DNA from: Elusimicrobiota bacterium
Lineage (GTDB): Bacteria > Elusimicrobiota > Elusimicrobia > UBA1565 > UBA9628
Assembly (NCBI GenBank): GCA_035606075.1
Contig: DATNGC010000060.1
Span: 1,450-65,449, forward strand
Length of the DNA stretch: 64,000 nucleotides
Direction: 5' to 3'
How positions within the stretch are numbered: position 1 is the stretch's first letter; each line of letters opens with the position of its first letter. The notes under the pieces are model-generated. The model did not search any database. It saw only the letters and a program-made list of their open reading frames with translations, and was not told the origin of the DNA. Position numbers and translations under genes: made by a program. Of the stretch, positions 1 to 64,000 are shown one piece after another.

Positions 1-168
1 GTCATCGGCGGCCTGATCAAGGACACGCTCGTCGACACCGACTCGGGCATCCCGATCCTCAAGGACATCCCGCTGCTGGGCTGGTTCTTCAAGAACAAGA
101 CCAAGAACAAGGACCGGACCGAGCTGCTGATCTTCATCACGCCCGAGCTGCAGGCGACGAAGATCTAG
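1..168 (+). CDS. Secretin C-terminal fragment (PilQ/GspD family), 5' end outside the window
   Basis: Frame 1 reads VIGGLIKD..GIPILKDIPLLGWFFKNKTKNKDRTELLIFITPELQATKI, then TAG at 166-168. The IPxLxDIPxLGxxF...R.ELLIFITP pattern is the conserved secretin C-terminus. Confidence 0.7.
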   Translation, partial: VIGGLIKDTLVDTDSGIPILKDIPLLGWFFKNKTKNKDRTELLIFITPELQATKI

Positions 169-174
169 CCGGGA

Positions 175-759
175 TCAGCGGGGCCGGACGGCCGTCGCGC
201 CTGGGGACAGCGGCGCGAACGGGGGCCGCTGGGGCGTCTTGTCGAGGTAGTAGGCGAGCGTGAGGGGGTACTTCCCGGTCTGCGCGAGCAGGCGCATCGC
301 GGACAGCGCGGCGCGCCGCTCGGGGCCGCCCGCCAGCCGCGGCAGCTTCATGTAGAACTCGAAGTCGCCGCGCAGGACGTCCGACTTGGCGGCGACGTCC
401 TCGACGGTCTTGCGGACGTCGTCGGCGCGCTCGGGGGAGTTCTGGGACAGGGCCGCCGCCAGCGCGCGGTCGAGCTCGGCGGCGCGCTTGAGCAGGTCGG
501 TCTTGCGCGCGTAGAAATCCTCGGTCGCCGCGGCCCAGTCGGTCTCGCCTCGGAAGGCCTGCGAGACCGCCGACGTCAGCCTCCGGGCGCCGTCGCTGCC
601 CTCCGCGAGCGTCATGCGCACCTCGCGGAGCCGGTCCTTGACCGACGCGGCGCGGACCTCGTTGTCGGCGAAGAGCGAGACCTGCGCGCGGGCGGGAGCG
701 GCGGCGAGGAGGGAGAGCGTCATCGCCGAGGCGAGCAGCGCGGCGCGGGTCGTGTCCAT
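175..759 (-). CDS. Secreted hypothetical protein
   Basis: An internal ATG at 759 gives MDTTRAALLASAMTLSLLAAAPARAQ, a signal-peptide-like N-terminus. The remainder is helical and charged. The upstream 40 codons of ORF 175..879 look non-coding. Confidence 0.5.
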   Translation of the reverse strand: MDTTRAALLASAMTLSLLAAAPARAQVSLFADNEVRAASVKDRLREVRMTLAEGSDGARRLTSAVSQAFRGETDWAAATEDFYARKTDLLKRAAELDRALAAALSQNSPERADDVRKTVEDVAAKSDVLRGDFEFYMKLPRLAGGPERRAALSAMRLLAQTGKYPLTLAYYLDKTPQRPPFAPLSPGATAVRPR

Positions 760-915
760 GGAGACAGTATACCCCGGGATCGCGATCCCGCGCAGGGAGC
801 GAAAGCACCCCTCCGGGCGGGCCGAAAGGCCCAGGACGCGCGTCAAGAAAGCGGCATGAAACCGGCAACCCGCCTCCATTGAGGGGATGCCTCCGGTTCG
901 TTATGGTCTCATGAT

Positions 916-1221
916 ATGACCAACGGAACCTCCCTCTTCATCGCCGTCTGCCTCGGGGTCATCGCCCTCGAGATGACGCTCGTCCTGATCGCCCTCGCCG
1001 TCCTCGTCCTGCGCGTGAGCCGGGCCGTGCGGGCCGTGGAGCGCGTCGTCCTGCAGGTCGAGGACAAGTTCGCCTCGATCCGGACGTCTTGGATGCGCGT
1101 GCTGCAGGGCGCGGGCGGGGTCCTCGGCGGCTTCATGAGCGGCCGCAAGCACGCCCGCGAGCGCGAGCGCGCCCGCGAGCGCGCGAGCTCCGGGGACGGA
1201 GCGCGCTTCGCCCGCCGCTGA
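916..1221 (+). CDS. Small membrane protein, hypothetical
   Basis: 101-aa ORF with ATG at 916. It has one hydrophobic helix (LFIAVCLGVIALEMTLVLIALAVLVL) followed by a charged Arg/Glu tail. Confidence 0.45.
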   Translation: MTNGTSLFIAVCLGVIALEMTLVLIALAVLVLRVSRAVRAVERVVLQVEDKFASIRTSWMRVLQGAGGVLGGFMSGRKHARERERARERASSGDGARFARR

Positions 1222-1506
1222 TCAGGGCTGGACGCGCTTTCCAGCCCGCCGTCCGGGGTTTGGATCGGCTTGAGGCGCGCCCGGCGCGGCCATGACGCGG
1301 GTCAGCGCCCCGGTCGCGCGGCTCGTCGCGCGCAGGATCCGGGCCGAGGTGCTCTTGGGCAGGACGCCGAGATGCGCCGCGACCGCGAGGCCGATCAGCA
1401 GGTTCACCAGTCCGACCGCCGCCGAGAGCGCGAACAGCACGAGGCGCTCCACGGCGTTGAAGACGGCTCCGGCCGCGCTCGCGGGCGAGGTCTTCTCCGG
1501 TTCCAT
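1222..1506 (-). CDS. Small membrane protein, hypothetical
   Basis: 94-aa ORF with the hydrophobic core LVLFALSAAVGLVNLLIGLAVAAHLGV. It is convergent with 916..1221. Confidence 0.4.
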   Translation of the reverse strand: MEPEKTSPASAAGAVFNAVERLVLFALSAAVGLVNLLIGLAVAAHLGVLPKSTSARILRATSRATGALTRVMAAPGAPQADPNPGRRAGKRVQP

Positions 1507-1513
1507 GAGGCCG

Positions 1514-2428
1514 CTAGCGCAGCGGGGCTCCGCGCAGGAGGAACCAGCCCGCCAGGACCATGCCGCCGGCCGACCCCGCGAGGCCGCTCCAATGGCTCCG
1601 GCGCCGCGCCTTCTCCTTCTTGAGCAGCTCCACGTACGCCTCGACGATCAGGAACAGCGGGAAGCCCACCATCGCCAGCCGCGCCCGCACGTCGGAGGCG
1701 TTGGCGGCCAGGACGAGGGCGGCGACGCCCAGGAAGTTCAGCGCGAACGCGAGGGCGAGGGCCTGCGCGGCTCCGCCCGCCCGGGGACGGGCGGAGTCTC
1801 CCAGGAGCTTGGGGCCGGTCCGCTTGAGGAGGGCGTGGATGCCGAAGAAGATGGCGAGCGAGAGCAGGTAGAAGCCCGCCAGCGAGAGGCTCACGGCCCA
1901 GGGCGCGTCGTGGGCCATGGCCTCGGCGAAGGGGACGGTCTGGACGCTGCCGGAGACGGCGGCGCGCACGACCTGCTCGGGCCCCGCGGAGGCCCTCATG
2001 AACAGCCAGGCCCCGGCGGCGAGTCCGCCGAGGCTCCCCAATAAGCCGGAGACGGGGTCGCGCCTGCGGCTGGGGGCGCGATAGATGAGGCGTCCGTAGC
2101 GTTCCAGGAGGACGGCGGCCGGGACGGCGAGCATGCTCAGGCGCGGCGTGGTCTCGAGGCCGCGCGCGCAGAGCACGAGGGTGGCGACGGCCAGGAGGTT
2201 GGAGACGGCCGTGAGCAGGACGACGGCCGCCGGCGCCAGGGGCTTCTCGCGCGAGGAGGCGGTGCAGATCCGGTCGTTTGCCTCGCGCAGGGCCCAGATC
2301 GACGCGATCGCGACGACGTAGAGGAACAGGACGGGACCGCTGATGAGCCAGACCGCGGGCATGCGGGACACAGGATACACAATCTCGTGACGCCCCCGGA
2401 ATAGCCCGGTCATGCGCGGGGCGTACAA
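1514..2428 (-). CDS. Polytopic inner-membrane protein, hypothetical
   Basis: 304-aa ORF with multiple hydrophobic segments throughout. No domain recognised. The competing ORFs at this locus are Arg/Pro-rich shadows. Confidence 0.5.
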   Translation of the reverse strand: MYAPRMTGLFRGRHEIVYPVSRMPAVWLISGPVLFLYVVAIASIWALREANDRICTASSREKPLAPAAVVLLTAVSNLLAVATLVLCARGLETTPRLSMLAVPAAVLLERYGRLIYRAPSRRRDPVSGLLGSLGGLAAGAWLFMRASAGPEQVVRAAVSGSVQTVPFAEAMAHDAPWAVSLSLAGFYLLSLAIFFGIHALLKRTGPKLLGDSARPRAGGAAQALALAFALNFLGVAALVLAANASDVRARLAMVGFPLFLIVEAYVELLKKEKARRRSHWSGLAGSAGGMVLAGWFLLRGAPLR

Positions 2429-3435
2429 TGGCCGTCATGGCCGGATTGATCTTGGCCGGCGACGTCGGCGGGACGAACACGCGGCTGGGGTTGTTCTCCC
2501 TGGACGGCGGCAGGCCGCGCGCGGAGGCCGTCGAGGTCTTCGCGAGCGCGGAGCATCCGGAGCTCGAGGAGATCGTCGTCGACTTCATGGCCCGCCATCA
2601 GGCCGCCCTGTCCGGGGCCTGCGTCGGCATCGCGGGGCCGGTGCGCGACAACCAGGTCTACGCGTCCAATCTCCCGTGGGTGATCACGGCCGAGGGCCTG
2701 GCGCGGCCGCTGGGACTGCGCTCGGTCCTGCTCATCAACGACCTGGAGGCCAACGCGCACGGGCTTCCTTTGCTCGGCCCGGAGGACTTCGCGGTCCTGC
2801 ACGAGGGCGAGGGGAACGGCTCCGGGACGATGGCGCTCGTCTCGGCCGGCACGGGCCTGGGCGAGGCGTCGATCCCGCGCATCGACCACGGGCATTGGGT
2901 GGTGGCCTCCGAGGGCGGGCACGCGGACTTCGCGCCGCGCAACGAGCTGGAGATCGGGCTGCTGCGCTTCCTTCTGCGCGAGCACGAGCGGATCAGCTAC
3001 GAGCGCGTGCTCTCCGGCATGGGCCTCTGGAACATCTACCGCTTCCTGCGCGACACCGGCCGGGGCGTCGAGGAGGCCTGGCTGTCCAAGGAGCTGGCCG
3101 ACGGCGACCGGCCGGCCGCGATCTCGGGAGCGGCGCTCGCGGGCCGGTCGAAGCTCTGCGTTGAAAGCCTCGAGCTGTTCGTCTCGATCTACGGAGCGGA
3201 GGCCGGAAACGTGGCGCTCAAGTTCCTGTCCTCGGGCGGGGTCTTCCTGGGCGGGGGGATCGCGCCCAAGATCCTGAGCAAGCTCAAGGAGCCCGAGTTC
3301 ATGCGCTCCTTCCTCGCCAAAGGGCGCCTGCGTCCGTTCCTCGAGTCAGTGCCGGTGCGCGTGATCCTCAACGACAAGACGGCGCTCTGGGGCGCGGCGC
3401 GCAAGGCCTTTCTCGCCGCCGGCGGGAGCCGCTAG
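2428..3435 (+). CDS. glk: Glucokinase
   Basis: The N-terminal LILAGDVGGTNTRLGLF is the ATP-binding motif of the Glk family. The 335-aa length and the C-terminal GGVFLGGGIAPKIL motif are typical of bacterial glucokinase. Confidence 0.85.
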   Translation: MAVMAGLILAGDVGGTNTRLGLFSLDGGRPRAEAVEVFASAEHPELEEIVVDFMARHQAALSGACVGIAGPVRDNQVYASNLPWVITAEGLARPLGLRSVLLINDLEANAHGLPLLGPEDFAVLHEGEGNGSGTMALVSAGTGLGEASIPRIDHGHWVVASEGGHADFAPRNELEIGLLRFLLREHERISYERVLSGMGLWNIYRFLRDTGRGVEEAWLSKELADGDRPAAISGAALAGRSKLCVESLELFVSIYGAEAGNVALKFLSSGGVFLGGGIAPKILSKLKEPEFMRSFLAKGRLRPFLESVPVRVILNDKTALWGAARKAFLAAGGSR

Positions 3436-4889
3436 GCCTCGGGCAGCTCGATCCAGAAGCGGCTGCCCTTTCCGAGCTCCGACTCGGCGCCCGCGCTGCC
3501 TCCCATCGACGCCGCGAGCCGCTCGACGATGGCCAGGCCGATCCCCGTGCCTTCGGCGCTTCCCGGATAAAGCCTCACGAACGGGACGAACACGCGCTTG
3601 AGATGCTCGGGCGCGATGCCGACGCCGTGGTCCGCGACGACGAGCCGCAGCCGGCCGGGGCCCGGCCGCTCGGAGCGGACCTCGATCTCCGGGGTCCTCC
3701 CGGAGAACTTCACGGCGTTCTCGAGCAAGTGGGAGACGATCTGGGCGAGGAGGGACTCCTGCGCGCGCACCGCCCCGAGCGGCCGGCGGACGGTCACGCG
3801 CGCGGCGCGGACTTTCTCGTCGTCGCCCAGGACGCGGTCGACGACCCGCTCGAGGCCGACCTCGCGCATGGCCGGCTTCTGCCGTCCCGCGACGCTCAAG
3901 GCGAGCAGGTCGCGCACGAGATGGTCCATGCGCGTCGCGGAGTCCTGGATGCGCTCGAGGAGCCCGATGCTCTCCTGATCCAGCGCCTCCCGGTTCTTGC
4001 GCAGAACGTAGAAGGCGAAGCCCTCGAGGGCGCGCAAGGGGGCCCGCAGGTCGTGGGCCACGGTGTAGCTGAAGCTCTCCAAGTGCCGCAGGGCCTCCTC
4101 CAGGTGGGCGGTGCGCTCGGCGACGGCGGCCTCGAGCTGGGCGGTGCGGGCCTTCGCGACGGCGGCGTCCCGCGCGAGGAGGCGATGGATCAAGGTCAGG
4201 AGGAGGAAGTCGACGAAGGCGAGGCCCGCGAACGTGGCCGTACGGATCAGGATGGCGGATCGTGCGCGGCGCGTGAACTCGTCGAGCCTCCGGTTCTGCT
4301 CGTCGAGCAGGACCTTCATGCGGACGCGGACGGCGTCCATGGTCGCCTTGCCGCGGCCGGTCCGCACGACCGCCAGCGCGGCGCCGGTCCCCTGGTTTTC
4401 GGAGAGGCGCAGCGTGAGGTCCAGCTCCGAGAGCTTCTCGTCGCCGAGAGAGATCAGCTCGTCCACCTCGCGCGCGGGCAAGGCGCCGCGGCGAGACAGC
4501 CTCCGGAGGGCCTCCTTTTCGGCGGCGAAGTCGGCCTGGCCCCGGCGGTAGGGCGCGAGATACGCGGGAGAGCGCGTGAGCAGGTAGCCGCGCTGGCCGG
4601 TCTCGGCGTCGATGAGCGCCGAGAGATAGGCGTCGAGGTGGTCGATGACGCCGCGCTGGGCGGCCAGAGCCCGGCTGGCCGAGACGGCGTCGTAGCCGAC
4701 CCAATAGATGACGCCGAGGCTCACGGCGACGGCGGCGGCCACGAGGAGGAGCTTCTTGTCCACCGAGGCCTCGGGCAGCTCGATCCAGAAGCGGCTGCCC
4801 CCGACGGGGAAGCGGGCGCGCGCCGGCGGCGATTCTGGGGTCATGGGTGTTCCTAGAACGATTGTAATTCGCCGGCGTCGATGGACCAA
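3432..4889 (-). CDS. Sensor histidine kinase with periplasmic CHASE3 domain
   Basis: After one TM helix comes a CHASE3-like ETGQRGYLLTRSPAYLAPY motif. HisKA is FSYTVAHDLRAPLRAL, followed by a HATPase_c region (DHGVGI..GTGIGLAIV). The start is uncertain: GTG at 4763 just before the TM helix is an alternative (see the relic repeat finding). Confidence 0.85.
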   Translation of the reverse strand: MVHRRRRITIVLGTPMTPESPPARARFPVGGSRFWIELPEASVDKKLLLVAAAVAVSLGVIYWVGYDAVSASRALAAQRGVIDHLDAYLSALIDAETGQRGYLLTRSPAYLAPYRRGQADFAAEKEALRRLSRRGALPAREVDELISLGDEKLSELDLTLRLSENQGTGAALAVVRTGRGKATMDAVRVRMKVLLDEQNRRLDEFTRRARSAILIRTATFAGLAFVDFLLLTLIHRLLARDAAVAKARTAQLEAAVAERTAHLEEALRHLESFSYTVAHDLRAPLRALEGFAFYVLRKNREALDQESIGLLERIQDSATRMDHLVRDLLALSVAGRQKPAMREVGLERVVDRVLGDDEKVRAARVTVRRPLGAVRAQESLLAQIVSHLLENAVKFSGRTPEIEVRSERPGPGRLRLVVADHGVGIAPEHLKRVFVPFVRLYPGSAEGTGIGLAIVERLAASMGGSAGAESELGKGSRFWIELPEA

Positions 4890-4963
4890 CAGCGAGCGCG
4901 TAACGGGAGGGTGACAGGGCGGGGCGCGCGAGTGCTAAAATCTCCTATCCCCGGAGGAACTCG

Positions 4964-6367
4964 ATGAAGACCCTCGCCGCCGTCCTGCCCGCTTTGCTGC
5001 TCGCCTCGTCCGCGCTGGGCGCGGCGACTGATCCGCTCTCGGAGCGCTATCAAAAAGCCGCGGCGGCGGCGCAGGACGTCTGCTCCTCCTTCGCGCTGAA
5101 GGCCGCGGCGCGGGACCTGGTGGAGAACGCGGGCTGCGAGGCGTCCTCGGCGGGGGCGGTGACCTGCGAGAAGCCTCCGAAGAACGAGCCGGCTCTGCTC
5201 GGGGCGCTCGACGCGGTCGTCATGCACGCGCGGGACGCGGCAAGCGCCCTGCAGTCGAACTGCCCCTGGCAGCTCTATACGGCCCGGGCGCAGGCGGCGC
5301 AGGCGGCGGTGAACGCCGCGAAGAAGGTCGATCCGCTGGAGCGGAACGAGTGCCGCAACGCGCTGTCCTTGGTCACGGAGAAGCAGGATCTCTCGGCCTT
5401 CTACGCGTTGCCGACGCGGCGGGCGCAGGCGCTCGCGGCCGATTACCTCCGCCGGATCACGCGGGCCGAGACGCTGTGCTCGAAGGCGGTTACGGACGCC
5501 TCCAACCCGGCGAAGCTCGCCTTGGATCAGGCCAAGCTGCAGGCTCTTCAACAGGTCAACGGCAGCGATCTCTCGCCGGGGATGAAGCTGGCCTTCGAGG
5601 AGAAGATCAACGGCGCGACGAACACGGACTTGATCTCGGCCGTCATGAGCGGCTCCTTCCCGACGGTGAGCAGGGAGTACGCAGGCCAGTCCCCGAACGA
5701 CTACTACAAGGCCAAAGTGGCGGCGCTTCAGCCCGCGATCACGGCGCTGGGCGACGACGCTTTCCGCGTGCAGGCCCCCCTGAACTCGCTCAACGCGCTG
5801 ATCGCCGGCCCGGTCGACGTCGGCGCCAACGTCCCGGGCCAATTCGACACGGACTGGTACAAGCTGAGCCAGGCGATGGAATTCGCTCAGACGGCGGCCA
5901 AGAACACGGCCTCGCTCAAGGCGGCGTTCACGACCCAGCAGACCGCGGCGAACGCGACGATCAACGCTCTGAGGTGGATCGGCGACCCGTCGCGCGCGGA
6001 CTTTCTCTCGCAGATCGCGGCGCAGTCCTCCGCGCTCAACTGCAACGGGCAGTGCTGGACGCCGTGGCAGAACGCTCTGTCCGCGGCGGAAACGCAGCTG
6101 ACGGCGATCGTGAGCAGCGCCCAGAAGGCCGACAGCCGCTATCAGAGCTACGTCTTCAACGCGGACAACATGATCGGGGGCGTCAACACGACCGGCAATC
6201 CCGCGGTCACGGCCGACCAGAAGACGGCCCTGATCGCGCAGATCAAGACGTTCCAGGGGCAGATCCAGTCCTCCACGCTCGCCCAGCTCCAGACGTCCTA
6301 TGCGGCGCTCCTGCACGCGCTCACATCGGACGGGGTCTACCCGCGCAACCTCACGCCCGAGGAATAA
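4964..6367 (+). CDS. Secreted Ala/Gln-rich repeat protein with short Cys loops (paralogue group with 8735..12178)
   Basis: Signal peptide MKTLAAVLPALLLASSALGAA. The Cys-loop GCEASSAGAVTCEKPPKNE resembles KCLLAASKVSCEKTSDD and KCVLQGNKVSCAAAD in the two minus-strand paralogues. Confidence 0.6.
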   Translation: MKTLAAVLPALLLASSALGAATDPLSERYQKAAAAAQDVCSSFALKAAARDLVENAGCEASSAGAVTCEKPPKNEPALLGALDAVVMHARDAASALQSNCPWQLYTARAQAAQAAVNAAKKVDPLERNECRNALSLVTEKQDLSAFYALPTRRAQALAADYLRRITRAETLCSKAVTDASNPAKLALDQAKLQALQQVNGSDLSPGMKLAFEEKINGATNTDLISAVMSGSFPTVSREYAGQSPNDYYKAKVAALQPAITALGDDAFRVQAPLNSLNALIAGPVDVGANVPGQFDTDWYKLSQAMEFAQTAAKNTASLKAAFTTQQTAANATINALRWIGDPSRADFLSQIAAQSSALNCNGQCWTPWQNALSAAETQLTAIVSSAQKADSRYQSYVFNADNMIGGVNTTGNPAVTADQKTALIAQIKTFQGQIQSSTLAQLQTSYAALLHALTSDGVYPRNLTPEE

Positions 6368-6446
6368 GTCCGGGCCCTTTGTCCCGCGGCGTCTAGGCTG
6401 ATCGGCCGATGACGCGCCGCTCGTGGGGTGCTACAGTCTTCACGAC

Positions 6447-7169
6447 ATGACTCCTCCCGTTATGGAAGCGCTCGAGCGGCCGTCCCTCCTCGTCCCGCGC
6501 CCTCTCGAGGCCGAGACCGCCGCCGCGGCCGAGGTCCCCGAGATCTGGAGCGTGCGGCTGTCCCTGCTGGGCGCGGCGCTGGGCGCGCCGGCGTTGGCGC
6601 TCCTGCTGGGCCCCTCCCTCCGCGCGGGAAGCTGGGTCCACGCCGCGAGCTTCACGGGCTACGGGATCGGCCTGCTCAGCATGTTCCTGGCCTCGGCGCT
6701 GTACCACTCGCACGCGGGCCGCGAGCGGCGCTTCTCCAAGTGCCTGGACTACGGGGCGATCGGCCTCATGACGGCCGGCAATTTCACGCCGTACTGCACT
6801 CTCGTCCTGCGCACGCCGTACGCGTATCACATGGCGGAGCTGGTCTGGGCGCTGGCGCTGGGAGCCTTGTTCCTGCGCATCTCCAGACCGGCGATGTCGA
6901 AGTGGGTCTTCGTCTCCATCTTCATGGTCATGGGCTGCATGGGCTTCCTCATCGCGCCGGGCCTTTGGCGCGCGATGGGGCCCGCGGGAGTCCTGCTCAC
7001 GCTGCTGGGCGGGATCATCTACATCGTGGGGACGATGTTCTTCAACCGCTTCGAGGGGGACGTGGAGCCGCCCGGCTTCGGCCCTCACGACGTGTGGCAC
7101 GTGTTCATCCTGGCCGCGGCCGGGACGCACTGGCTGGTCCTCTACCTCTACATGCTGCCGGTCCGCTGA
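6447..7169 (+). CDS. Hemolysin III / PAQR family membrane protein
   Basis: Seven hydrophobic segments. Motifs are ASALYHS, LDYGAIGLMTAG and the C-terminal HDVWHVFILAAAGTHW, characteristic of the HlyIII/YqfA family. ATG at 6447 is preferred over GTG at 6423. Confidence 0.8.
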   Translation: MTPPVMEALERPSLLVPRPLEAETAAAAEVPEIWSVRLSLLGAALGAPALALLLGPSLRAGSWVHAASFTGYGIGLLSMFLASALYHSHAGRERRFSKCLDYGAIGLMTAGNFTPYCTLVLRTPYAYHMAELVWALALGALFLRISRPAMSKWVFVSIFMVMGCMGFLIAPGLWRAMGPAGVLLTLLGGIIYIVGTMFFNRFEGDVEPPGFGPHDVWHVFILAAAGTHWLVLYLYMLPVR

Positions 7170-7225
7170 CGCCCGTCAGGCGCCGCGCGCGTTGAGATCC
7201 CGCATGAGGTTCATTCGGGCGCGCC

Positions 7226-8575
7226 TCAGTGGAACAGCTTGCCGCACTTGGGATACGTGAAGGCGGCGGCCACGCCGGACGCTCCGGTCGGGTCGGCGAG
7301 GTCGGCGATCTGCTCGGTGAGGCGGGCGATGTCCTCGTCCGAGGGGCCCTGGGGGCCGTCGTCGTCGGCCATGTCGGCGGCTTTCTCCGTGTCGTCCGTG
7401 GCCGAGAGGGCTTTGCGGTCGTCCTTGGTCGCGCTCATGACGTCCTTGCGCGCGCCGTTGGCGTCTTTCAAGGCCTGCATGGCCTTCGCCGCCTTGTCGC
7501 CCTCGGCGGCTTTGCGCGCGAGCTCCTCGGCCTTCTTGGCCTTGCGGGCCGCGCGGGCGAGCTTGACGGCCTCCTGGGCGTCCTTCATGGCCTTGAGCTT
7601 CGCTTTCAAGGACGCGAGCTTGTCGGCGTTCTTGGCGGCCTTCGCCGCGGCGGCGGCGGCCTCGTAGCCGCCGGCCGAGGCGACGGTCAGGGCTCCGTTG
7701 CCGACCATCATGGCGGTCGAGCCGGCCTGCTCGCCGACGTGCTTGGCGCAGACGTTCTTGCTCTGCGCGAGTCCCGCGCCGCAGTCGACCCAGCCGGAGC
7801 CCGACGGGGGAGTCGACCAGCACACGGGTCCGACGCCCTTCATGCCCTCGGGGCAGGCCGCGTAGCACAGGCCGTCCTCCTCGGTCTTGCCGGACGGGCA
7901 GGACTCGGGGGGATAGCAGCGCGCGGCGATCTTTCTCTCCTCGGGCTTGCAGAGCATCTTGTCGATGCCCAAGGTGGACGCGGGCTTGAAGCAGGTCTCG
8001 CCGGTGTTGGCGTAGCCGTCGGCGCAATTCTTGTAGCATCGGCCGCCCTTCTTGAAGTAGCCGTCGCCGCAGGTCATAGCGTCTAGGCCCAGCGTGGAAG
8101 CGCCGCGGCCGCAGAACTCGCCGTCGTTGGTGTAGCCGTCGGGGCAGGGCTTGTAGCAGCGCGCGCCTTTCTTCGTCTGCCCGTCCGGGCAGGTCATGCT
8201 GCCCATGCCGAGGGACTTCACTTTCTTCCAGTTGTAGCAGGTGGCGCCCATGTTCTTGTAGCCCTTGGGGCAGTCAGCCACGCTGGAGGGGTTCTTGAGG
8301 GTGTCGGCGCCGCGCCCGCAGGTGGCTCCGTTGTTGGTGTAGCTCTTGGGGCAGTCGGCGACCTTCGAGGGGGCGCCGACGGTGTCGGCTCCGCGGCCGC
8401 ACGTGGCGCCGTTGTTGGTGTAGCCGTCGGGGCAGTCGGCGACGCGCCCCGGGTTGGGGATGGTCCCGGCGCCGCGGGCGTGGCTTTCCTTCCAGCAGAA
8501 GTCGTCCTTCTCCTCGGCCGAGGAGGCGGAGGCGAGCAGCAGCAGCGCGAGCGCGAGGAGCTTGGCGGTTTTCAC
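7226..8575 (-). CDS. Secreted protein with tandem Cys-rich CPxGYxxxGxxC repeats and a Lys/Ala-rich C-terminal region
   Basis: Signal peptide MKTAKLLALALLLLASASSA. About 10 repeats follow, e.g. CPDGYTNNGATCGRGADT, CPKSYTNNGATCGRGADT, CPKGYKNMGATC, CPDGYTNDGEFCGRGAST, CADGYANTGETC. The tail is AAKAAKNADKLASLKAKLKAMKDAQEAVKLARAARKAKKAEELARKAAEGDKAAKA. Confidence 0.65.
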   Translation of the reverse strand: MKTAKLLALALLLLASASSAEEKDDFCWKESHARGAGTIPNPGRVADCPDGYTNNGATCGRGADTVGAPSKVADCPKSYTNNGATCGRGADTLKNPSSVADCPKGYKNMGATCYNWKKVKSLGMGSMTCPDGQTKKGARCYKPCPDGYTNDGEFCGRGASTLGLDAMTCGDGYFKKGGRCYKNCADGYANTGETCFKPASTLGIDKMLCKPEERKIAARCYPPESCPSGKTEEDGLCYAACPEGMKGVGPVCWSTPPSGSGWVDCGAGLAQSKNVCAKHVGEQAGSTAMMVGNGALTVASAGGYEAAAAAAKAAKNADKLASLKAKLKAMKDAQEAVKLARAARKAKKAEELARKAAEGDKAAKAMQALKDANGARKDVMSATKDDRKALSATDDTEKAADMADDDGPQGPSDEDIARLTEQIADLADPTGASGVAAAFTYPKCGKLFH

Positions 8576-8734
8576 GCGAAGATTTTACATATATTCGTCA
8601 CGCGGAGCTGATCGCCTCCGTCCTCGCGGCTGCTGGCGGGCCGGGATAGCCGTTGGCGTAGTTGATGTTAGCTCTCCATGCCGCCGGCGACGAGCTTCCA
8701 TCCTTTAATTAGTAAGGACTTAATTAAGGGCGGC

Positions 8735-9919
8735 TTACCGGGCGCCGGCCGCGATGGCGTCGAGCAGCGCGTAGAGGTCCTTCATGAATTGCTCGACGAC
8801 GGGCGGCGAGGGCGTCCCCGAGGCGGGCAGAGCCGTGGCGAACGGCTGCACGTCGGCCAGCGACGGCACGCCGTAGGTCTCGCATTTCGAGCAATCGTAG
8901 CCGGCTCCGCTGGGCACGCACTTGGCGGCCTGGACCACCTTCTGGAGCCCGGCGGCGGCGCCGGCGGCGCCCTCGTCCGCCGGGATCGCAGTGATCCGCC
9001 CGGCGATGGTCGCCAGGCTCGCGGCGTATTGCTGCTGGCGCGTCTGCAGGGATTGGATCCTCGCCTGGACGCCGGAGATGTTCGCCGTCGCTTGGCCGAA
9101 GACGGGCGAGCCGGAAGCCTTGGAACAGTCGTAGGAGCCGGGGGTCGTCGAGGTGCAGAGCAGGGCGCTCGCGACGTTGGCCAGGACGCCGGCGAGCATG
9201 GCTCGCTGGCCGGTCGCGCCGATGGCGGCGATCTGGGCGGAGACCTTGCCCAGCTGCGAGGCGATGTCCGCCTCCTGCGCGGCCATCTGCCTGTCGGGTC
9301 CGGCGACGATGGCGTCGGAGATCTTCTGGGCTTGCGCCGCGGCGGCATCGAGGGCGCCGGGCTTGGCCGAGGAACAGTCGACGCCGCCGGCCGCGGCGCT
9401 GCAGTTGACCTGGGCCAGAAGGGCGTTGAAGCTCTTCGTGTAAGGCGCTTGGGCGGACGCGGGCTGGATCTGCGAAATCGAAGTCTGGAGGGCGACGAGC
9501 GCGGCGGCCAGCTGCTGTTCCTTGGCCTGGGCGGCGGCCTGGGCTTTGGCTTGGGCCTGGGCCTTGGCCTGGGCGACGGCCTGGGCCCTGGCCTCCGCCT
9601 GGGCGGCCTTGATGGCCTGGCGCCAGTCGGCACGGAGCTCGGAGAGAGCGTCGATGCCGTCGTTGAGAGCGTCGTCGGACGTCTTCTCGCAGGAGACCTT
9701 CGACGCCGCGAGGAGACACTTGTGGGCGGTCAGGAGGGCGGCGAGCTTCTGGTTGTAGGACTGACGGACGTCCGCGGTGACGGACGGGGAGAGCGACGGG
9801 GTATTGATCGCGAGGTTCAAGCCTTCCGCCTCGCCCTTGAATTTCTGCATGGGGGTGGCGGCGAGGGCGGGGACGGAGAGCAGCAGGACGATGAGGGTCG
9901 TGTATTTCTTGGCGATCAT
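8735..9919 (-). CDS. Secreted Cys-loop helical repeat protein (paralogue of 9923..12178)
   Basis: Signal peptide MIAKKYTTLIVLLLSVPALAA. Repeated loops are KCLLAASKVSCEK, NCSAAAGGVDCSS, LCTSTTPGSYDCSK and KCVPSGAGYDCSK, separated by Ala/Gln-rich helical spacers. Confidence 0.65.
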   Translation of the reverse strand: MIAKKYTTLIVLLLSVPALAATPMQKFKGEAEGLNLAINTPSLSPSVTADVRQSYNQKLAALLTAHKCLLAASKVSCEKTSDDALNDGIDALSELRADWRQAIKAAQAEARAQAVAQAKAQAQAKAQAAAQAKEQQLAAALVALQTSISQIQPASAQAPYTKSFNALLAQVNCSAAAGGVDCSSAKPGALDAAAAQAQKISDAIVAGPDRQMAAQEADIASQLGKVSAQIAAIGATGQRAMLAGVLANVASALLCTSTTPGSYDCSKASGSPVFGQATANISGVQARIQSLQTRQQQYAASLATIAGRITAIPADEGAAGAAAGLQKVVQAAKCVPSGAGYDCSKCETYGVPSLADVQPFATALPASGTPSPPVVEQFMKDLYALLDAIAAGAR

Positions 9920-9922
9920 CTT

Positions 9923-12178
9923 TTAGTGCTGGCGCGCCTGGAGGAGCCACATGTTGATCTGGGTCTGGATCTGCGACATCAGGATGGCGGCCTGGGCGCT
10001 CGGGGCGGGGCCGAACGAGCCGGACGTCTTCGTCGGGGCCACGCCGTCGGCGATCGAGCCGATGCCCTGGCTGAGGAGATCGCCGCCCATGGCGTTGACG
10101 ACCTTCTGGCCGTTGGTCACGGCCTGCTGCGGCGCGGGCCCGGTGTCCTGGCTCTCGATCTGGTCGCGCAGGGCGGACACGCGGGCGTACAGCTGGGTCT
10201 TCTGCTGGTCCGTGATCGCGGCGCCGTCGATCATCTTGTCGGTGTTGGCGAGGACCGCGATGGCCTGATCCATGCTGGCCGCGATCTTGGGATTGTTGGC
10301 CGCGGCGCGGCTCGCGCCGCCCGCGATCTGTGCCTGGGTCTTCGACTGCAGGGCGTTGAGGTCGGACGCGAGGCGGCCGATCTGAGCCGCGGTGGCCCTC
10401 GAGCAGTCGACGGCGACGAGGGAGGCGGAACAGCCCGCCTTGGTCAGCGCGTTCGTCCAATCCGTGGAGAACTGATTGCGCACGGTCGCCGGGCTCAACT
10501 GCCAACCCAGCTTCAGCAAGGCCAAGGCGGCGGTCGCCTGGGCCGTGTGGGAGGCCGGGTCGCCGTCGGTTCCGGCGGTCTGAAAGACGGTCGTTTTCAA
10601 GGCGGTCGCGTCGGGGTTGGCCTTCTGGTACTGATTGTACGTCGTCTTGGAGCACTCGTAGCCGGAGCCCCTGGCGGTACAGCCGGCCTCGGCGACGACG
10701 GCGTTGAGCTTGGCGGTCTGAGCGCTGAGATGGTCCGGGTTGGCGATGCTCCTGATGATCGGCGGCAGAGAGGAGAGAATGTCGGCGAGAATCTGCTGGG
10801 ACTGGGAATCCATTCTGTTGACGTCGGGCTGGTTCAACTGGGCGAGCATGCCCTGGACGTTCCCGAGATCGTCCGTCAGGGAGGAGGAATCGGGAGCCTT
10901 GCTGCAGTCCCACGCGCCGCTCACCTGCGCGCAGCCGTCTCCCTTGAGGGTGTCGCCGAGCCTCTGGGTGAAACCGGCGCGGGGGCCGGGATTCTGGAGC
11001 GCGGCGATCGCGGCGACGACCTTGTTGGCCGCGTCGGCGAGCTGGGCCTTCGTTTTCGTCTGGGGATCGCCGGCGATGACGGCGGCGATCGAGCTGTTCG
11101 CGGCGCCCAGCAAGGACTGCATGCTGCCGATCTCGGGCTGGAGCATTTCCGTCTTCACGGCGGTCTTGGAGCAATCCCAAACGCCGCCCGCCGACGTGCA
11201 GGCGTTCGCGCTGGTGAACGAGTTGAAGGTCTGGCTGAACTGGCTCCGGTCGTTCGGGTAGCGCACGTTGGGAAGGACGGCCGCGACCTGGTTGACGGCC
11301 TGGTTGAGCTGCTTCAGGAGGTCGGGACGGGGGTTGTTGGTCTGGGCGGTGACGGTCGCCAGGAAGGTCGAGAGCCACGCGGCCTCCTTGTCCGCCTTGT
11401 CGGCGGTCACCAAGGACTGGGAGCAGTCGTAGGCGCCGGAGGCCATCTGGCAGCCGTCGCCGCCGCGTCCGATCCTCTGGTCCAACTGCTGGAAAAAGTT
11501 GTTCTGGTCCTGGGACGACAGCACCTTCTTGATCGCGGCGAAGGCCTGATTGGCGGCATGGGCGAGGGCGGTGATGCGGGCGGGCCGGGTGTTCGACGAG
11601 TTGTCAGCGGTCACCGCGTCGAGAAGGGTCTTGAGCTTCTCGATCTCGGGGTCAATCTGCGGGCCGGTGAGCGTGGTATGGACGCAGTTGTAGACGTTGC
11701 CGGCGTTCGTGCAGCGGACCTTCGCGGCCTCGTCGTGGAGCTGGTTGGTGAAGTTGGTCCGGGCGAGGTTATCCTTCACGTTGGGGATGGCGGCGCCCAC
11801 CTTGCCGAACTCCGCGGCGAGGTTCTGCAGGACGGACAGGGCGCTCTGGGAGTTGGCGGTCGCCTTCGCGACGGCCTTCTGCTGGTCGACCAAGGTCTGC
11901 AGTTCGGCCACGTCGTCGCTGCCGGCGTCGAGGCTGTCGGCGTCGGCCGCGGCGCAGCTCACTTTGTTTCCCTGGAGGACGCACTTGGAGTCCTTCAGGG
12001 TGCGCTGGAGCTGGTTTTGGTACTTCGACTGAAAGGCGGGGGTGGTCTCGCCCACGGACTTGCTGTCGGTCATGGCCTTCGTGAGGGCGTTGGTGAACTT
12101 CGTCACGGCCGCGGGGCTGACGGCGGCGGCGGCGGGAAGGGCGGCGGACAGCAGCGCGAGGAGGGCGAGGTTTTTCAT
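9923..12178 (-). CDS. Secreted Cys-loop helical repeat protein, about 8 modules
   Basis: Signal peptide MKNLALLALLSAALPAAAA. The recurring C-x6-8-C loop appears as CQMASGAYDCSQ, CTSAGGVWDCSK, CAQVSGAWDCSK, CTARGSGYECSK and CSASLVAVDCSR, about every 70-80 aa. It ends 4 nt upstream of the start of 8735..9919. Confidence 0.7.
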   Translation of the reverse strand: MKNLALLALLSAALPAAAAVSPAAVTKFTNALTKAMTDSKSVGETTPAFQSKYQNQLQRTLKDSKCVLQGNKVSCAAADADSLDAGSDDVAELQTLVDQQKAVAKATANSQSALSVLQNLAAEFGKVGAAIPNVKDNLARTNFTNQLHDEAAKVRCTNAGNVYNCVHTTLTGPQIDPEIEKLKTLLDAVTADNSSNTRPARITALAHAANQAFAAIKKVLSSQDQNNFFQQLDQRIGRGGDGCQMASGAYDCSQSLVTADKADKEAAWLSTFLATVTAQTNNPRPDLLKQLNQAVNQVAAVLPNVRYPNDRSQFSQTFNSFTSANACTSAGGVWDCSKTAVKTEMLQPEIGSMQSLLGAANSSIAAVIAGDPQTKTKAQLADAANKVVAAIAALQNPGPRAGFTQRLGDTLKGDGCAQVSGAWDCSKAPDSSSLTDDLGNVQGMLAQLNQPDVNRMDSQSQQILADILSSLPPIIRSIANPDHLSAQTAKLNAVVAEAGCTARGSGYECSKTTYNQYQKANPDATALKTTVFQTAGTDGDPASHTAQATAALALLKLGWQLSPATVRNQFSTDWTNALTKAGCSASLVAVDCSRATAAQIGRLASDLNALQSKTQAQIAGGASRAAANNPKIAASMDQAIAVLANTDKMIDGAAITDQQKTQLYARVSALRDQIESQDTGPAPQQAVTNGQKVVNAMGGDLLSQGIGSIADGVAPTKTSGSFGPAPSAQAAILMSQIQTQINMWLLQARQH

Positions 12179-12224
12179 GGCTGCGATGTTATCGCATTTC
12201 TATGACATCCGGACAGCACTTCTG

Positions 12225-12350
12225 CTATGCCGAGAGGGCCAGCATGACGGCAAATCCCGCGAACAGGGCTCCGGCGGCGCGGTCGAAGGTCTTCCTCACC
12301 GCTGGGCGCGACATGGCGGCGGCGACGAACAGTTTCCAGCGGTCGGGCAT
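12225..12350 (-). CDS. Possible 41-aa membrane micro-protein
   Basis: Not in the track (under 60 aa). My reverse-strand reading is MPDRWKLFVAAAMSRPAVRKTFDRAAGALFAGFAVMLALSA then stop. It fills the gap between 12355..12948 and 9923..12178. Confidence 0.25.
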   Translation of the reverse strand: MPDRWKLFVAAAMSRPAVRKTFDRAAGALFAGFAVMLALSA

Positions 12351-12354
12351 TCCG

Positions 12355-12948
12355 CTACTTGGGGGCGATGGCCTGGGCGATCTTCCGCTGCGAGGCCTGC
12401 AGGGAGTCGATCATGGAGTCGGCTTGGCGCTCGATCCTCTTGAAGTTCTTGGCGCCGGCCTCGGCCTTCACGGCTTGGGCGGACTCGATGAACTTGCGCA
12501 TGGGTTCCTGCAGGCGCTCGAGCTCTTGGGCGATCTTCCTCTTGTCGTCCTCGGTCAGGGCGATGGTGGCGGGCTGGGAGGCGACGGTGGCGCCGAGGGT
12601 TTTGACCTCCTCCTTCAACCGGTCCATCTTCTCTTGGAGGTCGCCCTGCGCTTGGCGGCGCTGTTGGATATTTTGGGCGCGGTCGGCGACGATCTTGGCG
12701 GAGGCTTCGGCTTTCTCGCGGGCTTCCTGCAGGGTGGTGGAGAACTCCTGCATGGCTTGGGCGAGGGCTTCGCCGGTTTGGGCGGCGCGGTTGAGGAGCT
12801 TGAGGGATTCGTCGAGGCCGTTGTCGGAGTCGAGTTTGGTGGAGGAGAGCTGGTCGGCGAGGGTGGAGAGGTCGGTGAATTCCTGGGCTAATGCAAGAGA
12901 AGCGCGGGCGAAGGGGGAGAGGGAGTCGGGGTGGATGGAGGGCATCAA
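12355..12948 (-). CDS. Coiled-coil protein, hypothetical (first gene of the Cys-loop operon)
   Basis: 197-aa ORF with no signal peptide. It is uniformly helical and charged (QEKMDRLKEEVKTLG, KRKIAQELERLQEPMRKFIESAQAVKAEAG). Confidence 0.55.
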   Translation of the reverse strand: MMPSIHPDSLSPFARASLALAQEFTDLSTLADQLSSTKLDSDNGLDESLKLLNRAAQTGEALAQAMQEFSTTLQEAREKAEASAKIVADRAQNIQQRRQAQGDLQEKMDRLKEEVKTLGATVASQPATIALTEDDKRKIAQELERLQEPMRKFIESAQAVKAEAGAKNFKRIERQADSMIDSLQASQRKIAQAIAPK

Positions 12949-13078
12949 GCTTTTTTACAAGAATACGGACGGCGATAGCAATGTACCGTTTATCTGCTAT
13001 TCCTTTACGGGGCGACACCCTGGCGGTCCTCCCATCCATTCCTTCATCCGGCGGTGTTCGGGATGGCTTTCATGGAAT

Positions 13079-14293
13079 TTAGCCGAGAATCTCGGAGACG
13101 GGCGCATCGGGGATGAGTCGCGTCAGAAACTCTCCGCAAGGCAAGCACGGAATTCCGTCTATGAGCATCCGGTCCTTGCCGCCGTAAAGAAGGCAAGCTT
13201 TCGCCTGGGGGTAGTCTTCGAGAAAGGCCTTCAGAGGGCGCACGTCCTTGGAGTGGACGCGGCGGGAAGACTTCACTTCGATCGCCAGGAACGTATCCTG
13301 CCCATAGACGATGAAATCGACCTCGACTCCGGATTTGGTGCGCCAGAAGGAAAGCTCGCGATCTTTCTGTCCGTAGGCGATCCAGGCGCGCAGCTGCTGA
13401 GCGACCAGGCCTTCCAAAGAGGCGCCTGAAATTTCTTCCGGGGCGTCCAGCGGTCCCCTGGGCCGCAGCGATCGGAATATGCCCGCATCCATGTAATAGA
13501 ACTTCGGATGCTGAACGAGATGTCTTTTCGCTTTCCGCGTGAAGACTTTGAGCCTGAATCCGAGAAGAAGGTCTTCTAATATCTCGACGAATCCTTCCAC
13601 GGCTTTCCGTCCCGCTTGGCATTCCCGCGCCACCTCCGACGTGTTGAGCAGCGAGGCATGGGAAAAGCTCATGGCTTCCAGGAACCGGGCGAAACTCCCG
13701 ATGTTGCGGACCAAGCCTTCTGCCTGAACCTCCTCCCGGAGGTAGAGCGAGACGTAGGACTTGAGCGTCTCCTCCGGTTCCTTGGCCGCCAGCACGAGGG
13801 GAAGTAGCCCCAATCGCAGGCTTTGCTCAAGATTGAAGTGGCTTCCAAGCTCGGCGGCTAGAAACGGGTGCAAGGTTTTGAAAAGCACGCGGCCCGCGAG
13901 GAGATTCACTCCCGTGCGCCGAAGCCTGCGGCTGCTGGAGCCCGTCAGGATGAACTGCACGGGACGGCGGGACTTTCCCTCGATCAACTGGTGAATGACG
14001 TCCAAGAGCGCTGGAATCTTCTGGATCTCATCGATGACGAATTGGGAGATTTTGGGGTTGCCCTCGACCAGGGCGCGCAACTGCTCCGGGTGGCTCACGT
14101 AAGTGCGGTAGGAGTCCGGATCGAGGAGATCCACGAACAGGCCGTGGGGGAATTTCTCCTTCAGCAGGGTGGATTTGCCCGTTCCCCTGGGGCCAAAGAG
14201 GAAAAAGCTGTCGGGGGGTGATTTGAAAAATCGCTTAACAGTATCCATAAACGCTTCCTTTTTGGAGGTAGTGGGGTAATTATATATCGCCAA
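13079..14293 (-). CDS. AAA ATPase with C-terminal DUF4143-type (restriction-endonuclease-like) domain
   Basis: Walker A FLFGPRGTGKSTLL and Walker B QFVIDEIQK. The C-terminal EVDFIVYG..LAIEVKSS is typical of the AAA_14/DUF4143 family. Confidence 0.8.
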   Translation of the reverse strand: MAIYNYPTTSKKEAFMDTVKRFFKSPPDSFFLFGPRGTGKSTLLKEKFPHGLFVDLLDPDSYRTYVSHPEQLRALVEGNPKISQFVIDEIQKIPALLDVIHQLIEGKSRRPVQFILTGSSSRRLRRTGVNLLAGRVLFKTLHPFLAAELGSHFNLEQSLRLGLLPLVLAAKEPEETLKSYVSLYLREEVQAEGLVRNIGSFARFLEAMSFSHASLLNTSEVARECQAGRKAVEGFVEILEDLLLGFRLKVFTRKAKRHLVQHPKFYYMDAGIFRSLRPRGPLDAPEEISGASLEGLVAQQLRAWIAYGQKDRELSFWRTKSGVEVDFIVYGQDTFLAIEVKSSRRVHSKDVRPLKAFLEDYPQAKACLLYGGKDRMLIDGIPCLPCGEFLTRLIPDAPVSEILG

Positions 14294-14326
14294 GCCGCCA
14301 CTGTCAATCGGAGGCGTCTCGGACTC

Positions 14327-14749
14327 CTAACCCCATGTCGGTAACGCCGCGGCCATGGCTTGGGTCAAGCCAAACTTCTTGCGCCGCAGCTGGACGATGA
14401 TTCCGATGTCGGACGGGAGGTTGACGATAGTCCGGTCTGCGATATCGAGCGGTTGATGCTCACTTTTCATTTTGTTCCCGAGCGGAAGCCAGAGCGCCGC
14501 TTTGCTGATTTCGTAGAGCCTGGTTCTCTCGTTCAGCGGCGAATCTTTCCCGGCGAGTTTCAGTAGCTTGGCCATTATTTCTTCCGTCAAAGCGAGAGAC
14601 TCCAGAACGTCGCCGTCCTTCGTTCCGCGCACGTAATCGGTCTGCAGCAGGAGCGCCCCGCTTCCGATCACGCGCAGAGGGATTTTCTCTGCTTTCGCCG
14701 GAGTCCAAAGACGATCGATCTCGCGGAAGAATCCTTTGACGTCGCTCAT
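14327..14749 (-). CDS. Minimal nucleotidyltransferase-fold protein, C-terminally shorter paralogue of 24392..24985
   Basis: The pol-beta NTase motif hG[GS]x9-13DhD is present as RVIGSGALLLQTDYVRGTKDGDVLE. It aligns with IIGSAALMLQTEYERGTKDSDILE of the 197-aa paralogue. It overlaps the upstream XRE gene by 4 nt. Confidence 0.55.
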   Translation of the reverse strand: MSDVKGFFREIDRLWTPAKAEKIPLRVIGSGALLLQTDYVRGTKDGDVLESLALTEEIMAKLLKLAGKDSPLNERTRLYEISKAALWLPLGNKMKSEHQPLDIADRTIVNLPSDIGIIVQLRRKKFGLTQAMAAALPTWG

Positions 14750-15522
14750 CGTGCGGCCTCAAGGGCGCGGGCGAAATCGTCCACTTGGAATTCCGTGATG
14801 ATGCGCCATCGTTTGGAGATGTCGGAGCGGCTTTTGTGGACCGCGTCGAGGCTTTCCTGGCTGGTGATGCCGCCGTCCAGAAGATCCTCGGGCTCCTTCG
14901 CGTATTTCCGGAGGCTTTCGTGCTTCCAGGCGCTCAACACCGGCTCAAGCAGTATCTCCGCCTGCCTGTAAGCGAGAGTCCACTCGCGAGGAAGCTCTTT
15001 CTTCCGTTCGCGCCGGATGGCTTCCAGGGTATTCTCCAAGACCCAGCCAAGACGCCGTTCGAGCCCAGCTTCCGCCAACTGGGCTCGGAGCTTGTAGAGG
15101 TTGAGATTTCGGATGTTCTTGGCGATCACTGGGGCGATTCCCGTGATCTGCCGCGAGGAACCCGCCCCCACAAGAGTTTCGCGGATGGCGGAGAGGGCAT
15201 CTTTGACGGCGTCGCTCGGCAAAGTCTCCAACTCATAGAGATGGGAGGCTCCCAGGCGGGCTAGGGCGTTCTGCAGTTGATTCCCGTTCGAATCCTTTGT
15301 CTTCTTCTCGGCCGAGAAGTAATCGATCGGCACGTTGAAGTGAGTCAGGACGGCGAGCAATTGCTCGGCGGTAAAGGAGCCCTGGCCGCGCTCGAGTTCG
15401 GAGAGCCGGTTCTGCGATAGCTCGAGAAGTTTCGCCAGCGCCGCTTGCGTCCAGCGCCGTTCTTGACGCAAATGGCGAATCTTCTGGGAGATTGCAACCC
15501 TGTCGTGGTTGATAGTCGTCAT
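14746..15522 (-). CDS. XRE-family HTH protein with a C-terminal domain of about 190 aa and unknown function
   Basis: The N-terminal IRHLRQERRWTQAALAKLLELSQNRLSELERGQ is a Cro/C1-type HTH. By my rough alignment it is about half identical over its full length to 24969..25766. Confidence 0.75.
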   Translation of the reverse strand: MTTINHDRVAISQKIRHLRQERRWTQAALAKLLELSQNRLSELERGQGSFTAEQLLAVLTHFNVPIDYFSAEKKTKDSNGNQLQNALARLGASHLYELETLPSDAVKDALSAIRETLVGAGSSRQITGIAPVIAKNIRNLNLYKLRAQLAEAGLERRLGWVLENTLEAIRRERKKELPREWTLAYRQAEILLEPVLSAWKHESLRKYAKEPEDLLDGGITSQESLDAVHKSRSDISKRWRIITEFQVDDFARALEAAR

Positions 15523-15577
15523 ATCGGTCTATCGATTAAAGTATCGATATATCGATATTATAGGTTCTGCAATCGAT
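15523..15577. promoter_or_regulatory. Operator/promoter region with four ATCGAT palindromes
   Basis: ATCGAT occurs at 15531, 15543, 15551 and 15572, immediately upstream of the XRE start. The leader TCATATCGGT is shared with the paralogous locus at 25763-25772. Confidence 0.4.
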
Positions 15578-15744
15578 CTCGTCAAGGGGTCAATGGAGAT
15601 CAAGGCGGCGCTTCGCGAGCGGATTTCTACCGTTCGAGACAGGCGCCAAATCTAGGACTGGTGAGCCGGCATGCGTTTCGAGCGTAGCACACGCTCCTCT
15701 GGCCTGGCTCGTCCTGATTAGGGACCATATACCATCGGCAGGAC

Positions 15745-16443
15745 ATGACCATGCGCCCCAAGGAGAAGACCATCAGCTGGCGGAAGCGGAGTTCTTGGGT
15801 CGCCGTATTCGATGTCCTGGGCTTTAGCAACATGATGTCCGAGGCGGAGAAGGACTTTCCGCGCGCGCTTCTCACGAGCAAACTGGACGAGCTGATTCAG
15901 TCCCTGGACTCGGAGGAGAAGCGGCATGGGAAACTTGAGCACCTGATGTTCTCGGACACCCTGGTTCTCTTCGGGCCGACGTTCAAGAGCTACGCCTGGT
16001 TTCTTCTTCAGTGCAAGAATCTGATCAAGGACTCGATCAGGCTTCGCCTTCCTTTGCGTGGGGCTATCAGCTACGGAACCACCTTCTCCGCATCGAGGCA
16101 GCGCATGGTGATCGGGCAGCCGTTCCTGGACGCCTACCGCTATTGCGAAGATCAGAACTGGGTCGGGCTTCTCCTGACGCCACTCGCGGTCAAGACCGTG
16201 AGAGACAATGGCTTGGAGCCCCTTCGCCACGACTTTGTAGAAGGGCCCATCCCGCTAAGGGCTCAGCCGTCGGATGGGGCATTGGCCTACCGGTTTCAGA
16301 ACGGCCAGAGTTCCTTCGACAATCCCCTAATCCCTTGGCTCGAGGAGATGCAGCAATTTGCACCGGAGAACGCGAAGGGAAAGTTCACGCTGACCATCGA
16401 CCACATCAGAAGGCACCACCAAGGGCTTATACGGGGAGAGTAG
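15745..16443 (+). CDS. Minimal nucleotide cyclase / palm-domain protein (class III cyclase, GGDEF or mCpol-like)
   Basis: Three motifs in the order expected for the cyclase/polymerase palm fold: VAVFDVLGFSNMM, MFSDTLVLFG and LPLRGAISYGT. It is 232 aa with no other domain. Confidence 0.5.
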   Translation: MTMRPKEKTISWRKRSSWVAVFDVLGFSNMMSEAEKDFPRALLTSKLDELIQSLDSEEKRHGKLEHLMFSDTLVLFGPTFKSYAWFLLQCKNLIKDSIRLRLPLRGAISYGTTFSASRQRMVIGQPFLDAYRYCEDQNWVGLLLTPLAVKTVRDNGLEPLRHDFVEGPIPLRAQPSDGALAYRFQNGQSSFDNPLIPWLEEMQQFAPENAKGKFTLTIDHIRRHHQGLIRGE

Positions 16444-17653
16444 TTCCAGGACAAAGCGTCGGGGATATAGTCGGCTCGCCAGTTCTGACGAGGCGGCCAT
16501 CATCCCCCAGCCTAACCACTTCGAGGTCCGGGAACTCGTTGGTCAGCGGGAAGTCGGCCCAGGGATTCATGTAGAGGGTGAGTCGCGACTGCGGCATACA
16601 CCAGGGCCTGAGCCGGGACGCGATCAGGACACCGCTCACGCGCTTATATCTGGGACCGTCGTTCTGGCGCCAGAGGCCGTCCATTTTCCTAAAGAGCCGA
16701 GATTCCCGGCGACCGTCGGTATAGGTCTTGAACTCGACAGCCTCTTGCCCGTATAGAGCTTGCAGTGCGTCCTCGCTGTCAGTGCTCCCGTCCATTACGT
16801 TCACAGCGATGACGTAGGGCGTATTTAGCTTGCCGTATCGACGGGCCTTTGCGGCTAACATCTTGCGGAGTCTATGGCCCGTGCCGCTCCAGCCGCCGCC
16901 CATCTCCATCCCGATCGCTCGCCCAGGCTCGCCGCGAGCCTTGCCCTTCGGACAGGCAGTAAAATCAATGGCGCAGCCGTCCTGAACCCACTTTGTAACC
17001 GGCCAGTTCCTGAATCCGTTCTCTCCGGCGCTCTCGGCCTTGATCTTGTCGTAGTCTAGGCTGGCGAGCCAGGTCGTCAGGTGCTTTTTGATCGGACCGA
17101 TCGCGATGGCCTTCTTCAGCTCGCCCTGGTAATCAACGTGAAGGAAGAAGTCCTGCGACTTCAGATCGTCGATGGCATCCAATATCGGAGCCATCAGCCG
17201 CTCGTGCACGCTGGTCTCCTCGCTTGAGGTCAGCGTTCGGGCCTCAATAAAAACGCTCTTGCCAGCCGCCTCTATCTGGAAATCTACGCGGCGGTTGGTC
17301 GACCCAGACGAGGGATGGAGTGCGGGAGAATAGCCCATCTTGCGGAGCACCGAGTAGAGGAAGAGCTCGAAGAATGCGCCTGAGTGCGGCTCATCTCCTG
17401 ATCGGAAGCGAGCCCGCAGGTCAGCTTTGCCGGGCTCGGGGAAATCCGCGAACATGGCTTCGACAAGGCCCCGCGTCGCAGTGAAATCCGCGAGGGCGCT
17501 GCGGTTCAGGAAATGGAAGTGGGTTTCCGCTCGGCGCGAGTAATCGGTTTCGGTTCGCACTGCGTCATCAAAGAGTTTCATGCGTATGGGACGGTGGGGC
17601 GGAGGCGGGGGCAGGATAAAATCACCAGTCTGGATCCGAGGTGAGGGTTCCAT
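16427..17653 (-). CDS. Hypothetical protein, weak restriction-endonuclease-like core
   Basis: GAFFELFLYSVL..RRVDFQIEAAGKSVFIEARTL gives an E..D..E-A-R arrangement reminiscent of PD-(D/E)xK. It is the last gene of the RloC-like operon. The start may be ATG at 17581. Confidence 0.45.
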   Translation of the reverse strand: MEPSPRIQTGDFILPPPPPHRPIRMKLFDDAVRTETDYSRRAETHFHFLNRSALADFTATRGLVEAMFADFPEPGKADLRARFRSGDEPHSGAFFELFLYSVLRKMGYSPALHPSSGSTNRRVDFQIEAAGKSVFIEARTLTSSEETSVHERLMAPILDAIDDLKSQDFFLHVDYQGELKKAIAIGPIKKHLTTWLASLDYDKIKAESAGENGFRNWPVTKWVQDGCAIDFTACPKGKARGEPGRAIGMEMGGGWSGTGHRLRKMLAAKARRYGKLNTPYVIAVNVMDGSTDSEDALQALYGQEAVEFKTYTDGRRESRLFRKMDGLWRQNDGPRYKRVSGVLIASRLRPWCMPQSRLTLYMNPWADFPLTNEFPDLEVVRLGDDGRLVRTGEPTISPTLCPGTTLPV

Positions 17654-18875
17654 CCGGGTGGTGAAAAAACATCGAAGTGACCTTTACTGCCGCAAGGTCG
17701 ACCGAATAGTGATTAAAAGTCTGGCCTAAGGTAGTGCGATCACTCCACTGGCGAAGTTGGACCCGCCAGACTTCTCGGCCCTTCTCCAACCTCTTATCGA
17801 TCCACCAGCTAACATGAGTTCCCGGATGGGCATTCACCGCCCGCACGAAGGCCTCTGCTGCTGGCTCATAAGTGAGGACCATTCGCTTGACCCTGTCCTC
17901 ATCGGTATCCTGCCTATATGGGCCGATTTCCTCGCGGCTCACGCTTCCTTGGAACTGGTTCCCGTTCCAGTGATAGGTGGTTATCGTCAGATTCTGCGCG
18001 GTTTGCGGTAGATCGGGCTGCCGTTTGTAGCCCACGATCTCTTCGATGCCATCGCCATCTACGTCTTTGATCTCGATGCGCGGATAATCGCTATAGATCC
18101 CGCCACCGGTCAATTCCCTGAACCCATTCGTGTCCCACTGCCACACATGTATCCATTCACTTCGTTCACTAGTGGTTGAACGGGCAATCAATTCCGGACG
18201 ACCATCCCCGTTGATATCGCGTATCTGACAGTCGAGCGAGGATGCCGGTTGGTCTTCTAGTAGGGTGATGCTCGTTAGGCCCGATGGAGTTTGCCGCAAG
18301 CAGATCAGTTTGCAGGTCGACACATCTGTGTCAGCGCGTTGGATTGAAATGATCCGCTCCTTCACCCCGTCGCCATCGAGATCATGAAAGAGGTAGCGAA
18401 CAGCTTGGTCTTCCTTTTTTAGGATACCTAGCTCGCGCGTTGTGCCCTCAAGGCCTCGATCCAGCCAGCGGAGCAGAAGGTTGACGAATCCGATTATCTG
18501 TGCTGCCTCTGCCTTGGAATAATTAATAAATCGGTGCGTGGAAGCATTCCTGTTGAGCAGAAACACTCCAGAGAAAAGGCGTAAGAGGCCAAGTTGTTCG
18601 GCGGGGGTCTTCCCAAGTTGAAGAGGGCCGTCCTTGCCGAAGGCTTCCTCGGCCAGTTGTGTGCCAGTTCTCTCTGCTGGCGCAGCCAAGAGGCCGCGTA
18701 GGCGGCCTTCTAAGATCTTGAAAGCACGGATCACGGCGTCTTCTTCAAATGAAGGCGTGTTCAATGCTGGAAGGCAGTTCGCGCTCAGCTCGGGATCCCA
18801 GTGAGTTGGGGGCGTCTCGGCTGGCTCGCCAGAGTTTTTGGTAATCCAGTTAAGAAGCCGTAGTGCGGCGTTCAT
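17622..18875 (-). CDS. HEPN (Ymh/TIGR02391-like) domain fused to FG-GAP/VCBS-type repeats
   Basis: The N-terminal half has AFKILEGRLRGL and the Rx4H motif in LLNRNASTHRF. The C-terminal half has DLDGDGVKE, DINGDGRPE and DVDGDGIEE calcium-loop repeats. Confidence 0.6.
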   Translation of the reverse strand: MNAALRLLNWITKNSGEPAETPPTHWDPELSANCLPALNTPSFEEDAVIRAFKILEGRLRGLLAAPAERTGTQLAEEAFGKDGPLQLGKTPAEQLGLLRLFSGVFLLNRNASTHRFINYSKAEAAQIIGFVNLLLRWLDRGLEGTTRELGILKKEDQAVRYLFHDLDGDGVKERIISIQRADTDVSTCKLICLRQTPSGLTSITLLEDQPASSLDCQIRDINGDGRPELIARSTTSERSEWIHVWQWDTNGFRELTGGGIYSDYPRIEIKDVDGDGIEEIVGYKRQPDLPQTAQNLTITTYHWNGNQFQGSVSREEIGPYRQDTDEDRVKRMVLTYEPAAEAFVRAVNAHPGTHVSWWIDKRLEKGREVWRVQLRQWSDRTTLGQTFNHYSVDLAAVKVTSMFFHHPDGTLTSDPDW

Positions 18876-19951
18876 TTTCCGCGGGCCAGCTCGCTGGCGA
18901 ACTGAATAGCTGCCTCGTTTTTGCGAATAGCGGCGTAGAGGAACTTTTCAGCCTGTGCGAGGAATTCGTTTAGCTGGTGATACCTGGGAACGAGAACGGA
19001 TGGGGTTGCTGTCTTGGATAGGCGCTCAATAGATTTCCCAAGAGCGCAGACTCGGTGCCATGTGAAAGAAGGCTTGAAGCCATCGTAATCAGCTCTGACT
19101 CGAACTGTATAGTCATGTTCAAGGCGAATGTATTCATCTCTGGCTGGAGGGGTCCCTTCCGCAAATCCATATCCAGCTTCTCTTAGGGGAGTCGAAACGG
19201 AATCGTAGTCGTATTCGGAGTCGAATTCCTCTGACTTCAGAATCGTATCGAGAATTAGCTCAGGGACAGGGAGGTCGCGGAGGGTTGAGTGAATCATCTC
19301 CGCGTGGCGCGTATTTAGGTCACCGATAAGGGTCTCACGGAGGACAGGGAAAGAGAATTCTGTCCCTGCGACAAGCGCGACGGAAATCCGCTGAGCTGCC
19401 TCTGAATACTCCAGATAGGGCTTCGAGTAGCCGTAACCCTTAAGCCATGCAACGTGCTCTGGATTGCCACCGCACATGCCGCCATGTTCGTAGGTTGTCC
19501 TAAACATCCGACAGACGGTGTCGAGCAGGATCCGCGTGATGGCGCTATTTGCGCGAGGATTGTGCTCGCCGCGGTGGAACGCGACATTTCTATACGAGTG
19601 GCTGATTCGTAGAATCGCCGCATCACGTGCGGAGATGGAGTTGTCGACAAGCGTAAGGAAGCGGATCTTGCCGGCAAAATCGCGCTCAGCGCCTTTGCGG
19701 AGGTCCTCGGGTAATTTCGGTCGCAAGATGTGCTTTACGTAGTCCTCGCTATCAAAACGGGCTTGGCACCGATGGAACATGAGGATCTCGGCCAAGTTGT
19801 CGAGAACGATTAAGGCCAGTCGGATTCTGACAGGATCGTCAGAGAGGGCGTGGTCGCGGCAGATCTCAAGAGTGCGAGCAAACTCTTGGAACCGCTCGGG
19901 AGTGTTGATGTCCGGGGTCTCGGGTTCCCGAGCTCTGAGCGCTATTGGCAT
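18872..19951 (-). CDS. HEPN-like protein (Rx4H motif)
   Basis: SHSYRNVAFHRGEHN contains R-N-V-A-F-H in an all-helical N-terminal half. It overlaps the downstream gene by 4 nt and lies 15 nt after the ATPase gene. Confidence 0.5.
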   Translation of the reverse strand: MPIALRAREPETPDINTPERFQEFARTLEICRDHALSDDPVRIRLALIVLDNLAEILMFHRCQARFDSEDYVKHILRPKLPEDLRKGAERDFAGKIRFLTLVDNSISARDAAILRISHSYRNVAFHRGEHNPRANSAITRILLDTVCRMFRTTYEHGGMCGGNPEHVAWLKGYGYSKPYLEYSEAAQRISVALVAGTEFSFPVLRETLIGDLNTRHAEMIHSTLRDLPVPELILDTILKSEEFDSEYDYDSVSTPLREAGYGFAEGTPPARDEYIRLEHDYTVRVRADYDGFKPSFTWHRVCALGKSIERLSKTATPSVLVPRYHQLNEFLAQAEKFLYAAIRKNEAAIQFASELARGK

Positions 19952-19966
19952 CTGGCCTCGCCGCGT

Positions 19967-22327
19967 CTAGTGCCGGACAAAGGCCAGCGCCCGGTTTACA
20001 AAGCCAACCAGCTCGCCATCATTGATGGCCTGGGTTTGCCATGCAGGGTTCGTATCGTGGTGGAATCGATTGGCATACTCGACAAGGTCCCGAAGCTCGT
20101 CAATATTGGCTTGGTCGAGAATCTGCTGGGCCCCGCCCACGCGCTGATCGCAGAGGCCACGGAATGGCCCAAGCAACGTCCCCGGCGGGAAATGTTCTGG
20201 GCACGCCACCCGCAAGTAGCCTTCGAGGACCGGGCGGATGCTTTCAGCGACCTCTCGGCTGTTCACGCCACCGCCAGCGACGTGCTGGCGTAGAAGTGAA
20301 TGGCGCCGATCATATTCGGTGATGCAGTCCTGGTTGATATCCCAAGGTCGAATAGTCGAGCCCACCGCATCGCGTGCGACTTCGAGGGAAACTCGTTGGG
20401 CCGCGTCCGTGTGCTCCCAGACGCGACACAGAAAGGGTTTGCTGTGTGAGAGAACAATGACCTGCGCGGTTCGCCCGATGAGGCGCCGCACCTCTTGCGC
20501 AGTCGTCAGGGCTCTATGTTCGTCCAGGCTGGTCATCGGATCATCAATCACAATGATCTTTCCAGCGAGATTAGCGTCCTGGTCCAGGGACGCGAAGAAG
20601 AAAGCTAGGGCGAGAGAGTTCCGGTCGCCAGAGCTAAGGGTATTACGGAATGCATGAGCGCCCGCGACCGGCGCGCCACCAGCAACCGCAACCGGAGCGG
20701 CATTGATCACGATGTTATACGTGCAAGCAGGGCCTGAGCGCGTATTCACCGAGCCCATGTCGGAAATCCTGAACCCGGCGTTGAATCTGGCGAGGTAGGT
20801 ATTTATCGCAGCGTTATACGCAGGATAAGTCGCTTGCTGATACTGCCCAAGCGCCGTGCGCGCCTGATCGCGGAGTTGTTCAGTGGCGGTCTTTGCCGTC
20901 TTCTCTGTGAGATAATCTGCGCACAGGGGCGCCGTCGCTGCCGAATGGCGAGCCTTTGTAGCCTTGAGGCGGGCTACATCGCTGGCCAGCGCGGCCGGGT
21001 TGCCGGCAGCCGCCTGCTCTTGAACGATGCGGATCGCCGCGTTTATAGTCTGGAACCTGTCGCTGAGCGCCCTGACTGTTTGACGGTGTCCATCATAGGC
21101 CGTGATGGCGGCGTGGGCTTCAGGCGAAAGCGCCAGGGGTTCAAGTGGAGCTGCCTTTTTCGCTTCGAGAGCAGTCCGCACCGCGTCCGTGGCGGCGCGC
21201 CATGCGGCTCCCACCGCTGCCGTATCGATCTCGATTTCGGGCGCATCGGTGAACTGGGACCAGAATTGTCGCTGCTCGACCCAGACGCGGATCGCGCGCT
21301 CGAATTGAGAGGCCGTCTGGCCGCCATGCACTCGGCCGATCTCTAGGAGCATCGCCGCCACATCGTCCTTCAACTGGTGATAAGCTTCTCCGAAATAGAT
21401 GCGGTAATGATCAACGAGAGCTGATCCACGAAGGTCCTGCGCACAATACGGGCAAGTCGGCTGCGCGCCCTCAGCAGGCGGATGCGCGTGGGCGCGATTG
21501 AGGCCGTCGGCGACCCATGCCTCGCCTCCTGCGCCTAGAGTTCCCAAATGAGCCTGGACGGCTGCGGCTGCTTGAGCTTCAACAGCAGGGAGCGCCCGCC
21601 GAAGGAGCGTATCCAGCGCCTGTGGGTCCAAGGCCGGAAGGTCAAGAACCTGGAACAATGCGGTATTTCGGATACGCTCCTGCTGCTGCGCCGCCGTCAG
21701 ATTTCGTTCGGCCGTGAGAATAGCGGCGTCGATATCGGCGTTCGCGGGAAGATCGCAGAAGTCATCAACGGACAACGCGCCGCGCTCCGCGGCAGGAATC
21801 AAAGCCGCCTTGAGTCGAAGAGCGGTGTTGTGGGCCTCGATCTGTGCAACGTGGCCTTGCAGGGTGCGGTTCAACTGCACGCCCTGTGCGCCTAGGATCA
21901 GCTCGTTGAGGTTTTGGCGATGCTCCGAGCCGACTGTGAGACCGGAGTAGACGTTTTGCTCGACAAAAGCGTCGTCAAAAATCGCGACGTTTGTCAGGGA
22001 GCGACTCCAGGCGTTATTCTGGAACACAGCCGGAGCCCCGCCGACACAGTCAATTACGATGTGGGGGGCGTGGGCCGCGCCAAGGCGGCGTCGCTCTGCG
22101 ATGTGGAGGGGATCGCCCGTGCCCAGCGACCTAAGGATCGAAGCCAGGGTGGTCTTGCCGCGACCGTTTTCAGCGTAGACGAGGGTGAGCTTAGCTAGTG
22201 CCGGAGCACCGCCGCCGTTCACCGAGTCGAACTGCCCGGTGTTTCGTAAGAGCTGTATTCGGTTGATCAATCTGGACTCGTCCCTGGACTCGCCTATACT
22301 GCCTAAGACAGACCTTCCCCGACCCAC
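19967..22327 (-). CDS. AAA_13-type ABC/SMC-like ATPase with coiled-coil zinc hook, RloC/PrrC-like
   Basis: Walker A AENGRGKTTLAS, signature-like LSSGDRNSLALAFFFA and Walker B KIIVIDDPMTSLDEH. CPYC sits in the middle of a long Ala/Gln-rich helical insert. The roughly 150-aa C-terminal domain has RHSLLRQH and ANRFHHD. Confidence 0.7.
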   Translation of the reverse strand: MGRGRSVLGSIGESRDESRLINRIQLLRNTGQFDSVNGGGAPALAKLTLVYAENGRGKTTLASILRSLGTGDPLHIAERRRLGAAHAPHIVIDCVGGAPAVFQNNAWSRSLTNVAIFDDAFVEQNVYSGLTVGSEHRQNLNELILGAQGVQLNRTLQGHVAQIEAHNTALRLKAALIPAAERGALSVDDFCDLPANADIDAAILTAERNLTAAQQQERIRNTALFQVLDLPALDPQALDTLLRRALPAVEAQAAAAVQAHLGTLGAGGEAWVADGLNRAHAHPPAEGAQPTCPYCAQDLRGSALVDHYRIYFGEAYHQLKDDVAAMLLEIGRVHGGQTASQFERAIRVWVEQRQFWSQFTDAPEIEIDTAAVGAAWRAATDAVRTALEAKKAAPLEPLALSPEAHAAITAYDGHRQTVRALSDRFQTINAAIRIVQEQAAAGNPAALASDVARLKATKARHSAATAPLCADYLTEKTAKTATEQLRDQARTALGQYQQATYPAYNAAINTYLARFNAGFRISDMGSVNTRSGPACTYNIVINAAPVAVAGGAPVAGAHAFRNTLSSGDRNSLALAFFFASLDQDANLAGKIIVIDDPMTSLDEHRALTTAQEVRRLIGRTAQVIVLSHSKPFLCRVWEHTDAAQRVSLEVARDAVGSTIRPWDINQDCITEYDRRHSLLRQHVAGGGVNSREVAESIRPVLEGYLRVACPEHFPPGTLLGPFRGLCDQRVGGAQQILDQANIDELRDLVEYANRFHHDTNPAWQTQAINDGELVGFVNRALAFVRH

Positions 22328-22332
22328 ACAGC

Positions 22333-22364
22333 AAAAAGCCCCGGGCAGCTTGCCCAGGGCTTTT
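22333..22364. terminator. Bidirectional hairpin terminator candidate
   Basis: aaaaagccccgggca-gct-tgcccagggctttt forms an 11-bp stem with one mismatch, flanked by A5 and T4. It lies between the att repeat and the RloC-like start. Confidence 0.4.
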
Positions 22365-22399
22365 GCGCTTCTCCGTCGAGACTGCTGCGTTTACTGCGT

Positions 22400-22450
22400 C
22401 TAAATGGTTGCGGGGGCTGGATTTGAACCAGCGACCTCAAGGTTATGAGC
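22400..22450. repeat. att-type direct repeat: partial copy of the tRNA-Met 3' end
   Basis: 22408-22450 (43 nt) is identical to 54724-54766. 22400-22443 (44 nt, including ctaaatgg) is identical to 32687-32730. Confidence 0.85.
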
Positions 22451-22613
22451 TTCACCCTTTTTTCTCGACGAGGAATTTTATTTCTTCGTCGAGAGGCCTT
22501 CCCGCATCCACGCGGTTGAACGACTCAACCTTGTGGTCCTGCGGATACTATAGCATGTCGCGTTCAAAATGCGGCAGTAGCCCAGATTGAATTTGGAGCG
22601 ATCTGCTGGTTCG

Positions 22614-24356
22614 CTATCCGCGGGGAGCCATCATCGCCCGTTTGCTGAGCACGAGCAATTCTCCGTTCTCGACTCGCTCGGCGTCGGATGGCCGAAGGGT
22701 ATAGGAAAATCTTGGCCTGTTGTCTTCGGCCGTCAGAAGGCGAGTGCCAATCAGCTGTTCATCGCAATAGAGATTCAAGAAATAGATTCCTGGCCGTTGG
22801 ATAGCGATAACCATTTCCCCTGTGCCGGGAGTGCTAATGCAACTGGATCGGGTTTCGATGGTTACGGTGTTGACCGTTTGTTCTTCTCGAGAGATCGCGT
22901 CAATCAGGGCAACTCGTAGGCTGTGCTTGCCAGGCAAGGCCCGGATCGAACTCGCGATTGAAAGTCTTAGTAGGAGGGGGAACTTTTTTTGGTATGCGAC
23001 GTTGAACTCATTGATGAACGCGAGGTCGTTCTCGCCATGAACGGCAATTTGACAGATGATGAAGTAGACGAGTAAGACGGGACGCTCTTTCGTCAGGAAC
23101 GCATCGTGGCAAGCAGCATGCTCATCGAGGAATCGTTGGTTCGTGGTTTTGGTGAACTCGGCCCGTGCCCCTGGATCTTCAGGGATTTGTCCTTTGAGTT
23201 CTCCGAAGTAGAGCGCCCGCCGTCCAAGAAGCTGGCCTTCAATCCGAGCCTCGAGAAAGGCGGGTCCAGGCTTCTTCATCGGTAACCTGAGTTTGAAGAT
23301 GAGTTCGACATCTTCCGGGAGAAATTGAGAATTCACCTTTCCCGAGGCGACGATTGTTTCTTCACTGTCTTGAAGAAGTGCCATCTCAAACGATCTCTCT
23401 CCAGTCGCTCCCCAATATGCGACCGAAGTCATGAGCTCCGCCTCGTAGGGGAATTCAGGCGTGCCAAGAATCGTCATCGGTCGAGTGAACTTGAGCATGG
23501 TGGGACGTGTCTCGACTCCTTGAGACGTGAGTAGATAGTTTAGATGCCACTTCGGAGCTTTGGGGGTTTCGAGATCTTTAAAGTCATAGAGGCGTTTTTC
23601 GTGCGGCCCTTCGGAGAGAATCTTAGTAGGCTCGATGAGGGGAGTATCTTTCTTTGCTACCAAGTCACGCTGTGTCCAGCCAGTCTTGCCGAAACCCATG
23701 GATTGAGCTCGTGGTGCAGCAGTTGGATCGAGATCGATGTAACCGTAATCCAGGGGGCTAACTCCCTTCGGCGTGATTAAGAGTATCTGGAACATCCCTC
23801 CGACGGTATCGATTCCATGCTTGCGAAGTTCTGTTTCGAGGCCGGGAATCAGTTCGTCGGCCTTCTCTTTGATCGTCTTGCCGGAAGCCTCGATCGTGGC
23901 GAAGCTTCTGTCGAGGAAAGCCTGTGCCGGCGCGCCGGACCCGATGACGACGTAGCCGTCGATTCTGTTCGCGATGAAATCCGGGGATCGGAAGACCCAG
24001 GCGCCGATGTGTCCCCCGGCTTCACGCCCAGTAAGAATCATGCCGACGCCGCTATCTCGCCGGGTTCTTGACTTGTGGAGTGCGTAATAGTGCTTTGCGA
24101 TGCGCGGGATCTCCGCGGCGACTTTCCGCAGGATTTGAAGTTTTGGGTCTTGATGGAAGCGCTTTCGAAGCTGACGGACGATAGTGTCTATCGCTTCGAC
24201 ATCTCCTGCGTATCCGAGAACCTGGTTTGTTCCGATAGCGACGATCTTCTGGAGGTTGTCTTGGAAGGTCGGGGCCCCGCCTTCGCCCCATGTCGCCCTT
24301 GAATCGGAGATTAGAACCACGCCATCAGCAAATCGGCACGCCGCAACCATGGTCAT
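22614..24356 (-). CDS. Proteasome-beta/HslV-like Ntn-hydrolase domain fused to a C-terminal region of about 380 aa and unknown function
   Basis: The N-terminus M-TMVAACRFADGVVLISDSRATW...NLQKIVAIG...LGYAGDVEAIDTIV matches the Thr1 / DGVVLxxDxRxT / K / GxAGxxAD pattern of proteasome beta and HslV subunits. It starts 36 nt after the NTase stop. Confidence 0.6.
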   Translation of the reverse strand: MTMVAACRFADGVVLISDSRATWGEGGAPTFQDNLQKIVAIGTNQVLGYAGDVEAIDTIVRQLRKRFHQDPKLQILRKVAAEIPRIAKHYYALHKSRTRRDSGVGMILTGREAGGHIGAWVFRSPDFIANRIDGYVVIGSGAPAQAFLDRSFATIEASGKTIKEKADELIPGLETELRKHGIDTVGGMFQILLITPKGVSPLDYGYIDLDPTAAPRAQSMGFGKTGWTQRDLVAKKDTPLIEPTKILSEGPHEKRLYDFKDLETPKAPKWHLNYLLTSQGVETRPTMLKFTRPMTILGTPEFPYEAELMTSVAYWGATGERSFEMALLQDSEETIVASGKVNSQFLPEDVELIFKLRLPMKKPGPAFLEARIEGQLLGRRALYFGELKGQIPEDPGARAEFTKTTNQRFLDEHAACHDAFLTKERPVLLVYFIICQIAVHGENDLAFINEFNVAYQKKFPLLLRLSIASSIRALPGKHSLRVALIDAISREEQTVNTVTIETRSSCISTPGTGEMVIAIQRPGIYFLNLYCDEQLIGTRLLTAEDNRPRFSYTLRPSDAERVENGELLVLSKRAMMAPRG

Positions 24357-24391
24357 GTTCGTGCCGGGGGTCTCTCGGGGGGCATTGTCCG

Positions 24392-24985
24392 CTACTCCTG
24401 CATCCAGTCCGGAAGTTCGATAGAGGATTCCTTAACACCGAGATTGTCCCGTTCGACTCGGTTCAGATTCGCGATATACTTCGGAAAGTCTTCCGCGAAT
24501 CCCGAAGTCGAATGGAAATCGATGGCGGCTTTGAATCGTGTGACCAGTTTCTGGTGATCCAGGAGTTGCTTGGAGGCCAGTGCCGCGATGTCTGCCGCGT
24601 CATTTTGGTTGAAGCGTTTAAGCTTACTGACAGCGACGTCAGTCAAATCGAGAACCTCGACCGTGAAATTCTTCAGCGGTAAATCTGGAACAGCCTGGAA
24701 GAGCGGGGCTTGAGGCCAGAATAGAATCGCGCGGGTCACGACCTCAATATACATCCGATATTTCACGAACAGCGGAGCTTTGGGGCCGGCGAGGGCAAGC
24801 AATTGTTCTCGGATGGCCGGCGTGATCTCGGCGGCCTCAAGGATGTCGCTATCCTTGGTTCCTCGTTCATACTCGGTTTGCAACATGAGCGCGGCTGAGC
24901 CGATGATTCTCAAGCGGATAGGCTCGCTGCCAACAGGTTTCCACTTCTCGTCGATTTCGGTGAGAAATCTATGGATGAGTTTCAC
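24392..24985 (-). CDS. Minimal nucleotidyltransferase-fold protein (197 aa)
   Basis: RIIGSAALMLQTEYERGTKDSDILE fits the pol-beta NTase motif. It overlaps the XRE gene by 17 nt. Confidence 0.6.
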   Translation of the reverse strand: MKLIHRFLTEIDEKWKPVGSEPIRLRIIGSAALMLQTEYERGTKDSDILEAAEITPAIREQLLALAGPKAPLFVKYRMYIEVVTRAILFWPQAPLFQAVPDLPLKNFTVEVLDLTDVAVSKLKRFNQNDAADIAALASKQLLDHQKLVTRFKAAIDFHSTSGFAEDFPKYIANLNRVERDNLGVKESSIELPDWMQE

Positions 24986-25766
24986 GGGCTGCCCTCAACG
25001 CTTGTATAAAGTCATCTGTCTGAATTCGCGTCGTGATTCCCCAGCGTTTCGAGATCTCGGAACTCTCGCGGCGGGCCTCGGCGAGGGATTTGTCGCTGGC
25101 AATGTCATGGTCCAGCACGTCGCTGAAATCTACGAGCGAAGCCCTGAGCGCACGAACCCTCCGGCCTGGCCAGTCGAGAGAAAGAAACGACTTCAGGATT
25201 ACTTCCGCCCGATGGTACTTGAGTTTCCATGCATGCGGCAGAGGCTGCGAGAGCTCGTGATGGATGGCCTCAAGAGTGTTTTCCAGCGCCCACCCCAAAC
25301 GTTGCCCTAAGCCGATCTCGAGGAACTGTGCTTGGAGGGTTTTTAAGTTGATTCGGTTGATGTTGTCGACGAGTACGGGCGCGAGCGCCGCGATTTGCCG
25401 CGACGATTCTGCGGAGATCAGCGCTTCACGCACGGCATCAGTGACTTCTTTGAAAAGCACAGAGGGTATGGTGTCAGCCGGTTCGAATAGATGCGACGCG
25501 CCGAATCGCGCGAGGGCGCTTTGGATTTGGTCTTGCCCTTCCGTTTTCGCGGGGGAAAAGTAGTCGATCGGCACGTTGAAGGTCTTGAGAATCGTCAGCA
25601 GGTGATCTGCTGTGAACGACCCCTGACCGCGCTCCAGTTCGGAGAGATAGTTCTGTGAGATGCCGAGCAATTCGGCGAGCTGTTTCTGGGTCCAGCGGCG
25701 GTCTAGGCGCAGAGTGCGGATGCGCTCGCCGATGGAGTGATGTCGCCGGGTCTGTTTGATAGTCAT
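24969..25766 (-). CDS. XRE-family HTH protein, paralogue of 14746..15522
   Basis: The HTH is IRTLRLDRRWTQKQLAELLGISQNYLSELERGQGSFTADHLL. It shares C-terminal blocks (RLGWALENTLEAI, ISKRWGI) with the island C copy. Confidence 0.75.
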   Translation of the reverse strand: MTIKQTRRHHSIGERIRTLRLDRRWTQKQLAELLGISQNYLSELERGQGSFTADHLLTILKTFNVPIDYFSPAKTEGQDQIQSALARFGASHLFEPADTIPSVLFKEVTDAVREALISAESSRQIAALAPVLVDNINRINLKTLQAQFLEIGLGQRLGWALENTLEAIHHELSQPLPHAWKLKYHRAEVILKSFLSLDWPGRRVRALRASLVDFSDVLDHDIASDKSLAEARRESSEISKRWGITTRIQTDDFIQALRAARETHP

Positions 25767-25808
25767 ATCGGTATGGCGATTAATATATCGCTATAGCGAT
25801 ATTATTGC
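25767..25808. promoter_or_regulatory. Operator/promoter region with overlapping GCGAT/ATCGC inverted repeats
   Basis: The sequence is atcggtatggcgattaatatatcgctatagcgatattattgc. The inverted repeats are gcgat-taatat-atcgc and atcgct-at-agcgat. The leader tcatatcggt is shared with 15519-15528. Confidence 0.4.
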
Positions 25809-25881
25809 TTGTAAACAGTTATTTTTCAAGGGGAATTATGTTGACAGTTTGGCAGGCAATCGTGTAGGCTTGAGCCTTGGC

Positions 25882-26814
25882 TTATACTGCCTCAAGCCTA
25901 CACGAAGTGCCTCCTACAAGCAACTGATTCACAGGCGAAAACTTCTTATGCTGCTCGGCCACGTCCCGGCTCGCCAGGTTCACATAGCGTCGGGTCATCT
26001 CCAGTGAAGAGTGCCCCAGAATTTCCTGTAGGCTGAACGAGTCGCCGCCGTTGCGGATGTAGAGCACGGCGAAGGTGTGGCGCAGGGTGTGGGGGGAAAG
26101 GCGCACGCCCTCGATGCCCGCGGCGCGGCCGTAGCGCAGGATGAGCTTGCGCGCCTTGCTTCGGCATATGGGCTTGCCGGTCTTGCCCAAGAAGAGGCGG
26201 TCCGACTTGATCGGGCTATTCGACCGCGATTGGGCGTATTCGAGCAGGGCCTGGGCGGTCTTAGCTGAGAACGGGACGCTGCGCTCCTTGCGGCCCTTGC
26301 CCATCACGATCGCGTTGCAGTTGAGCCAGTCCACGCGGCCGGCCTCGAGCGACAGGAGTTCGGAGATGCGCAGGCCGGAGTCGAGCATGAGCATCATCAT
26401 CGCGCGGTCTCTCAGGCCATGGGACGTGCGTGCGTCCGGCCCGGCGATCAGGCGCGAGGCCTGCTCGGGGCTGAACGGGCGGATGAGGACGCGCTCACGC
26501 CGCGGCCGTTCAACGCGCTCCATGGGGTCGTCCGCGATCAGACCCTCGCGCTTCCAGAATCGGAAGGCGCAGCGCAGGCCGCCGTAAGTGCGGGCGACGG
26601 TTTCGGATGCCTGTCCGCGCCGCCTCAGATCGGCCAGGTGCTCGCGCAGGAGCGCCGGCGTCGCGTCGCGCGCATCGCGCGCGCCACGGGCCTCCAGGAG
26701 CGTCCTGAGCGCGCGCAGGATGTGTCGGTACCATGCGACGCTGCCCTCGGCCAAGTTCAGCGCGGCGCAGCGCGCCAAGAACGTCTCGTTCGCGGCTTCG
26801 AGGGTGATGTTCAG
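25882..26814 (-). CDS. Tyrosine recombinase (XerC/XerD-like integrase)
   Basis: Catalytic blocks are LMLDSGLRISELLSL, HTLRHTFAVLYIRNGGD and LGHSSLEMTRRY. It is collinear with 31616..32584. The start is uncertain: no ATG, GTG or TTG lies near the expected N-terminus, and 26814 is a CTG overlapping the upstream stop. The 462-aa track ORF extends into the upstream gene. Confidence 0.75.
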   Translation of the reverse strand: MNITLEAANETFLARCAALNLAEGSVAWYRHILRALRTLLEARGARDARDATPALLREHLADLRRRGQASETVARTYGGLRCAFRFWKREGLIADDPMERVERPRRERVLIRPFSPEQASRLIAGPDARTSHGLRDRAMMMLMLDSGLRISELLSLEAGRVDWLNCNAIVMGKGRKERSVPFSAKTAQALLEYAQSRSNSPIKSDRLFLGKTGKPICRSKARKLILRYGRAAGIEGVRLSPHTLRHTFAVLYIRNGGDSFSLQEILGHSSLEMTRRYVNLASRDVAEQHKKFSPVNQLLVGGTSCRLEAV

Positions 26815-27620
26815 GCGGCAACCTCCTGACGAGCGGGCTCTTTGATCACGGGTAGGTTGAACGTCTTCCGGTAGCCGTTGGTCGTCTGCCGCAGGTACTG
26901 GCACCGTCCCAACTGCTCCCGGAATTCGGCGAGGCTTGCCGCGTAGGTGCTCACCGACTGGGATTTTTCCATCAACGAGAGGAGGTATTCCACCCCGGTC
27001 GGCCAGCCGGTTAGGTACAGAATCATCCCTTCCGCCCATCGGCTTTCGCGTTTGTAGAGCAGTTCGCGGTAGCGTTCGCGCGACTTGGCCGTCAGCTCCA
27101 CTTCGATCGAGTGCCATTGGCTTTGCGCGTCCTGCACCAGCAAATCCGGGCAAGTCAGCCTGGAATCGCTTCTGCGCGGGACTTGCCGGCGCCGTAGGTT
27201 CTCCCAGATCTGCCGCGTAGCTTGGACTTTCAGCCCCAGTAGTTCGCTCATGACCAGCCCAACGCCGCATACCGTTATCTCGTGACGCAGATAAGCTTCG
27301 CCGAGGCTCCGGATCGGATGCAAATAACTCGCCCGCTGGTTCTCACGCAGACACTCATGCCCCCGGCCCGTCAGCATATAGACCTGCCAGTAATTGATCG
27401 CCCGGAACGTCTTCACCAAGCCCGCCAATTCCAAAGTCCGCAACCGCTTATAGGCCCCGCCCCAATGATCCTCACGCCTCAAGTCATTGAAAAATAGCCT
27501 CATCCGCTCCGCCTCAGCCGCCGCGTTCCTGAACAGAAACCCATCCAACTGCCCAAGTCCCATCACGCCCCACTTCTCCAAAGCTTCCAGCACCGCCACG
27601 TCTCTCTTCGTTAATTCCAT
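26811..27620 (-). CDS. Replication-relaxation family protein
   Basis: The N-terminal winged-helix pattern is LTKRDVAVLEALEKWGVMGLGQLDGFLF ... YKRLRTLELAGLV. A later DLLV..SIEVELTAKS nuclease-like block follows, as in the Replic_Relax family. Confidence 0.6.
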   Translation of the reverse strand: MELTKRDVAVLEALEKWGVMGLGQLDGFLFRNAAAEAERMRLFFNDLRREDHWGGAYKRLRTLELAGLVKTFRAINYWQVYMLTGRGHECLRENQRASYLHPIRSLGEAYLRHEITVCGVGLVMSELLGLKVQATRQIWENLRRRQVPRRSDSRLTCPDLLVQDAQSQWHSIEVELTAKSRERYRELLYKRESRWAEGMILYLTGWPTGVEYLLSLMEKSQSVSTYAASLAEFREQLGRCQYLRQTTNGYRKTFNLPVIKEPARQEVAA

Positions 27621-27800
27621 TCTCTTCCCTTCCTCTCTTCTTCAGAAAATTCATCTTCCAAAACCAAATAACTCACCACTCACTTCAAGAAAACTCATCT
27701 CTTCCTCAACCCAAACCCATCTCCCACTCCACCCAAACTCCTCTCTCAATCTAAAATCTAAATCTCCTTCCCAATCCCCTTGCACTCCCCAGCCCACCGT

Positions 27801-27857
27801 CTTCCCGACCCCTCACCCACAACCAATCATCATGGTTGGGGGCGAGGGGTCGGGAAG
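27801..27857. other. Long imperfect hairpin (23 of 25 positions paired, 7-nt loop), ori/oriT or leader structure candidate
   Basis: cttcccgacccctcacccacaacca-atcatca-tggttgggggcgaggggtcgggaag. I paired it by hand; mismatches are at 27815/27843 and 27819/27839. Confidence 0.5.
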
Positions 27858-28482
27858 CGTCATCGGCCCTATCGATGACGAGGTGGGCGCCCGGGGACTG
27901 CAAAAGTCAGCATTTTTTATCCTGATGTCGTTTATGCTCCTCCTCCAACGCGTTAGCGGGTCTGTTGGCGGTCCCAGCCGCCTCTACATATCATTCGCGC
28001 GAGCCAGTCCAATCGTTAGCAGAGCCCTCACTTACATATGCGTTTGATCCGGACCGATTCCCTCCATTCCCAGGGGCCCCCTACTTACATATGCGTTTGA
28101 AAAGACCATTTTCCGACAAAAAATCACGTGGCGTGATAAATTCCCCGCGTACGCCGGCTACTTTCTTATTTCGGCGAGGGAGCCAGTTCCGCACATGACG
28201 CCCCTACTCTCTATTCGCGCGAGACCCCGAAATCCGCACAAGATTCCGCGCCTGCCTGGTCTGTTGTGCCCATAAGATTGCCGGGCTAATTGCTTCGGCA
28301 CGCGGGAAGGGGCAAGGCGTAAAGGCGCGGACGTTGAGGTCGTGCGGGGGACGGCGGCTTTGGCCGCCGCGGCGCATTGGTAGGAACTAGGGGGTAGGCG
28401 GGGCTCTCAAGCTGCCTGGCGCCGGCCAGCGCCGGTCAAACGCGTGATTTCGGTGCTGGCCCGCACTCCTTCACGGGTGCCT

Positions 28483-29991
28483 TCACTTCTGTCTTCCATT
28501 CTTCAAGTCTTGGACCTTCGCCAGAAAATCGGTTAGAGCCTTTTTCGAAGTGTCCGGTTTCGTCAGGGCATACTCTTCCTCACTGCTCGGCGACATCAGC
28601 TCTCTTCCTGCATGGACGTTCAAACTCCAGATCGCGTATTTTCGCCACATATCATCTCCCATTACCTTTGAGGGTCGGGTTAGGAATGGCCCAAGGCGGG
28701 GATCAAGAACTAGTCGGCAGAGCAAATCGCGCTTCAAAGGCGAGAGTGGGGGCTTCCCTAACTCTTGGAGTATCGCCTGCTTCACATCGGGAGATCCGGA
28801 AAAATCATTGTCTGCAAAGAAGCGCGCCTCGATAAAAGTTGAGTTACCCGACAAATCTCGGCGGATAAGCTCTCGAATAACTTCTTCTCTCACAAAGAGC
28901 TCCTTTTCATGAATCGCTTCAGTTCTTAGGTACTCAGTTCCGCGATCGCCTCCCATGAGAGCGCCGATCGAAGATATCAAGGCGCTCCGTGCAATCCATC
29001 CAGTGGTCCGAGACAGCCTTTCCTGAAGCACCCTCAGATTCTCGACACGAAGAAGCGGGCTCCCGGTCTGACAAAGACGTGTGATAAGACGCGTTTCGAA
29101 CTCTTCATCCCATACGACATCAGGCCACAACCCCTTTCCCTCAAAAAGCTCGAGCAATCGGTTATCGCTAACCCTCAGCGCGAGAGGCCCCTGGAATAAC
29201 GACTGATCGCGATCAATCTCGCCCAGCGGATTGTCGCTGCTTTCAGACAGGAGCAGCCGCATCTTTGCCTCGGTTTCTGGGGGTTGCCGCCGAATCTCCT
29301 CTCGCAACTGCTGCAACATGTCAGGCCTCGGTGTTCCCGCGGAAAGCATGCGCCTAGCTCGCTGTCTCCAGAACCACAGACGATCCTTGGCGATTGCGTT
29401 TTCCTTCCACCAATCTGCGAACGAGCGCTGTCTAAAATCCATGCCGGTTAGGAGATCGAGGGCTCGCGCTGCCGAGTCACGCACCCGTCCTCGCTTCCAA
29501 ATTAACATCGGACACAAGTCGTCGCCTTTTTTACCAGGAAGGTAAGCAACAGCATATGGCCGGTATTCGAGAAACGGCGGGGCGGCCGCCTCATCGGACA
29601 GCAAGCGCGCCAATCGGGGAATATCCTCAATCTGCCCAAGGGTCGCTAGAGCTTCTGCGGATAAGGCGCGGAGTGCCGGTTGATCAGAAACCAATAGTGC
29701 TCTCAAAGCGGGCGCATCGTTTTCGCGAGGCCAGGCCTCCGATCGCGCCATCTTCGCGCCATCGCGCCAATTCGGATAATACGTCAACCATGGCTCTAGC
29801 GAAGCGAGCTCGATGACATCCCGCTGCCTCGGGAGCGAATTTACCGCTCGCGATTCCAGCTCCTCAACCCGCTTCGGGACCCCCTCAAGTCGCCCTTGGG
29901 CAGAAACGGATGCTCCCGCCTCTAGCGAGAGCAGGCTGATGCAAAGAGCAAGACTGCTTAGTGGTCCTATCATCCAGATTTCTTGATGCAC
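28483..29991 (-). CDS. Secreted hypothetical protein with HEAT/ARM-like helical repeats
   Basis: Signal-like N-terminus MIGPLSSLALCISLLSLEAGASVSA. Helical repeats include ALRALSAEALATLGQIEDIPRLARLL. Codon usage is low-GC. Confidence 0.5.
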   Translation of the reverse strand: MHQEIWMIGPLSSLALCISLLSLEAGASVSAQGRLEGVPKRVEELESRAVNSLPRQRDVIELASLEPWLTYYPNWRDGAKMARSEAWPRENDAPALRALLVSDQPALRALSAEALATLGQIEDIPRLARLLSDEAAAPPFLEYRPYAVAYLPGKKGDDLCPMLIWKRGRVRDSAARALDLLTGMDFRQRSFADWWKENAIAKDRLWFWRQRARRMLSAGTPRPDMLQQLREEIRRQPPETEAKMRLLLSESSDNPLGEIDRDQSLFQGPLALRVSDNRLLELFEGKGLWPDVVWDEEFETRLITRLCQTGSPLLRVENLRVLQERLSRTTGWIARSALISSIGALMGGDRGTEYLRTEAIHEKELFVREEVIRELIRRDLSGNSTFIEARFFADNDFSGSPDVKQAILQELGKPPLSPLKRDLLCRLVLDPRLGPFLTRPSKVMGDDMWRKYAIWSLNVHAGRELMSPSSEEEYALTKPDTSKKALTDFLAKVQDLKNGRQK

Positions 29992-30074
29992 CTAGCGCGT
30001 GGGTTAGCCGTGCGTAATATTGGCGATCCTCATCGGTGCTCGTCGTCTAAAGCCGAAGTTAGCTGGAGATCGTC

Positions 30075-30860
30075 TCAAGTTCCCACCTGACAAAGATCGC
30101 CATTCACCTTCTTGTATATCTCGTCGGTCAATGGATAGCTTCGCACGCCAAGCTCTGTCTCCGTTTCAATATCAAAGGTCATGATGCCCAAGCTGTTGGC
30201 ATCTGGTGGACCAGGAGCTAGGAGGCCTCGATCAAATAGGAATTCCGGCGTGCGATGCTCGAAGGAAACCCGAAGTTGATCGCCGCAGACTTTCAGGTTG
30301 TGGATCCCGCCTCCACCGAAATTAAAAGCCTCTCGTGAAACGGCGGCTGGTTTTGGTTCGACTTCTGGAAGCACTAACTTGAGAATCTGGATGTGTTGCC
30401 GATCCGGCGATGTGAACCCCGCCGAAAACATTGTGGAGGAATTCTGTTCTGCCCACTGGAAAAAACCACCCTTAAGCTCGGTCTTCGTCTTTTCTGGCAA
30501 CAGATATAGTGTCAACGGGCGGCCCCCACAGGATTCCAGCCACCGAGTTCCTCCACCCGTCCATGTTCCTGAACACGAAAGCTTGCCATCTCCCAAGACA
30601 CCATCAAAAATGATCTCGCCGCTGCTCTGCCCTAGCGCACACTTCTCCTCCATGACGCTCCCACCGGGTCCGGTGGCCGCCATCAGCAACCGGTACGGGA
30701 TCTTCCATGACCTTGTCAGCCAGTAGATGGCGGGTGTGCGGCACCAGAACGCAAACTGTCCACCTGGAGCTGACGTTAAGTTGTGGCGTTTCGCGCAATA
30801 GCCGGGAATCGGGTGAAGGACCGATCCGATTATCATTGCTGCGAGTGCGACTCTCTTCAT
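30075..30860 (-). CDS. Secreted hypothetical protein
   Basis: 261-aa ORF with N-terminal hydrophobic MKRVALAAMIIGSVL. The sequence is beta-rich. No domain recognised. Confidence 0.45.
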   Translation of the reverse strand: MKRVALAAMIIGSVLHPIPGYCAKRHNLTSAPGGQFAFWCRTPAIYWLTRSWKIPYRLLMAATGPGGSVMEEKCALGQSSGEIIFDGVLGDGKLSCSGTWTGGGTRWLESCGGRPLTLYLLPEKTKTELKGGFFQWAEQNSSTMFSAGFTSPDRQHIQILKLVLPEVEPKPAAVSREAFNFGGGGIHNLKVCGDQLRVSFEHRTPEFLFDRGLLAPGPPDANSLGIMTFDIETETELGVRSYPLTDEIYKKVNGDLCQVGT

Positions 30861-30958
30861 TCATTCCACCTAATGCATCCCCTGTGCCGCCGGCCCGATG
30901 ACGGCGGTGTATACGACGGCCGCGCGGCAGTAGGGCATGGTTAGGTGGCGACGCCCTC

Positions 30959-31465
30959 TCAATCGTGACCGCCTCGCTCCGCATCTTTTAACAGTGCCTT
31001 TGCGTAAGCCCAGTTTTTGTTGTTCCTATTCGCTGCAACGTCCGAGAGAACGGTCAAAAAATCCAGATTCCGTCTCCGCAGCTGAAAGGATTCATCTAAT
31101 GCCCATTGAGCCACCGCACCAGTTCCGTTTGCTGACGAACGAAGAAATGAGATTTTTTCCTTATCATCCTTGAGTTGGTAAAGCTTTAGCTTGGCAACCA
31201 ACAAACGTATCCTGACCTTGTGGCCTCGAGACTTTTCCTCTAAAAGCTTCTCGAGCTCTGGCACTGATCTTGGATCAATCAGCGACTCCAGCCGTTTCAA
31301 ATCTTTGACTTCAACCGCGCTGCTTGGCGAATGTTGAAGCTCCGCCAGTACGACTTCGAAGGTGCGGTCATCGTTCGCCGGCGAAGGAGCAGCGATCGCA
31401 TCCCAGCCACCTAAGGTGGCCACGCAAGCTGTGCCTAATGCTAGGGCTGCGAGTCGTATCGTCAT
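30959..31465 (-). CDS. Secreted hypothetical protein
   Basis: Signal peptide MTIRLAALALGTACVATLGGWDAIAAP. The remainder is helical. Confidence 0.45.
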   Translation of the reverse strand: MTIRLAALALGTACVATLGGWDAIAAPSPANDDRTFEVVLAELQHSPSSAVEVKDLKRLESLIDPRSVPELEKLLEEKSRGHKVRIRLLVAKLKLYQLKDDKEKISFLRSSANGTGAVAQWALDESFQLRRRNLDFLTVLSDVAANRNNKNWAYAKALLKDAERGGHD

Positions 31466-31615
31466 TTACAAGTCCATCTAACCATGATTAGGCTGGTCGG
31501 TCTAGTAGGCCGACGAGCACGGCCATGGTGGGGAGTTTAAGCGGAAAACACAGATTATTCAATGGGAATCGATAGGGCCATTGAAATGACAAACGCGGCC
31601 GCCTTGGTCTGCCTA

Positions 31616-32584
31616 TCATCCGACGAGGACTCTTCGCCGGCCTCCAGGCAGCAGCCCAAGTCGGTCCATCGGGCTGAATCGTTGGTGCAGTAGCGCCACG
31701 TCGCGATTCGCCAAGCCGACATAGACCTTCACCATGTCGAGCGTTGAATGCCCGAGAATCTGCTGCAAGCTGAACGCATCGCCGCCGTTCATGATGTATT
31801 GGGTCGCGAACGTGTGGCGCATCGTATGCGGCGAGACGCGGACCCCTTGGATGCCGGCTTGAGCGCCCAGACGGTGGAACTCCTTGCGGAGCAGGTATCG
31901 GCAACAGCGTCCGCCGAAGCGGCTGACGAAGAACAAATCCTGGCCTGGGATGTCGCCGCGGCGGGCCATGTAGCTCCACAGCGCGCGCTTTGAGTTGAGG
32001 CCGAAGGGGACCTGGCGCTCCTTGCCGCCCTTGCCCATGACGCGCAGGACGCCGGCCTGAAAGTCGATCGCGTCCTTTCGAAGCCCGATGACTTCCGAGA
32101 TTCGAAGGCCGCTGTCGAAGATCAGGACCATGATGGTCCAGAGACGGTGCTCGTCGTAACGCTTCTGATTGCATTGCGCGAGGAGCAATCGCACTTGGTC
32201 AATCGAGAGCGGCTTGATGAGCTTGCGCTCCATTCGCGGCTTCTCGACCAACTGACACGGATTCTTTGGGATCATCCGTTCGCGCGCGAGGAAGCCGAAG
32301 AAGCAGCGCAAGCCGCCGTAGGTGCGCGCGACCGTGACCGTGCTGTTGCCGCGCGCGCGCATGTCCTCAAGGTGCTGGCGCAGAAGCGTCGGCGTCACAG
32401 CGCGGGCCGTCGTCACGTCTTGCGTTTCGAGGAACCGCTCGAACATCTTGAGGATCTGTTTGTACCACGCGAGCGTGCCGACCGAGAGGTTCTGCGCCTG
32501 GCATCGAAGCCGGAATGCTTCCGAGGCCGAGCCTAGCGTCACTTCGAATTGAGCGGCGGGACGGAACGCAAGCGCTTTTCTCAT
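31616..32584 (-). CDS. Tyrosine recombinase / integrase of element A
   Basis: Catalytic blocks are FDSGLRISEVIGL, HTMRHTFATQYIMNGGD and LGHSTLDMVKVY. It starts about 100 nt from the att repeat. Confidence 0.85.
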   Translation of the reverse strand: MRKALAFRPAAQFEVTLGSASEAFRLRCQAQNLSVGTLAWYKQILKMFERFLETQDVTTARAVTPTLLRQHLEDMRARGNSTVTVARTYGGLRCFFGFLARERMIPKNPCQLVEKPRMERKLIKPLSIDQVRLLLAQCNQKRYDEHRLWTIMVLIFDSGLRISEVIGLRKDAIDFQAGVLRVMGKGGKERQVPFGLNSKRALWSYMARRGDIPGQDLFFVSRFGGRCCRYLLRKEFHRLGAQAGIQGVRVSPHTMRHTFATQYIMNGGDAFSLQQILGHSTLDMVKVYVGLANRDVALLHQRFSPMDRLGLLPGGRRRVLVG

Positions 32585-32631
32585 GTTTTGACCCTCACTA
32601 ACCTTGTGGTGTGGCGAGGGTTCAAAAAAGA

Positions 32632-32660
32632 AAAACCCTGGCCTTTTGGACCAGGGTTTT
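32632..32660. terminator. Bidirectional hairpin terminator candidate
   Basis: aaaaccctgg..ccagggtttt forms a 10-bp stem flanked by an A-run and a T-run. It occupies the same relative position to the att repeat as 22333-22364. Confidence 0.45.
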
Positions 32661-32686
32661 CGCTTGTTTCTCGTCGAGAAACGCCG

Positions 32687-32730
32687 CTAAATGGTTGCGG
32701 GGGCTGGATTTGAACCAGCGACCTCAAGGT
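32687..32730. repeat. att-type direct repeat: partial copy of the tRNA-Met 3' end
   Basis: 32695-32730 (36 nt) is identical to 54724-54759 and 22408-22443. The 8 nt upstream (ctaaatgg) is shared only with the 22400 copy. Confidence 0.85.
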
Positions 32731-33025
32731 CACAGGTCCGATCCTTTCCAGCCCCCGCAATATCTCCGACTTTCAAGAGGCCGGATCCAGTGTTGTTCCG
32801 ATCGTTGGCGCGATCGGCACGGATCCGGGTGCGGCGTGTTGACTCAGCTCACATAACCCTTCATCTCTGGAGGGCCATGCGTTGTTAGCTTACCACGGGA
32901 AACCGCCCTCCGTCAAGGCCCCGACGGGCTCTGACCCCTCCCGCCGCCGCCGGCGTCCCGCCGCGGCCCGCCCAGCTCGTCCCAGGGGGCTTCCAGCTAT
33001 GCTGACAAAAAATGCCGCGAAGGAA

Positions 33026-33424
33026 CTACGCCGGATCGTCCGCAGGAGGATCGGCCTTGAGCCGACTGATCGCGCTGTCGATGAGTCTCTCGGTGTTCGC
33101 CGAGATCGAGCTCAGGCGATACGAGAGCTGACCGCCAAGGGATTCATTGCGTTCGGGCCGCGGAAGTCCTCCGGCCTTGGTGAGGGCGCCTAGGGCGAGA
33201 TCCACCTTGGTCCGAGTCCAGCAGAGATCCTTCATGGCGAGAACGGCGAGCGCATCGGCGCTGATCGAGGCGTCGGCGCCGTCCGGCCAACTTCGCGCGA
33301 TCGCGTTGATCGCGGCGAGGATATCCCATTCCCTCTTGCCGCAGCCCTTGAGCACGTGCTCCATGAATTTCTCTGTGAGTTCGATGGGAGCGTCCGCGGG
33401 GAGATCGTCAAATTCGTCATTCAT
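33026..33424 (-). CDS. Hypothetical protein (only leftward gene at the left end of element B)
   Basis: 132-aa acidic ORF, divergent from the rightward gene block. The position is typical of a lysogeny regulator, but no HTH was recognised. Confidence 0.4.
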   Translation of the reverse strand: MNDEFDDLPADAPIELTEKFMEHVLKGCGKREWDILAAINAIARSWPDGADASISADALAVLAMKDLCWTRTKVDLALGALTKAGGLPRPERNESLGGQLSYRLSSISANTERLIDSAISRLKADPPADDPA

Positions 33425-33454
33425 CCGGCGATTCTACAAGTTAGAGGCCGTCGC

Positions 33455-34327
33455 GTGAAGAAAGCCTCCCGCCCGATGTGGGCCGATCCGGCCACGCTGC
33501 CGCGCAAGATCCAGCGGGATCTCGAGCTCAACAAGCGCGCGCCGGCGCGCTTCCATTTCACCGAGGGCGAGAACGCCCGCCGGCTCGTGATCATGGAGCA
33601 GTTCGAGGCGATCGTCCGCGATGGCTGGTGGACGGCGGAGGAGGTCTACGAGCTCAAGCCGATGGAGGAGCGCGTGCTGCGCCTGATTCTGCGCGTGAAG
33701 CTGCTCCTCGAGGACTTCCGCGGCGATCTCACCGCGGCGTCGATCGCTCACTTCCTGCGCTGCAAGGACCCGCGCGCGGTGCAGCTGGCGATCCGCCGCC
33801 TCGAGGCCGTCCAGCTGATTGAGGTCGACCGCGTGCGGCGGGCGATCTCCGAGATCCACGTCAGCAACTTCCTGTACGAGCCTGCGAGGCCGCAGCGCCG
33901 GCGAAAGGGCCAGGCGGCCGGAATGCCGGCCGAACGCGCCAGGGCGACCCCTCAGAAGCAGCGGGAGACCCATCACCGCGAGATCTCCGCGTGCGCCGAG
34001 CGATTCGCCGCGGAACGCGCCCTGCGCGCGGCGCAGCTCGTCGCTGAAACGAATAAAAATTCGGAGCACATATCAGGCAAACAGAGTTCTGAAAGAACTC
34101 CCTACCCTCTTTTCGCCGCTGCGCCGGCCGCGGCCGCCGGCGGCCCCCCTAGTACCCCCGACGACAACGGCACGGAAGAAAGGAAACGTCTCGGCGGCTA
34201 CGCCGCCTCGCCTGAACCTTCCTACGGCAACGACAACGATAGAACGGCAACGTCACAGGGAATCCAACGACATAGCCGCGCTTTGATGCTGATGGTGCCG
34301 CTTCAGATCCTGGGGCCTCCCGAGTAG
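33455..34327 (+). CDS. Hypothetical protein, possible winged-helix replication/regulatory protein
   Basis: GTG at 33455 or ATG at 33476. The segment LRCKDPRAVQLAIRRLEAVQLIEVD looks like a winged-helix recognition unit. The C-terminal third is low-complexity. Confidence 0.45.
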   Translation: MKKASRPMWADPATLPRKIQRDLELNKRAPARFHFTEGENARRLVIMEQFEAIVRDGWWTAEEVYELKPMEERVLRLILRVKLLLEDFRGDLTAASIAHFLRCKDPRAVQLAIRRLEAVQLIEVDRVRRAISEIHVSNFLYEPARPQRRRKGQAAGMPAERARATPQKQRETHHREISACAERFAAERALRAAQLVAETNKNSEHISGKQSSERTPYPLFAAAPAAAAGGPPSTPDDNGTEERKRLGGYAASPEPSYGNDNDRTATSQGIQRHSRALMLMVPLQILGPPE

Positions 34328-34429
34328 GCCTGCGGCTCTCCTGGCGATCGGCCAGGGGCCGGCGGCGTGAGCTCTGACCGCCGCCGGCCAAAGCCGGATT
34401 TCCACGTCGTAAATCGAGAGGTGAGTGCC

Positions 34430-34675
34430 ATGGCCGGAAAAGTTTTGTTCAACGAGGGCGGGCTGCACATCGCAGAGTCGGGCCCGAACGTCCTCGTCAC
34501 GGTGACGCGCGCGGATCGCGCGAGCATGACGGTCGAGGTCATCGAGGGCAACGCGCGCCGCGCCGGCCTGGCGCTGCGCCGGTGGGTGCGCGAGCGCAAG
34601 GAAGCTCGAGGCGACACGCCCCGCGGCCGCGAGGCGGCCGAGCGGCGCCGCGCTCGAGCGGGAGCGGCCGGATGA
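34430..34675 (+). CDS. Hypothetical small protein
   Basis: ATG at 34430 is preceded by gagagg. It ends in an ATGA overlap with the next ORF. Confidence 0.4.
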   Translation: MAGKVLFNEGGLHIAESGPNVLVTVTRADRASMTVEVIEGNARRAGLALRRWVRERKEARGDTPRGREAAERRRARAGAAG

Positions 34676-34887
34676 CCGCCGCGGAGATCGTGCTCGAGTT
34701 CGCGCGGCTGCACCGCGGCAAGATCGTCACGCCGACGATCGTGCAGGCCTGGGCTCAGACGAGGAACCAGCGCGTGAGCGCCTCGGCGCTCGCCGAGCAG
34801 ATGCGGCGGAAGTTCACGCCGTTCCGCCCGGGCGCGTTCGTCGTGAGCCCGAAGCCGTTCCCGTGGCCGCAGGGCAAGCTGCTGTGA
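34672..34887 (+). CDS. Hypothetical small protein
   Basis: ATG at 34672 overlaps the upstream stop (ATGA). 71 aa. Confidence 0.4.
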   Translation: MTAAEIVLEFARLHRGKIVTPTIVQAWAQTRNQRVSASALAEQMRRKFTPFRPGAFVVSPKPFPWPQGKLL

Positions 34888-34906
34888 CGACGTCCAGGAG
34901 GACGCG

Positions 34907-35107
34907 ATGAAGATCATGCTGGCCGCGGCGATCGCCGCGGCGCTGTCGGGCTGCGCCGGCGTCGTGCGCGAGGATCAGGTGCCGGTTCGTGAGCTGAAGA
35001 ACGGGAGCGCGATCGTGCTGACGATCGTGGAGGATCCCGTGACGCGCGTGCGCTGCTTCATCGCCTATCCGGGCATGACGTGCCTGCAGCCGGAGCCGGC
35101 CAAGTGA
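34907..35107 (+). CDS. Small lipoprotein, hypothetical
   Basis: MKIMLAAAIAAALSGCAG has a lipobox (LSGC). Confidence 0.45.
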   Translation: MKIMLAAAIAAALSGCAGVVREDQVPVRELKNGSAIVLTIVEDPVTRVRCFIAYPGMTCLQPEPAK

Positions 35108-35304
35108 CGCGCGAGATGCTCGAGGCGCTCGCGATCGTCAACGGCCTGCAGCTGCTGCTGGCCGCGTTCCTGGTGTGGTTCCTCGAGCTCACGCCCGAGG
35201 CGCTCGCGTCGGGCAAGGCGATCGCCGACGCGCTGCTGGGCGCGCGCGGCGCGACGTCCAGGACGTCCGGTAATTCGTGGAGGGGGGAGCCCTATGACGG
35301 TTAA
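35104..35304 (+). CDS. Small membrane protein, hypothetical
   Basis: GTG at 35104 overlaps the upstream stop (GTGA). One hydrophobic helix, LQLLLAAFLVWFL. Confidence 0.35.
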   Translation: MTREMLEALAIVNGLQLLLAAFLVWFLELTPEALASGKAIADALLGARGATSRTSGNSWRGEPYDG

Positions 35305-35464
35305 TGCTCAGCCGAAGAAAACGACGAAGCGCGTCGGCCGCCGTTGGAAGACGCGGACCAAGGAGACGGCGTCGTGCGCCGACGGGAACGTGAGCTACGC
35401 CTGCAGGACCGGCAAGCACTCGATGGGCTGCTCGAGCCTCAGCTGCGGCTGCTGGTGTCACTGA
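35294..35464 (+). CDS. Possible 56-aa basic, Cys-rich peptide
   Basis: Not in the track (under 60 aa). My reading is MTVNAQPKKTTKRVGRRWKTRTKETASCADGNVSYACRTGKHSMGCSSLSCGCWCH then TGA at 35462-35464. It has 7 Cys in the last 29 residues. Confidence 0.25.
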   Translation: MTVNAQPKKTTKRVGRRWKTRTKETASCADGNVSYACRTGKHSMGCSSLSCGCWCH

Positions 35465-35473
35465 ACTGCCCAC

Positions 35474-35501
35474 TTGAAATAGCCTGGGTGTTTGATTGAA
35501 T
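35474..35501 (+). promoter_or_regulatory. Sigma70-like promoter candidate P1 of element B
   Basis: cacTTGAAAtagcctgggtgtttgaTTGAAT. The -35 box and spacer start (cttgaaatagc) are identical to P3 at 44155-44165. Confidence 0.35.
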
Positions 35502-35547
35502 TATCCCGTGATTCCACCGTCGTTATCGTGGACGTGATCGAGGTCAA

Positions 35548-35937
35548 ATGAACGAGAAGAAGCCCGAGCCGACCGACGGCGTGCCGACGTTCCCCGGAGC
35601 TCCGAAGCCCAGCCTGGGCTCGAAGGAAGTCGTCGACCGCGTGGCGGCGTTCACGAAGCCGCGGCTGCCGCCGCCGGTGGACGTGTTCACCGGGAAGAAG
35701 GCCTGCCATCATTTCTTCGTCCCGGTCCACTACTTCGAGCCGTCCGCGCTGAAGGGATCCGCGGACCTGAAGTCGCTCGTCGCGAACACCTCCTGCATCG
35801 GCAAGCTGTGCGCGCTGTGGAACGAAGAGCGCCTCGAGTGCCTCGAGGCGACGAAGCTCAAGGCCGATATCCGCGTGCCGGAGCTGCTCGAGCAGATCGA
35901 CGGCTTCATGCGCATCCACTCGTCCGAGAGCGACTGA
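35548..35937 (+). CDS. Hypothetical protein
   Basis: 129-aa ORF downstream of P1. No domain recognised. Confidence 0.45.
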   Translation: MNEKKPEPTDGVPTFPGAPKPSLGSKEVVDRVAAFTKPRLPPPVDVFTGKKACHHFFVPVHYFEPSALKGSADLKSLVANTSCIGKLCALWNEERLECLEATKLKADIRVPELLEQIDGFMRIHSSESD

Positions 35938-35939
35938 CC

Positions 35940-37109
35940 ATGGCGCAAAAGAAGAAGACGCCTCCCGTGACGCCGCCGCCGGCGGCCGAGGACGTGCCCG
36001 TGCTCGATCCGGATCCCGCGGCCGATGACCTCGAGGCCGACAAGCTCGCCGAGTTTCAATCGAACTTCGGCGGCAAGAACTACCGCATCCGCGTCGAGAA
36101 GTTCGACAAGGAAGAGAACGACTGGGAGATCATCGACCGATTCCCGCTCGACGGCTTCGATCCGATCACGTCGCTCAAGGGCCGCGGCAAGGGGCGCTAT
36201 CGCCTGACGCTGCTCAACGAGAAGGGCAAGTACGTCGAGGGCGGCCGCGAGGAGATCCGCATGGCGGGCCCGCTCGAGGGCGCGCCGGCGGCCGCCGCGG
36301 CGGCGCCGGCGGCCGCGGCGCCGGCCGAGGCGGATCCGCTCAATCATCCCCTCGTCATAAGCGTGCTCGCGATGATGGAGAAGTCGAACACGCAGACGCT
36401 CGAGATGATGAAGGCGCTCGCCTCGAGGCCGGAGCCGGCCAGGTCCTCGAGCTCCGAGGTCCTGGATCTCTTCAAGCAGGTGCGCGGCCTGGCGCCCGAA
36501 GATCCGATGAAGGAGCTCAGCAAGACGATCATGCTGCGCCTGCTCGAGCGCGGCCTTGAGGGCGACGGCGGCGGGGGCGGTGGAGACGGCGGCGGCTTCC
36601 TCAAGGAGCTGCGCGACGGCCTGCTCGCCGCGAAGGAGATGGGGATCCTCGGCGGCCGCCGGCTGCCGGCCGCGGATCCCGCGCCGGCGGCCGCCGCGGA
36701 GCCGGCCGCGCCCCTGCGCGTAAACCTGCAAACCGTGACGGCCGCGCCGCCGCCACCGCCGCCGGCCAAGGAGGCCCAACCCGTGAACGATCCGATCCTC
36801 GAGGGCCTGCGCCCTTACGCGCAGATCTTCCGCCAGCACGCCGAGAACAACGCCGACGTGACCGAGACCGCGAACTACCTCGTCGACGAGCTCTACGCGA
36901 TCGCCTGCCCGCTGATCCGCCGGCACAACACGCTCGCGAAGTTCGCCTCCGACGACGCGATCGTGGAGCAGATCGTGAACCGCGCCAAGGATTCCGCGCA
37001 GCTCGAGGCGGTCTTCGCCGCGGCGCCGGAGCTCGCGCCGCATCGCGACTGGTGCTCGAAGGTCGTCGCGAAGGCGATCGAGATCCTCAATAACCCGGGG
37101 AACGAATGA
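35940..37109 (+). CDS. Hypothetical protein with Ala/Pro/Gly low-complexity linkers
   Basis: ATG at 35940 (MAQKKKTPPV), 389 aa. It has a globular N-domain (NYRIRVEKFDKEENDWEIIDRFPLDGFD), GGGGGGDGGG and poly-Ala/Pro linkers, and a helical C-domain. Confidence 0.5.
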   Translation: MAQKKKTPPVTPPPAAEDVPVLDPDPAADDLEADKLAEFQSNFGGKNYRIRVEKFDKEENDWEIIDRFPLDGFDPITSLKGRGKGRYRLTLLNEKGKYVEGGREEIRMAGPLEGAPAAAAAAPAAAAPAEADPLNHPLVISVLAMMEKSNTQTLEMMKALASRPEPARSSSSEVLDLFKQVRGLAPEDPMKELSKTIMLRLLERGLEGDGGGGGGDGGGFLKELRDGLLAAKEMGILGGRRLPAADPAPAAAAEPAAPLRVNLQTVTAAPPPPPPAKEAQPVNDPILEGLRPYAQIFRQHAENNADVTETANYLVDELYAIACPLIRRHNTLAKFASDDAIVEQIVNRAKDSAQLEAVFAAAPELAPHRDWCSKVVAKAIEILNNPGNE

Positions 37110-37309
37110 ACGACCAGTTCACGATCGACCTGTACGACGGCAAGAAGAAGAAGCGCCTGATCATGGATCCGGCGGATCCCGTGAGCATGGGCAAGTATTT
37201 TCAGATGATGATGGCGCCTACGTGGACGCGCATCGTGTTTAGCCGGCCGCGGCCGAAGAAGCTGCCGGCGCCGGCGAAGGGCGTCGTCCGATCGTTCCTC
37301 GAGGGCTGA
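37106..37309 (+). CDS. Hypothetical small protein
   Basis: 67 aa, with ATGA overlaps on both sides. Confidence 0.4.
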   Translation: MNDQFTIDLYDGKKKKRLIMDPADPVSMGKYFQMMMAPTWTRIVFSRPRPKKLPAPAKGVVRSFLEG

Positions 37310-37830
37310 TGCCTTACAACATCTCGGGCCTGCAGCCGGGCGACAACGGGATCACGGAGACGGTCAACGCCATGGTCACCGCGGTGAAGTGGTCGCTGCA
37401 GCACTACGACCTGCGCGCGCGCGCCGAGCTGCTGATCGCGAGCTGCCAGGAGCGCGACGAGCTCTGCGAGGTCCGCTCGATCTTCAAGTGGGTGCTCGCG
37501 CATTTTCGCTACGTCCGGGATCCGCGCTTCCTCGAGATGTTCAAGAGCCCCGAGATCGTCGACCAGGAGATCAGCGCGCGCGGGCAGTTCCAGGGCGATT
37601 GCGACGACGTCTCCGGATATCTCGCCGCGCTGCTTCTGTCGATCGGCTATCCGGTGAAGTTCGTCGTGATCAACGTGGTCGGCCAGGGCGACGACTTCCG
37701 GCACATCTATATGAAGGTGTACCTGCCGCGCTCGAAGGGCTGGATGGCGCTCGAGGCGACCGCGCGCCTGCAGCCGGCGGGCTGGGAAGCGCCCAATGGC
37801 GGGCGCGTTCGCGAATATCCGGTTTTATGA
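37309..37830 (+). CDS. Transglutaminase-like cysteine protease fold protein
   Basis: GDCDDVSGYLAALLLSIGYP, then FRHIYMKVY, then WMALEAT. This is the Cys / His / acidic order and spacing of the transglutaminase-core family. Confidence 0.6.
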   Translation: MPYNISGLQPGDNGITETVNAMVTAVKWSLQHYDLRARAELLIASCQERDELCEVRSIFKWVLAHFRYVRDPRFLEMFKSPEIVDQEISARGQFQGDCDDVSGYLAALLLSIGYPVKFVVINVVGQGDDFRHIYMKVYLPRSKGWMALEATARLQPAGWEAPNGGRVREYPVL

Positions 37831-37901
37831 CCGACAAGCGCTAGAGAGACAGCCCCGCCACCGACGAGAAAACAGCCGCTGAATCGCGGCCAAAGAAAAC
37901 G

Positions 37902-37936
37902 AGCGAGCCCGGCTTCGGCCGGGCTCGCTTTATTTT
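37902..37936 (+). terminator. Rho-independent terminator
   Basis: agcgagcccggc-ttcg-gccgggctcgct forms a perfect 12-bp stem followed by ttatttt. Confidence 0.7.
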
Positions 37937-37942
37937 GCCCCC

Positions 37943-37970
37943 TTGACGACCTTCCGGGGATGCCTACGAT
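37943..37970 (+). promoter_or_regulatory. Sigma70-like promoter candidate P2 of element B
   Basis: TTGACG, 16 nt, TACGAT. The upstream tttgccccc and the spacer cggggatgc are shared with P3. Confidence 0.4.
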
Positions 37971-37976
37971 GAAACT

Positions 37977-39881
37977 GTGCTCTACGGACTCGACTCGGCT
38001 GCAGCGCGCGCGGAGATCTTCGATCCGACCGGACTCGGCGCGACCGTTCCCCACGCGGCGAACATCCGGACGACGACCGGCGGCGGCTTCGGCGTGCAGG
38101 CGGTCGGCGGCGGCGGCGCTCCCGGCGACTCGAGCGGATCTCCGGCAGCGGGCTCGGTCGGCTCGAGCTTCCGGCCGGTCGGCCGCAACACCGCGATCTA
38201 CACGACGACCGTGAAGGGCCGCGTCTTCGCGCGCAATCGCTTCCAGCCGACGGCGCAGGGCCCGCGCGTCACCGAGGGCTTCGGGCTCTCCGGCCTGGGT
38301 GCCACGGTGCCCCACGCCGCGAACATCCGCACGAGCCAGCACGGCGGCTTCGGCGTGGCGGCGATCGGCGGCGGCGGCGCCGCGGGCGACGCCGGCGGAT
38401 CTCCCGCGGCGGGATCCAGCGGCTCGGCCTTCCGGACGGTCGGCCGCAACACGGCCGTCTTCAACTCTAAAGGGGAAAAGCGCACGTTCGCCGGCAACCA
38501 TTATTCGCCGTCCGCGCAGGGCTCGCGCGCGATCCCGCAGTTCGGCGGCGCCGGCGGCGGCTTCGGCCTGTCCGGCGATCGCGCGGATCTCGCCCCGAGC
38601 GACGGCGTCGGCCTCGCCGGCTTCTTCGGCTGGCTCGGCAGCCGGCTCACGCCTCCCGGCGGCAAGATCCGCCGCGTGCAGCCGTTCGTGGAGCTCGTCT
38701 CGCCGGTCTACCGCCGCCGGCGCGCGAGCCCGCCGCCGCCCGCGGTGCCCGACGTCCCGCCCGGCGGGCCCGGGATCCGGCCGACCTCGAACACGATCGG
38801 CGGGCCGATCCCCGGAGGCCTCAGCGGCGACCGCGCGGATCTCGCGCCGAGCGACGGCACGGGCCTCTCCGGCGGCATCCTCGGCTGGATCAGCCAGCGT
38901 TTCATCCCGCCCGGCGGAAAGCTCAACCGGATCACGCCGATCCCGGCGAGCTGGCGCGCGATCGTTCCCAACGCGATCAAGACGCCGCTCCGTTATTACG
39001 GCGCGGCCGTGCAATCGACGTTCTTCCCGATGCTCAGCGGCCCGCAGCAGCGCCGCATGTTCGGCCTGTCTCCGTCCGAGTCGGGTGTGTTCGAGAAGTG
39101 GCAGCAGATCATGCTGCCGATCGACGCGACGATCGTGACGCTCGGCATGACGAGCTACGCGACGGGCATCGGCCCGTTCGCGTCGACGGTGACGAAGGTC
39201 CCGTACACGAGCCTGGCGCCGGTGACCTTCACGCCCGGGCAATCCGCCTCTCTTATCGCCGGCGACTTCGGGACGACGACCGGCCAGGCCGCGGCGCTCA
39301 CGGCGCCGGCGAACCTCGTCGTCTCCGCGGCGCCGGCGACCTCTCCCGGGATCTTCACCGCGGCGCTGCCCTCGACCATGATGACGCCCATGCAGGCGTC
39401 CGCGGCGCTTACCGCCGGCGACTTCGGCGCGACGGCCGGCACGAACGCGGTCCTCGCCGGCGTGGCCACGACGCCGGCGCAGGCGGCCGCGAACATCGCC
39501 CAGGGCGGCTCCGGCGCCGGCGCGCCCGGCTTCCTGGCGAAGCTCGGCGACCTGGCGCTGGCCGGCGGCAAGTTCGTCGGCACGACCGCCGTCACGACCG
39601 CCGCGAGCCTGGCCCTGCAGCGCGCCATGATGCCCGGAGGCGGGCCGCAGGATCAGCCCGTGGGCCAGGGCGGCGTCCCGGTCTACGCGGCCAGCGGCGG
39701 CCCCCAGGGGCAGCAGATCGTGCCCATGGGCGGCGGCAGCGCGGGCGGCGGCGGCGACGCCGGCGCGCAGCCGGAGCTCGCCGGCGTCGGCCTGCCGGTC
39801 ATGCTGGCGGCCGGCGCGATCGGCGTCGGAGCTCTCGTCATGCTCAAGCGCCGGCGCCGCGCCAAGCGGGGCCCGCGATGA
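37977..39881 (+). CDS. Gly-rich repeat protein with C-terminal transmembrane anchor (virion membrane or vertex protein candidate)
   Basis: GTG start; the true start is uncertain. Two tandem repeat pairs: GLGATVPHAANIRT..GGGFGV.A.GGGGA.GD..GSPAAGS x2 and GLSGDRADLAPSDG.GL.G..GW x2. The C-terminus is GLPVMLAAGAIGVGALVMLKRRRRAKRGPR. Confidence 0.55.
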   Translation: MLYGLDSAAARAEIFDPTGLGATVPHAANIRTTTGGGFGVQAVGGGGAPGDSSGSPAAGSVGSSFRPVGRNTAIYTTTVKGRVFARNRFQPTAQGPRVTEGFGLSGLGATVPHAANIRTSQHGGFGVAAIGGGGAAGDAGGSPAAGSSGSAFRTVGRNTAVFNSKGEKRTFAGNHYSPSAQGSRAIPQFGGAGGGFGLSGDRADLAPSDGVGLAGFFGWLGSRLTPPGGKIRRVQPFVELVSPVYRRRRASPPPPAVPDVPPGGPGIRPTSNTIGGPIPGGLSGDRADLAPSDGTGLSGGILGWISQRFIPPGGKLNRITPIPASWRAIVPNAIKTPLRYYGAAVQSTFFPMLSGPQQRRMFGLSPSESGVFEKWQQIMLPIDATIVTLGMTSYATGIGPFASTVTKVPYTSLAPVTFTPGQSASLIAGDFGTTTGQAAALTAPANLVVSAAPATSPGIFTAALPSTMMTPMQASAALTAGDFGATAGTNAVLAGVATTPAQAAANIAQGGSGAGAPGFLAKLGDLALAGGKFVGTTAVTTAASLALQRAMMPGGGPQDQPVGQGGVPVYAASGGPQGQQIVPMGGGSAGGGGDAGAQPELAGVGLPVMLAAGAIGVGALVMLKRRRRAKRGPR

Positions 39882-40903
39882 GGCTCATGGTCTCGCTCGC
39901 CGGCCGGCCTCGAGCTCCGCGCGGCCTCTCCGGCTTCGGCCTCGGCGACGCCGTCGCCGACCTCACGGCTCAGCTCAACGCCACGAACGACCAGATCACC
40001 GTGCTCAATAATCGGATGGTTTACCTTCAGTCCGAATACAACAAGAGCCACTACGGCGGGCAAAGCCCGGCGCAGATGCAGGTCTTTTACGATCAGGTCA
40101 CGAACCAGCTGATCCCGCTGCAGGCGAAGGCGACCTCGCTCGCCAACCAGATCACCGCGATCCAGCAGAAGGCGCAAAGCGACGCGCAGGCGGCCGCCGA
40201 CAAGGCCGCGGTCGTCGCCGCCACGCCGCCCACCGCGGCGGCGACCGCTCAGGCGCTGCGCGACTCCGTGAGCCAGCAGCAGAGCCTGGTCGAGATCGCG
40301 ATGGGCGCGAAGTACGACTACGGCCGCGGCTCGAGCAAGCGCACGGGCTTCTACCAGAGCGGCGGCCTGGCCGACGCTCCGGCGACGCCGGCGGCCGCGG
40401 CGCGCAGCTTCGATCTCACGTCCTACCTGGTTCCGAACAAAGAGACCAGCGATATCCGCTCGATCCCGAATTGGGAGCTCACCGGCCTGCGGCCGGCGCT
40501 CGGAGGAAACATGCAGCGCATTCTCGATATGCACCGGCCGGGCCTGGGCTTCGACGTCTTCGGCGCGATCGAGCAGGGCGCCAAGGCCGGCTACGCGAAG
40601 TACGCGGCCTCGCCGGCGGCCGCCGGCGGGAGCTCGCTGCCCGCGGTGAACATTCCGAACCCTTTCGCCGGGATCCTGCCCGACTGGCTCGCGAAGGCGC
40701 AGCTGCCGGCCTCGGTCCGCGATATCGGCGGCGGCGTGATCAGCTCCGTCACCAAGGCCGCGACCGCGCCGGCGCCCTCGAGCGCGGTCGCGCAGACGAC
40801 GGTGAGGACCGCGCCGGCGCGCGCCTCGAGCGGGACGAACTGGCTGGTCGTCGGCGGCGGCGCCGCGATCGGCGGCTACATCCTTTGGAGAGCTCTCAGG
40901 TAG
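39878..40903 (+). CDS. Coiled-coil protein with C-terminal transmembrane anchor
   Basis: ATG at 39878 overlaps the upstream stop. It has a helical Gln/Ala-rich N-terminus. The C-terminus is NWLVVGGGAAIGGYILWRALR. Confidence 0.5.
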   Translation: MRLMVSLAGRPRAPRGLSGFGLGDAVADLTAQLNATNDQITVLNNRMVYLQSEYNKSHYGGQSPAQMQVFYDQVTNQLIPLQAKATSLANQITAIQQKAQSDAQAAADKAAVVAATPPTAAATAQALRDSVSQQQSLVEIAMGAKYDYGRGSSKRTGFYQSGGLADAPATPAAAARSFDLTSYLVPNKETSDIRSIPNWELTGLRPALGGNMQRILDMHRPGLGFDVFGAIEQGAKAGYAKYAASPAAAGGSSLPAVNIPNPFAGILPDWLAKAQLPASVRDIGGGVISSVTKAATAPAPSSAVAQTTVRTAPARASSGTNWLVVGGGAAIGGYILWRALR

Positions 40904-40907
40904 ATCC

Positions 40908-41582
40908 ATGATCGACTACAGCGACCAGATCACGCAGGCTCAGTTCGCCGTCGAGGACAAGATCGGCAAGGTCATGTCCTCCGGCGCGCAGATCCTCGCG
41001 ATCAAGCAGCGCGCGTCGAACTTCCTCAGCACGAGCAACAAAACGGTCAACGACCAGGCCGCGGCGATCGTCGCCAAGTGCAACGGCCTGATCTCGAACC
41101 TCAACCAGATCCAGGGCGACGCCGCGACGCTCGGCCAGAAGGCGAACGCGATGCTCGCGCAGATCCAGAGCGACCCGACCTGGCAGGCGATCCAGAACAG
41201 CCCGAGCTTCTTCGATTACGCCGGCTTCGCGGTCAAGGCCGTGGCGAACAACAACATCGGCCAGGCCACCTCGCTCGCGCAGCAGCTCTCCGGCCTGGCC
41301 TCGCGCGCGGACGCTCACCTGCAGCAGGTCGACGAGCTCAGCGGCGACGAGTCGAACATGGAGGACTACGCGCAGGGCAAGGGCTTCGCCGCGACCGTCG
41401 CCTCGCTCGGCGGCTCGGTCTCGGGCGCCGTCACCAGCTACACCGGCATGATCAAGTACGGCGCGATCGCCGTCGGCCTGTTCTTCGTTTGGGATCTCGC
41501 GAAGCCATTCGTCGCCGCGCGCCAGGCCGTGCACCGCAACCCGCGCCGCCGGATCCGCCGCTACTCGAGGAGGCGCCGGTGA
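40908..41582 (+). CDS. Helical protein with C-terminal transmembrane anchor and Arg-rich tail
   Basis: The C-terminus is KYGAIAVGLFFVWDLAKPFVAARQAVHRNPRRRIRRYSRRRR. Confidence 0.5.
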   Translation: MIDYSDQITQAQFAVEDKIGKVMSSGAQILAIKQRASNFLSTSNKTVNDQAAAIVAKCNGLISNLNQIQGDAATLGQKANAMLAQIQSDPTWQAIQNSPSFFDYAGFAVKAVANNNIGQATSLAQQLSGLASRADAHLQQVDELSGDESNMEDYAQGKGFAATVASLGGSVSGAVTSYTGMIKYGAIAVGLFFVWDLAKPFVAARQAVHRNPRRRIRRYSRRRR

Positions 41583-41893
41583 AGAAGACCGCGGCGCTCA
41601 CCCGAGCCGTCAGACGCTACGAGAAATTCCATGCCAAAGCCCCGAGCAAGGTGGGTCTCGTCAACATCCCTCATCCGAAGGCTGTTGTCTTTTTGGGAGC
41701 CGGCGTCGCCATCGAATACAAATCCGACAAGCGAGTGCTCTCGCTCGGCGACAAGCCCTCGATGGCTCGCGGCAAAACGCGCCTGTACCGCCATCGTTTC
41801 GGCGCGGGCGTTCGAGTTTATACGGATCCCGCGGGCTCGACGCTCTTCATAACGGGCGGAAGATTCCGAGTGACCGATTGGATGCGCGACTAA
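41579..41893 (+). CDS. Hypothetical small basic protein
   Basis: GTG at 41579 overlaps the upstream stop (GTGA). 104 aa. Confidence 0.4.
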   Translation: MKKTAALTRAVRRYEKFHAKAPSKVGLVNIPHPKAVVFLGAGVAIEYKSDKRVLSLGDKPSMARGKTRLYRHRFGAGVRVYTDPAGSTLFITGGRFRVTDWMRD

Positions 41894-41903
41894 AGGAGAA
41901 ACT

Positions 41904-42350
41904 ATGAAAAGCAACAGGCCGTTCTCGTGGCTCGAGCAGATGCTGGTCGTGATGGTCCTCACCGTGATGATGATGGCGATCGCCCCGCTCGCCAAGGCGA
42001 CGACCTGCGCGACGGGCGCCGGGACCTGCGTCTTCGAGATCGGAGTCTCGACGCCGGCCGCGACGTTCGTCCTCCTCACGACCGGGCAGGGAACCCTGAA
42101 CAACCTCGTGATCTCCTCGAGGACCGCGGCCGCCGGCGACTTCTGCGTGGCGTTCGACTCGGCCAGCACCTCCGGGCTCACGATCGAGGGCGACGGCACC
42201 TCCGTCGCCCCGCGGATCATGGCGACGAGCGTCGTCGCGACGAACACCGTGACGCCGCAGCCGGCCAACGCTCCGGCGGTCCCTTTCCTCAACGGGATCG
42301 CGGTCGGCTGCTCGGCCGCCCGGCGCGCGACGGTGATCCTCAACAAGTAG
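41904..42350 (+). CDS. Membrane-anchored or secreted beta-rich protein
   Basis: A strong SD (aaggag) lies 6 nt upstream. The N-terminal hydrophobic segment is MLVVMVLTVMMMAIAPLAKA. The body is Thr/Ala/Val-rich. Confidence 0.5.
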   Translation: MKSNRPFSWLEQMLVVMVLTVMMMAIAPLAKATTCATGAGTCVFEIGVSTPAATFVLLTTGQGTLNNLVISSRTAAAGDFCVAFDSASTSGLTIEGDGTSVAPRIMATSVVATNTVTPQPANAPAVPFLNGIAVGCSAARRATVILNK

Positions 42351-42359
42351 GAGAGCTCT

Positions 42360-43226
42360 ATGCCTCTGGTGCCTGAAGTCAACCCGGTCGGCAGCAAACG
42401 ATCTCGCAGCGGGGCGAGAAGGAAGGGCCACATGAAGAAGAGAAGGAAGGCGTCCGCCGCGCAGCTGCGCGCCCTCGCGAGAGGTCGCGCGAAGCAGGCT
42501 GCTCGGCGGGCCAGAAAGAACGCGCCTTCCCGCCCCAGGCGTCCGTCGCGCAGGCGGCGGGTCCTGGCGGCGAGAAGCAGCCGTGCCGCCGTGATCCGCA
42601 AGCGAAGGCGCTCTCGGCGCCTCACGCCCAATCCGTTCCTCGGAGGTCTCGCCGTTATGGGCAATCCCAAAAAGCGCCGTTCGTCTCGCCGTTCTCACCG
42701 CCGTCACCATCGCCGCAGCTCTCGCTCGTCGATCTTCCGCAACCCGATCGGCGGCAGCGTCGCGGCCGTCATGGGGCCGGCCAAGGAGATGATCTCGAAG
42801 CAGTTCCTGGTCGAGGCCTCGAGCCTGGCCCTCGGCTTCGTGCTCCCCGGCATCGTCACGAGCAAGTTCGTGCCGGCGTCGTACAGGAACACGGCCGCGA
42901 AGGGCTACGCGGTCAAGGTCGCCGTGATCGCGGGCCTCGCCGGCGCGACGTCGCTTTGGAACAAGCGCGTCTCGAAGGCGATCCTGATGGGCGGGGGCGT
43001 GTCGCTCGTCCTCGACATCTACACGGACTTCGTCGCGCCGATGCTCGGCGGCGTGCTGGGCGCGGCGTCCGCGCCGGCCGCGCTGCCGGCGCCGGCCGGA
43101 GGCACCGCGACGTACTACGGCGATCGCGGCGTCGGGACGTTCTACGGCGACAACGGCCTGGGCGCCTACGAGGGCGCCTCGATCGGCTCGGCGTTCGGAG
43201 GCGCCGGCGACAACGCCTACGCCTGA
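42360..43226 (+). CDS. Protein with a protamine-like Arg/Lys-rich N-terminal region and hydrophobic C-terminal half
   Basis: By my count, 47 Arg/Lys in the first 129 residues. Hydrophobic segments follow: LALGFVLPGIV, VAVIAGLAGATSLW, ILMGGGVSLVLDIY. SD aggagag lies upstream. Confidence 0.55.
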   Translation: MPLVPEVNPVGSKRSRSGARRKGHMKKRRKASAAQLRALARGRAKQAARRARKNAPSRPRRPSRRRRVLAARSSRAAVIRKRRRSRRLTPNPFLGGLAVMGNPKKRRSSRRSHRRHHRRSSRSSIFRNPIGGSVAAVMGPAKEMISKQFLVEASSLALGFVLPGIVTSKFVPASYRNTAAKGYAVKVAVIAGLAGATSLWNKRVSKAILMGGGVSLVLDIYTDFVAPMLGGVLGAASAPAALPAPAGGTATYYGDRGVGTFYGDNGLGAYEGASIGSAFGGAGDNAYA

Positions 43227-43356
43227 GTCTTTCAAGCGCGCTCGAGGGTGAACACCTCGAGCGCGTCGTGAAGGACTTGGGCCTACCGCCCTGCAGGACC
43301 CCTGACCCGACGAGGATTACCCGATCGCGGCAGGGAACGACCCAAGGAGATCCACG

Positions 43357-44013
43357 ATGAACGCGCACATCTCGCCGGCGATGCAGAACTACCTGACTCC
43401 GCTCAAGAATCAGGCGGGCACCGAGATCGAGGAGGCCGTCGACCAGCCTCTCTACCACCTGCAGGCGTACGCGACCGCCGGCAGCACGCAGTTCACGTTC
43501 TTCAACACCGCGGCCGGCGGCTACTCGGTCACGAACATGGACGCGCAGAGCGTCCTGTCGAAGGGCAAGCGCTTCGCGATCTTCGGCATCGGGATCGGCT
43601 ACATCGGCGGCCAGGCGATCGTCCAGGACACGGCGACGACCGTGCTGAACTCGTACCTGAACGACGCGCAGAAGGTCCTCGAGGGCGTGGCGTGGGCCGA
43701 GCTCAACATCCTCGACAAGAACTACCTGCGCGAGGCGCCGCTGACCCGCCTGCCCGGCGGCGTCGGCCTCAACGTCGGCGGCGCGTCGTTCCAGCGCACG
43801 CAGACGTCGGCCGCGGACGGCACGCGGCAGATCTCCTACGGCAGCAACGGCTTGCCGATGCTGTCGTGCATGCGCAAGCTGCGCGTGCCGATCCCCCTGC
43901 CCGAGCAGACGAAGTTCGCGGTCGTCGTGAACTTCCCGACCGCGGTCACCGTGACCACGGCCGGCACGCTCGCCGTGTGGCTCGACGGCGTGCTGCTGCG
44001 CGCCGTGCAGTAA
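43357..44013 (+). CDS. Capsid-like beta-rich protein (single jelly-roll candidate)
   Basis: 218 aa with SD aaggag. It has an alternating beta pattern (QFTFFNTAAGGYSVTNM, KRFAIFGIGIGYIGG, AWAELNILD, KFAVVVNFPTAVTVTTAGTLAVWLDGVLL). It lies directly upstream of the duplicated-half protein. Confidence 0.45.
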   Translation: MNAHISPAMQNYLTPLKNQAGTEIEEAVDQPLYHLQAYATAGSTQFTFFNTAAGGYSVTNMDAQSVLSKGKRFAIFGIGIGYIGGQAIVQDTATTVLNSYLNDAQKVLEGVAWAELNILDKNYLREAPLTRLPGGVGLNVGGASFQRTQTSAADGTRQISYGSNGLPMLSCMRKLRVPIPLPEQTKFAVVVNFPTAVTVTTAGTLAVWLDGVLLRAVQ

Positions 44014-44032
44014 ATCCGGTCCATTCGACAAG

Positions 44033-44058
44033 GCTCCGGGGGCGAAAGCCCCCGGGGC
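44033..44058 (+). terminator. GC-rich hairpin with GAAA loop, weak terminator candidate
   Basis: gctccgggggc-gaaa-gcccccggggc, with no U-tract. Confidence 0.3.
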
Positions 44059-44155
44059 TCATCGAGCGGATCGGCGAAGGCCTCGCCGGCGGTTCCTCGA
44101 CGGGGAGGGCGCCTCGAGCTCGCGCCGCGACGGATTTATGAAGCGATTTGCCCCC

Positions 44156-44183
44156 TTGAAATAGCTCGGGGGATGCTTAGCAT
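44156..44183 (+). promoter_or_regulatory. Sigma70-like promoter candidate P3 of element B
   Basis: TTGAAA, 16 nt, TAGCAT. The upstream ggatttatgaagcgatttg resembles gattttatgaaggccatttg of P4. Confidence 0.45.
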
Positions 44184-44220
44184 GAGAAGGTAGGTTCCCA
44201 AAGGAACAGGAGACACGACC

Positions 44221-45165
44221 ATGGCCGACTTGACCGCGCAGCAGATCCGGGAGATGCAGATTAAGCGCTACATCCTTGGCGTCGACCCGATCCTGCCCGA
44301 CGTCGCCAAGCTCGAGAGCCGCCCGTTCATCTACGCGATGGACACCGACACGCAGAACGGCGTGCAGCTGGCCTCCGGCCAGGCCGCCAACCTGCAGATC
44401 CAGATCGACGACGGCTCTTACTTCCTGGTCGAGCAGATCCACATCATCTCGGGCCTCAAGACGGTCTCGATGGACAAGGCCCTGGTGCAGATCACCGACA
44501 CCACGACGTCGCGCGCCTGGTCCGATCAGCCCGTGCCGCTGCGCGACATCGCCGGCCGCGGCGACGCGCCGAAGTACCTCTCCGACCCGAACCTGCTGCG
44601 GCCGACGTCGACGCTCAACGTGCAGATCACGAACAACACCGGCAGCTCGGCCGCGTTCTACGCCGCGCTGATCGGGCGCAAGATCATCGGCCTCTCCGAG
44701 GCGCAGGCGAATATCATGCTGCGCCGGCTGTGGTTCACCTACGTCATGAACCTGCCCAGCGGCCTCGGCGCCTCGGCCGTCGACACGCAGGCGCAGGTCA
44801 AGATCTACAACGAGAGCGACTTCATCCTGAAGAAGCTCTCCGCGCAGCAGATGATCTCCGCGTGGGCCGCGGCCTCCGGCGGCGCGCTGTCCGACGAGAT
44901 CATGGTCATGCTGCGCGACACGACCGCCGATCGCAATTTCATGAACCAGAAGCTGCCGCTGCGGCTGATCGCCGGCCAGTACGCCGGCGCCGTCACCTCG
45001 GTCGCGAACTCCTGGGCCGGCGGCAGCCCCGAGACGCTCAAGAAGCCCGCGCTGATCCGGCGCAATGGGATCCTCGCCGGCTTCTTCGACAACAAGTCCA
45101 CGACGGCCGTCACCGGCCCCGTGAACCTGACCTGCGAAGGGATTCGCGTGTTCGACCAGGCGTAA
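44221..45165 (+). CDS. Major capsid protein candidate with internal duplication (double jelly-roll-like)
   Basis: Residues about 34-165 and 180-314 align block by block. IQIDDGSYFLVEQI aligns with VKIYNESDFILKKL. ITDTTTSRAWSDQPVPLRDIAGRG aligns with LRDTTADRNFMNQKLPLRLIAGQY. LSDPNLLRPTSTLNVQITNN aligns with LKKPALIRRNGILAGFFDNK. It has its own promoter and SD. Confidence 0.55.
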   Translation: MADLTAQQIREMQIKRYILGVDPILPDVAKLESRPFIYAMDTDTQNGVQLASGQAANLQIQIDDGSYFLVEQIHIISGLKTVSMDKALVQITDTTTSRAWSDQPVPLRDIAGRGDAPKYLSDPNLLRPTSTLNVQITNNTGSSAAFYAALIGRKIIGLSEAQANIMLRRLWFTYVMNLPSGLGASAVDTQAQVKIYNESDFILKKLSAQQMISAWAAASGGALSDEIMVMLRDTTADRNFMNQKLPLRLIAGQYAGAVTSVANSWAGGSPETLKKPALIRRNGILAGFFDNKSTTAVTGPVNLTCEGIRVFDQA

Positions 45166-45175
45166 GAGGGAAACC

Positions 45176-45715
45176 ATGCCGCCGATCTCCAAGGCGTGCC
45201 TGAGCGACCAGGACAAGAAGGATCTCGTCGCGTTCTCCGAGAAGCACAAGATCTACCCGTACCGCTATCGCTTCAATAAGCTGATCAGCACCACGGCGTT
45301 CAACAAGACCGCCGCGGGCCCGATCCAGGGCGCCAACCCGGGGCTCGGCTCTTACTTCACGCTGAGCTTCACGCCCAAAGAGATCACGCCGATCATCTAC
45401 ATCGCGACGTCGTTCATCGTGCTGCCGAACACGTCGGTCGATATCTTCGCGCTCGTCGTCAGCTACAACAGCACGATCAGCTTCGCCGACAACGTGAACG
45501 CCGGCCTGCCCGACGACGAGGCCCAGGACACCTATCAGCTGCTGTCCAACGGCGGCGCGATCAACGACTTCCAGGTGTTCTACCCGGTGAACTGGTTCCT
45601 CGAGCGCGGCCGCACGATCTATATGCACGTCTACGCCGGGCCGACCGTCGTCGCCGCGGCGAGCTCGTACATCGTCGGGCACTTCATCCTGGGCACGCTG
45701 CCCACGGGGGCTTAA
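45176..45715 (+). CDS. Capsid-associated beta-rich protein (penton or minor capsid candidate)
   Basis: 179 aa with a beta-strand pattern (SYFTLSFTP, PIIYIATSFIVLP, DIFALVVSYNSTISF, TIYMHVYAG, YIVGHFILG). It starts 10 nt after the capsid candidate. Confidence 0.4.
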   Translation: MPPISKACLSDQDKKDLVAFSEKHKIYPYRYRFNKLISTTAFNKTAAGPIQGANPGLGSYFTLSFTPKEITPIIYIATSFIVLPNTSVDIFALVVSYNSTISFADNVNAGLPDDEAQDTYQLLSNGGAINDFQVFYPVNWFLERGRTIYMHVYAGPTVVAAASSYIVGHFILGTLPTGA

Positions 45716-45716
45716 C

Positions 45717-45950
45717 ATGGGAGCGGACGGCAACGGCATCGGCGAGCTCGGTCAGCAGATGGGATCCGCGGGCCGCAACGTCGGCCCGAAGATCAACCAG
45801 GCGGTGTTCGTCGCTCCCGGCGCCGGCTTCGTGTGGCAGGACTCAAACGGCGCCTGGTGGCAGGAACGCCTGGCGCAGAACGCCGACGGCACGACCTACT
45901 TCGACGAGACCGGCCGGCCGACCTTCGAGCTCGTCCCGGTGTCCATATGA
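45717..45950 (+). CDS. Hypothetical small protein
   Basis: 77 aa. It ends in an ATGA overlap with the next ORF. Confidence 0.4.
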   Translation: MGADGNGIGELGQQMGSAGRNVGPKINQAVFVAPGAGFVWQDSNGAWWQERLAQNADGTTYFDETGRPTFELVPVSI

Positions 45951-46906
45951 TGAAGCCCCGCCGAGCCGGACTGCTGTTCGCGGGCCTCCTGGGCACGCTG
46001 GTGATCCTCCGCGGGCTCTCCGGAGCTCAGCAGCCCACCGGCGGCTCGATCTCGGCCTTCCGCGCCGTCTACGAGAACGTGACCGGCACGCTCGGCCTCT
46101 TCCGCCTCGACACGACGAACAACTTCTACGTCTTCGGATCCTCGAAGCAGATCCCGGGCGCGGTCCTCGTCTCGAGCGGCACGGCCGTCATTCAGTCGAC
46201 GAGCACCGTCGCGACGAACCCGATCCTGCAGATCCGCAACGCCGCCGGCACGATCCTCGGCAGCTGGATGCAGAACGGAAACCTGCAGCTCGTCACGGGA
46301 CAGTACTTCGGAGACGGCTCGACCTTAACGGGAATCCCCGGGACTGGCTCGACGACGACATGGACGGGAGGAAATAAATTCGTCGGCGTCGCCGGAACCT
46401 CCGTCACGGCGGGAAATTTCTTCGTCTCGGCGGTGACGACGATGACCGGCACCGAGTACCACACCGGGGCCGTCCATATGTCGACGGGCTCATGCGTCGA
46501 CTTCGCGGCGAATTTCGGCTTCACCACGACGGCGACTTCATTCGTCGCGGCGGCTCAGGTCGCTCAGTCGTCGGTCACTATCACCCTCGCCGGAACGCGG
46601 GTAAGGTGTGAGCTTCAAGGGTCGTCGAGCAATGGAACATCCGGCGCTCAGACGTTTGCAAGCTTCGCGATGGACGGAAGCGTAAGCGCCTTTCCCAATA
46701 CAAGCTCCTCAATCGGACTCGTTTGGGTCGACGAGCCCAGCGCCGGTTATCCTATGAACATCGGGACCGCTAGAGAACTCACGACGACACCGGGAGCCCA
46801 TACGTTCCTATTCGGCCTATGGGGCAACGCGGGGACCATCACCTTTCCCGCCGTCGGAGCCTCGAACACCGCGCAATTCTGTTGCCGAGAGGTGCCCGCT
46901 CAATGA
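45947..46906 (+). CDS. Spike or receptor-binding protein candidate
   Basis: The N-terminal hydrophobic segment is MMKPRRAGLLFAGLLGTLVIL. The body is Thr/Ser/Gly-rich and beta-rich. The last 360 nt or so have clearly lower GC and different codon usage. Confidence 0.45.
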   Translation: MMKPRRAGLLFAGLLGTLVILRGLSGAQQPTGGSISAFRAVYENVTGTLGLFRLDTTNNFYVFGSSKQIPGAVLVSSGTAVIQSTSTVATNPILQIRNAAGTILGSWMQNGNLQLVTGQYFGDGSTLTGIPGTGSTTTWTGGNKFVGVAGTSVTAGNFFVSAVTTMTGTEYHTGAVHMSTGSCVDFAANFGFTTTATSFVAAAQVAQSSVTITLAGTRVRCELQGSSSNGTSGAQTFASFAMDGSVSAFPNTSSSIGLVWVDEPSAGYPMNIGTARELTTTPGAHTFLFGLWGNAGTITFPAVGASNTAQFCCREVPAQ

Positions 46907-47157
46907 ACGTCCTAGAGAAAATCAAGTCGGCCGGGATGCGTAAGATGGTTTGGGGGCTTATCGCCCTGCTCTGCGTCGTCGCGCTGGCGGCGCTCGGCAA
47001 GCTCGGCGACGTGAACAACAACGGCACGGTGTTCCGCGATTGCTTCATCGCCCTTTGCGGCTTCGTGATGGGCGCGAACTACGGCGAGCACCGCGCGAAG
47101 TCCGGCGCGGCCGCGGCGGCGCCGGCGTCGACGCCGGCGGCCGGCGGAGCGAGCTGA
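46903..47157 (+). CDS. Holin-like small membrane protein
   Basis: 84 aa with two hydrophobic segments (MVWGLIALLCVVALAAL, CFIALCGFVMGA) and a polar tail. It lies at the head of the lysis region. Confidence 0.4.
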   Translation: MNVLEKIKSAGMRKMVWGLIALLCVVALAALGKLGDVNNNGTVFRDCFIALCGFVMGANYGEHRAKSGAAAAAPASTPAAGGAS

Positions 47158-47160
47158 GCG

Positions 47161-47631
47161 ATGACCGCGATCGGGATCCTGTGGGAGCAGCGCTTCAAGG
47201 TCCTGCTGATCCTCGCGTGCGCGATCGCCTACTTCGCCTGGCTGCAGCAGCGCACGATCGGCGGCCTCGAGGCGCAGCTGGCCGCGAAGCCCCTCGTTCA
47301 AGAGAAGCTCGTCACGAAGACCGTGCAGGGCCCGGTCCACTACGTCGAGACGATCGTGGAGAAGCCGGGCGGTGAGCGCGTGATCACGCGCGACGTCGTG
47401 CGCGAGGTCAAGGTGACCGAGACCGCGCAGCAAACCACGGAGACGCCGGCGTGCCCGGCGCCGAAGCTCGAGCCGCGGTGGATCGCCGGCGTCCAGGCCG
47501 ATCCGTTCAACTATCAGCGCAGCGCGGCCGTGCGCGCCGGCGTCACTCTTTTCAATCGCGTCGACGTCTCGATCGGGCACACCGTTGTCGGGCCAGGCCG
47601 CGCGATCGCCGACGTCGCGTATCGCTTCTAA
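47161..47631 (+). CDS. Membrane-anchored protein, hypothetical
   Basis: N-terminal TM FKVLLILACAIAYFAWL. Confidence 0.4.
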   Translation: MTAIGILWEQRFKVLLILACAIAYFAWLQQRTIGGLEAQLAAKPLVQEKLVTKTVQGPVHYVETIVEKPGGERVITRDVVREVKVTETAQQTTETPACPAPKLEPRWIAGVQADPFNYQRSAAVRAGVTLFNRVDVSIGHTVVGPGRAIADVAYRF

Positions 47632-47643
47632 CAGGAGAACAAA

Positions 47644-48450
47644 ATGTCCGAGCTCATCGACGGCCACGTTCAATTCAACGGCACCGGCTGGAACTTCTAC
47701 CTGCAGAAGCAGCCCAACCTGAAATGCGAGACGCCGGATTGCTCGACGTGCAAGGCGCGCTCGATCGCGTACACCGCGGGCCTGAGCGAGAAGGAGCAGG
47801 CTGTCCAGGATCAGCTCGTCGCCGACAACCAGGCCGCGGTGCAGGCGGCCGCCGACCAGGCCTCGCGCGATCGCGCGCAGGACCAGATCAACGAGGCCGG
47901 CCGCCGCAAGAGCGAGGCCATGCGCCTCAACGGGATCCGGATGCAGCAGCGCGTCGACGCGGCTCAGTCGAAGGCCTCCGCGGCGATCGCCGCGGCCGAG
48001 GCCGAGGCGAAAGCCAAGATCAACGACGCGAACAGCTCGCTCGACTCGGCCATCCGCGCGGCGATCGCCGACCAGGCCGCCGGCCAGCGCACGATCGAGA
48101 AGACCGATTTCCTGCAGCTCGTCAAGGACGAGGCCGACACCGCGGCGCTGAAGGCGGCCGCGGACAAGGCCGCGGCCGAGAAGGCGATCGCCGACCAGGC
48201 GGCCGCGGACAAGGCCGCGGTGGATCTCCTGGCGGCCGCCGCGGCCGCTCCGGAGGCCCCGCAGGCCTCGCCGGCGGCCGCCGAGCCGCCCCAGCCCGCT
48301 CCCGACGCTTCCGCGGCTCCTGCCGCGAATCCGGACCCCGTGGCGGCGCCCTCGACCGCCGCCGCGGGCGCTCCGGCGGATCCCGCGGCGCCGGCGCCGG
48401 CGCCGGCGCCGAGCTCGAGCGACACGCCGGCGGGATCCGGAGGGATCTAA
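47644..48450 (+). CDS. Hypothetical protein: Cys-cluster N-terminus, coiled coil, Ala/Pro-rich tail
   Basis: KCETPDCSTCKARS comes first. A long Ala/Gln/Asp coiled coil follows, ending in a PAAAEPPQPAPDASAAPAANPDP tail. Confidence 0.4.
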   Translation: MSELIDGHVQFNGTGWNFYLQKQPNLKCETPDCSTCKARSIAYTAGLSEKEQAVQDQLVADNQAAVQAAADQASRDRAQDQINEAGRRKSEAMRLNGIRMQQRVDAAQSKASAAIAAAEAEAKAKINDANSSLDSAIRAAIADQAAGQRTIEKTDFLQLVKDEADTAALKAAADKAAAEKAIADQAAADKAAVDLLAAAAAAPEAPQASPAAAEPPQPAPDASAAPAANPDPVAAPSTAAAGAPADPAAPAPAPAPSSSDTPAGSGGI

Positions 48451-48459
48451 AGGTGGAGC

Positions 48460-49146
48460 ATGAAGAGCTCCGACCTGAAACGATTCGGCCCGCTCCTGGT
48501 CCTCATCGGTTACGTGCTTTACCGGGAGTTCACCTCGAGCGGCGACGGCTCCGATAATCCGTTCGGCATAAACACCGACGTCCTAGGAACGAGGACCATG
48601 AGCGTGATCCAAGATTTCAGCGACAAGCTCAGCCCGATCGCGAAGAAGGTCGAGAACGAGACCGGGATCTCGTCGCGCCTCGGCCTGGTCCAGGCGGCGC
48701 TCGAGTCGAGCTACGGATCCTCGAAGCTCTCGAGGCCGGACGCGCAGCTCACGATCCTGCCGGCCAACGTGACGGGGCCGGCGCTGAACATCTTCGGCTT
48801 AAAGTGCGGCAGCGCGTGGCTCAACGCGAAGAAGCCTTACGTGATGCTGCCGACGAAGGACTACTACGCGAAGGGCCAGAAGATGCCCAACGGCGCGATC
48901 GCGACCGTCGACAACCAGGCTCTCGTGTGGCCGGCGCCGTTTCGCGCCTATGGATCCTGGGAAGAGAGCTACCGCGATTGGGCGCGGCTGATGCAGATCC
49001 CGGTGTACGTCCAGGACGGAGCTCTCGCCGCGCTGCAGGCCGACGACCTCGAGAAGTTCGGCCAGGCGCTCGGGATCCACTACGCGCCGAACCAGAACTA
49101 CGCGAAGAGGATCTCCGATCGCGCCGGCGAGATGGGGCTGGCATGA
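48460..49146 (+). CDS. Peptidoglycan hydrolase, glucosaminidase (FlgJ/LytD-type) domain with N-terminal signal-anchor
   Basis: The N-terminal TM is FGPLLVLIGYVLY. The glucosaminidase pattern is LVQAALESSYGSSKL ... NIFGLKCG ... FRAYGSWEESYRDWARLM. Confidence 0.7.
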   Translation: MKSSDLKRFGPLLVLIGYVLYREFTSSGDGSDNPFGINTDVLGTRTMSVIQDFSDKLSPIAKKVENETGISSRLGLVQAALESSYGSSKLSRPDAQLTILPANVTGPALNIFGLKCGSAWLNAKKPYVMLPTKDYYAKGQKMPNGAIATVDNQALVWPAPFRAYGSWEESYRDWARLMQIPVYVQDGALAALQADDLEKFGQALGIHYAPNQNYAKRISDRAGEMGLA

Positions 49147-49388
49147 ATCCCGACGATATCTACAGGTGGGGGAAGGCGCTCGCCGTCGTCGCCGGCGTCG
49201 GCTCGAGCGCGTTCGTGATCGCGAGCGGCGTCGTGCAAAAGATCAACGCCGTGCCCGGGATCCAGAAGGACATCGCCGCGCTGCAGCTGCAGGAGGCCGA
49301 GAAGGCCGGCGAGCTCCGCTTCGTCGTCCGCGCGGTCGAGCGCATGTCGGGATTGAAATATCACCCCGCGCCGGCGAGCTCGAGATAA
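49143..49388 (+). CDS. Small membrane protein (lysis accessory candidate)
   Basis: ATG at 49143 overlaps the upstream stop. TM KALAVVAGVGSSAFVIASGVV. Confidence 0.4.
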   Translation: MNPDDIYRWGKALAVVAGVGSSAFVIASGVVQKINAVPGIQKDIAALQLQEAEKAGELRFVVRAVERMSGLKYHPAPASSR

Positions 49389-49389
49389 G

Positions 49390-49647
49390 ATGCCGGCGCG
49401 ATCGCTCGTCCTCGACGACATCGGCCAGAAGCTGAAGTGGGCCATGATCAGCGAGGTCGTTCATCCGGTGTGCTGCTTCAAGGACGAGGCCGGCCACGAG
49501 TGCAAGAACGCCGCGGCGGCGCTGCTCGTGCTGCATTTCAAGGACGGCCGCGTGGACGTCTTCGCGCTCTGCGAAAAGGATCTCCTCGTCGTGCGCGATC
49601 GCCACGCGATCGAGCGAGAAGACAAGCAGGCGATGTTCTTCTACTGA
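49390..49647 (+). CDS. Hypothetical small protein
   Basis: 85 aa with 4 Cys (VCC..C..C). Confidence 0.35.
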   Translation: MPARSLVLDDIGQKLKWAMISEVVHPVCCFKDEAGHECKNAAAALLVLHFKDGRVDVFALCEKDLLVVRDRHAIEREDKQAMFFY

Positions 49648-49655
49648 GGCCCGCC

Positions 49656-49976
49656 ATGAAGACCTTCCAGGATCTCGCCGCGGTGCAGCTCAAGGCCTCT
49701 CGAGGCAACTGGCGCAAGGCCGTGCTCGAGCTCCGCGGCGCCGCGCGCCTCGTCCATGACAAGGCCTGGCGCCGGCAGCTGCAGCGCGCGGCCGCGCAGA
49801 TCCTCCGCTGGCGCCTCGAGGCGCTGCGCTCGAGGCGGCTCAAGAACCCGCTGCCCAAGCGCGCGGCCGCGGTGATCCGCCGCGAGATCCTGCGCCACAT
49901 CGGCGACGGCCGGCCGCAGCGCGTCGCGCTCGAGCTCGCCTACAAGTACGCGCGCCGAAAGGGCCTGGTCGACTAG
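49656..49976 (+). CDS. Hypothetical basic helical protein
   Basis: ATG at 49656. 106 aa, Arg-rich. Confidence 0.35.
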   Translation: MKTFQDLAAVQLKASRGNWRKAVLELRGAARLVHDKAWRRQLQRAAAQILRWRLEALRSRRLKNPLPKRAAAVIRREILRHIGDGRPQRVALELAYKYARRKGLVD

Positions 49977-49979
49977 ACC

Positions 49980-50210
49980 ATGGCGGATCCGGAGCCGATC
50001 GAGGCCGAGCTGGTCGACGAACCCGCCCCGCGCCGGCGCGCGGCCGCGGAGCCGAAGAAAGAGGCGGCGCCGCTGCGCGTGGAGCTCGACGCCTGGCCGA
50101 AGCTGCTGCGCGCGCGCTGCGTGATCACGGAGCGGGGAAAACGTCGCGAACTCACGCTGGACGGCTCGCTCGTCGCGATTCTGCTCAACTACCTCAGCAC
50201 GCTGCGCTGA
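49980..50210 (+). CDS. Hypothetical small protein
   Basis: 76 aa. Confidence 0.35.
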   Translation: MADPEPIEAELVDEPAPRRRAAAEPKKEAAPLRVELDAWPKLLRARCVITERGKRRELTLDGSLVAILLNYLSTLR

Positions 50211-50262
50211 CGCCGGCGCCGCGGCCGTCCGACGGGCCAGATGACGATTTTATGAAGGCCAT

Positions 50263-50291
50263 TTGACAAAAAAACTACTAGGGTGTAGAAT
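50263..50291 (+). promoter_or_regulatory. Sigma70-like promoter candidate P4 of element B
   Basis: TTGACA, 17 nt, TAGAAT. It sits in a 190-nt gap that contains an A-tract. Confidence 0.55.
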
Positions 50292-50406
50292 CGGAGGCGT
50301 TGAATCAGATACGTGCCCTTGGCGGGGCAAACGTCGGAGACGTCCTCTCGCTTTTCGTGCCTCCTCGAGGCGCGCCCCGCCAGCTGTCAACGGCGGGGGC
50401 GCCTGA

Positions 50407-50787
50407 GTGACGGCGAGAATCCCCCAAGGCTTCAAGGCCAGCTGCAGCTGCTGCCGCCAGCGCGCCGCGCGCGCGACCGATTACTGCCCGGGCTGCCGGC
50501 GCGTCGTGTGCGCCGCCTGCGCCGCGCTGGACGGCCTCACGGCTCACCGGCCGCACGCTTTGACCGATCACGCCGGCTGGAAGGCCCACGGCGGCCGCCG
50601 GCCGGCGTCCTGGGGATCTCCGAAGGGGCGGGCTTCCGCGGTTAATGGAGCTCCGCGGCGGCCCGCCCCGGGGGCCGTGGTCGTGAGCTCCTGCAGCCTG
50701 CCGGGCGGCGTCAAGATCCTGCGGCCGGCGCTCGAGCACCTGATCCGCGCGCGGCTGCGCGCCGACGCGGTCGGAGGAACGCTGTGA
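50407..50787 (+). CDS. Cys-rich (zinc-ribbon-like) small protein
   Basis: CSCC..x10..CPGC..x4..CAAC near the N-terminus. 126 aa. Confidence 0.4.
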   Translation: MTARIPQGFKASCSCCRQRAARATDYCPGCRRVVCAACAALDGLTAHRPHALTDHAGWKAHGGRRPASWGSPKGRASAVNGAPRRPAPGAVVVSSCSLPGGVKILRPALEHLIRARLRADAVGGTL

Positions 50788-51095
50788 AGATCGCGATCAA
50801 GAGCCCCAGGATCTATCCGCGGCCGTTCGACGCGCCTCGAGCCGAGCCCGAGGGCCGCTGCTGCGTGGCGCTGAGCGACAACGAGGCCGTCGGCGCGATC
50901 GTCTTCGACCGCGGCCGCGGCTGCTTCACGATCGTCAACCCGGCGCAGGTCGCGGTCGTGTGCCTGACCGGCGCCGTGACGTTTCCCGGCCGGCTGATGA
51001 TCTCGTTTTGCCCTTACTGCGGCTTTCAATGGAACACGATCGCCGAGCAGAACGTGATCCTCACGCCACGGCCGCAGGAGAAGCCCCAATCATGA
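50784..51095 (+). CDS. Hypothetical small protein with C-terminal CPYC
   Basis: 103 aa, with ATGA overlap on both sides. Confidence 0.4.
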   Translation: MKIAIKSPRIYPRPFDAPRAEPEGRCCVALSDNEAVGAIVFDRGRGCFTIVNPAQVAVVCLTGAVTFPGRLMISFCPYCGFQWNTIAEQNVILTPRPQEKPQS

Positions 51096-51748
51096 ACGTC
51101 GCCACCGCGGCGGCGCCGGCGTCGATCGACGTCGTGAGCGCTTTCTGTTATAGCGCCGCCTGCAGGGGCGTCGATCGCGTGTGGAAGCGCGCGCTGCCGA
51201 CGTCCTCGGTCTACGCCTGCAGCAGCTGCGATCGCACGCGGGAGTTCTCGAGCGATCAGCCGGGATCCGCCGCGGGGGGGGGCAGCTCGAGCACCCCGGC
51301 GCCGGCGGCCGCGGCGGCGCCGGCCACGATTTCGCAAACGGTCAAATCGACCAGGAAGGAACGAACCATGCCCGATGAAACGAAGTTCAAGAGATCGCCG
51401 CTGCAGAGCGCGATCGTCGAAGCCGTGAAAGAGCAGCTCGTCGCCATCCGCGCCGAGATCGACGACCTCAAGAAGGATATCCGCGAAATCGGAAAGGGCG
51501 ACGGCGATCGCGACCTCGAGCGCAAGCTGGACGAGAAGCTCGAGCGCGAGATCCCGGAGCTCGTCACGCGCGCGGTCGTGCAGATGCTCGCGACGCCGGC
51601 CGGCGCCGTGCCGGCCAGGTCGAAGCGCGCCGCGGCCTCGAGCTCGGCCGAGGACGACGCCGGCGACGGCGATTGCGGCCACAAGAACAACCTGAAGAAG
51701 TGCGCGGGCTGCAGGGCCAAGCGCGCCGCGGCCGCCACGGAGAGCTGA
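51092..51748 (+). CDS. Hypothetical protein (Cys pairs at both ends, coiled-coil middle)
   Basis: ATG at 51092. It contains the G9 tract at 51274-51282, which codes AAGGGSS. An internal ATG at 51368 could be a second start. Confidence 0.4.
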   Translation: MNVATAAAPASIDVVSAFCYSAACRGVDRVWKRALPTSSVYACSSCDRTREFSSDQPGSAAGGGSSSTPAPAAAAAPATISQTVKSTRKERTMPDETKFKRSPLQSAIVEAVKEQLVAIRAEIDDLKKDIREIGKGDGDRDLERKLDEKLEREIPELVTRAVVQMLATPAGAVPARSKRAAASSSAEDDAGDGDCGHKNNLKKCAGCRAKRAAAATES

Positions 51749-51750
51749 CC

Positions 51751-51870
51751 ATGCCCGACCAACCTGCCGTCCCGATGGGCGCCGGCGCGAAGACCGCCGT
51801 CGGCGTCGTCATCGGCGTGATCGCGCTCGTGTTCCTCGGGATCCTGTTCACGACGCCGGTCGATCACTGA
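51751..51870 (+). CDS. Possible 39-aa membrane peptide
   Basis: MPDQPAVPMGAGAKTAVGVVIGVIALVFLGILFTTPVDH. Confidence 0.3.
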   Translation: MPDQPAVPMGAGAKTAVGVVIGVIALVFLGILFTTPVDH

Positions 51871-52106
51871 TGAACACCCCGCGCCAGATTTGGGAGACGC
51901 CGGAGCTCCTCGAGTACGTGACCGGAGAGGACGACGCGATGCTCGAGGCCGAATGCGCGCCGATCGGCGCGTGCTGGAAATCCGACTGTTGCGGCGCGAC
52001 CTCCGCGGACGTCCTCGTGGCGAAGGCGATGATCGGCCTCGCCGGCGAGCTCCTCAACGGGGGGGGGGGCGCTCATGAGCCACGCGAACGAGCGCGCCGC
52101 GGATAG
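51870..52106 (+). CDS. Hypothetical small acidic protein, contains the G11 tract near its 3' end
   Basis: 78 aa. G11 at 52059-52069 codes GGGG. Removing one G would fuse it to the 32-aa ORF 52075-52173. Confidence 0.35.
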   Translation: MNTPRQIWETPELLEYVTGEDDAMLEAECAPIGACWKSDCCGATSADVLVAKAMIGLAGELLNGGGGAHEPRERARRG

Positions 52107-52169
52107 ACTCGAGCTCGAGCGGCGCAAGCTGCAGCTGCCGCTGCCGATCGTCCTGAAGGAGCGCGCGCG

Positions 52170-52427
52170 ATGATGATGGCCGACGAGTTTCTGCAGGCCG
52201 ACGCGATCGCCGCGGCCGAGGTCGTCGCGCCCTGGTGGACGAGGACCGCGCTGCTGCCGGAGCTCCACGAATTTATTCCCCAGGGAATATTAGGCCCTGA
52301 CTGTCGCTGCGGATATTTGGACAAGGACGACCTCGAGGCGTGGAACGCCGACGGAGAGTACCTCTGGATCCACGAGCAGCTGTGGTGCGAGCGCGAGGAC
52401 GTAGACGCCGAGGAGCTCCCCCTGTGA
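52170..52427 (+). CDS. Hypothetical small acidic protein
   Basis: 85 aa. Confidence 0.4.
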   Translation: MMMADEFLQADAIAAAEVVAPWWTRTALLPELHEFIPQGILGPDCRCGYLDKDDLEAWNADGEYLWIHEQLWCEREDVDAEELPL

Positions 52428-52597
52428 CGAATCTCTTCGCCGCCCCGTTTTGCTTTTTCGTCGCGCTGCAGAATCTCCAATGGTTTCTCGAGAAGGGTCT
52501 ATCCCGTGATGCGTGGCTGGGTGTCGTCGGGATATTGATGGCGGGGATCAATCTCGGGATCGCGATCGGCCGCCTCGAGGAGCGCCCCCGTGGCTGA
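52424..52597 (+). CDS. Small membrane protein
   Basis: GTG at 52424 overlaps the upstream stop. Two hydrophobic segments. Confidence 0.35.
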   Translation: MTNLFAAPFCFFVALQNLQWFLEKGLSRDAWLGVVGILMAGINLGIAIGRLEERPRG

Positions 52598-52781
52598 GAA
52601 GATCGAGATCCCGTGCACGAACCCGGACTGTGCTCGATCGAAGCGCAGCTGCCGCCTCGAGCTCGAGCCGGTGGCGGGCGGCATGGTTGAGCTCACGGTG
52701 TTCGGCTGCTCAGGCGACGACGCGACGATTCGGATCCCGTGGTACGAGCTCGTCGAGCTACCCGGCAAGACGGCGCATTAA
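52590..52781 (+). CDS. Hypothetical small protein with CxxxxC and C-pair
   Basis: GTG start. 63 aa. Confidence 0.35.
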   Translation: MAEKIEIPCTNPDCARSKRSCRLELEPVAGGMVELTVFGCSGDDATIRIPWYELVELPGKTAH

Positions 52782-52790
52782 GGAGAAATC

Positions 52791-53027
52791 ATGCCCCACG
52801 ATAAGAACGGAATCGAGATCAAGCCCGGCGACGTGGTTCGCGTGCCGCCGGAGTCCTACATGCCCCACGAGAAGATCGGCGCGGTGCGCAGCGTCAACAA
52901 GGGATCCGACCTGTGCAATCTCTCTGTCGAGGTCATCGGCAAGCAGGCGCAGACCGAGCACTTCGAGAGCCTGCCGGCCGTGCAACTGATCACGGTCTCG
53001 GCGAAGGATTGCGAGAAGCTCGCCTAG
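52791..53027 (+). CDS. Hypothetical small protein
   Basis: 78 aa. An SD-like aaggag lies 8 nt upstream. Confidence 0.45.
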   Translation: MPHDKNGIEIKPGDVVRVPPESYMPHEKIGAVRSVNKGSDLCNLSVEVIGKQAQTEHFESLPAVQLITVSAKDCEKLA

Positions 53028-53097
53028 ATGAACGAACCCAAAGACGCCGGCGACGAGATCCGCGTCGCCGGCGTCTCGATGATCGAGGAGCGCCCCC

Positions 53098-53331
53098 GTG
53101 GCTAAGAGATCCTGCCGGCGCTGCGGCTGCACCGATGCTCGAGCTTGCCCCGACGGCTGCGCCTGGGCCGCTCGAGATCTCTGCACGGCCTGCGTGCCGG
53201 CGATCTACGTCGATTGGGTGTGGCAGCAATATCGCGCGTCGGCCGGCCGGCTCCTCGAGGAGCTCCGAACCTGGGACGAGATCTCCTGCGCGGCCGAGCA
53301 GCTCTACGCCGAGCGCCGAGGCTTCGCGTGA
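53098..53331 (+). CDS. Cys-rich small protein
   Basis: MAKRSCRRCGCTDARACPDGCAWAARDLCTAC has 8 Cys in the first 32 residues. Confidence 0.4.
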   Translation: MAKRSCRRCGCTDARACPDGCAWAARDLCTACVPAIYVDWVWQQYRASAGRLLEELRTWDEISCAAEQLYAERRGFA

Positions 53332-53567
53332 GCGAGATCCTCCGTTGCTGGAAATGCGGAAAACCGCTGACGGGCACGCTGTCGGGCTATACGGCACAGT
53401 GCTGCGGCGCGATCGCGTATTGGCATCGCGAGATCCGCGACCTGCACCTTCAATGGCGGGATCTCACCGACGTCCTGCTCGAGGCCGAGGGGCGCCGGCG
53501 ATCGCGTCACGTCATCGCGGCTATGATCCTCTCGGCGCTCGCCGGCGCGACGATCGCCCTGTGGGCT

Positions 53568-54635
53568 TTACGCGCACGCGACCGCCGCGCGCAGCCGGCG
53601 CGGCCGGCAGCGCGTGTAGATTCGCGTCGTGTCGAGCGAGGCATGGCCGAGCAGCTCCTGGACGGATCGAATGTCGGTGCCGCGATCGAGCAGCCGTGTC
53701 GCGAAGCTGTGGCGCAGGCAGTGGGGCGTGAAGTGACCGAGGCGCAGCCGCGGGTGCTTCCGCAGGAACGCCGGCAGGTAGCGCTCCCGCATGACGCGAT
53801 CGACGCGGCTGCCGTCCACGTGAGTGCCGAGGCCGGCGCGCTGCCGGCCGCGGCCGGGCATGGGCGGAAACATGTACGGCGACTCGAGGCCGCGGCGCTC
53901 GAGCACGGTCGCGCGAACCCGGATCCAGCGCTTCGCGATCTTGCGCAGCTCGGCGTGCATCGGCACGACCCGCCACTTCCCGCCCTTCGCGTTGTCGAAG
54001 ATCACGAAGCCGTCGTCGAAAGCGTAGCTCGCCTCCTTCAGCTGGCAGGTCTCCTGCAGGCGAGCTCCGCAGAAGTAGAGCGTGGCGACGATCAGCGCGT
54101 CGCGCAGCGCGATCATGGGATCTCGAGCGCCCGCGGGATTGGGCTGGATCCGCACGCCGCCCTTGACCGGATGGAATTTGCCCGTCACGCGCGACCGCGG
54201 CGCGCCCTCGGCCGAGCTCGCGATGAACTTGACGAGCTGCACGATCGTCTCGCGGTCCGCGATCGGCCGTGGGTGCATGCGGATCTTCGGCGCCTTGAGC
54301 AGAACGAAGGGATCGCAGTCGAGCTGCCCGAAGGCCAGGCCGTAGCGCCAGAACGCGCGCACGACGTCGTACACCTTGTCGGCCGCCCAATCGGACAGCG
54401 GCGCGCCGGCGCGCTCCTGGTGCCGGCGCGAGAACCACGTGAGGAAGCGGGTCACGAACCGGGCGGCCTCCTGGGCGCTGCCGCAGGGAAGGCGCTGCTG
54501 GTCGAGCTCGTGAAACTCCTCGAGCGCGCGCAGGTAGACGGCGTAGATCCGGATCGTGCTGGGGGCAAGCCGGCGCACGACCTGGCAGTGCTCGAGGTAC
54601 GCTTCAACGAGGGGCCCGATTTTTTTCATGCCCAA
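53568..54635 (-). CDS. Tyrosine recombinase / integrase of element B
   Basis: Catalytic blocks are YFCGARLQETCQL, HCLRHSFATRLLDRGTD and LGHASLDTTRIY. It starts about 90 nt from the tRNA. Confidence 0.85.
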   Translation of the reverse strand: MGMKKIGPLVEAYLEHCQVVRRLAPSTIRIYAVYLRALEEFHELDQQRLPCGSAQEAARFVTRFLTWFSRRHQERAGAPLSDWAADKVYDVVRAFWRYGLAFGQLDCDPFVLLKAPKIRMHPRPIADRETIVQLVKFIASSAEGAPRSRVTGKFHPVKGGVRIQPNPAGARDPMIALRDALIVATLYFCGARLQETCQLKEASYAFDDGFVIFDNAKGGKWRVVPMHAELRKIAKRWIRVRATVLERRGLESPYMFPPMPGRGRQRAGLGTHVDGSRVDRVMRERYLPAFLRKHPRLRLGHFTPHCLRHSFATRLLDRGTDIRSVQELLGHASLDTTRIYTRCRPRRLRAAVACA

Positions 54636-54723
54636 AAGAATAACCCCCGGCCTGTTGCGGAATTCAGGCCGGGGGTTATCGGTTCAGAGGGGGGCCGTCT
54701 TTCCCTCTCTCTCGTCGGAGATC

Positions 54724-54797
54724 TTGCGGGGGCTGGATTTGAACCAGCGACCTCAAGGTTATGAGCCTTGCGAGCTACCGGGCTGCTCTACCCCGCA
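54724..54797 (-). tRNA. tRNA-Met type (anticodon CAU); elongator, initiator or Ile2 (lysidine) identity not resolved
   Basis: The hand-folded reverse complement is TGCGGGG-TA-GAGC-AGCCCGGTA-GCTC-G-CAAGG-CTCATAA-CCTTG-AGGTC-GCTGG-TTCAAAT-CCAGC-CCCCGCA-A. All four stems pair. No CCA is encoded. Confidence 0.85.
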
Positions 54798-54849
54798 CCA
54801 CACTGTAGCAAAAATTCCCACCCAACACAAGGAGTGCTATACTCGAACC

Positions 54850-55362
54850 ATGAAACTCCTCGCCCTCCTCCTCCTGCTCCCCATCGCCGCCCTCGCCGCC
54901 GACGTCCCCCAAGTCGGCTCTCCAGCCCCCGACTTCACCCTCAACTCGCAGGAGGGCAAGCCCATCACCCTCAAGAAGCTCGAGGGAAATTGGGTCGTGC
55001 TGTACTTCTACCCCAAGGACTTCACCAAAGGCTGCACCATCGAGGCCCACAACTTCCAAGAGGACCTCTCCCAGTACAAGAAGAAAAAGGTCACCATCCT
55101 GGGCGTCAGCGTCCAAACCCCCGACTCCCACAAGTCCTTCTGCGAGAAGGAGCACCTGAACTTCAAGCTCCTGGCCGACGTCGACCACGCCGTTTCGACG
55201 GAGTACGGCTCCACCATGGAGCACAAAGGCGAGATCCTGTCCGCCCGGAACACCTTCATCATCGGCCCCGACGGCCTGATCAAGAGGGAGTTCGTCAAGG
55301 TCAACCCCGCCGGCCATAGTAAGGAAGTCCTCGCCGCCCTGACCGAGCTGCAGAAGAAGTAG
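54850..55362 (+). CDS. bcp: Thiol peroxidase / peroxiredoxin, Bcp type, with signal peptide
   Basis: ATG at 54850. The sequence reads MKLLALLLLLPIAALAA, then APDFTL..GK...L....W.VLYFYPKDFTKGCTIEA. Confidence 0.85.
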   Translation: MKLLALLLLLPIAALAADVPQVGSPAPDFTLNSQEGKPITLKKLEGNWVVLYFYPKDFTKGCTIEAHNFQEDLSQYKKKKVTILGVSVQTPDSHKSFCEKEHLNFKLLADVDHAVSTEYGSTMEHKGEILSARNTFIIGPDGLIKREFVKVNPAGHSKEVLAALTELQKK

Positions 55363-55439
55363 GCGAAAACGGCCTAGGTCCATCTCCGGGCGAAAACCGG
55401 GACCTTCGTCCCTAGGTGAATTCAAGGGGTCGGCGTAGA

Positions 55440-56441
55440 ATGACCCTCATGAACCGCCGACTTCTCGCCGCCGCGCTGATCCTGGCCCCGCTCCAAGCCC
55501 ACGCCCTGGGCGAGGGAGAGTTCGTCAACGGCATGACCCTCGACGCCCTTACTGCCATCACGGCCCAGATCCGCCAGGTCATAAAGGAACCCCAGAACCA
55601 GCAGCAGATCCCGCTCGTCATCCCCGTCGTCGACTTCGGCAACAAGCGCGCCGCGCGGTACCGCTACCGGAGGAAGGACGAGATCTTCTCCCTGGACGGC
55701 GCCAAGAGGCCCGTCCCGGTCGGCTGGGAGATGTCGGAGGTCCTCGAGACCAGCGGAGGCCAAGTCGAGCGCTTGATCGCCGTGGAGCCCGCCGGCGGCG
55801 GCGAGGGGAACAAGGACTACCAGGCCGAGAAGCGCAAGGTCGGCGCCGAGCCGGCCCGCCTCGCCAAGCTCCTCTCCGACGCCGACGAGCGGGCCAAGCT
55901 CCAGAAAAAGCAGAAGTCCGACGAGGATGCCCTCGTGAAGATGGTCAACGAGTTCCCGCGCGCCCTCCAGTACAAGTTCGAGGGCATCGAGCGCGACGCC
56001 GAGGGAGTGGAGATCGCCCGCGAGTCCTTCACGAGCAACGACTGCTCCCACACCCCGCACGTCGACCCCTGCTTCACCCCCAAGAGCCAAGAGGCCCGCA
56101 TCTTCGAGGGGATGAAAGGCATGATCTGGGTACGCGTGCGCGACAAGCACCTCGTGCGCTTTGAGACCGTCATCGACCACGACGTCAAGTTCGGCTGGGG
56201 CATCTTCTCCGCCAAGGCGAAGAAGGGCGGAAGCATCGCCATCACCCTGACCGACATCGACGGGAGCGGCAAGCGCTGGATCATCTCCGCCCTGGAGGAT
56301 CACATCACGATCACCAAGTCCGCCATGGCCAGCCTGTTCAGCGGCGGCGACGAGCGCGACAACGACAACCAGCGCATGAGCGGCTTCCAGCAGGTCGCCG
56401 ACATGAGCTTCGACCAGGGCGTCGAGCTCCTGCGAAGGTAA
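55440..56441 (+). CDS. Secreted hypothetical protein
   Basis: The signal peptide is MTLMNRRLLAAALILAPLQAHA. No domain recognised. Confidence 0.5.
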   Translation: MTLMNRRLLAAALILAPLQAHALGEGEFVNGMTLDALTAITAQIRQVIKEPQNQQQIPLVIPVVDFGNKRAARYRYRRKDEIFSLDGAKRPVPVGWEMSEVLETSGGQVERLIAVEPAGGGEGNKDYQAEKRKVGAEPARLAKLLSDADERAKLQKKQKSDEDALVKMVNEFPRALQYKFEGIERDAEGVEIARESFTSNDCSHTPHVDPCFTPKSQEARIFEGMKGMIWVRVRDKHLVRFETVIDHDVKFGWGIFSAKAKKGGSIAITLTDIDGSGKRWIISALEDHITITKSAMASLFSGGDERDNDNQRMSGFQQVADMSFDQGVELLRR

Positions 56442-56442
56442 G

Positions 56443-56928
56443 CTACTCCGGCAGCTTCAGGTCGAGGATGTCGCCGCCGAAGGCCCCGCCGTCGAGCGGG
56501 ACCTCTTCCTTCGGCGGAGGCGGGGGAGGCGGCGGAGGCCCCGCGGGGGCCGGCGCCTGCGGCACCAAGCCCAGCAGGTCGATCAGGTGCTTCTTCAGAC
56601 GGTCCATGTCGATGGGCTTTTGGAGGAAGCGCACCCCCGGATCTCCCGGGATCGCGCTCAGGAGCTCGTCCTCGCTGCGCCCCGTCACGAAGATGATCTT
56701 CGTCATCGCCGTGATGGAGTTGGTCCGCAGGCGCTGGTAGACCTTCGCCCCGTCGCCGGCCGGCATCTGGAAGTCGAGCGTGATCAAGTCCGGCTTGTCG
56801 CGCGCCGCGACCATCATCCCGCCGGAGGCGTCCATGGCCGAGGAGACCTGATGACCCATTTCCTCGAGGCGCATGCGAAGGAGGTCCACGATCGCCGCGT
56901 CGTCATCGATCACCAGGATCCGAGCCAT
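56443..56928 (-). CDS. Single-domain response regulator (CheY-like) with Pro-rich tail
   Basis: ARILVIDDD ... DLITLDFQMP ... KIIFVTG ... FLQKP, followed by PAPAGPPPPPPPPPKEE. Confidence 0.8.
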   Translation of the reverse strand: MARILVIDDDAAIVDLLRMRLEEMGHQVSSAMDASGGMMVAARDKPDLITLDFQMPAGDGAKVYQRLRTNSITAMTKIIFVTGRSEDELLSAIPGDPGVRFLQKPIDMDRLKKHLIDLLGLVPQAPAPAGPPPPPPPPPKEEVPLDGGAFGGDILDLKLPE

Positions 56929-56972
56929 TGTAAGTATGGTAACTCAGAAACGGCGACCGCGCAAGTCTTAAC

Positions 56973-57392
56973 TCAGTTCGGCGCGAACTCCGCCTCGAAC
57001 TCGCACTTGGCCGTGGAGCCGCAGGCCTCGGGGCCCCCGCCGTAGAGCGGCTCGACGCAGGCGATCTCGAAGGAGCCCTGCTCCTCGAGCTTGGTGAGGG
57101 ACGCCGCCACTTGCTCCGCGAAGTCGAAGGAGCCCGAGCCGCAGCGGCCCGGGCAGTCCGCCCCGATCTGGAACGCGTCGTTGGGCCCGATCAAGTCGTC
57201 CGTCTCGTCGAGCACCACGCCCTGCGGGGAAATCACCGTGATCTTGAGCTTGATGCCGCGCACCGCGGGGAAGCGGGAGGCAAGAGTGCCGGCGGCGCGA
57301 GCCTCGTCGTCGGCGTCGCGGCCGCGCTGGACCTTTTCCTCGTTCTTGCTCGGTCCGGTCTTGCGGCGCTTCTTGCGGTAAAATCCAGGCAT
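56973..57392 (-). CDS. Hypothetical protein
   Basis: 139 aa with a basic N-terminus and Cys pairs (CPGRCGSG, ACGSTAKC). Confidence 0.4.
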   Translation of the reverse strand: MPGFYRKKRRKTGPSKNEEKVQRGRDADDEARAAGTLASRFPAVRGIKLKITVISPQGVVLDETDDLIGPNDAFQIGADCPGRCGSGSFDFAEQVAASLTKLEEQGSFEIACVEPLYGGGPEACGSTAKCEFEAEFAPN

Positions 57393-57428
57393 CAGTGGGC
57401 TCCTTTTAAGACGTGCGCCAGTCTAGCA

Positions 57429-58259
57429 TTATTGCGGCGGCCCCGCTGGCGCCGCGGCCTGCAGGGTCAGCGTCAGCTCGGCTCCCTTGCCGAGGCCCTC
57501 GCTCGAGATCGAGATGTCGCCCCCGTGCTTGTTCATGATCCAGCGCGCCACGTTGAGCCCGAGCCCCGTCCCGCCCGACTCGGCCTTGCCCGTGGCGAAC
57601 GGCTCGAAGAGACGCTTGAGCGCCGAGGCCTCGATGCCCACCCCCGTGTCCTCGAGGGCGATGCGCGCCACGCCCGCGGCGCCGCCGCTCGCCTTGATGT
57701 CCAGGCGCCCGCCGAAGGGCATCGCGTCGAGCGCGTTGATGAGGAGGATGGTGAGCACCTGCGTCAGGTGCCGCGGGCTCGCCAGCACCCAAAGCCCCTC
57801 CGGCAGCTCCAGCCACACGTCGACGCGGCGCTCGTCGAAGCGGATCCAGATTGGGTCCAGCGCCGCCTTGACGAGGGGCGCCAGCGCCACGGGCTTGAGC
57901 TCCAGCGGCGTGGGCTTGGCGAAGTCCAGGATGTCGGAGAGGATCTCCACCGCGCGGTCCGCCTCGCGCGTGGCGATCGCGAACTGAAGCTTCGGATCGC
58001 CGCCTTTCTCGAGCACCCGCTGCGCGTTCTCGATCGTGAGGATCACCGTGTTGAGCGGCGTGCGCACCTCGTGCACCACGCCCGACATCATCTGCCCCAC
58101 CGTGGACAGGCGCTGCAGCCAGGCCAGGCGCTCGTCGTCGGGCATCTCCGCGGCCGGCCCCGCGCCTTTCAGCAGGCCGCGCCGGCGGCGGCCGATCGAG
58201 TACCCCGCGGCGCCGCCCAAAATCAAGCCGATCAGCGCCGCAAGAAGCTTTGACTCCAC
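57429..58259 (-). CDS. Sensor histidine kinase (short, one TM)
   Basis: GTG at 58259 gives ESKLLAALIGLILGGAAG (TM). The H-box is VVHEVRTPLN, and HATPase_c is DTGVGI..GTGLGLNVA. The upstream part of track ORF 57429..58898 overlaps the divergent regulator and is rejected. Confidence 0.8.
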   Translation of the reverse strand: MESKLLAALIGLILGGAAGYSIGRRRRGLLKGAGPAAEMPDDERLAWLQRLSTVGQMMSGVVHEVRTPLNTVILTIENAQRVLEKGGDPKLQFAIATREADRAVEILSDILDFAKPTPLELKPVALAPLVKAALDPIWIRFDERRVDVWLELPEGLWVLASPRHLTQVLTILLINALDAMPFGGRLDIKASGGAAGVARIALEDTGVGIEASALKRLFEPFATGKAESGGTGLGLNVARWIMNKHGGDISISSEGLGKGAELTLTLQAAAPAGPPQ

Positions 58260-58283
58260 TCGCCATTTATATAAAATCCGGAC

Positions 58284-58994
58284 GTGCCCACGAGAGTCCT
58301 GCTGATCGAAGACGACGCGTCCTTCCGCAACGCCGTGTCCGACGTCCTGAGCCTGGAGGGCTACGAGGTGCTCCAAGCCCCGTCCGGCAAGGCCGGCATC
58401 GTGACGGTCAAGAAGGAGATGCCCGACCTCGTCGTGCTCGACTTGATCATGCCCGGCATGAAGGGCCTCGAGGTCTGCCAGGTCCTCAAGCAGGACACCG
58501 CCACCGCGCGCGTGCCCATCATCATCCTGACCGGCAACGATAAAGAAGGACAGGACATCGCGTGCCTGGATATGGGCGCCGACGAGTACCTGATGAAGCC
58601 CGTCAAGAGCGAGCGCCTGCTCGCCTACGTCCGCGCGCTCCTGCGCCGCACCGAGGGGGAGAAAAGCGCGGGCGCCGTCCCGTCCAACGTCTCCGTCGGC
58701 GACATGCGCTTGGACTACTCCCGCAAGCTCGTCGTGATCGGCAAGACCGAGCACCCGCACCTGACGCCGAAGGAATTCGAGCTGCTCTATTACCTGGCGC
58801 GCCGCACGCCGAACCCGACGGACCGCACGACGATCTACAAGGACGTCTGGGGAGTCGAGCCGCCGTCGGAGGGCGTGCTCAAGACCGTCGAGGTCCACGT
58901 GCGCCGCGTGCGCCTCAAGCTGGGCTGGAAGTCCGACCAGTGGCTGACCAGCGTCTCCGGTCGCGGCTACGCCCTGATCCCGCCGAAGAAGTAA
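58284..58994 (+). CDS. OmpR/PhoB-family response regulator
   Basis: The receiver is RVLLIEDD ... DLVVLDLIMPG ... PIIILTG ... YLMKP. The winged helix is LTPKEFELLYYLA ... VEVHVRRVRLKL. Confidence 0.85.
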   Translation: MPTRVLLIEDDASFRNAVSDVLSLEGYEVLQAPSGKAGIVTVKKEMPDLVVLDLIMPGMKGLEVCQVLKQDTATARVPIIILTGNDKEGQDIACLDMGADEYLMKPVKSERLLAYVRALLRRTEGEKSAGAVPSNVSVGDMRLDYSRKLVVIGKTEHPHLTPKEFELLYYLARRTPNPTDRTTIYKDVWGVEPPSEGVLKTVEVHVRRVRLKLGWKSDQWLTSVSGRGYALIPPKK

Positions 58995-59806
58995 TGAGCG
59001 AGGGGGAGCGCCCGCCTCACGCCGTCCTCGTCCGGTCCCCGGAGAAGTTCCTGCCCACCGCCGTCGCCGCGGTGTTGGGAAAGCGCAAGAAGCAGCCCGC
59101 GCTGGACTTCGTGGCGCCCGTGCGCTCCTCGTGGGGGCTCATCGCCGAGTCCTTGCCGGCCCCGGAGGCCGACGAGCTCGCCGCCGACCTGACCGCGGGC
59201 GGCCAGCCGGCCGTCGCCGCGCCGACGAGCCTGCTCGAATCCCTTCCCGCGCCGGTGCTGGTGACCAAGGCCGAGCTCGCCGGCGACGGCTTCGACGTCG
59301 TCTCGGGCCGCGCCCACGCCGCGCCCGAGCGGCAGTCGTGGAGCCATCTCGCCGCGCTGTGCGCGGGCGGCATCGAGGTGCGCGAGAGCAAGACCATCAC
59401 CGAGAAGGCGGAGATGGACATCAAGGAGAAGGCCGTGCGCATCGGCATCAGCATGGCGACGGGCCTCCCCATGATGGGCGGCAAGAAGGAGGTCACGCGC
59501 GTGGTGGAGACCAGGGACCGCGCGCTGACTTTGGACCTGCTGTTCCTGAACCCGTCGCGCCGCCTGCGCGTCGAGGCGCGGTCTTTCGACTACTCCCTGC
59601 TCGGCCCCAAGATGGCCCACGCCGCCGAGGTCAACTTCGCGATCCTCGTCAACGAGGTCGCCGCCCGCGCCCCGGCCGCCTTGCGCGGCAAAGGCACCCG
59701 CGGCTTTCTGAACAAAACCGGCGACTGGCGCTACGACTCCCTGCCCGACCTCGAGCGCGAGGAGCGCTGGCTGCTGACGTTGGCCGCCCTCAAAGCCGCG
59801 TTGTAG
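58994..59806 (+). CDS. Hypothetical protein
   Basis: ATG at 58994 follows directly after the regulator stop. 270 aa. No domain recognised. Confidence 0.45.
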   Translation: MSEGERPPHAVLVRSPEKFLPTAVAAVLGKRKKQPALDFVAPVRSSWGLIAESLPAPEADELAADLTAGGQPAVAAPTSLLESLPAPVLVTKAELAGDGFDVVSGRAHAAPERQSWSHLAALCAGGIEVRESKTITEKAEMDIKEKAVRIGISMATGLPMMGGKKEVTRVVETRDRALTLDLLFLNPSRRLRVEARSFDYSLLGPKMAHAAEVNFAILVNEVAARAPAALRGKGTRGFLNKTGDWRYDSLPDLEREERWLLTLAALKAAL

Positions 59807-59833
59807 GGTCAGGCCTTCACTTTTTCAACTTTT
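59806..59833. repeat. Left 28-bp inverted repeat flanking the RAYT gene
   Basis: gggtcaggccttcactttttcaactttt is the perfect reverse complement of 60675-60702. Confidence 0.8.
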
Positions 59834-60635
59834 TTCGCTGAATCAGGTTGTGCACCGCTTGCGGAGTGCGGCCCATCCAGCCGGCGATCGAGGCGAGAGT
59901 ATGCCCGCGCTGAAGAGCTCTTTCCGCCAGGAGATAACGCTTCAGCGCGAGATCGTGACGTCGGTTCCCGGAACGGATTCCGATCAGGTCATCCGGGAAT
60001 AGATCCGAAGCTATCTCCTCGAGGGTCTCGCTATCGACGTCGTCTTCGATTTCTTCTTCGCGTAGGAGGGGTGAAGAAGGCAGCGGCTCGGGCCAGGGGC
60101 TGAATCCGGCGTCTCCTCCCTTCATCCATTGATCGTAGCCCTGGCCGCCGAGCGCGTCGAAAAAGAGCCGCTGGTCGACGAACTCTCCACCGTCCTTCTT
60201 GGCGTAGACGTGATGACTCGACCATGGCCAGCTTTCGGGGTTCGCAACAAGACCCGCGCGGACCGGGTTCATGTGAATGTAGCGGATCAAGGCGATCAAG
60301 TAGGCGTCATCAAGGCAGTGGACGGCTTTGTATCGTGCCTGGAATAGGTGACCTTGGCGATCGTGCCTGAAATTGAACGACATCGCATACGTCGTCAGAA
60401 GGCGATGCATGATCCGGGAGAGCGGAATCCTCCCGACGCGCAGCGCGAAATGGAAGTGATTGCCCATCAAGCAATAGGCGAGGATCGTGCAGGAGGTCTC
60501 GCCCTTCAGGCCTTTCGCGGTCGCGAGGAACGTTCGCCGGTCCGAATCGTCGGCGAAGATTTCGCGTCCGTCGACCCCGCGAGCCATCACATGATAGACC
60601 GCGCCGGGATAATGGATTCTTGGGGGCCGAGGCAT
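59817..60635 (-). CDS. REP-associated tyrosine transposase (IS200/Y1 family, RAYT) with C-terminal HTH
   Basis: GAVYHVMARG, YCLMGNHFHFAL (HUH) and YIHMNPVRAGL match the Y1 transposase/RAYT pattern. The C-terminal TLASIAGWMGRTPQAVHNLIQR is HTH-like. Confidence 0.8.
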   Translation of the reverse strand: MPRPPRIHYPGAVYHVMARGVDGREIFADDSDRRTFLATAKGLKGETSCTILAYCLMGNHFHFALRVGRIPLSRIMHRLLTTYAMSFNFRHDRQGHLFQARYKAVHCLDDAYLIALIRYIHMNPVRAGLVANPESWPWSSHHVYAKKDGGEFVDQRLFFDALGGQGYDQWMKGGDAGFSPWPEPLPSSPLLREEEIEDDVDSETLEEIASDLFPDDLIGIRSGNRRHDLALKRYLLAERALQRGHTLASIAGWMGRTPQAVHNLIQRKKLKK

Positions 60636-60674
60636 GCATCATCCATACGATTTGCCCCTCCGATTAGTTCCCGG

Positions 60675-60702
60675 AAAAGTTGAAAAAGTGAAGGCCTGAC
60701 CC
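60675..60702. repeat. Right 28-bp inverted repeat flanking the RAYT gene
   Basis: aaaagttgaaaaagtgaaggcctgaccc. Confidence 0.8.
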
Positions 60703-60707
60703 CAACT

Positions 60708-61994
60708 TTACCAGCGGGCGTGCTCGGCCGCCAGAAGCACTGCCGCGAGCACGGCGACCGCGATCCTCGCGGGAGGAAGCTCCTTGCGGCGGCCGGCGAT
60801 CGCGTAGAGGGCGGCGTGGGAGACGAAGCCCCAGAGCAGGCCCTGGGTGATCGAGAAGGTGAGGGGGATCAGCGCGACGGTCAGGAAGGCGGGGAGAGCG
60901 TCCTCGACTTTCTCGAAATCCACGTGGTTGATCGCGCGAAACATCAGGGCGCCCACGATCACGAGCGTGGGCGCCGTGGCGTAGGGCGGGACCATCGCGG
61001 CGAGCGGGCCGAGGAAGAAGCAGGGGAGGAAGCACAGCGCGGTGAACACGCTGGTCAGGCCCGTGCGGCCGCCCATCTCGATGCCGGCGGCGCTTTCAAT
61101 ATAGGCCGTTCCTGACGAAGTGCCCGCCAGGCCCGCGCCGAGCGTCGCGAACGCGTCCACGAGCAGGCCCTCGCGCAGGTTCTTGGCCTGGCCGTTCTCG
61201 TCCACGAGGCCCGTCGAGTGCGCGACGCCGACGAAGGTGGAGATCGAGTCGAAGAGATCGGTGAACAGGAACACCGCGACGGTGGACCACAGCGCGGGCT
61301 CCAGCGCGGCGCGCCAGTCCATCTTCAGCATCACGCTGGAGAAGTCGGGCGCGGAAAAGAACGAGGGGGGAGCCGTGACGAGCCCCATGACCCACGCCGC
61401 GGCCGTCACTCCCAGGATGCCGGCCAAGAAAGCGAGCGGAGAGCGCCGCCGCATCATCCAGATCGTGACCAGCCCGCCCGCGAGGCTCAGCGCGACTCGG
61501 CGGTCGAGCGTGCCGAGCCGCACGAACGTCGCGGGATCGGCGACGATGAAGCCCGCGTTCTTGAGGCCGATGAAGGCGAGGAACAGCCCGATGCCCGCGC
61601 CCGAGGCCGCGCGCAGGTCCGGAGGGATGGCCTCGGCCAGCCGCTGGCGCAAGGGCGTGGCCGAGACCGCGACGAAGAGGACTCCGGCCCAGAACACCGC
61701 GCCGAGCGCCGCTTGCCACGAGACGTGCCGTCCGAGCACGACCGAGTAGGCGAAGAAGGCGTTGAGGCCCATGCCGGGCGCGACCGCGAAGGGCAGGTCG
61801 GCGTACAGGCCCATGAGCAAGGTCATCGAGCAGGAGAGCAGGACCGTCGCGGTGAGCACTCCCGCGAACGGCATCCCGGTGCCCGAGCCGGAGAGGATCG
61901 CCGGGTTGACCACCACGATGTAGGCCATCGTGAAGAACGTGGTGATCCCGGCCAGGGCCTCGCGGGTGACGTCGGCGCGGGAGAGCTTCTTCAC
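60708..61994 (-). CDS. NCS2-family purine permease (AzgA/PurP-like adenine/guanine/hypoxanthine transporter)
   Basis: REALAGITTFFTMAYIVVVNPAIL and GMGLNAFFAYSVV match the family. 428 aa with about 12 hydrophobic segments. Confidence 0.8.
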   Translation of the reverse strand: MKKLSRADVTREALAGITTFFTMAYIVVVNPAILSGSGTGMPFAGVLTATVLLSCSMTLLMGLYADLPFAVAPGMGLNAFFAYSVVLGRHVSWQAALGAVFWAGVLFVAVSATPLRQRLAEAIPPDLRAASGAGIGLFLAFIGLKNAGFIVADPATFVRLGTLDRRVALSLAGGLVTIWMMRRRSPLAFLAGILGVTAAAWVMGLVTAPPSFFSAPDFSSVMLKMDWRAALEPALWSTVAVFLFTDLFDSISTFVGVAHSTGLVDENGQAKNLREGLLVDAFATLGAGLAGTSSGTAYIESAAGIEMGGRTGLTSVFTALCFLPCFFLGPLAAMVPPYATAPTLVIVGALMFRAINHVDFEKVEDALPAFLTVALIPLTFSITQGLLWGFVSHAALYAIAGRRKELPPARIAVAVLAAVLLAAEHARW

Positions 61995-62392
61995 GCGGGA
62001 GAGGGAAGGGCGTCGACCGCGGCGAGCACGGCGGTCAGATCGAGCGGCTTGCCGAAGAAGCCGGAGGCGCCGAGCAGCAGCACGTCCTTCCGCGTGTCGC
62101 TGTCGTTGAGGCCGGTCATCACGTGGATCGGCGCGCGCGTGAGCGTCTTGAGCTCGGCCAGCGCCTGCAGGCCCGTCATGCCCGGAAGGATCAAGTCGAG
62201 AAGCACGAGGTCGAAGGACCCGTTCTTCAGCGCCTCGACGGCGTCCTCGGCGCTGCGGGCGCCCTCGACGCGATGGCCGGCGTTTTCCAGGAAGCGCGCC
62301 AGCATCTCCACGGCCGCGGGCTCGTCGTCCACCACGAGGATTCGGGCTGAGCGCAAGGCGAATAGCTTACTGATTGCGCCGTAGCCGCGCAA
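61991..62392 (-). CDS. Single-domain response regulator
   Basis: ARILVVDDE ... DLVLLDLILPGMTG ... PIHVMTG ... FFGKP. It starts at TTG; an alternative TTG is at 62356. Confidence 0.75.
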   Translation of the reverse strand: MRGYGAISKLFALRSARILVVDDEPAAVEMLARFLENAGHRVEGARSAEDAVEALKNGSFDLVLLDLILPGMTGLQALAELKTLTRAPIHVMTGLNDSDTRKDVLLLGASGFFGKPLDLTAVLAAVDALPSPA

Positions 62393-62403
62393 TCGTTACA
62401 CTC

Positions 62404-63762
62404 ATGACCATGAACCGACTCGCGATTCTCGCCGCCGCTCTTGCCCTCCCCGCGCTTTTGGCCGGCTGCGCGGAAAACGGATACCGCATGACCAACGCGG
62501 CGCAATACGGCGACGTGGGGGCCCTTCAGGCGGCCCTCCTGTCGGGCATCTCCGTCAACGAAAGGAACGGCAAGCAGGAGACGGCGCTCCACTCGGCCGC
62601 CTTCGAAGGACAGATGGACGCGATGCAACTGCTCCTCAAGGTGGGCGCGGACGTCGACGCGAAGACCGGCAATCAGGCCACCCCGCTGGATTATGCGGCC
62701 GCCGGCGGCCATGCCGAGGCCGTGCGGCTTCTCCTCGAGCACGGCGCGTCGGTCGACGAGGCGGCCGACGGCGGCTTCACGCCGCTGCTCTTCGCCGCGA
62801 GACAGGGCGATCTGGCCACGGCCAAGGTGCTCCTCGAGCACGGGGCCGACCCGCTCGCGACCTCGTACGGCATGACCGCCGCCGACATCGCCGAAAAAAA
62901 CGGTCACGGGACGCTCGCCGCCATGCTGCGAGCCGCGATCGACAAGGGAGTCGCCGCGCCCGACGTCTCCCGGCCCGCGGCTCCTCCGCCGGAGCCCGTC
63001 GCGCAGGCCGCGGACTCGGACGTCGACTCTCCGGGCTACCGCCATCCGGCGCACCCCGACGATTGGGCGCTCGTCATCGGCATCGAGAGCTATCACAAGA
63101 ATCTGCCCAAGGCCGACTACGCCGAGCGCGACGCCGATGCCGTCCGCAGGCACTTGATCGCCCTCGGCTTCCCGGAAGAGAACGTCATCACGCTCAAGGG
63201 CCAGGACGCGACGCAAAGCGGCATCGCGAGCTACCTCGAGGAGTATCTCCCGAAGAACGTGACCGCGAATTCGCGCGTGTTCTTCTACTATTCCGGCCAC
63301 GGCGCGCCCGACCCGGACAGCGGCACGGCGTACCTCGTGCCGTGGGAGGCCGATCCGCAGTTCATCAAGAAGCAAGGCCTGCCGCTCAGCCGGATCTACG
63401 CCGACTTGAAGAGCCTCCACGCGAAGCAGACCCTCGTCGCTCTCGACTCCTGCTTCTCGGGGGCGGGCGGGCGCTCGGTCCTGCAGCGGGGAGCGCGGCC
63501 GCTGGTCAACGTGAAGCTCGGCGCCGCCGACGCGGGGCCCGGCGCCACGGTCCTCGCCGCGTCGCAGGCGGACCAGATCACGCTGTCCATCGACGGCCAG
63601 CGCCATGGCCTGTTCACGTACTACCTGCTCAAGGGCCTGCAGTCCGGAGCGCAGGACTCGAAGGCGTTGTACGACTTCGTGAAGCCGCAGGTCGACCGCG
63701 CGGCGCGGCGCCAGAACAGCATCCAAGTCCCGACGTACGCGGGAAGCGACTTCAGCTTCTAG
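62404..63762 (+). CDS. Lipoprotein with ankyrin repeats and a caspase-like (peptidase C14) domain
   Basis: The lipobox is LLAGC. Four ANK units are GKQETALHSAAFEGQMDAMQLLLKVGADVD, NQATPLDYAAAGGHAEAVRLLLEHGASVD, GGFTPLLFAARQGDLATAKVLLEHGADP and the shorter YGMTAADIAEKNGHGTLAAMLRAAI. The caspase dyad motifs are FFYYSGHGA and LDSCFSGAG. Confidence 0.8.
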   Translation: MTMNRLAILAAALALPALLAGCAENGYRMTNAAQYGDVGALQAALLSGISVNERNGKQETALHSAAFEGQMDAMQLLLKVGADVDAKTGNQATPLDYAAAGGHAEAVRLLLEHGASVDEAADGGFTPLLFAARQGDLATAKVLLEHGADPLATSYGMTAADIAEKNGHGTLAAMLRAAIDKGVAAPDVSRPAAPPPEPVAQAADSDVDSPGYRHPAHPDDWALVIGIESYHKNLPKADYAERDADAVRRHLIALGFPEENVITLKGQDATQSGIASYLEEYLPKNVTANSRVFFYYSGHGAPDPDSGTAYLVPWEADPQFIKKQGLPLSRIYADLKSLHAKQTLVALDSCFSGAGGRSVLQRGARPLVNVKLGAADAGPGATVLAASQADQITLSIDGQRHGLFTYYLLKGLQSGAQDSKALYDFVKPQVDRAARRQNSIQVPTYAGSDFSF

Positions 63763-63986
63763 TGCTCATCCGGCTGAAAGTCCATCCCGACGAGCGCCGC
63801 GACCGCCTGGAGAAGCGCGCCGAGGGCGTCTACGAGCTCTGGGTCCGCGCGCCCGCCGAGCGCGGCCTGGCCAACGCCGCGGCGCTGAGCCTCCTCGCCC
63901 GCGAGCTGGGCTGCGAGGCGAAATGCCTGCGCGTGATCAAGGGCGCGCATTCGCCCTCGAAGATCGTCCAGCGTCACGGTCCGTGA
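63762..63986 (+). CDS. DUF167 (YggU) family protein
   Basis: GTG overlaps the upstream TAG. The sequence LIRLKVHP...LWVRAPAERGLANAAALSLLARELG..KCLRVIKGAHSPSKIV fits the YggU pattern. Confidence 0.6.
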   Translation: MLIRLKVHPDERRDRLEKRAEGVYELWVRAPAERGLANAAALSLLARELGCEAKCLRVIKGAHSPSKIVQRHGP

Positions 63987-64000
63987 CGCGCGTCCAAAGA

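Follow-up and report, generated by a model that had tools for sequence, protein, structure and literature searches.

A candidate double jelly-roll capsid protein with homologous halves in an Elusimicrobiota provirus, and single-unit relatives in the same genomic slot

Double jelly-roll capsid proteins are single polypeptides with two jelly-roll beta barrels of eight strands each, and they form trimeric, pseudo-hexameric capsomers that build an icosahedral shell. Proteins of this type are common to tectiviruses, adenoviruses, virophages and giant viruses, and how they arose is a long-standing open question. Between the two barrels of known members, sequence similarity is absent (PMC8812541, PMC6260650). 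Because of this, the debate, which sets fusion of two viral single jelly-roll genes against acquisition of a cellular protein that was double beforehand, has been conducted on structure alone (PMC8812541, PMC6260650, PMC5894146). A gene in the stretch of DNA analyzed here, 64,000 nucleotides of a contig from an Elusimicrobiota bacterium (hereafter the window), bears directly on this question. An earlier note on this DNA proposed that its 314-aa product is a capsid protein with two homologous halves, and that it represents either a recent duplication or an intermediate between single- and double-jelly-roll lineages.

The open reading frame at 44221-45165 (+) is a real coding frame. Its GC3 is 0.97 in DNA of 65-70% GC, and it translates to the 314 aa that had been quoted. 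Upstream of the gene is a sigma-70-like promoter match (TTGAAA-16-TAGCAT, 44156-44183, +), which agrees with the consensus at 9 of 12 positions and is observed once where 0.2 occurrences are expected from shuffled sequences. A Shine-Dalgarno sequence (AGGAGA, 44208-44213, +) can be read 7 nt ahead of the ATG. Both elements had been pointed out in the earlier note and both are present, as consensus matches only; the product may be the most abundant protein of the virion. A first search recovered 34 homologs of the protein, which are named by no source. No name for the 314-aa protein was obtained through Pfam, PHROGs or NCBIfam-type families, and in the Pfam search it matched no family at E ≤ 1.

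The two halves of the protein are homologous. When residues 1-170 are aligned with residues 171-314 by the Smith-Waterman method, the score is 90, whereas shuffled sequences score 28.8 ± 5.0 (z ~12) and none of 2000 shuffles reached 90. Comparison of the N-half and C-half family alignments by hhalign (33 homologs, with residues 35-157 aligned to 171-312) gives a probability of 96.4% and E = 1.1e-9 over 117 columns. The three blocks that had been matched by eye are all in register in these formal alignments. If the halves of 14 members are merged into one alignment, they are collinear end to end at 18-26% identity, and at five positions (F, D, P, N and G) the residue never varies, either between the halves or between the members. 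In the window protein itself, the halves are only ~26% identical to each other.

A split-scan self-similarity test gives z = 12.8 for the 314-aa protein and values from 0.8 to 7.7 for seven other members of its family. The same test was applied to five characterized double jelly-roll capsid proteins whose sequences were taken from GenBank records. The values are -0.3 for PRD1 P3, 2.0 for PM2 P2, 2.8 for the Bam35 ORF18 capsid protein, 0.2 for the FLiP major capsid protein (MCP), and -0.4 for STIV B345. Since none of these controls carries such a signal, the self-similarity of the window protein is both real and unusual. The claim that retained similarity between two jelly rolls is rare agrees with these controls and with the literature (PMC8812541).

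An AlphaFold2 model computed from the family alignment (pLDDT 89.2, pTM 0.87) predicts an N-terminal helix followed by two beta-sandwich halves. Each half has seven clear strands, one broken F strand, and a short helix after the F strand. The N-terminal unit, or first jelly roll, corresponds to domain 1 in an hmmsearch with the unit model and spans residues 31-159 (44311-44697, +). Its predicted strands occupy residues 33-41, 55-61, 67-77 and 88-93, after which come the broken F strand, a helix at 107-111, and strands at 118-126, 131-137 and 146-155. The C-terminal unit, or second jelly roll, is domain 2 in the same search and spans residues 167-314 (44719-45162, +). Compared with the N unit it has two lineage-specific insertions, one of 7 aa (helix 209-217) and one of ~16 aa in the F'G' loop, and its helix after F' is predicted at residues 247-250. 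An alpha helix after strands F and F' is a described feature of double jelly-roll capsid proteins (PMC8812541).

In a Foldseek search of the PDB with this model, the top matches are PRD1/PR772 P3, PBCV-1 Vp54 and the STIV coat protein B345 (E 8e-8 to 4e-6, probability 1.00), with modest TM-scores of about 0.40-0.50. The similarity to these solved proteins holds for the whole chain, and the orientation of the barrels relative to each other is included in it. Cellular DUF2961-type enzymes appear below the capsid proteins (E ~1e-5). Among the predicted viral structures of BFVD, the top match is an unnamed 256-aa protein, and the named full-length matches include the capsid proteins of the tectiviruses Wip1 and GC1 (TM 0.4-0.5). 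The model and the matches to PRD1 P3, PBCV-1 Vp54 and STIV therefore favor the pair of jelly-roll beta sandwiches that the earlier note had assumed.

The repeating unit also exists as a protein of its own. A unit profile constructed from the merged halves was searched against 1.84 billion representative proteins and matched 1,346 of them at E ≤ 1e-3 and 267 at E ≤ 1e-10. We examined 183 proteins, which comprise the best 150 of the 1,346 and the 34 homologs from the first search, with an overlap of one. Two units are present in 129 of these proteins (236-402 aa) and one unit in the other 54. The single-unit proteins have a median length of 157 aa, start with M in 53 of 54 cases, and are complete and diverse, each with its own N-terminal arm. 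They have in common the motif series IQxDSDF, ITDTGSGR/KxFFNQ, PFxLPxPR, TN and GxKxY, and they match no family in Pfam or PHROGs. A profile made from single-unit proteins only recognizes both the N half (iE 1.2e-27) and the C half (iE 1.5e-21) of the window protein. Likewise, hhalign relates the double family to the single family with a probability of 99.8% and E 1.6e-27.

The genomic setting of the 314-aa gene is viral. A tRNA-Met gene detected by ARAGORN lies at 54724-54797 (-), and its 3' 36 nt (54724-54759) constitute one att copy. The second att copy, found by blastn at 32695-32730 with no strand assigned, is 100% identical to the tRNA 3' end over 36 nt and marks the left provirus boundary. 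A tyrosine integrase of the provirus (53568-54635, -; PF00589 at 5.5e-27) is encoded beside the tRNA gene. An integrase next to a tRNA gene with a far, exact 36-nt repeat is the arrangement of a tRNA-integrated temperate provirus, and the capsid gene therefore lies inside a provirus of ~22 kb (about 32.7-54.8 kb of the window) that is integrated at tRNA-Met. The tRNA 3' end is also repeated at 22408-22450 (43 nt), and a further tyrosine integrase is present at 31616-32584 (-). The integrated elements here form a tandem array, in which the provirus is the outer one. The flanking host DNA has a possible resemblance to that of Acidobacteriota, for which the glucokinase reached only 58% identity, to Acidobacteriota MAGs.

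Within the provirus, a plus-strand module at ~35.5-49.65 kb is syntenic with four metagenome contigs of 21-24 kb (L001-L004). The left side of these free contigs carries the gene for a protein-primed family B polymerase (pPolB; PF03175), and the right side carries that for a glucosaminidase. The window copy has no polymerase. Toward the left of the module is a conserved 389-aa protein (35940-37109, +), which by tblastn is 41% identical to a 386-aa protein of L001 and 32% identical to a 411-aa protein of L003 and has no match in Pfam or PHROGs. It is followed by a 173-aa transglutaminase-core-like protein (37309-37830, +), whose homologs match PF01841 weakly. By BLASTP this protein is 30-38% identical to proteins of three further genomes (L090, L092 and L093), and it is common to double- and single-unit genomes. 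The region at 37977-43226 (+) encodes Gly-rich, coiled-coil, extremely Arg-rich and membrane-anchored proteins, as judged from their sequences and from synteny with L001 and L003. These proteins match nothing in Pfam or PHROGs and are candidate internal-membrane and DNA-associated virion proteins. Downstream of the 314-aa gene is a conserved 179-aa protein (45176-45715, +) that is syntenic in L001-L004 at 24-54% identity, occurs as two tandem paralogs in L004, and has no match in Pfam or PHROGs. A glucosaminidase-type endolysin with an N-terminal membrane anchor (48460-49146, +; PF01832 at 4.1e-14) also matches PHROG endolysin families (best 3e-16).

Directly upstream of the 314-aa gene in the module is a conserved 218-aa partner (43357-44013, +), and a homolog of this partner accompanies the unit gene in all contexts that were examined. 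It is the gene directly upstream in L001-L004, L090, L092 and L095. In L093, the partner match is 271 aa and two small ORFs lie between it and the unit gene, and in L094 the match is 241 aa and a single 262-aa gene intervenes. The 218-aa family profile matches proteins of L090, L092, L093, L094 and L095 at 1.7e-30 to 8.7e-14, and BLASTP identities between the window protein and its counterparts in the single-unit genomes L090, L092 and L093 are 26-31%. Pfam, PHROGs and NCBIfam-type families provided no name for the partner. Its AlphaFold2 model is a beta sandwich (pLDDT 81). Its fold matches are weak, with the SPV1 capsid protein first (E 3e-3), followed by the PCV2, SH1 and HHIV-2 capsid proteins. 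The partner may plausibly be a five-fold vertex (penton) protein or a second shell component, although its placement at the vertex is a guess because the fold matches are weak (E ≥ 3e-3). Comparison by hhalign, which asked whether the 218-aa partner or the 179-aa neighbor is a diverged copy of the unit, reveals no relation of either to it.

An hmmsearch of all plus-strand ORFs identifies exactly one unit-bearing gene per genome. This gene is double in the window and in L001-L004, and it is single in L090, L092 and L093. In the latter three genomes, a single-unit gene of 152-195 aa is located downstream of the transglutaminase-like gene and the homolog of the 218-aa partner. The backbone order of the single-unit genomes is pPolB (seen in L092), a ~390-aa protein, the transglutaminase-core protein, a ~220-270-aa protein, and the single-unit gene.

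The 303 extracted units were clustered, the group that contains the window protein being G0. Orthology of N half to N half and of C half to C half is seen only between G0 and groups G3 and G5 (NN 0.33 and CC 0.28 versus NC 0.19). Between G0 and the other double groups, all four half comparisons are equal, at 0.20-0.25. A different pattern is observed in five other double proteins, where the nearest neighbor of a half is the other half of the same protein (P0160 at 59%, P0063 at 48%, P0120 at 46%, P0156 at 40%, and P0118 at 39%). In a bootstrapped neighbor-joining analysis of 84 units (300 replicates), a protein's own halves are sisters with support of 1.00 for P0160, 0.96 for P0120, 0.89 for P0118, 0.87 for P0156 and 0.73 for P0063. 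The N halves of G0, G3 and G5 instead form one clade (0.80) and their C halves another (0.76). The alignment of the two P0160 halves is gap-free (score 374), and their DNA shows 68% identity along 278 collinear nt; the halves of P0063 are 68.6% identical over 318 nt. Both genes lie in the same kind of module, and the next neighbor of the P0063 units is a single-unit protein, P0173. Between the halves of the window gene, only short, out-of-register, GC-rich DNA matches are found and nothing is collinear.

Because collinear DNA similarity is missing and the N and C halves fall into separate clades, the duplication in the window lineage is, as judged from these sequences, old and common to the G3 and G5 subfamilies. 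The suggestion of a recent duplication for the 314-aa gene does not survive these observations, with which the ~26% identity of its halves also agrees. The other suggestion, an intermediate between single- and double-jelly-roll lineages, holds up better, since single-unit homologs occupy the same slot and younger duplications are found elsewhere. In other lineages the duplications were apparently later and separate, because a protein's own halves are 39-59% identical and are each other's closest relatives (0.73-1.00), unless gene conversion mimics sister halves. The total number of duplications is uncertain because the identities between deep groups, at 20-25%, are near saturation.

We consider it likely that the 314-aa protein forms, as a double jelly-roll protein, the shell of a temperate bacterial virus of ~22 kb that is tailless and probably contains a membrane, and that it derives from a duplicated single unit. 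A ~150-residue single jelly-roll capsid gene would have undergone tandem duplication and fusion to yield the 314-aa double, and the unduplicated, ancestor-type gene would persist in related viruses, where it has kept its place in the genome. Three double proteins would make up a pseudo-hexameric capsomer and replace six single-unit copies, a rationale extrapolated from what is established for PRD1-type and SPV1-type capsids. The jelly-roll-like 218-aa partner would then occupy the five-fold vertices or serve as a second shell component. After the old duplication, the C-terminal half would have diverged more and gained its two insertions. At least five further lineages of the superfamily would have doubled the unit on their own and at a later time. 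For the 314-aa protein, we infer the role in the virion, the oligomeric state and the direction in which change proceeded.

A single old duplication followed by concerted evolution (gene conversion) could also produce sister halves. All double proteins would then descend from one double ancestor, and the single-unit proteins would have originated by secondary loss of one half. A single ancient event of this kind is in keeping with the fact that G0, G3 and G5 do have one old duplication in common, and independence cannot be proven at the low identities seen between deep groups. Moreover, tandem repeats within a gene are a substrate for conversion. However, sister halves are seen in five separate proteins, and the ~68% DNA identity over 278-318 collinear nt in P0160 and P0063 fits aged duplications and not recent conversion tracts. 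The next closest unit to those of P0063 is a single-unit protein, and the single-unit proteins are numerous, diverse and full length, with N-terminal arms of their own. We regard one duplication followed by conversion and loss as unlikely. It is a little less probable still that the roles within the module are reversed, with the 314-aa protein serving in the virion as a vertex or turret protein of two domains, like STIV A223, and the 218-aa partner as the major capsid protein. The partner is indeed more conserved (70% identity to L001 versus 57% for the 314-aa protein), and its jelly-roll-like model finds the SPV1 capsid protein as its best match, though a weak one. In contrast, the full-length fold matches of the 314-aa protein are to the major capsid proteins of PRD1, PBCV-1 and STIV and not to pentons, and no other gene of the module has expression signals as strong as those of its own gene (consensus matches only). 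Repeated change from a six-copy unit to a three-copy double is also what would be expected for hexameric capsomers.

The predicted overall fold of the 314-aa protein is also that of DUF2961 cellular proteins. If it were a carbohydrate-active or carbohydrate-binding double jelly-roll protein of this type carried on a mobile element, the Foldseek matches to 4kq7 (DUF2961), 7v1v (alphaFFase1) and 8ic8 (an arabinofuranosidase), at E 5e-6 to 9e-6 and TM 0.45-0.50, would be accounted for. The two domains of DUF2961 are structurally more alike than those of viral capsid proteins (PMC8812541). Nevertheless, in Pfam the 314-aa protein matches neither DUF2961 nor any other family, and viral capsid proteins outrank the enzymes in Foldseek. 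All of its known relatives belong to virus-like contigs of 1-24 kb or to this provirus. They invariably occur in a single structural module together with lysis genes, and pPolB is present in the free relatives. This context, which in the window includes the integrase, the tRNA and the att repeat, is viral and not metabolic. Membership in DUF2961 was rejected on these grounds, and we consider the cellular reading highly improbable.

Among known viruses, the best structural matches of the predicted 314-aa model are PRD1 P3 and the major capsid proteins of the Tectiviridae (Bam35, Wip1 and GC1). Like P3, the model has two vertical-type jelly rolls per chain, an N-terminal helix and F-G helices. 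PRD1 and tectiviruses encode many small membrane proteins and a lysin, and the module described here does as well. The Tectiviridae have a linear dsDNA genome of ~15 kb with a terminal protein, pPolB, a P3-like capsid protein and a P9-like ATPase. The free relatives of the provirus resemble them in being linear-genome-sized contigs that encode pPolB. In contrast, sequence similarity to Tectiviridae is absent even by profile, the genome is ~22 kb, a P9-like packaging ATPase was not found, and the copy in the window, which a tyrosine integrase has integrated, lacks a polymerase. The halves of P3 and the Bam35 protein also do not retain the similarity that is evident in the window protein. Membership in the Tectiviridae was therefore rejected on the genome size, the missing pPolB of the window, the missing ATPase, and the lack of similarity to GenBank phages.

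An FtsK/HerA-type (A32-like) packaging ATPase accompanies the double jelly-roll capsid protein in most virus groups. The provirus yields no Pfam or PHROG match to such an ATPase and contains no Walker A protein, and none is conserved in L001-L004 or L090-L093 in the part of these free genomes beyond their left 4-5 kb. FLiP and the Odin group likewise combine a double jelly-roll MCP of ~310 aa with no recognizable packaging ATPase (PMC5894146, PMC8812541). The assemblage described here is like FLiP (Finnlakeviridae) and the Odin group in both respects, but FLiP has a 9-kb circular ssDNA genome and an MCP without self-similarity, and no sequence relation to FLiP or Odin-group viruses was found. 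The Helvetiavirae encode two distinct single jelly-roll capsid proteins side by side (VP16/VP17 in P23-77, VP4/VP7 in SH1), which form heteromeric capsomers. A ~150-aa single-unit gene with an upstream jelly-roll-like partner (adjacent in two of three genomes) is reminiscent of these viruses and of the Portogloboviridae (SPV1 VP4), and the SPV1, SH1 and HHIV-2 capsid proteins are among the best, if weak, fold matches of the partner. Unlike in the Helvetiavirae, the unit itself is doubled and fused instead of forming a pair of different genes, and unit and partner are unrelated by hhalign. The tailless viruses of ANME-1 were also checked, as was a marine double-Greek-key element, and both are different entities.

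No meaningful match emerged when PDB sequences were searched with profiles of the double family, of the unit, of the single family and of the 218-aa partner, and no sequence relation of unit or partner to any solved structure was found. Neither the double protein nor a single-unit protein matched any of 50,697 GenBank phages by tblastn. In IMG/VR, no relatives were recovered with alignment-derived patterns or with two single-unit queries, and a degenerate DNA pattern for the QITDTGSG motif returned 28 loci, none of them real. Relatives of the capsid gene were not found in GTDB species representatives. The assemblage is undescribed in the papers searched, a set to which most subscription journals did not belong. 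It appears to be a bacterial virus group of considerable size that is missed by present-day catalogues of viruses and libraries of profiles.

The gene family in the window keeps a sequence signal between its barrels, and this appears to allow, for the first time, a possible origin of double jelly-roll capsid proteins to be viewed at the level of sequence. The assemblage spans single-unit forms in the same slot, young doubles with halves that are up to 59% identical, and old doubles such as that of the window. With this series, the transition can therefore be tested by phylogenetics, by ancestral-state comparison and by structures. Duplication and fusion inside viruses happen, apparently repeatedly. 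The window protein has no sequence link to known members and apparently descends from a single-unit family with repeated duplications, and its double form may have originated independently. A bolder proposal is that in this assemblage a single vertical jelly roll became a fused double at least six separate times, and that the window protein is convergent, with an architecture due to a duplication within viruses and descending neither from the PRD1/adenovirus-type ancestor nor from a cellular DUF2961-like protein. We advance it tentatively, and would put slightly more trust in its opposite. If it is true, the hallmark of a whole virus realm would be polyphyletic, and the singles, young doubles and old doubles would be living intermediates from which the transition could be reconstructed.

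Within the structural module, conservation is highest in the 218-aa partner protein encoded just upstream of the capsid gene (43357-44013, plus strand). Its 34 homologs share 33 invariant residues at identities down to 48%, and its conservation exceeds that of the capsid protein. The 179-aa family encoded downstream of the capsid gene is represented in L004, a divergent free relative, by two tandem paralogous genes (L004 10904-11437 and 11445-11948). This is another duplication within the same structural module, in this case unfused.

Internal repeats of its own are also found in a Gly-rich protein of 634 aa (37977-39881, plus strand). The protein carries two copies of a segment of ∼60 aa, GLGATVPHAANIRT...GSPAAGS...FRxVGRNTA, and two copies of LSGDRADLAPSDGxGL, and its C-terminal end is a membrane anchor followed by RRRRAKR. 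Two further proteins of the module, both encoded on the plus strand, are candidates for DNA condensation. The N-terminal ∼130 residues of one (42360-43226) are protamine-like, being extremely rich in Arg and Lys, and are followed by hydrophobic segments, and the other, a coiled-coil protein (40908-41582), has a terminal membrane anchor and a RRRIRRYSRRRR tail. An internal membrane may be the surface against which these two proteins condense DNA, an activity that could be relevant to the lack of a packaging ATPase.

Upstream of the provirus lies a stretch of low GC content (55-61%; window 12200-32730) that includes two HTH regulators and, on the minus strand, two additional tyrosine integrase genes (25882-27270 and 31616-32584). 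Because the tRNA-Met 3' end recurs exactly once more at 22408-22450, a second element of ∼10.3 kb, integrated in tandem at the same tRNA-Met site, seems to occupy the region from ∼22.4 to 32.7 kb. No bounding att copy was found on the left side of the 12.2-22.4 kb part. The low-GC stretch also holds defence-like cargo (13079-14293, 19967-22327, 17622-18875, and 22614-24356, all minus strand). An AAA_14/DUF4143 ATPase matches the PADLOC candidate system PDC-S01 (4e-54), and an AAA_13 ATPase matches PDC-S06 (1e-58). This cargo also comprises a protein that combines Hypoth_Ymh with FG-GAP, and another that resembles a proteasome subunit and carries DUF6941. In the chromosomal flank, an ankyrin-repeat protein with a caspase domain (Peptidase_C14; 62374-63762, plus strand) is matched by the PADLOC PDC-M72A and caspase models.

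The free relatives L001-L004, which are metagenome contigs, encode a protein-primed polymerase at their left end. In contrast, comparison of the provirus arms (32731-35500 and 49650-53500) with these contigs revealed that the polymerase is absent from the integrated copy, whose arms instead carry unrelated small ORFs, an unknown protein of 323 aa, and an integrase. Therefore, one structural module is joined to two different lifestyle and replication modules, one in the provirus and the other in its free relatives.
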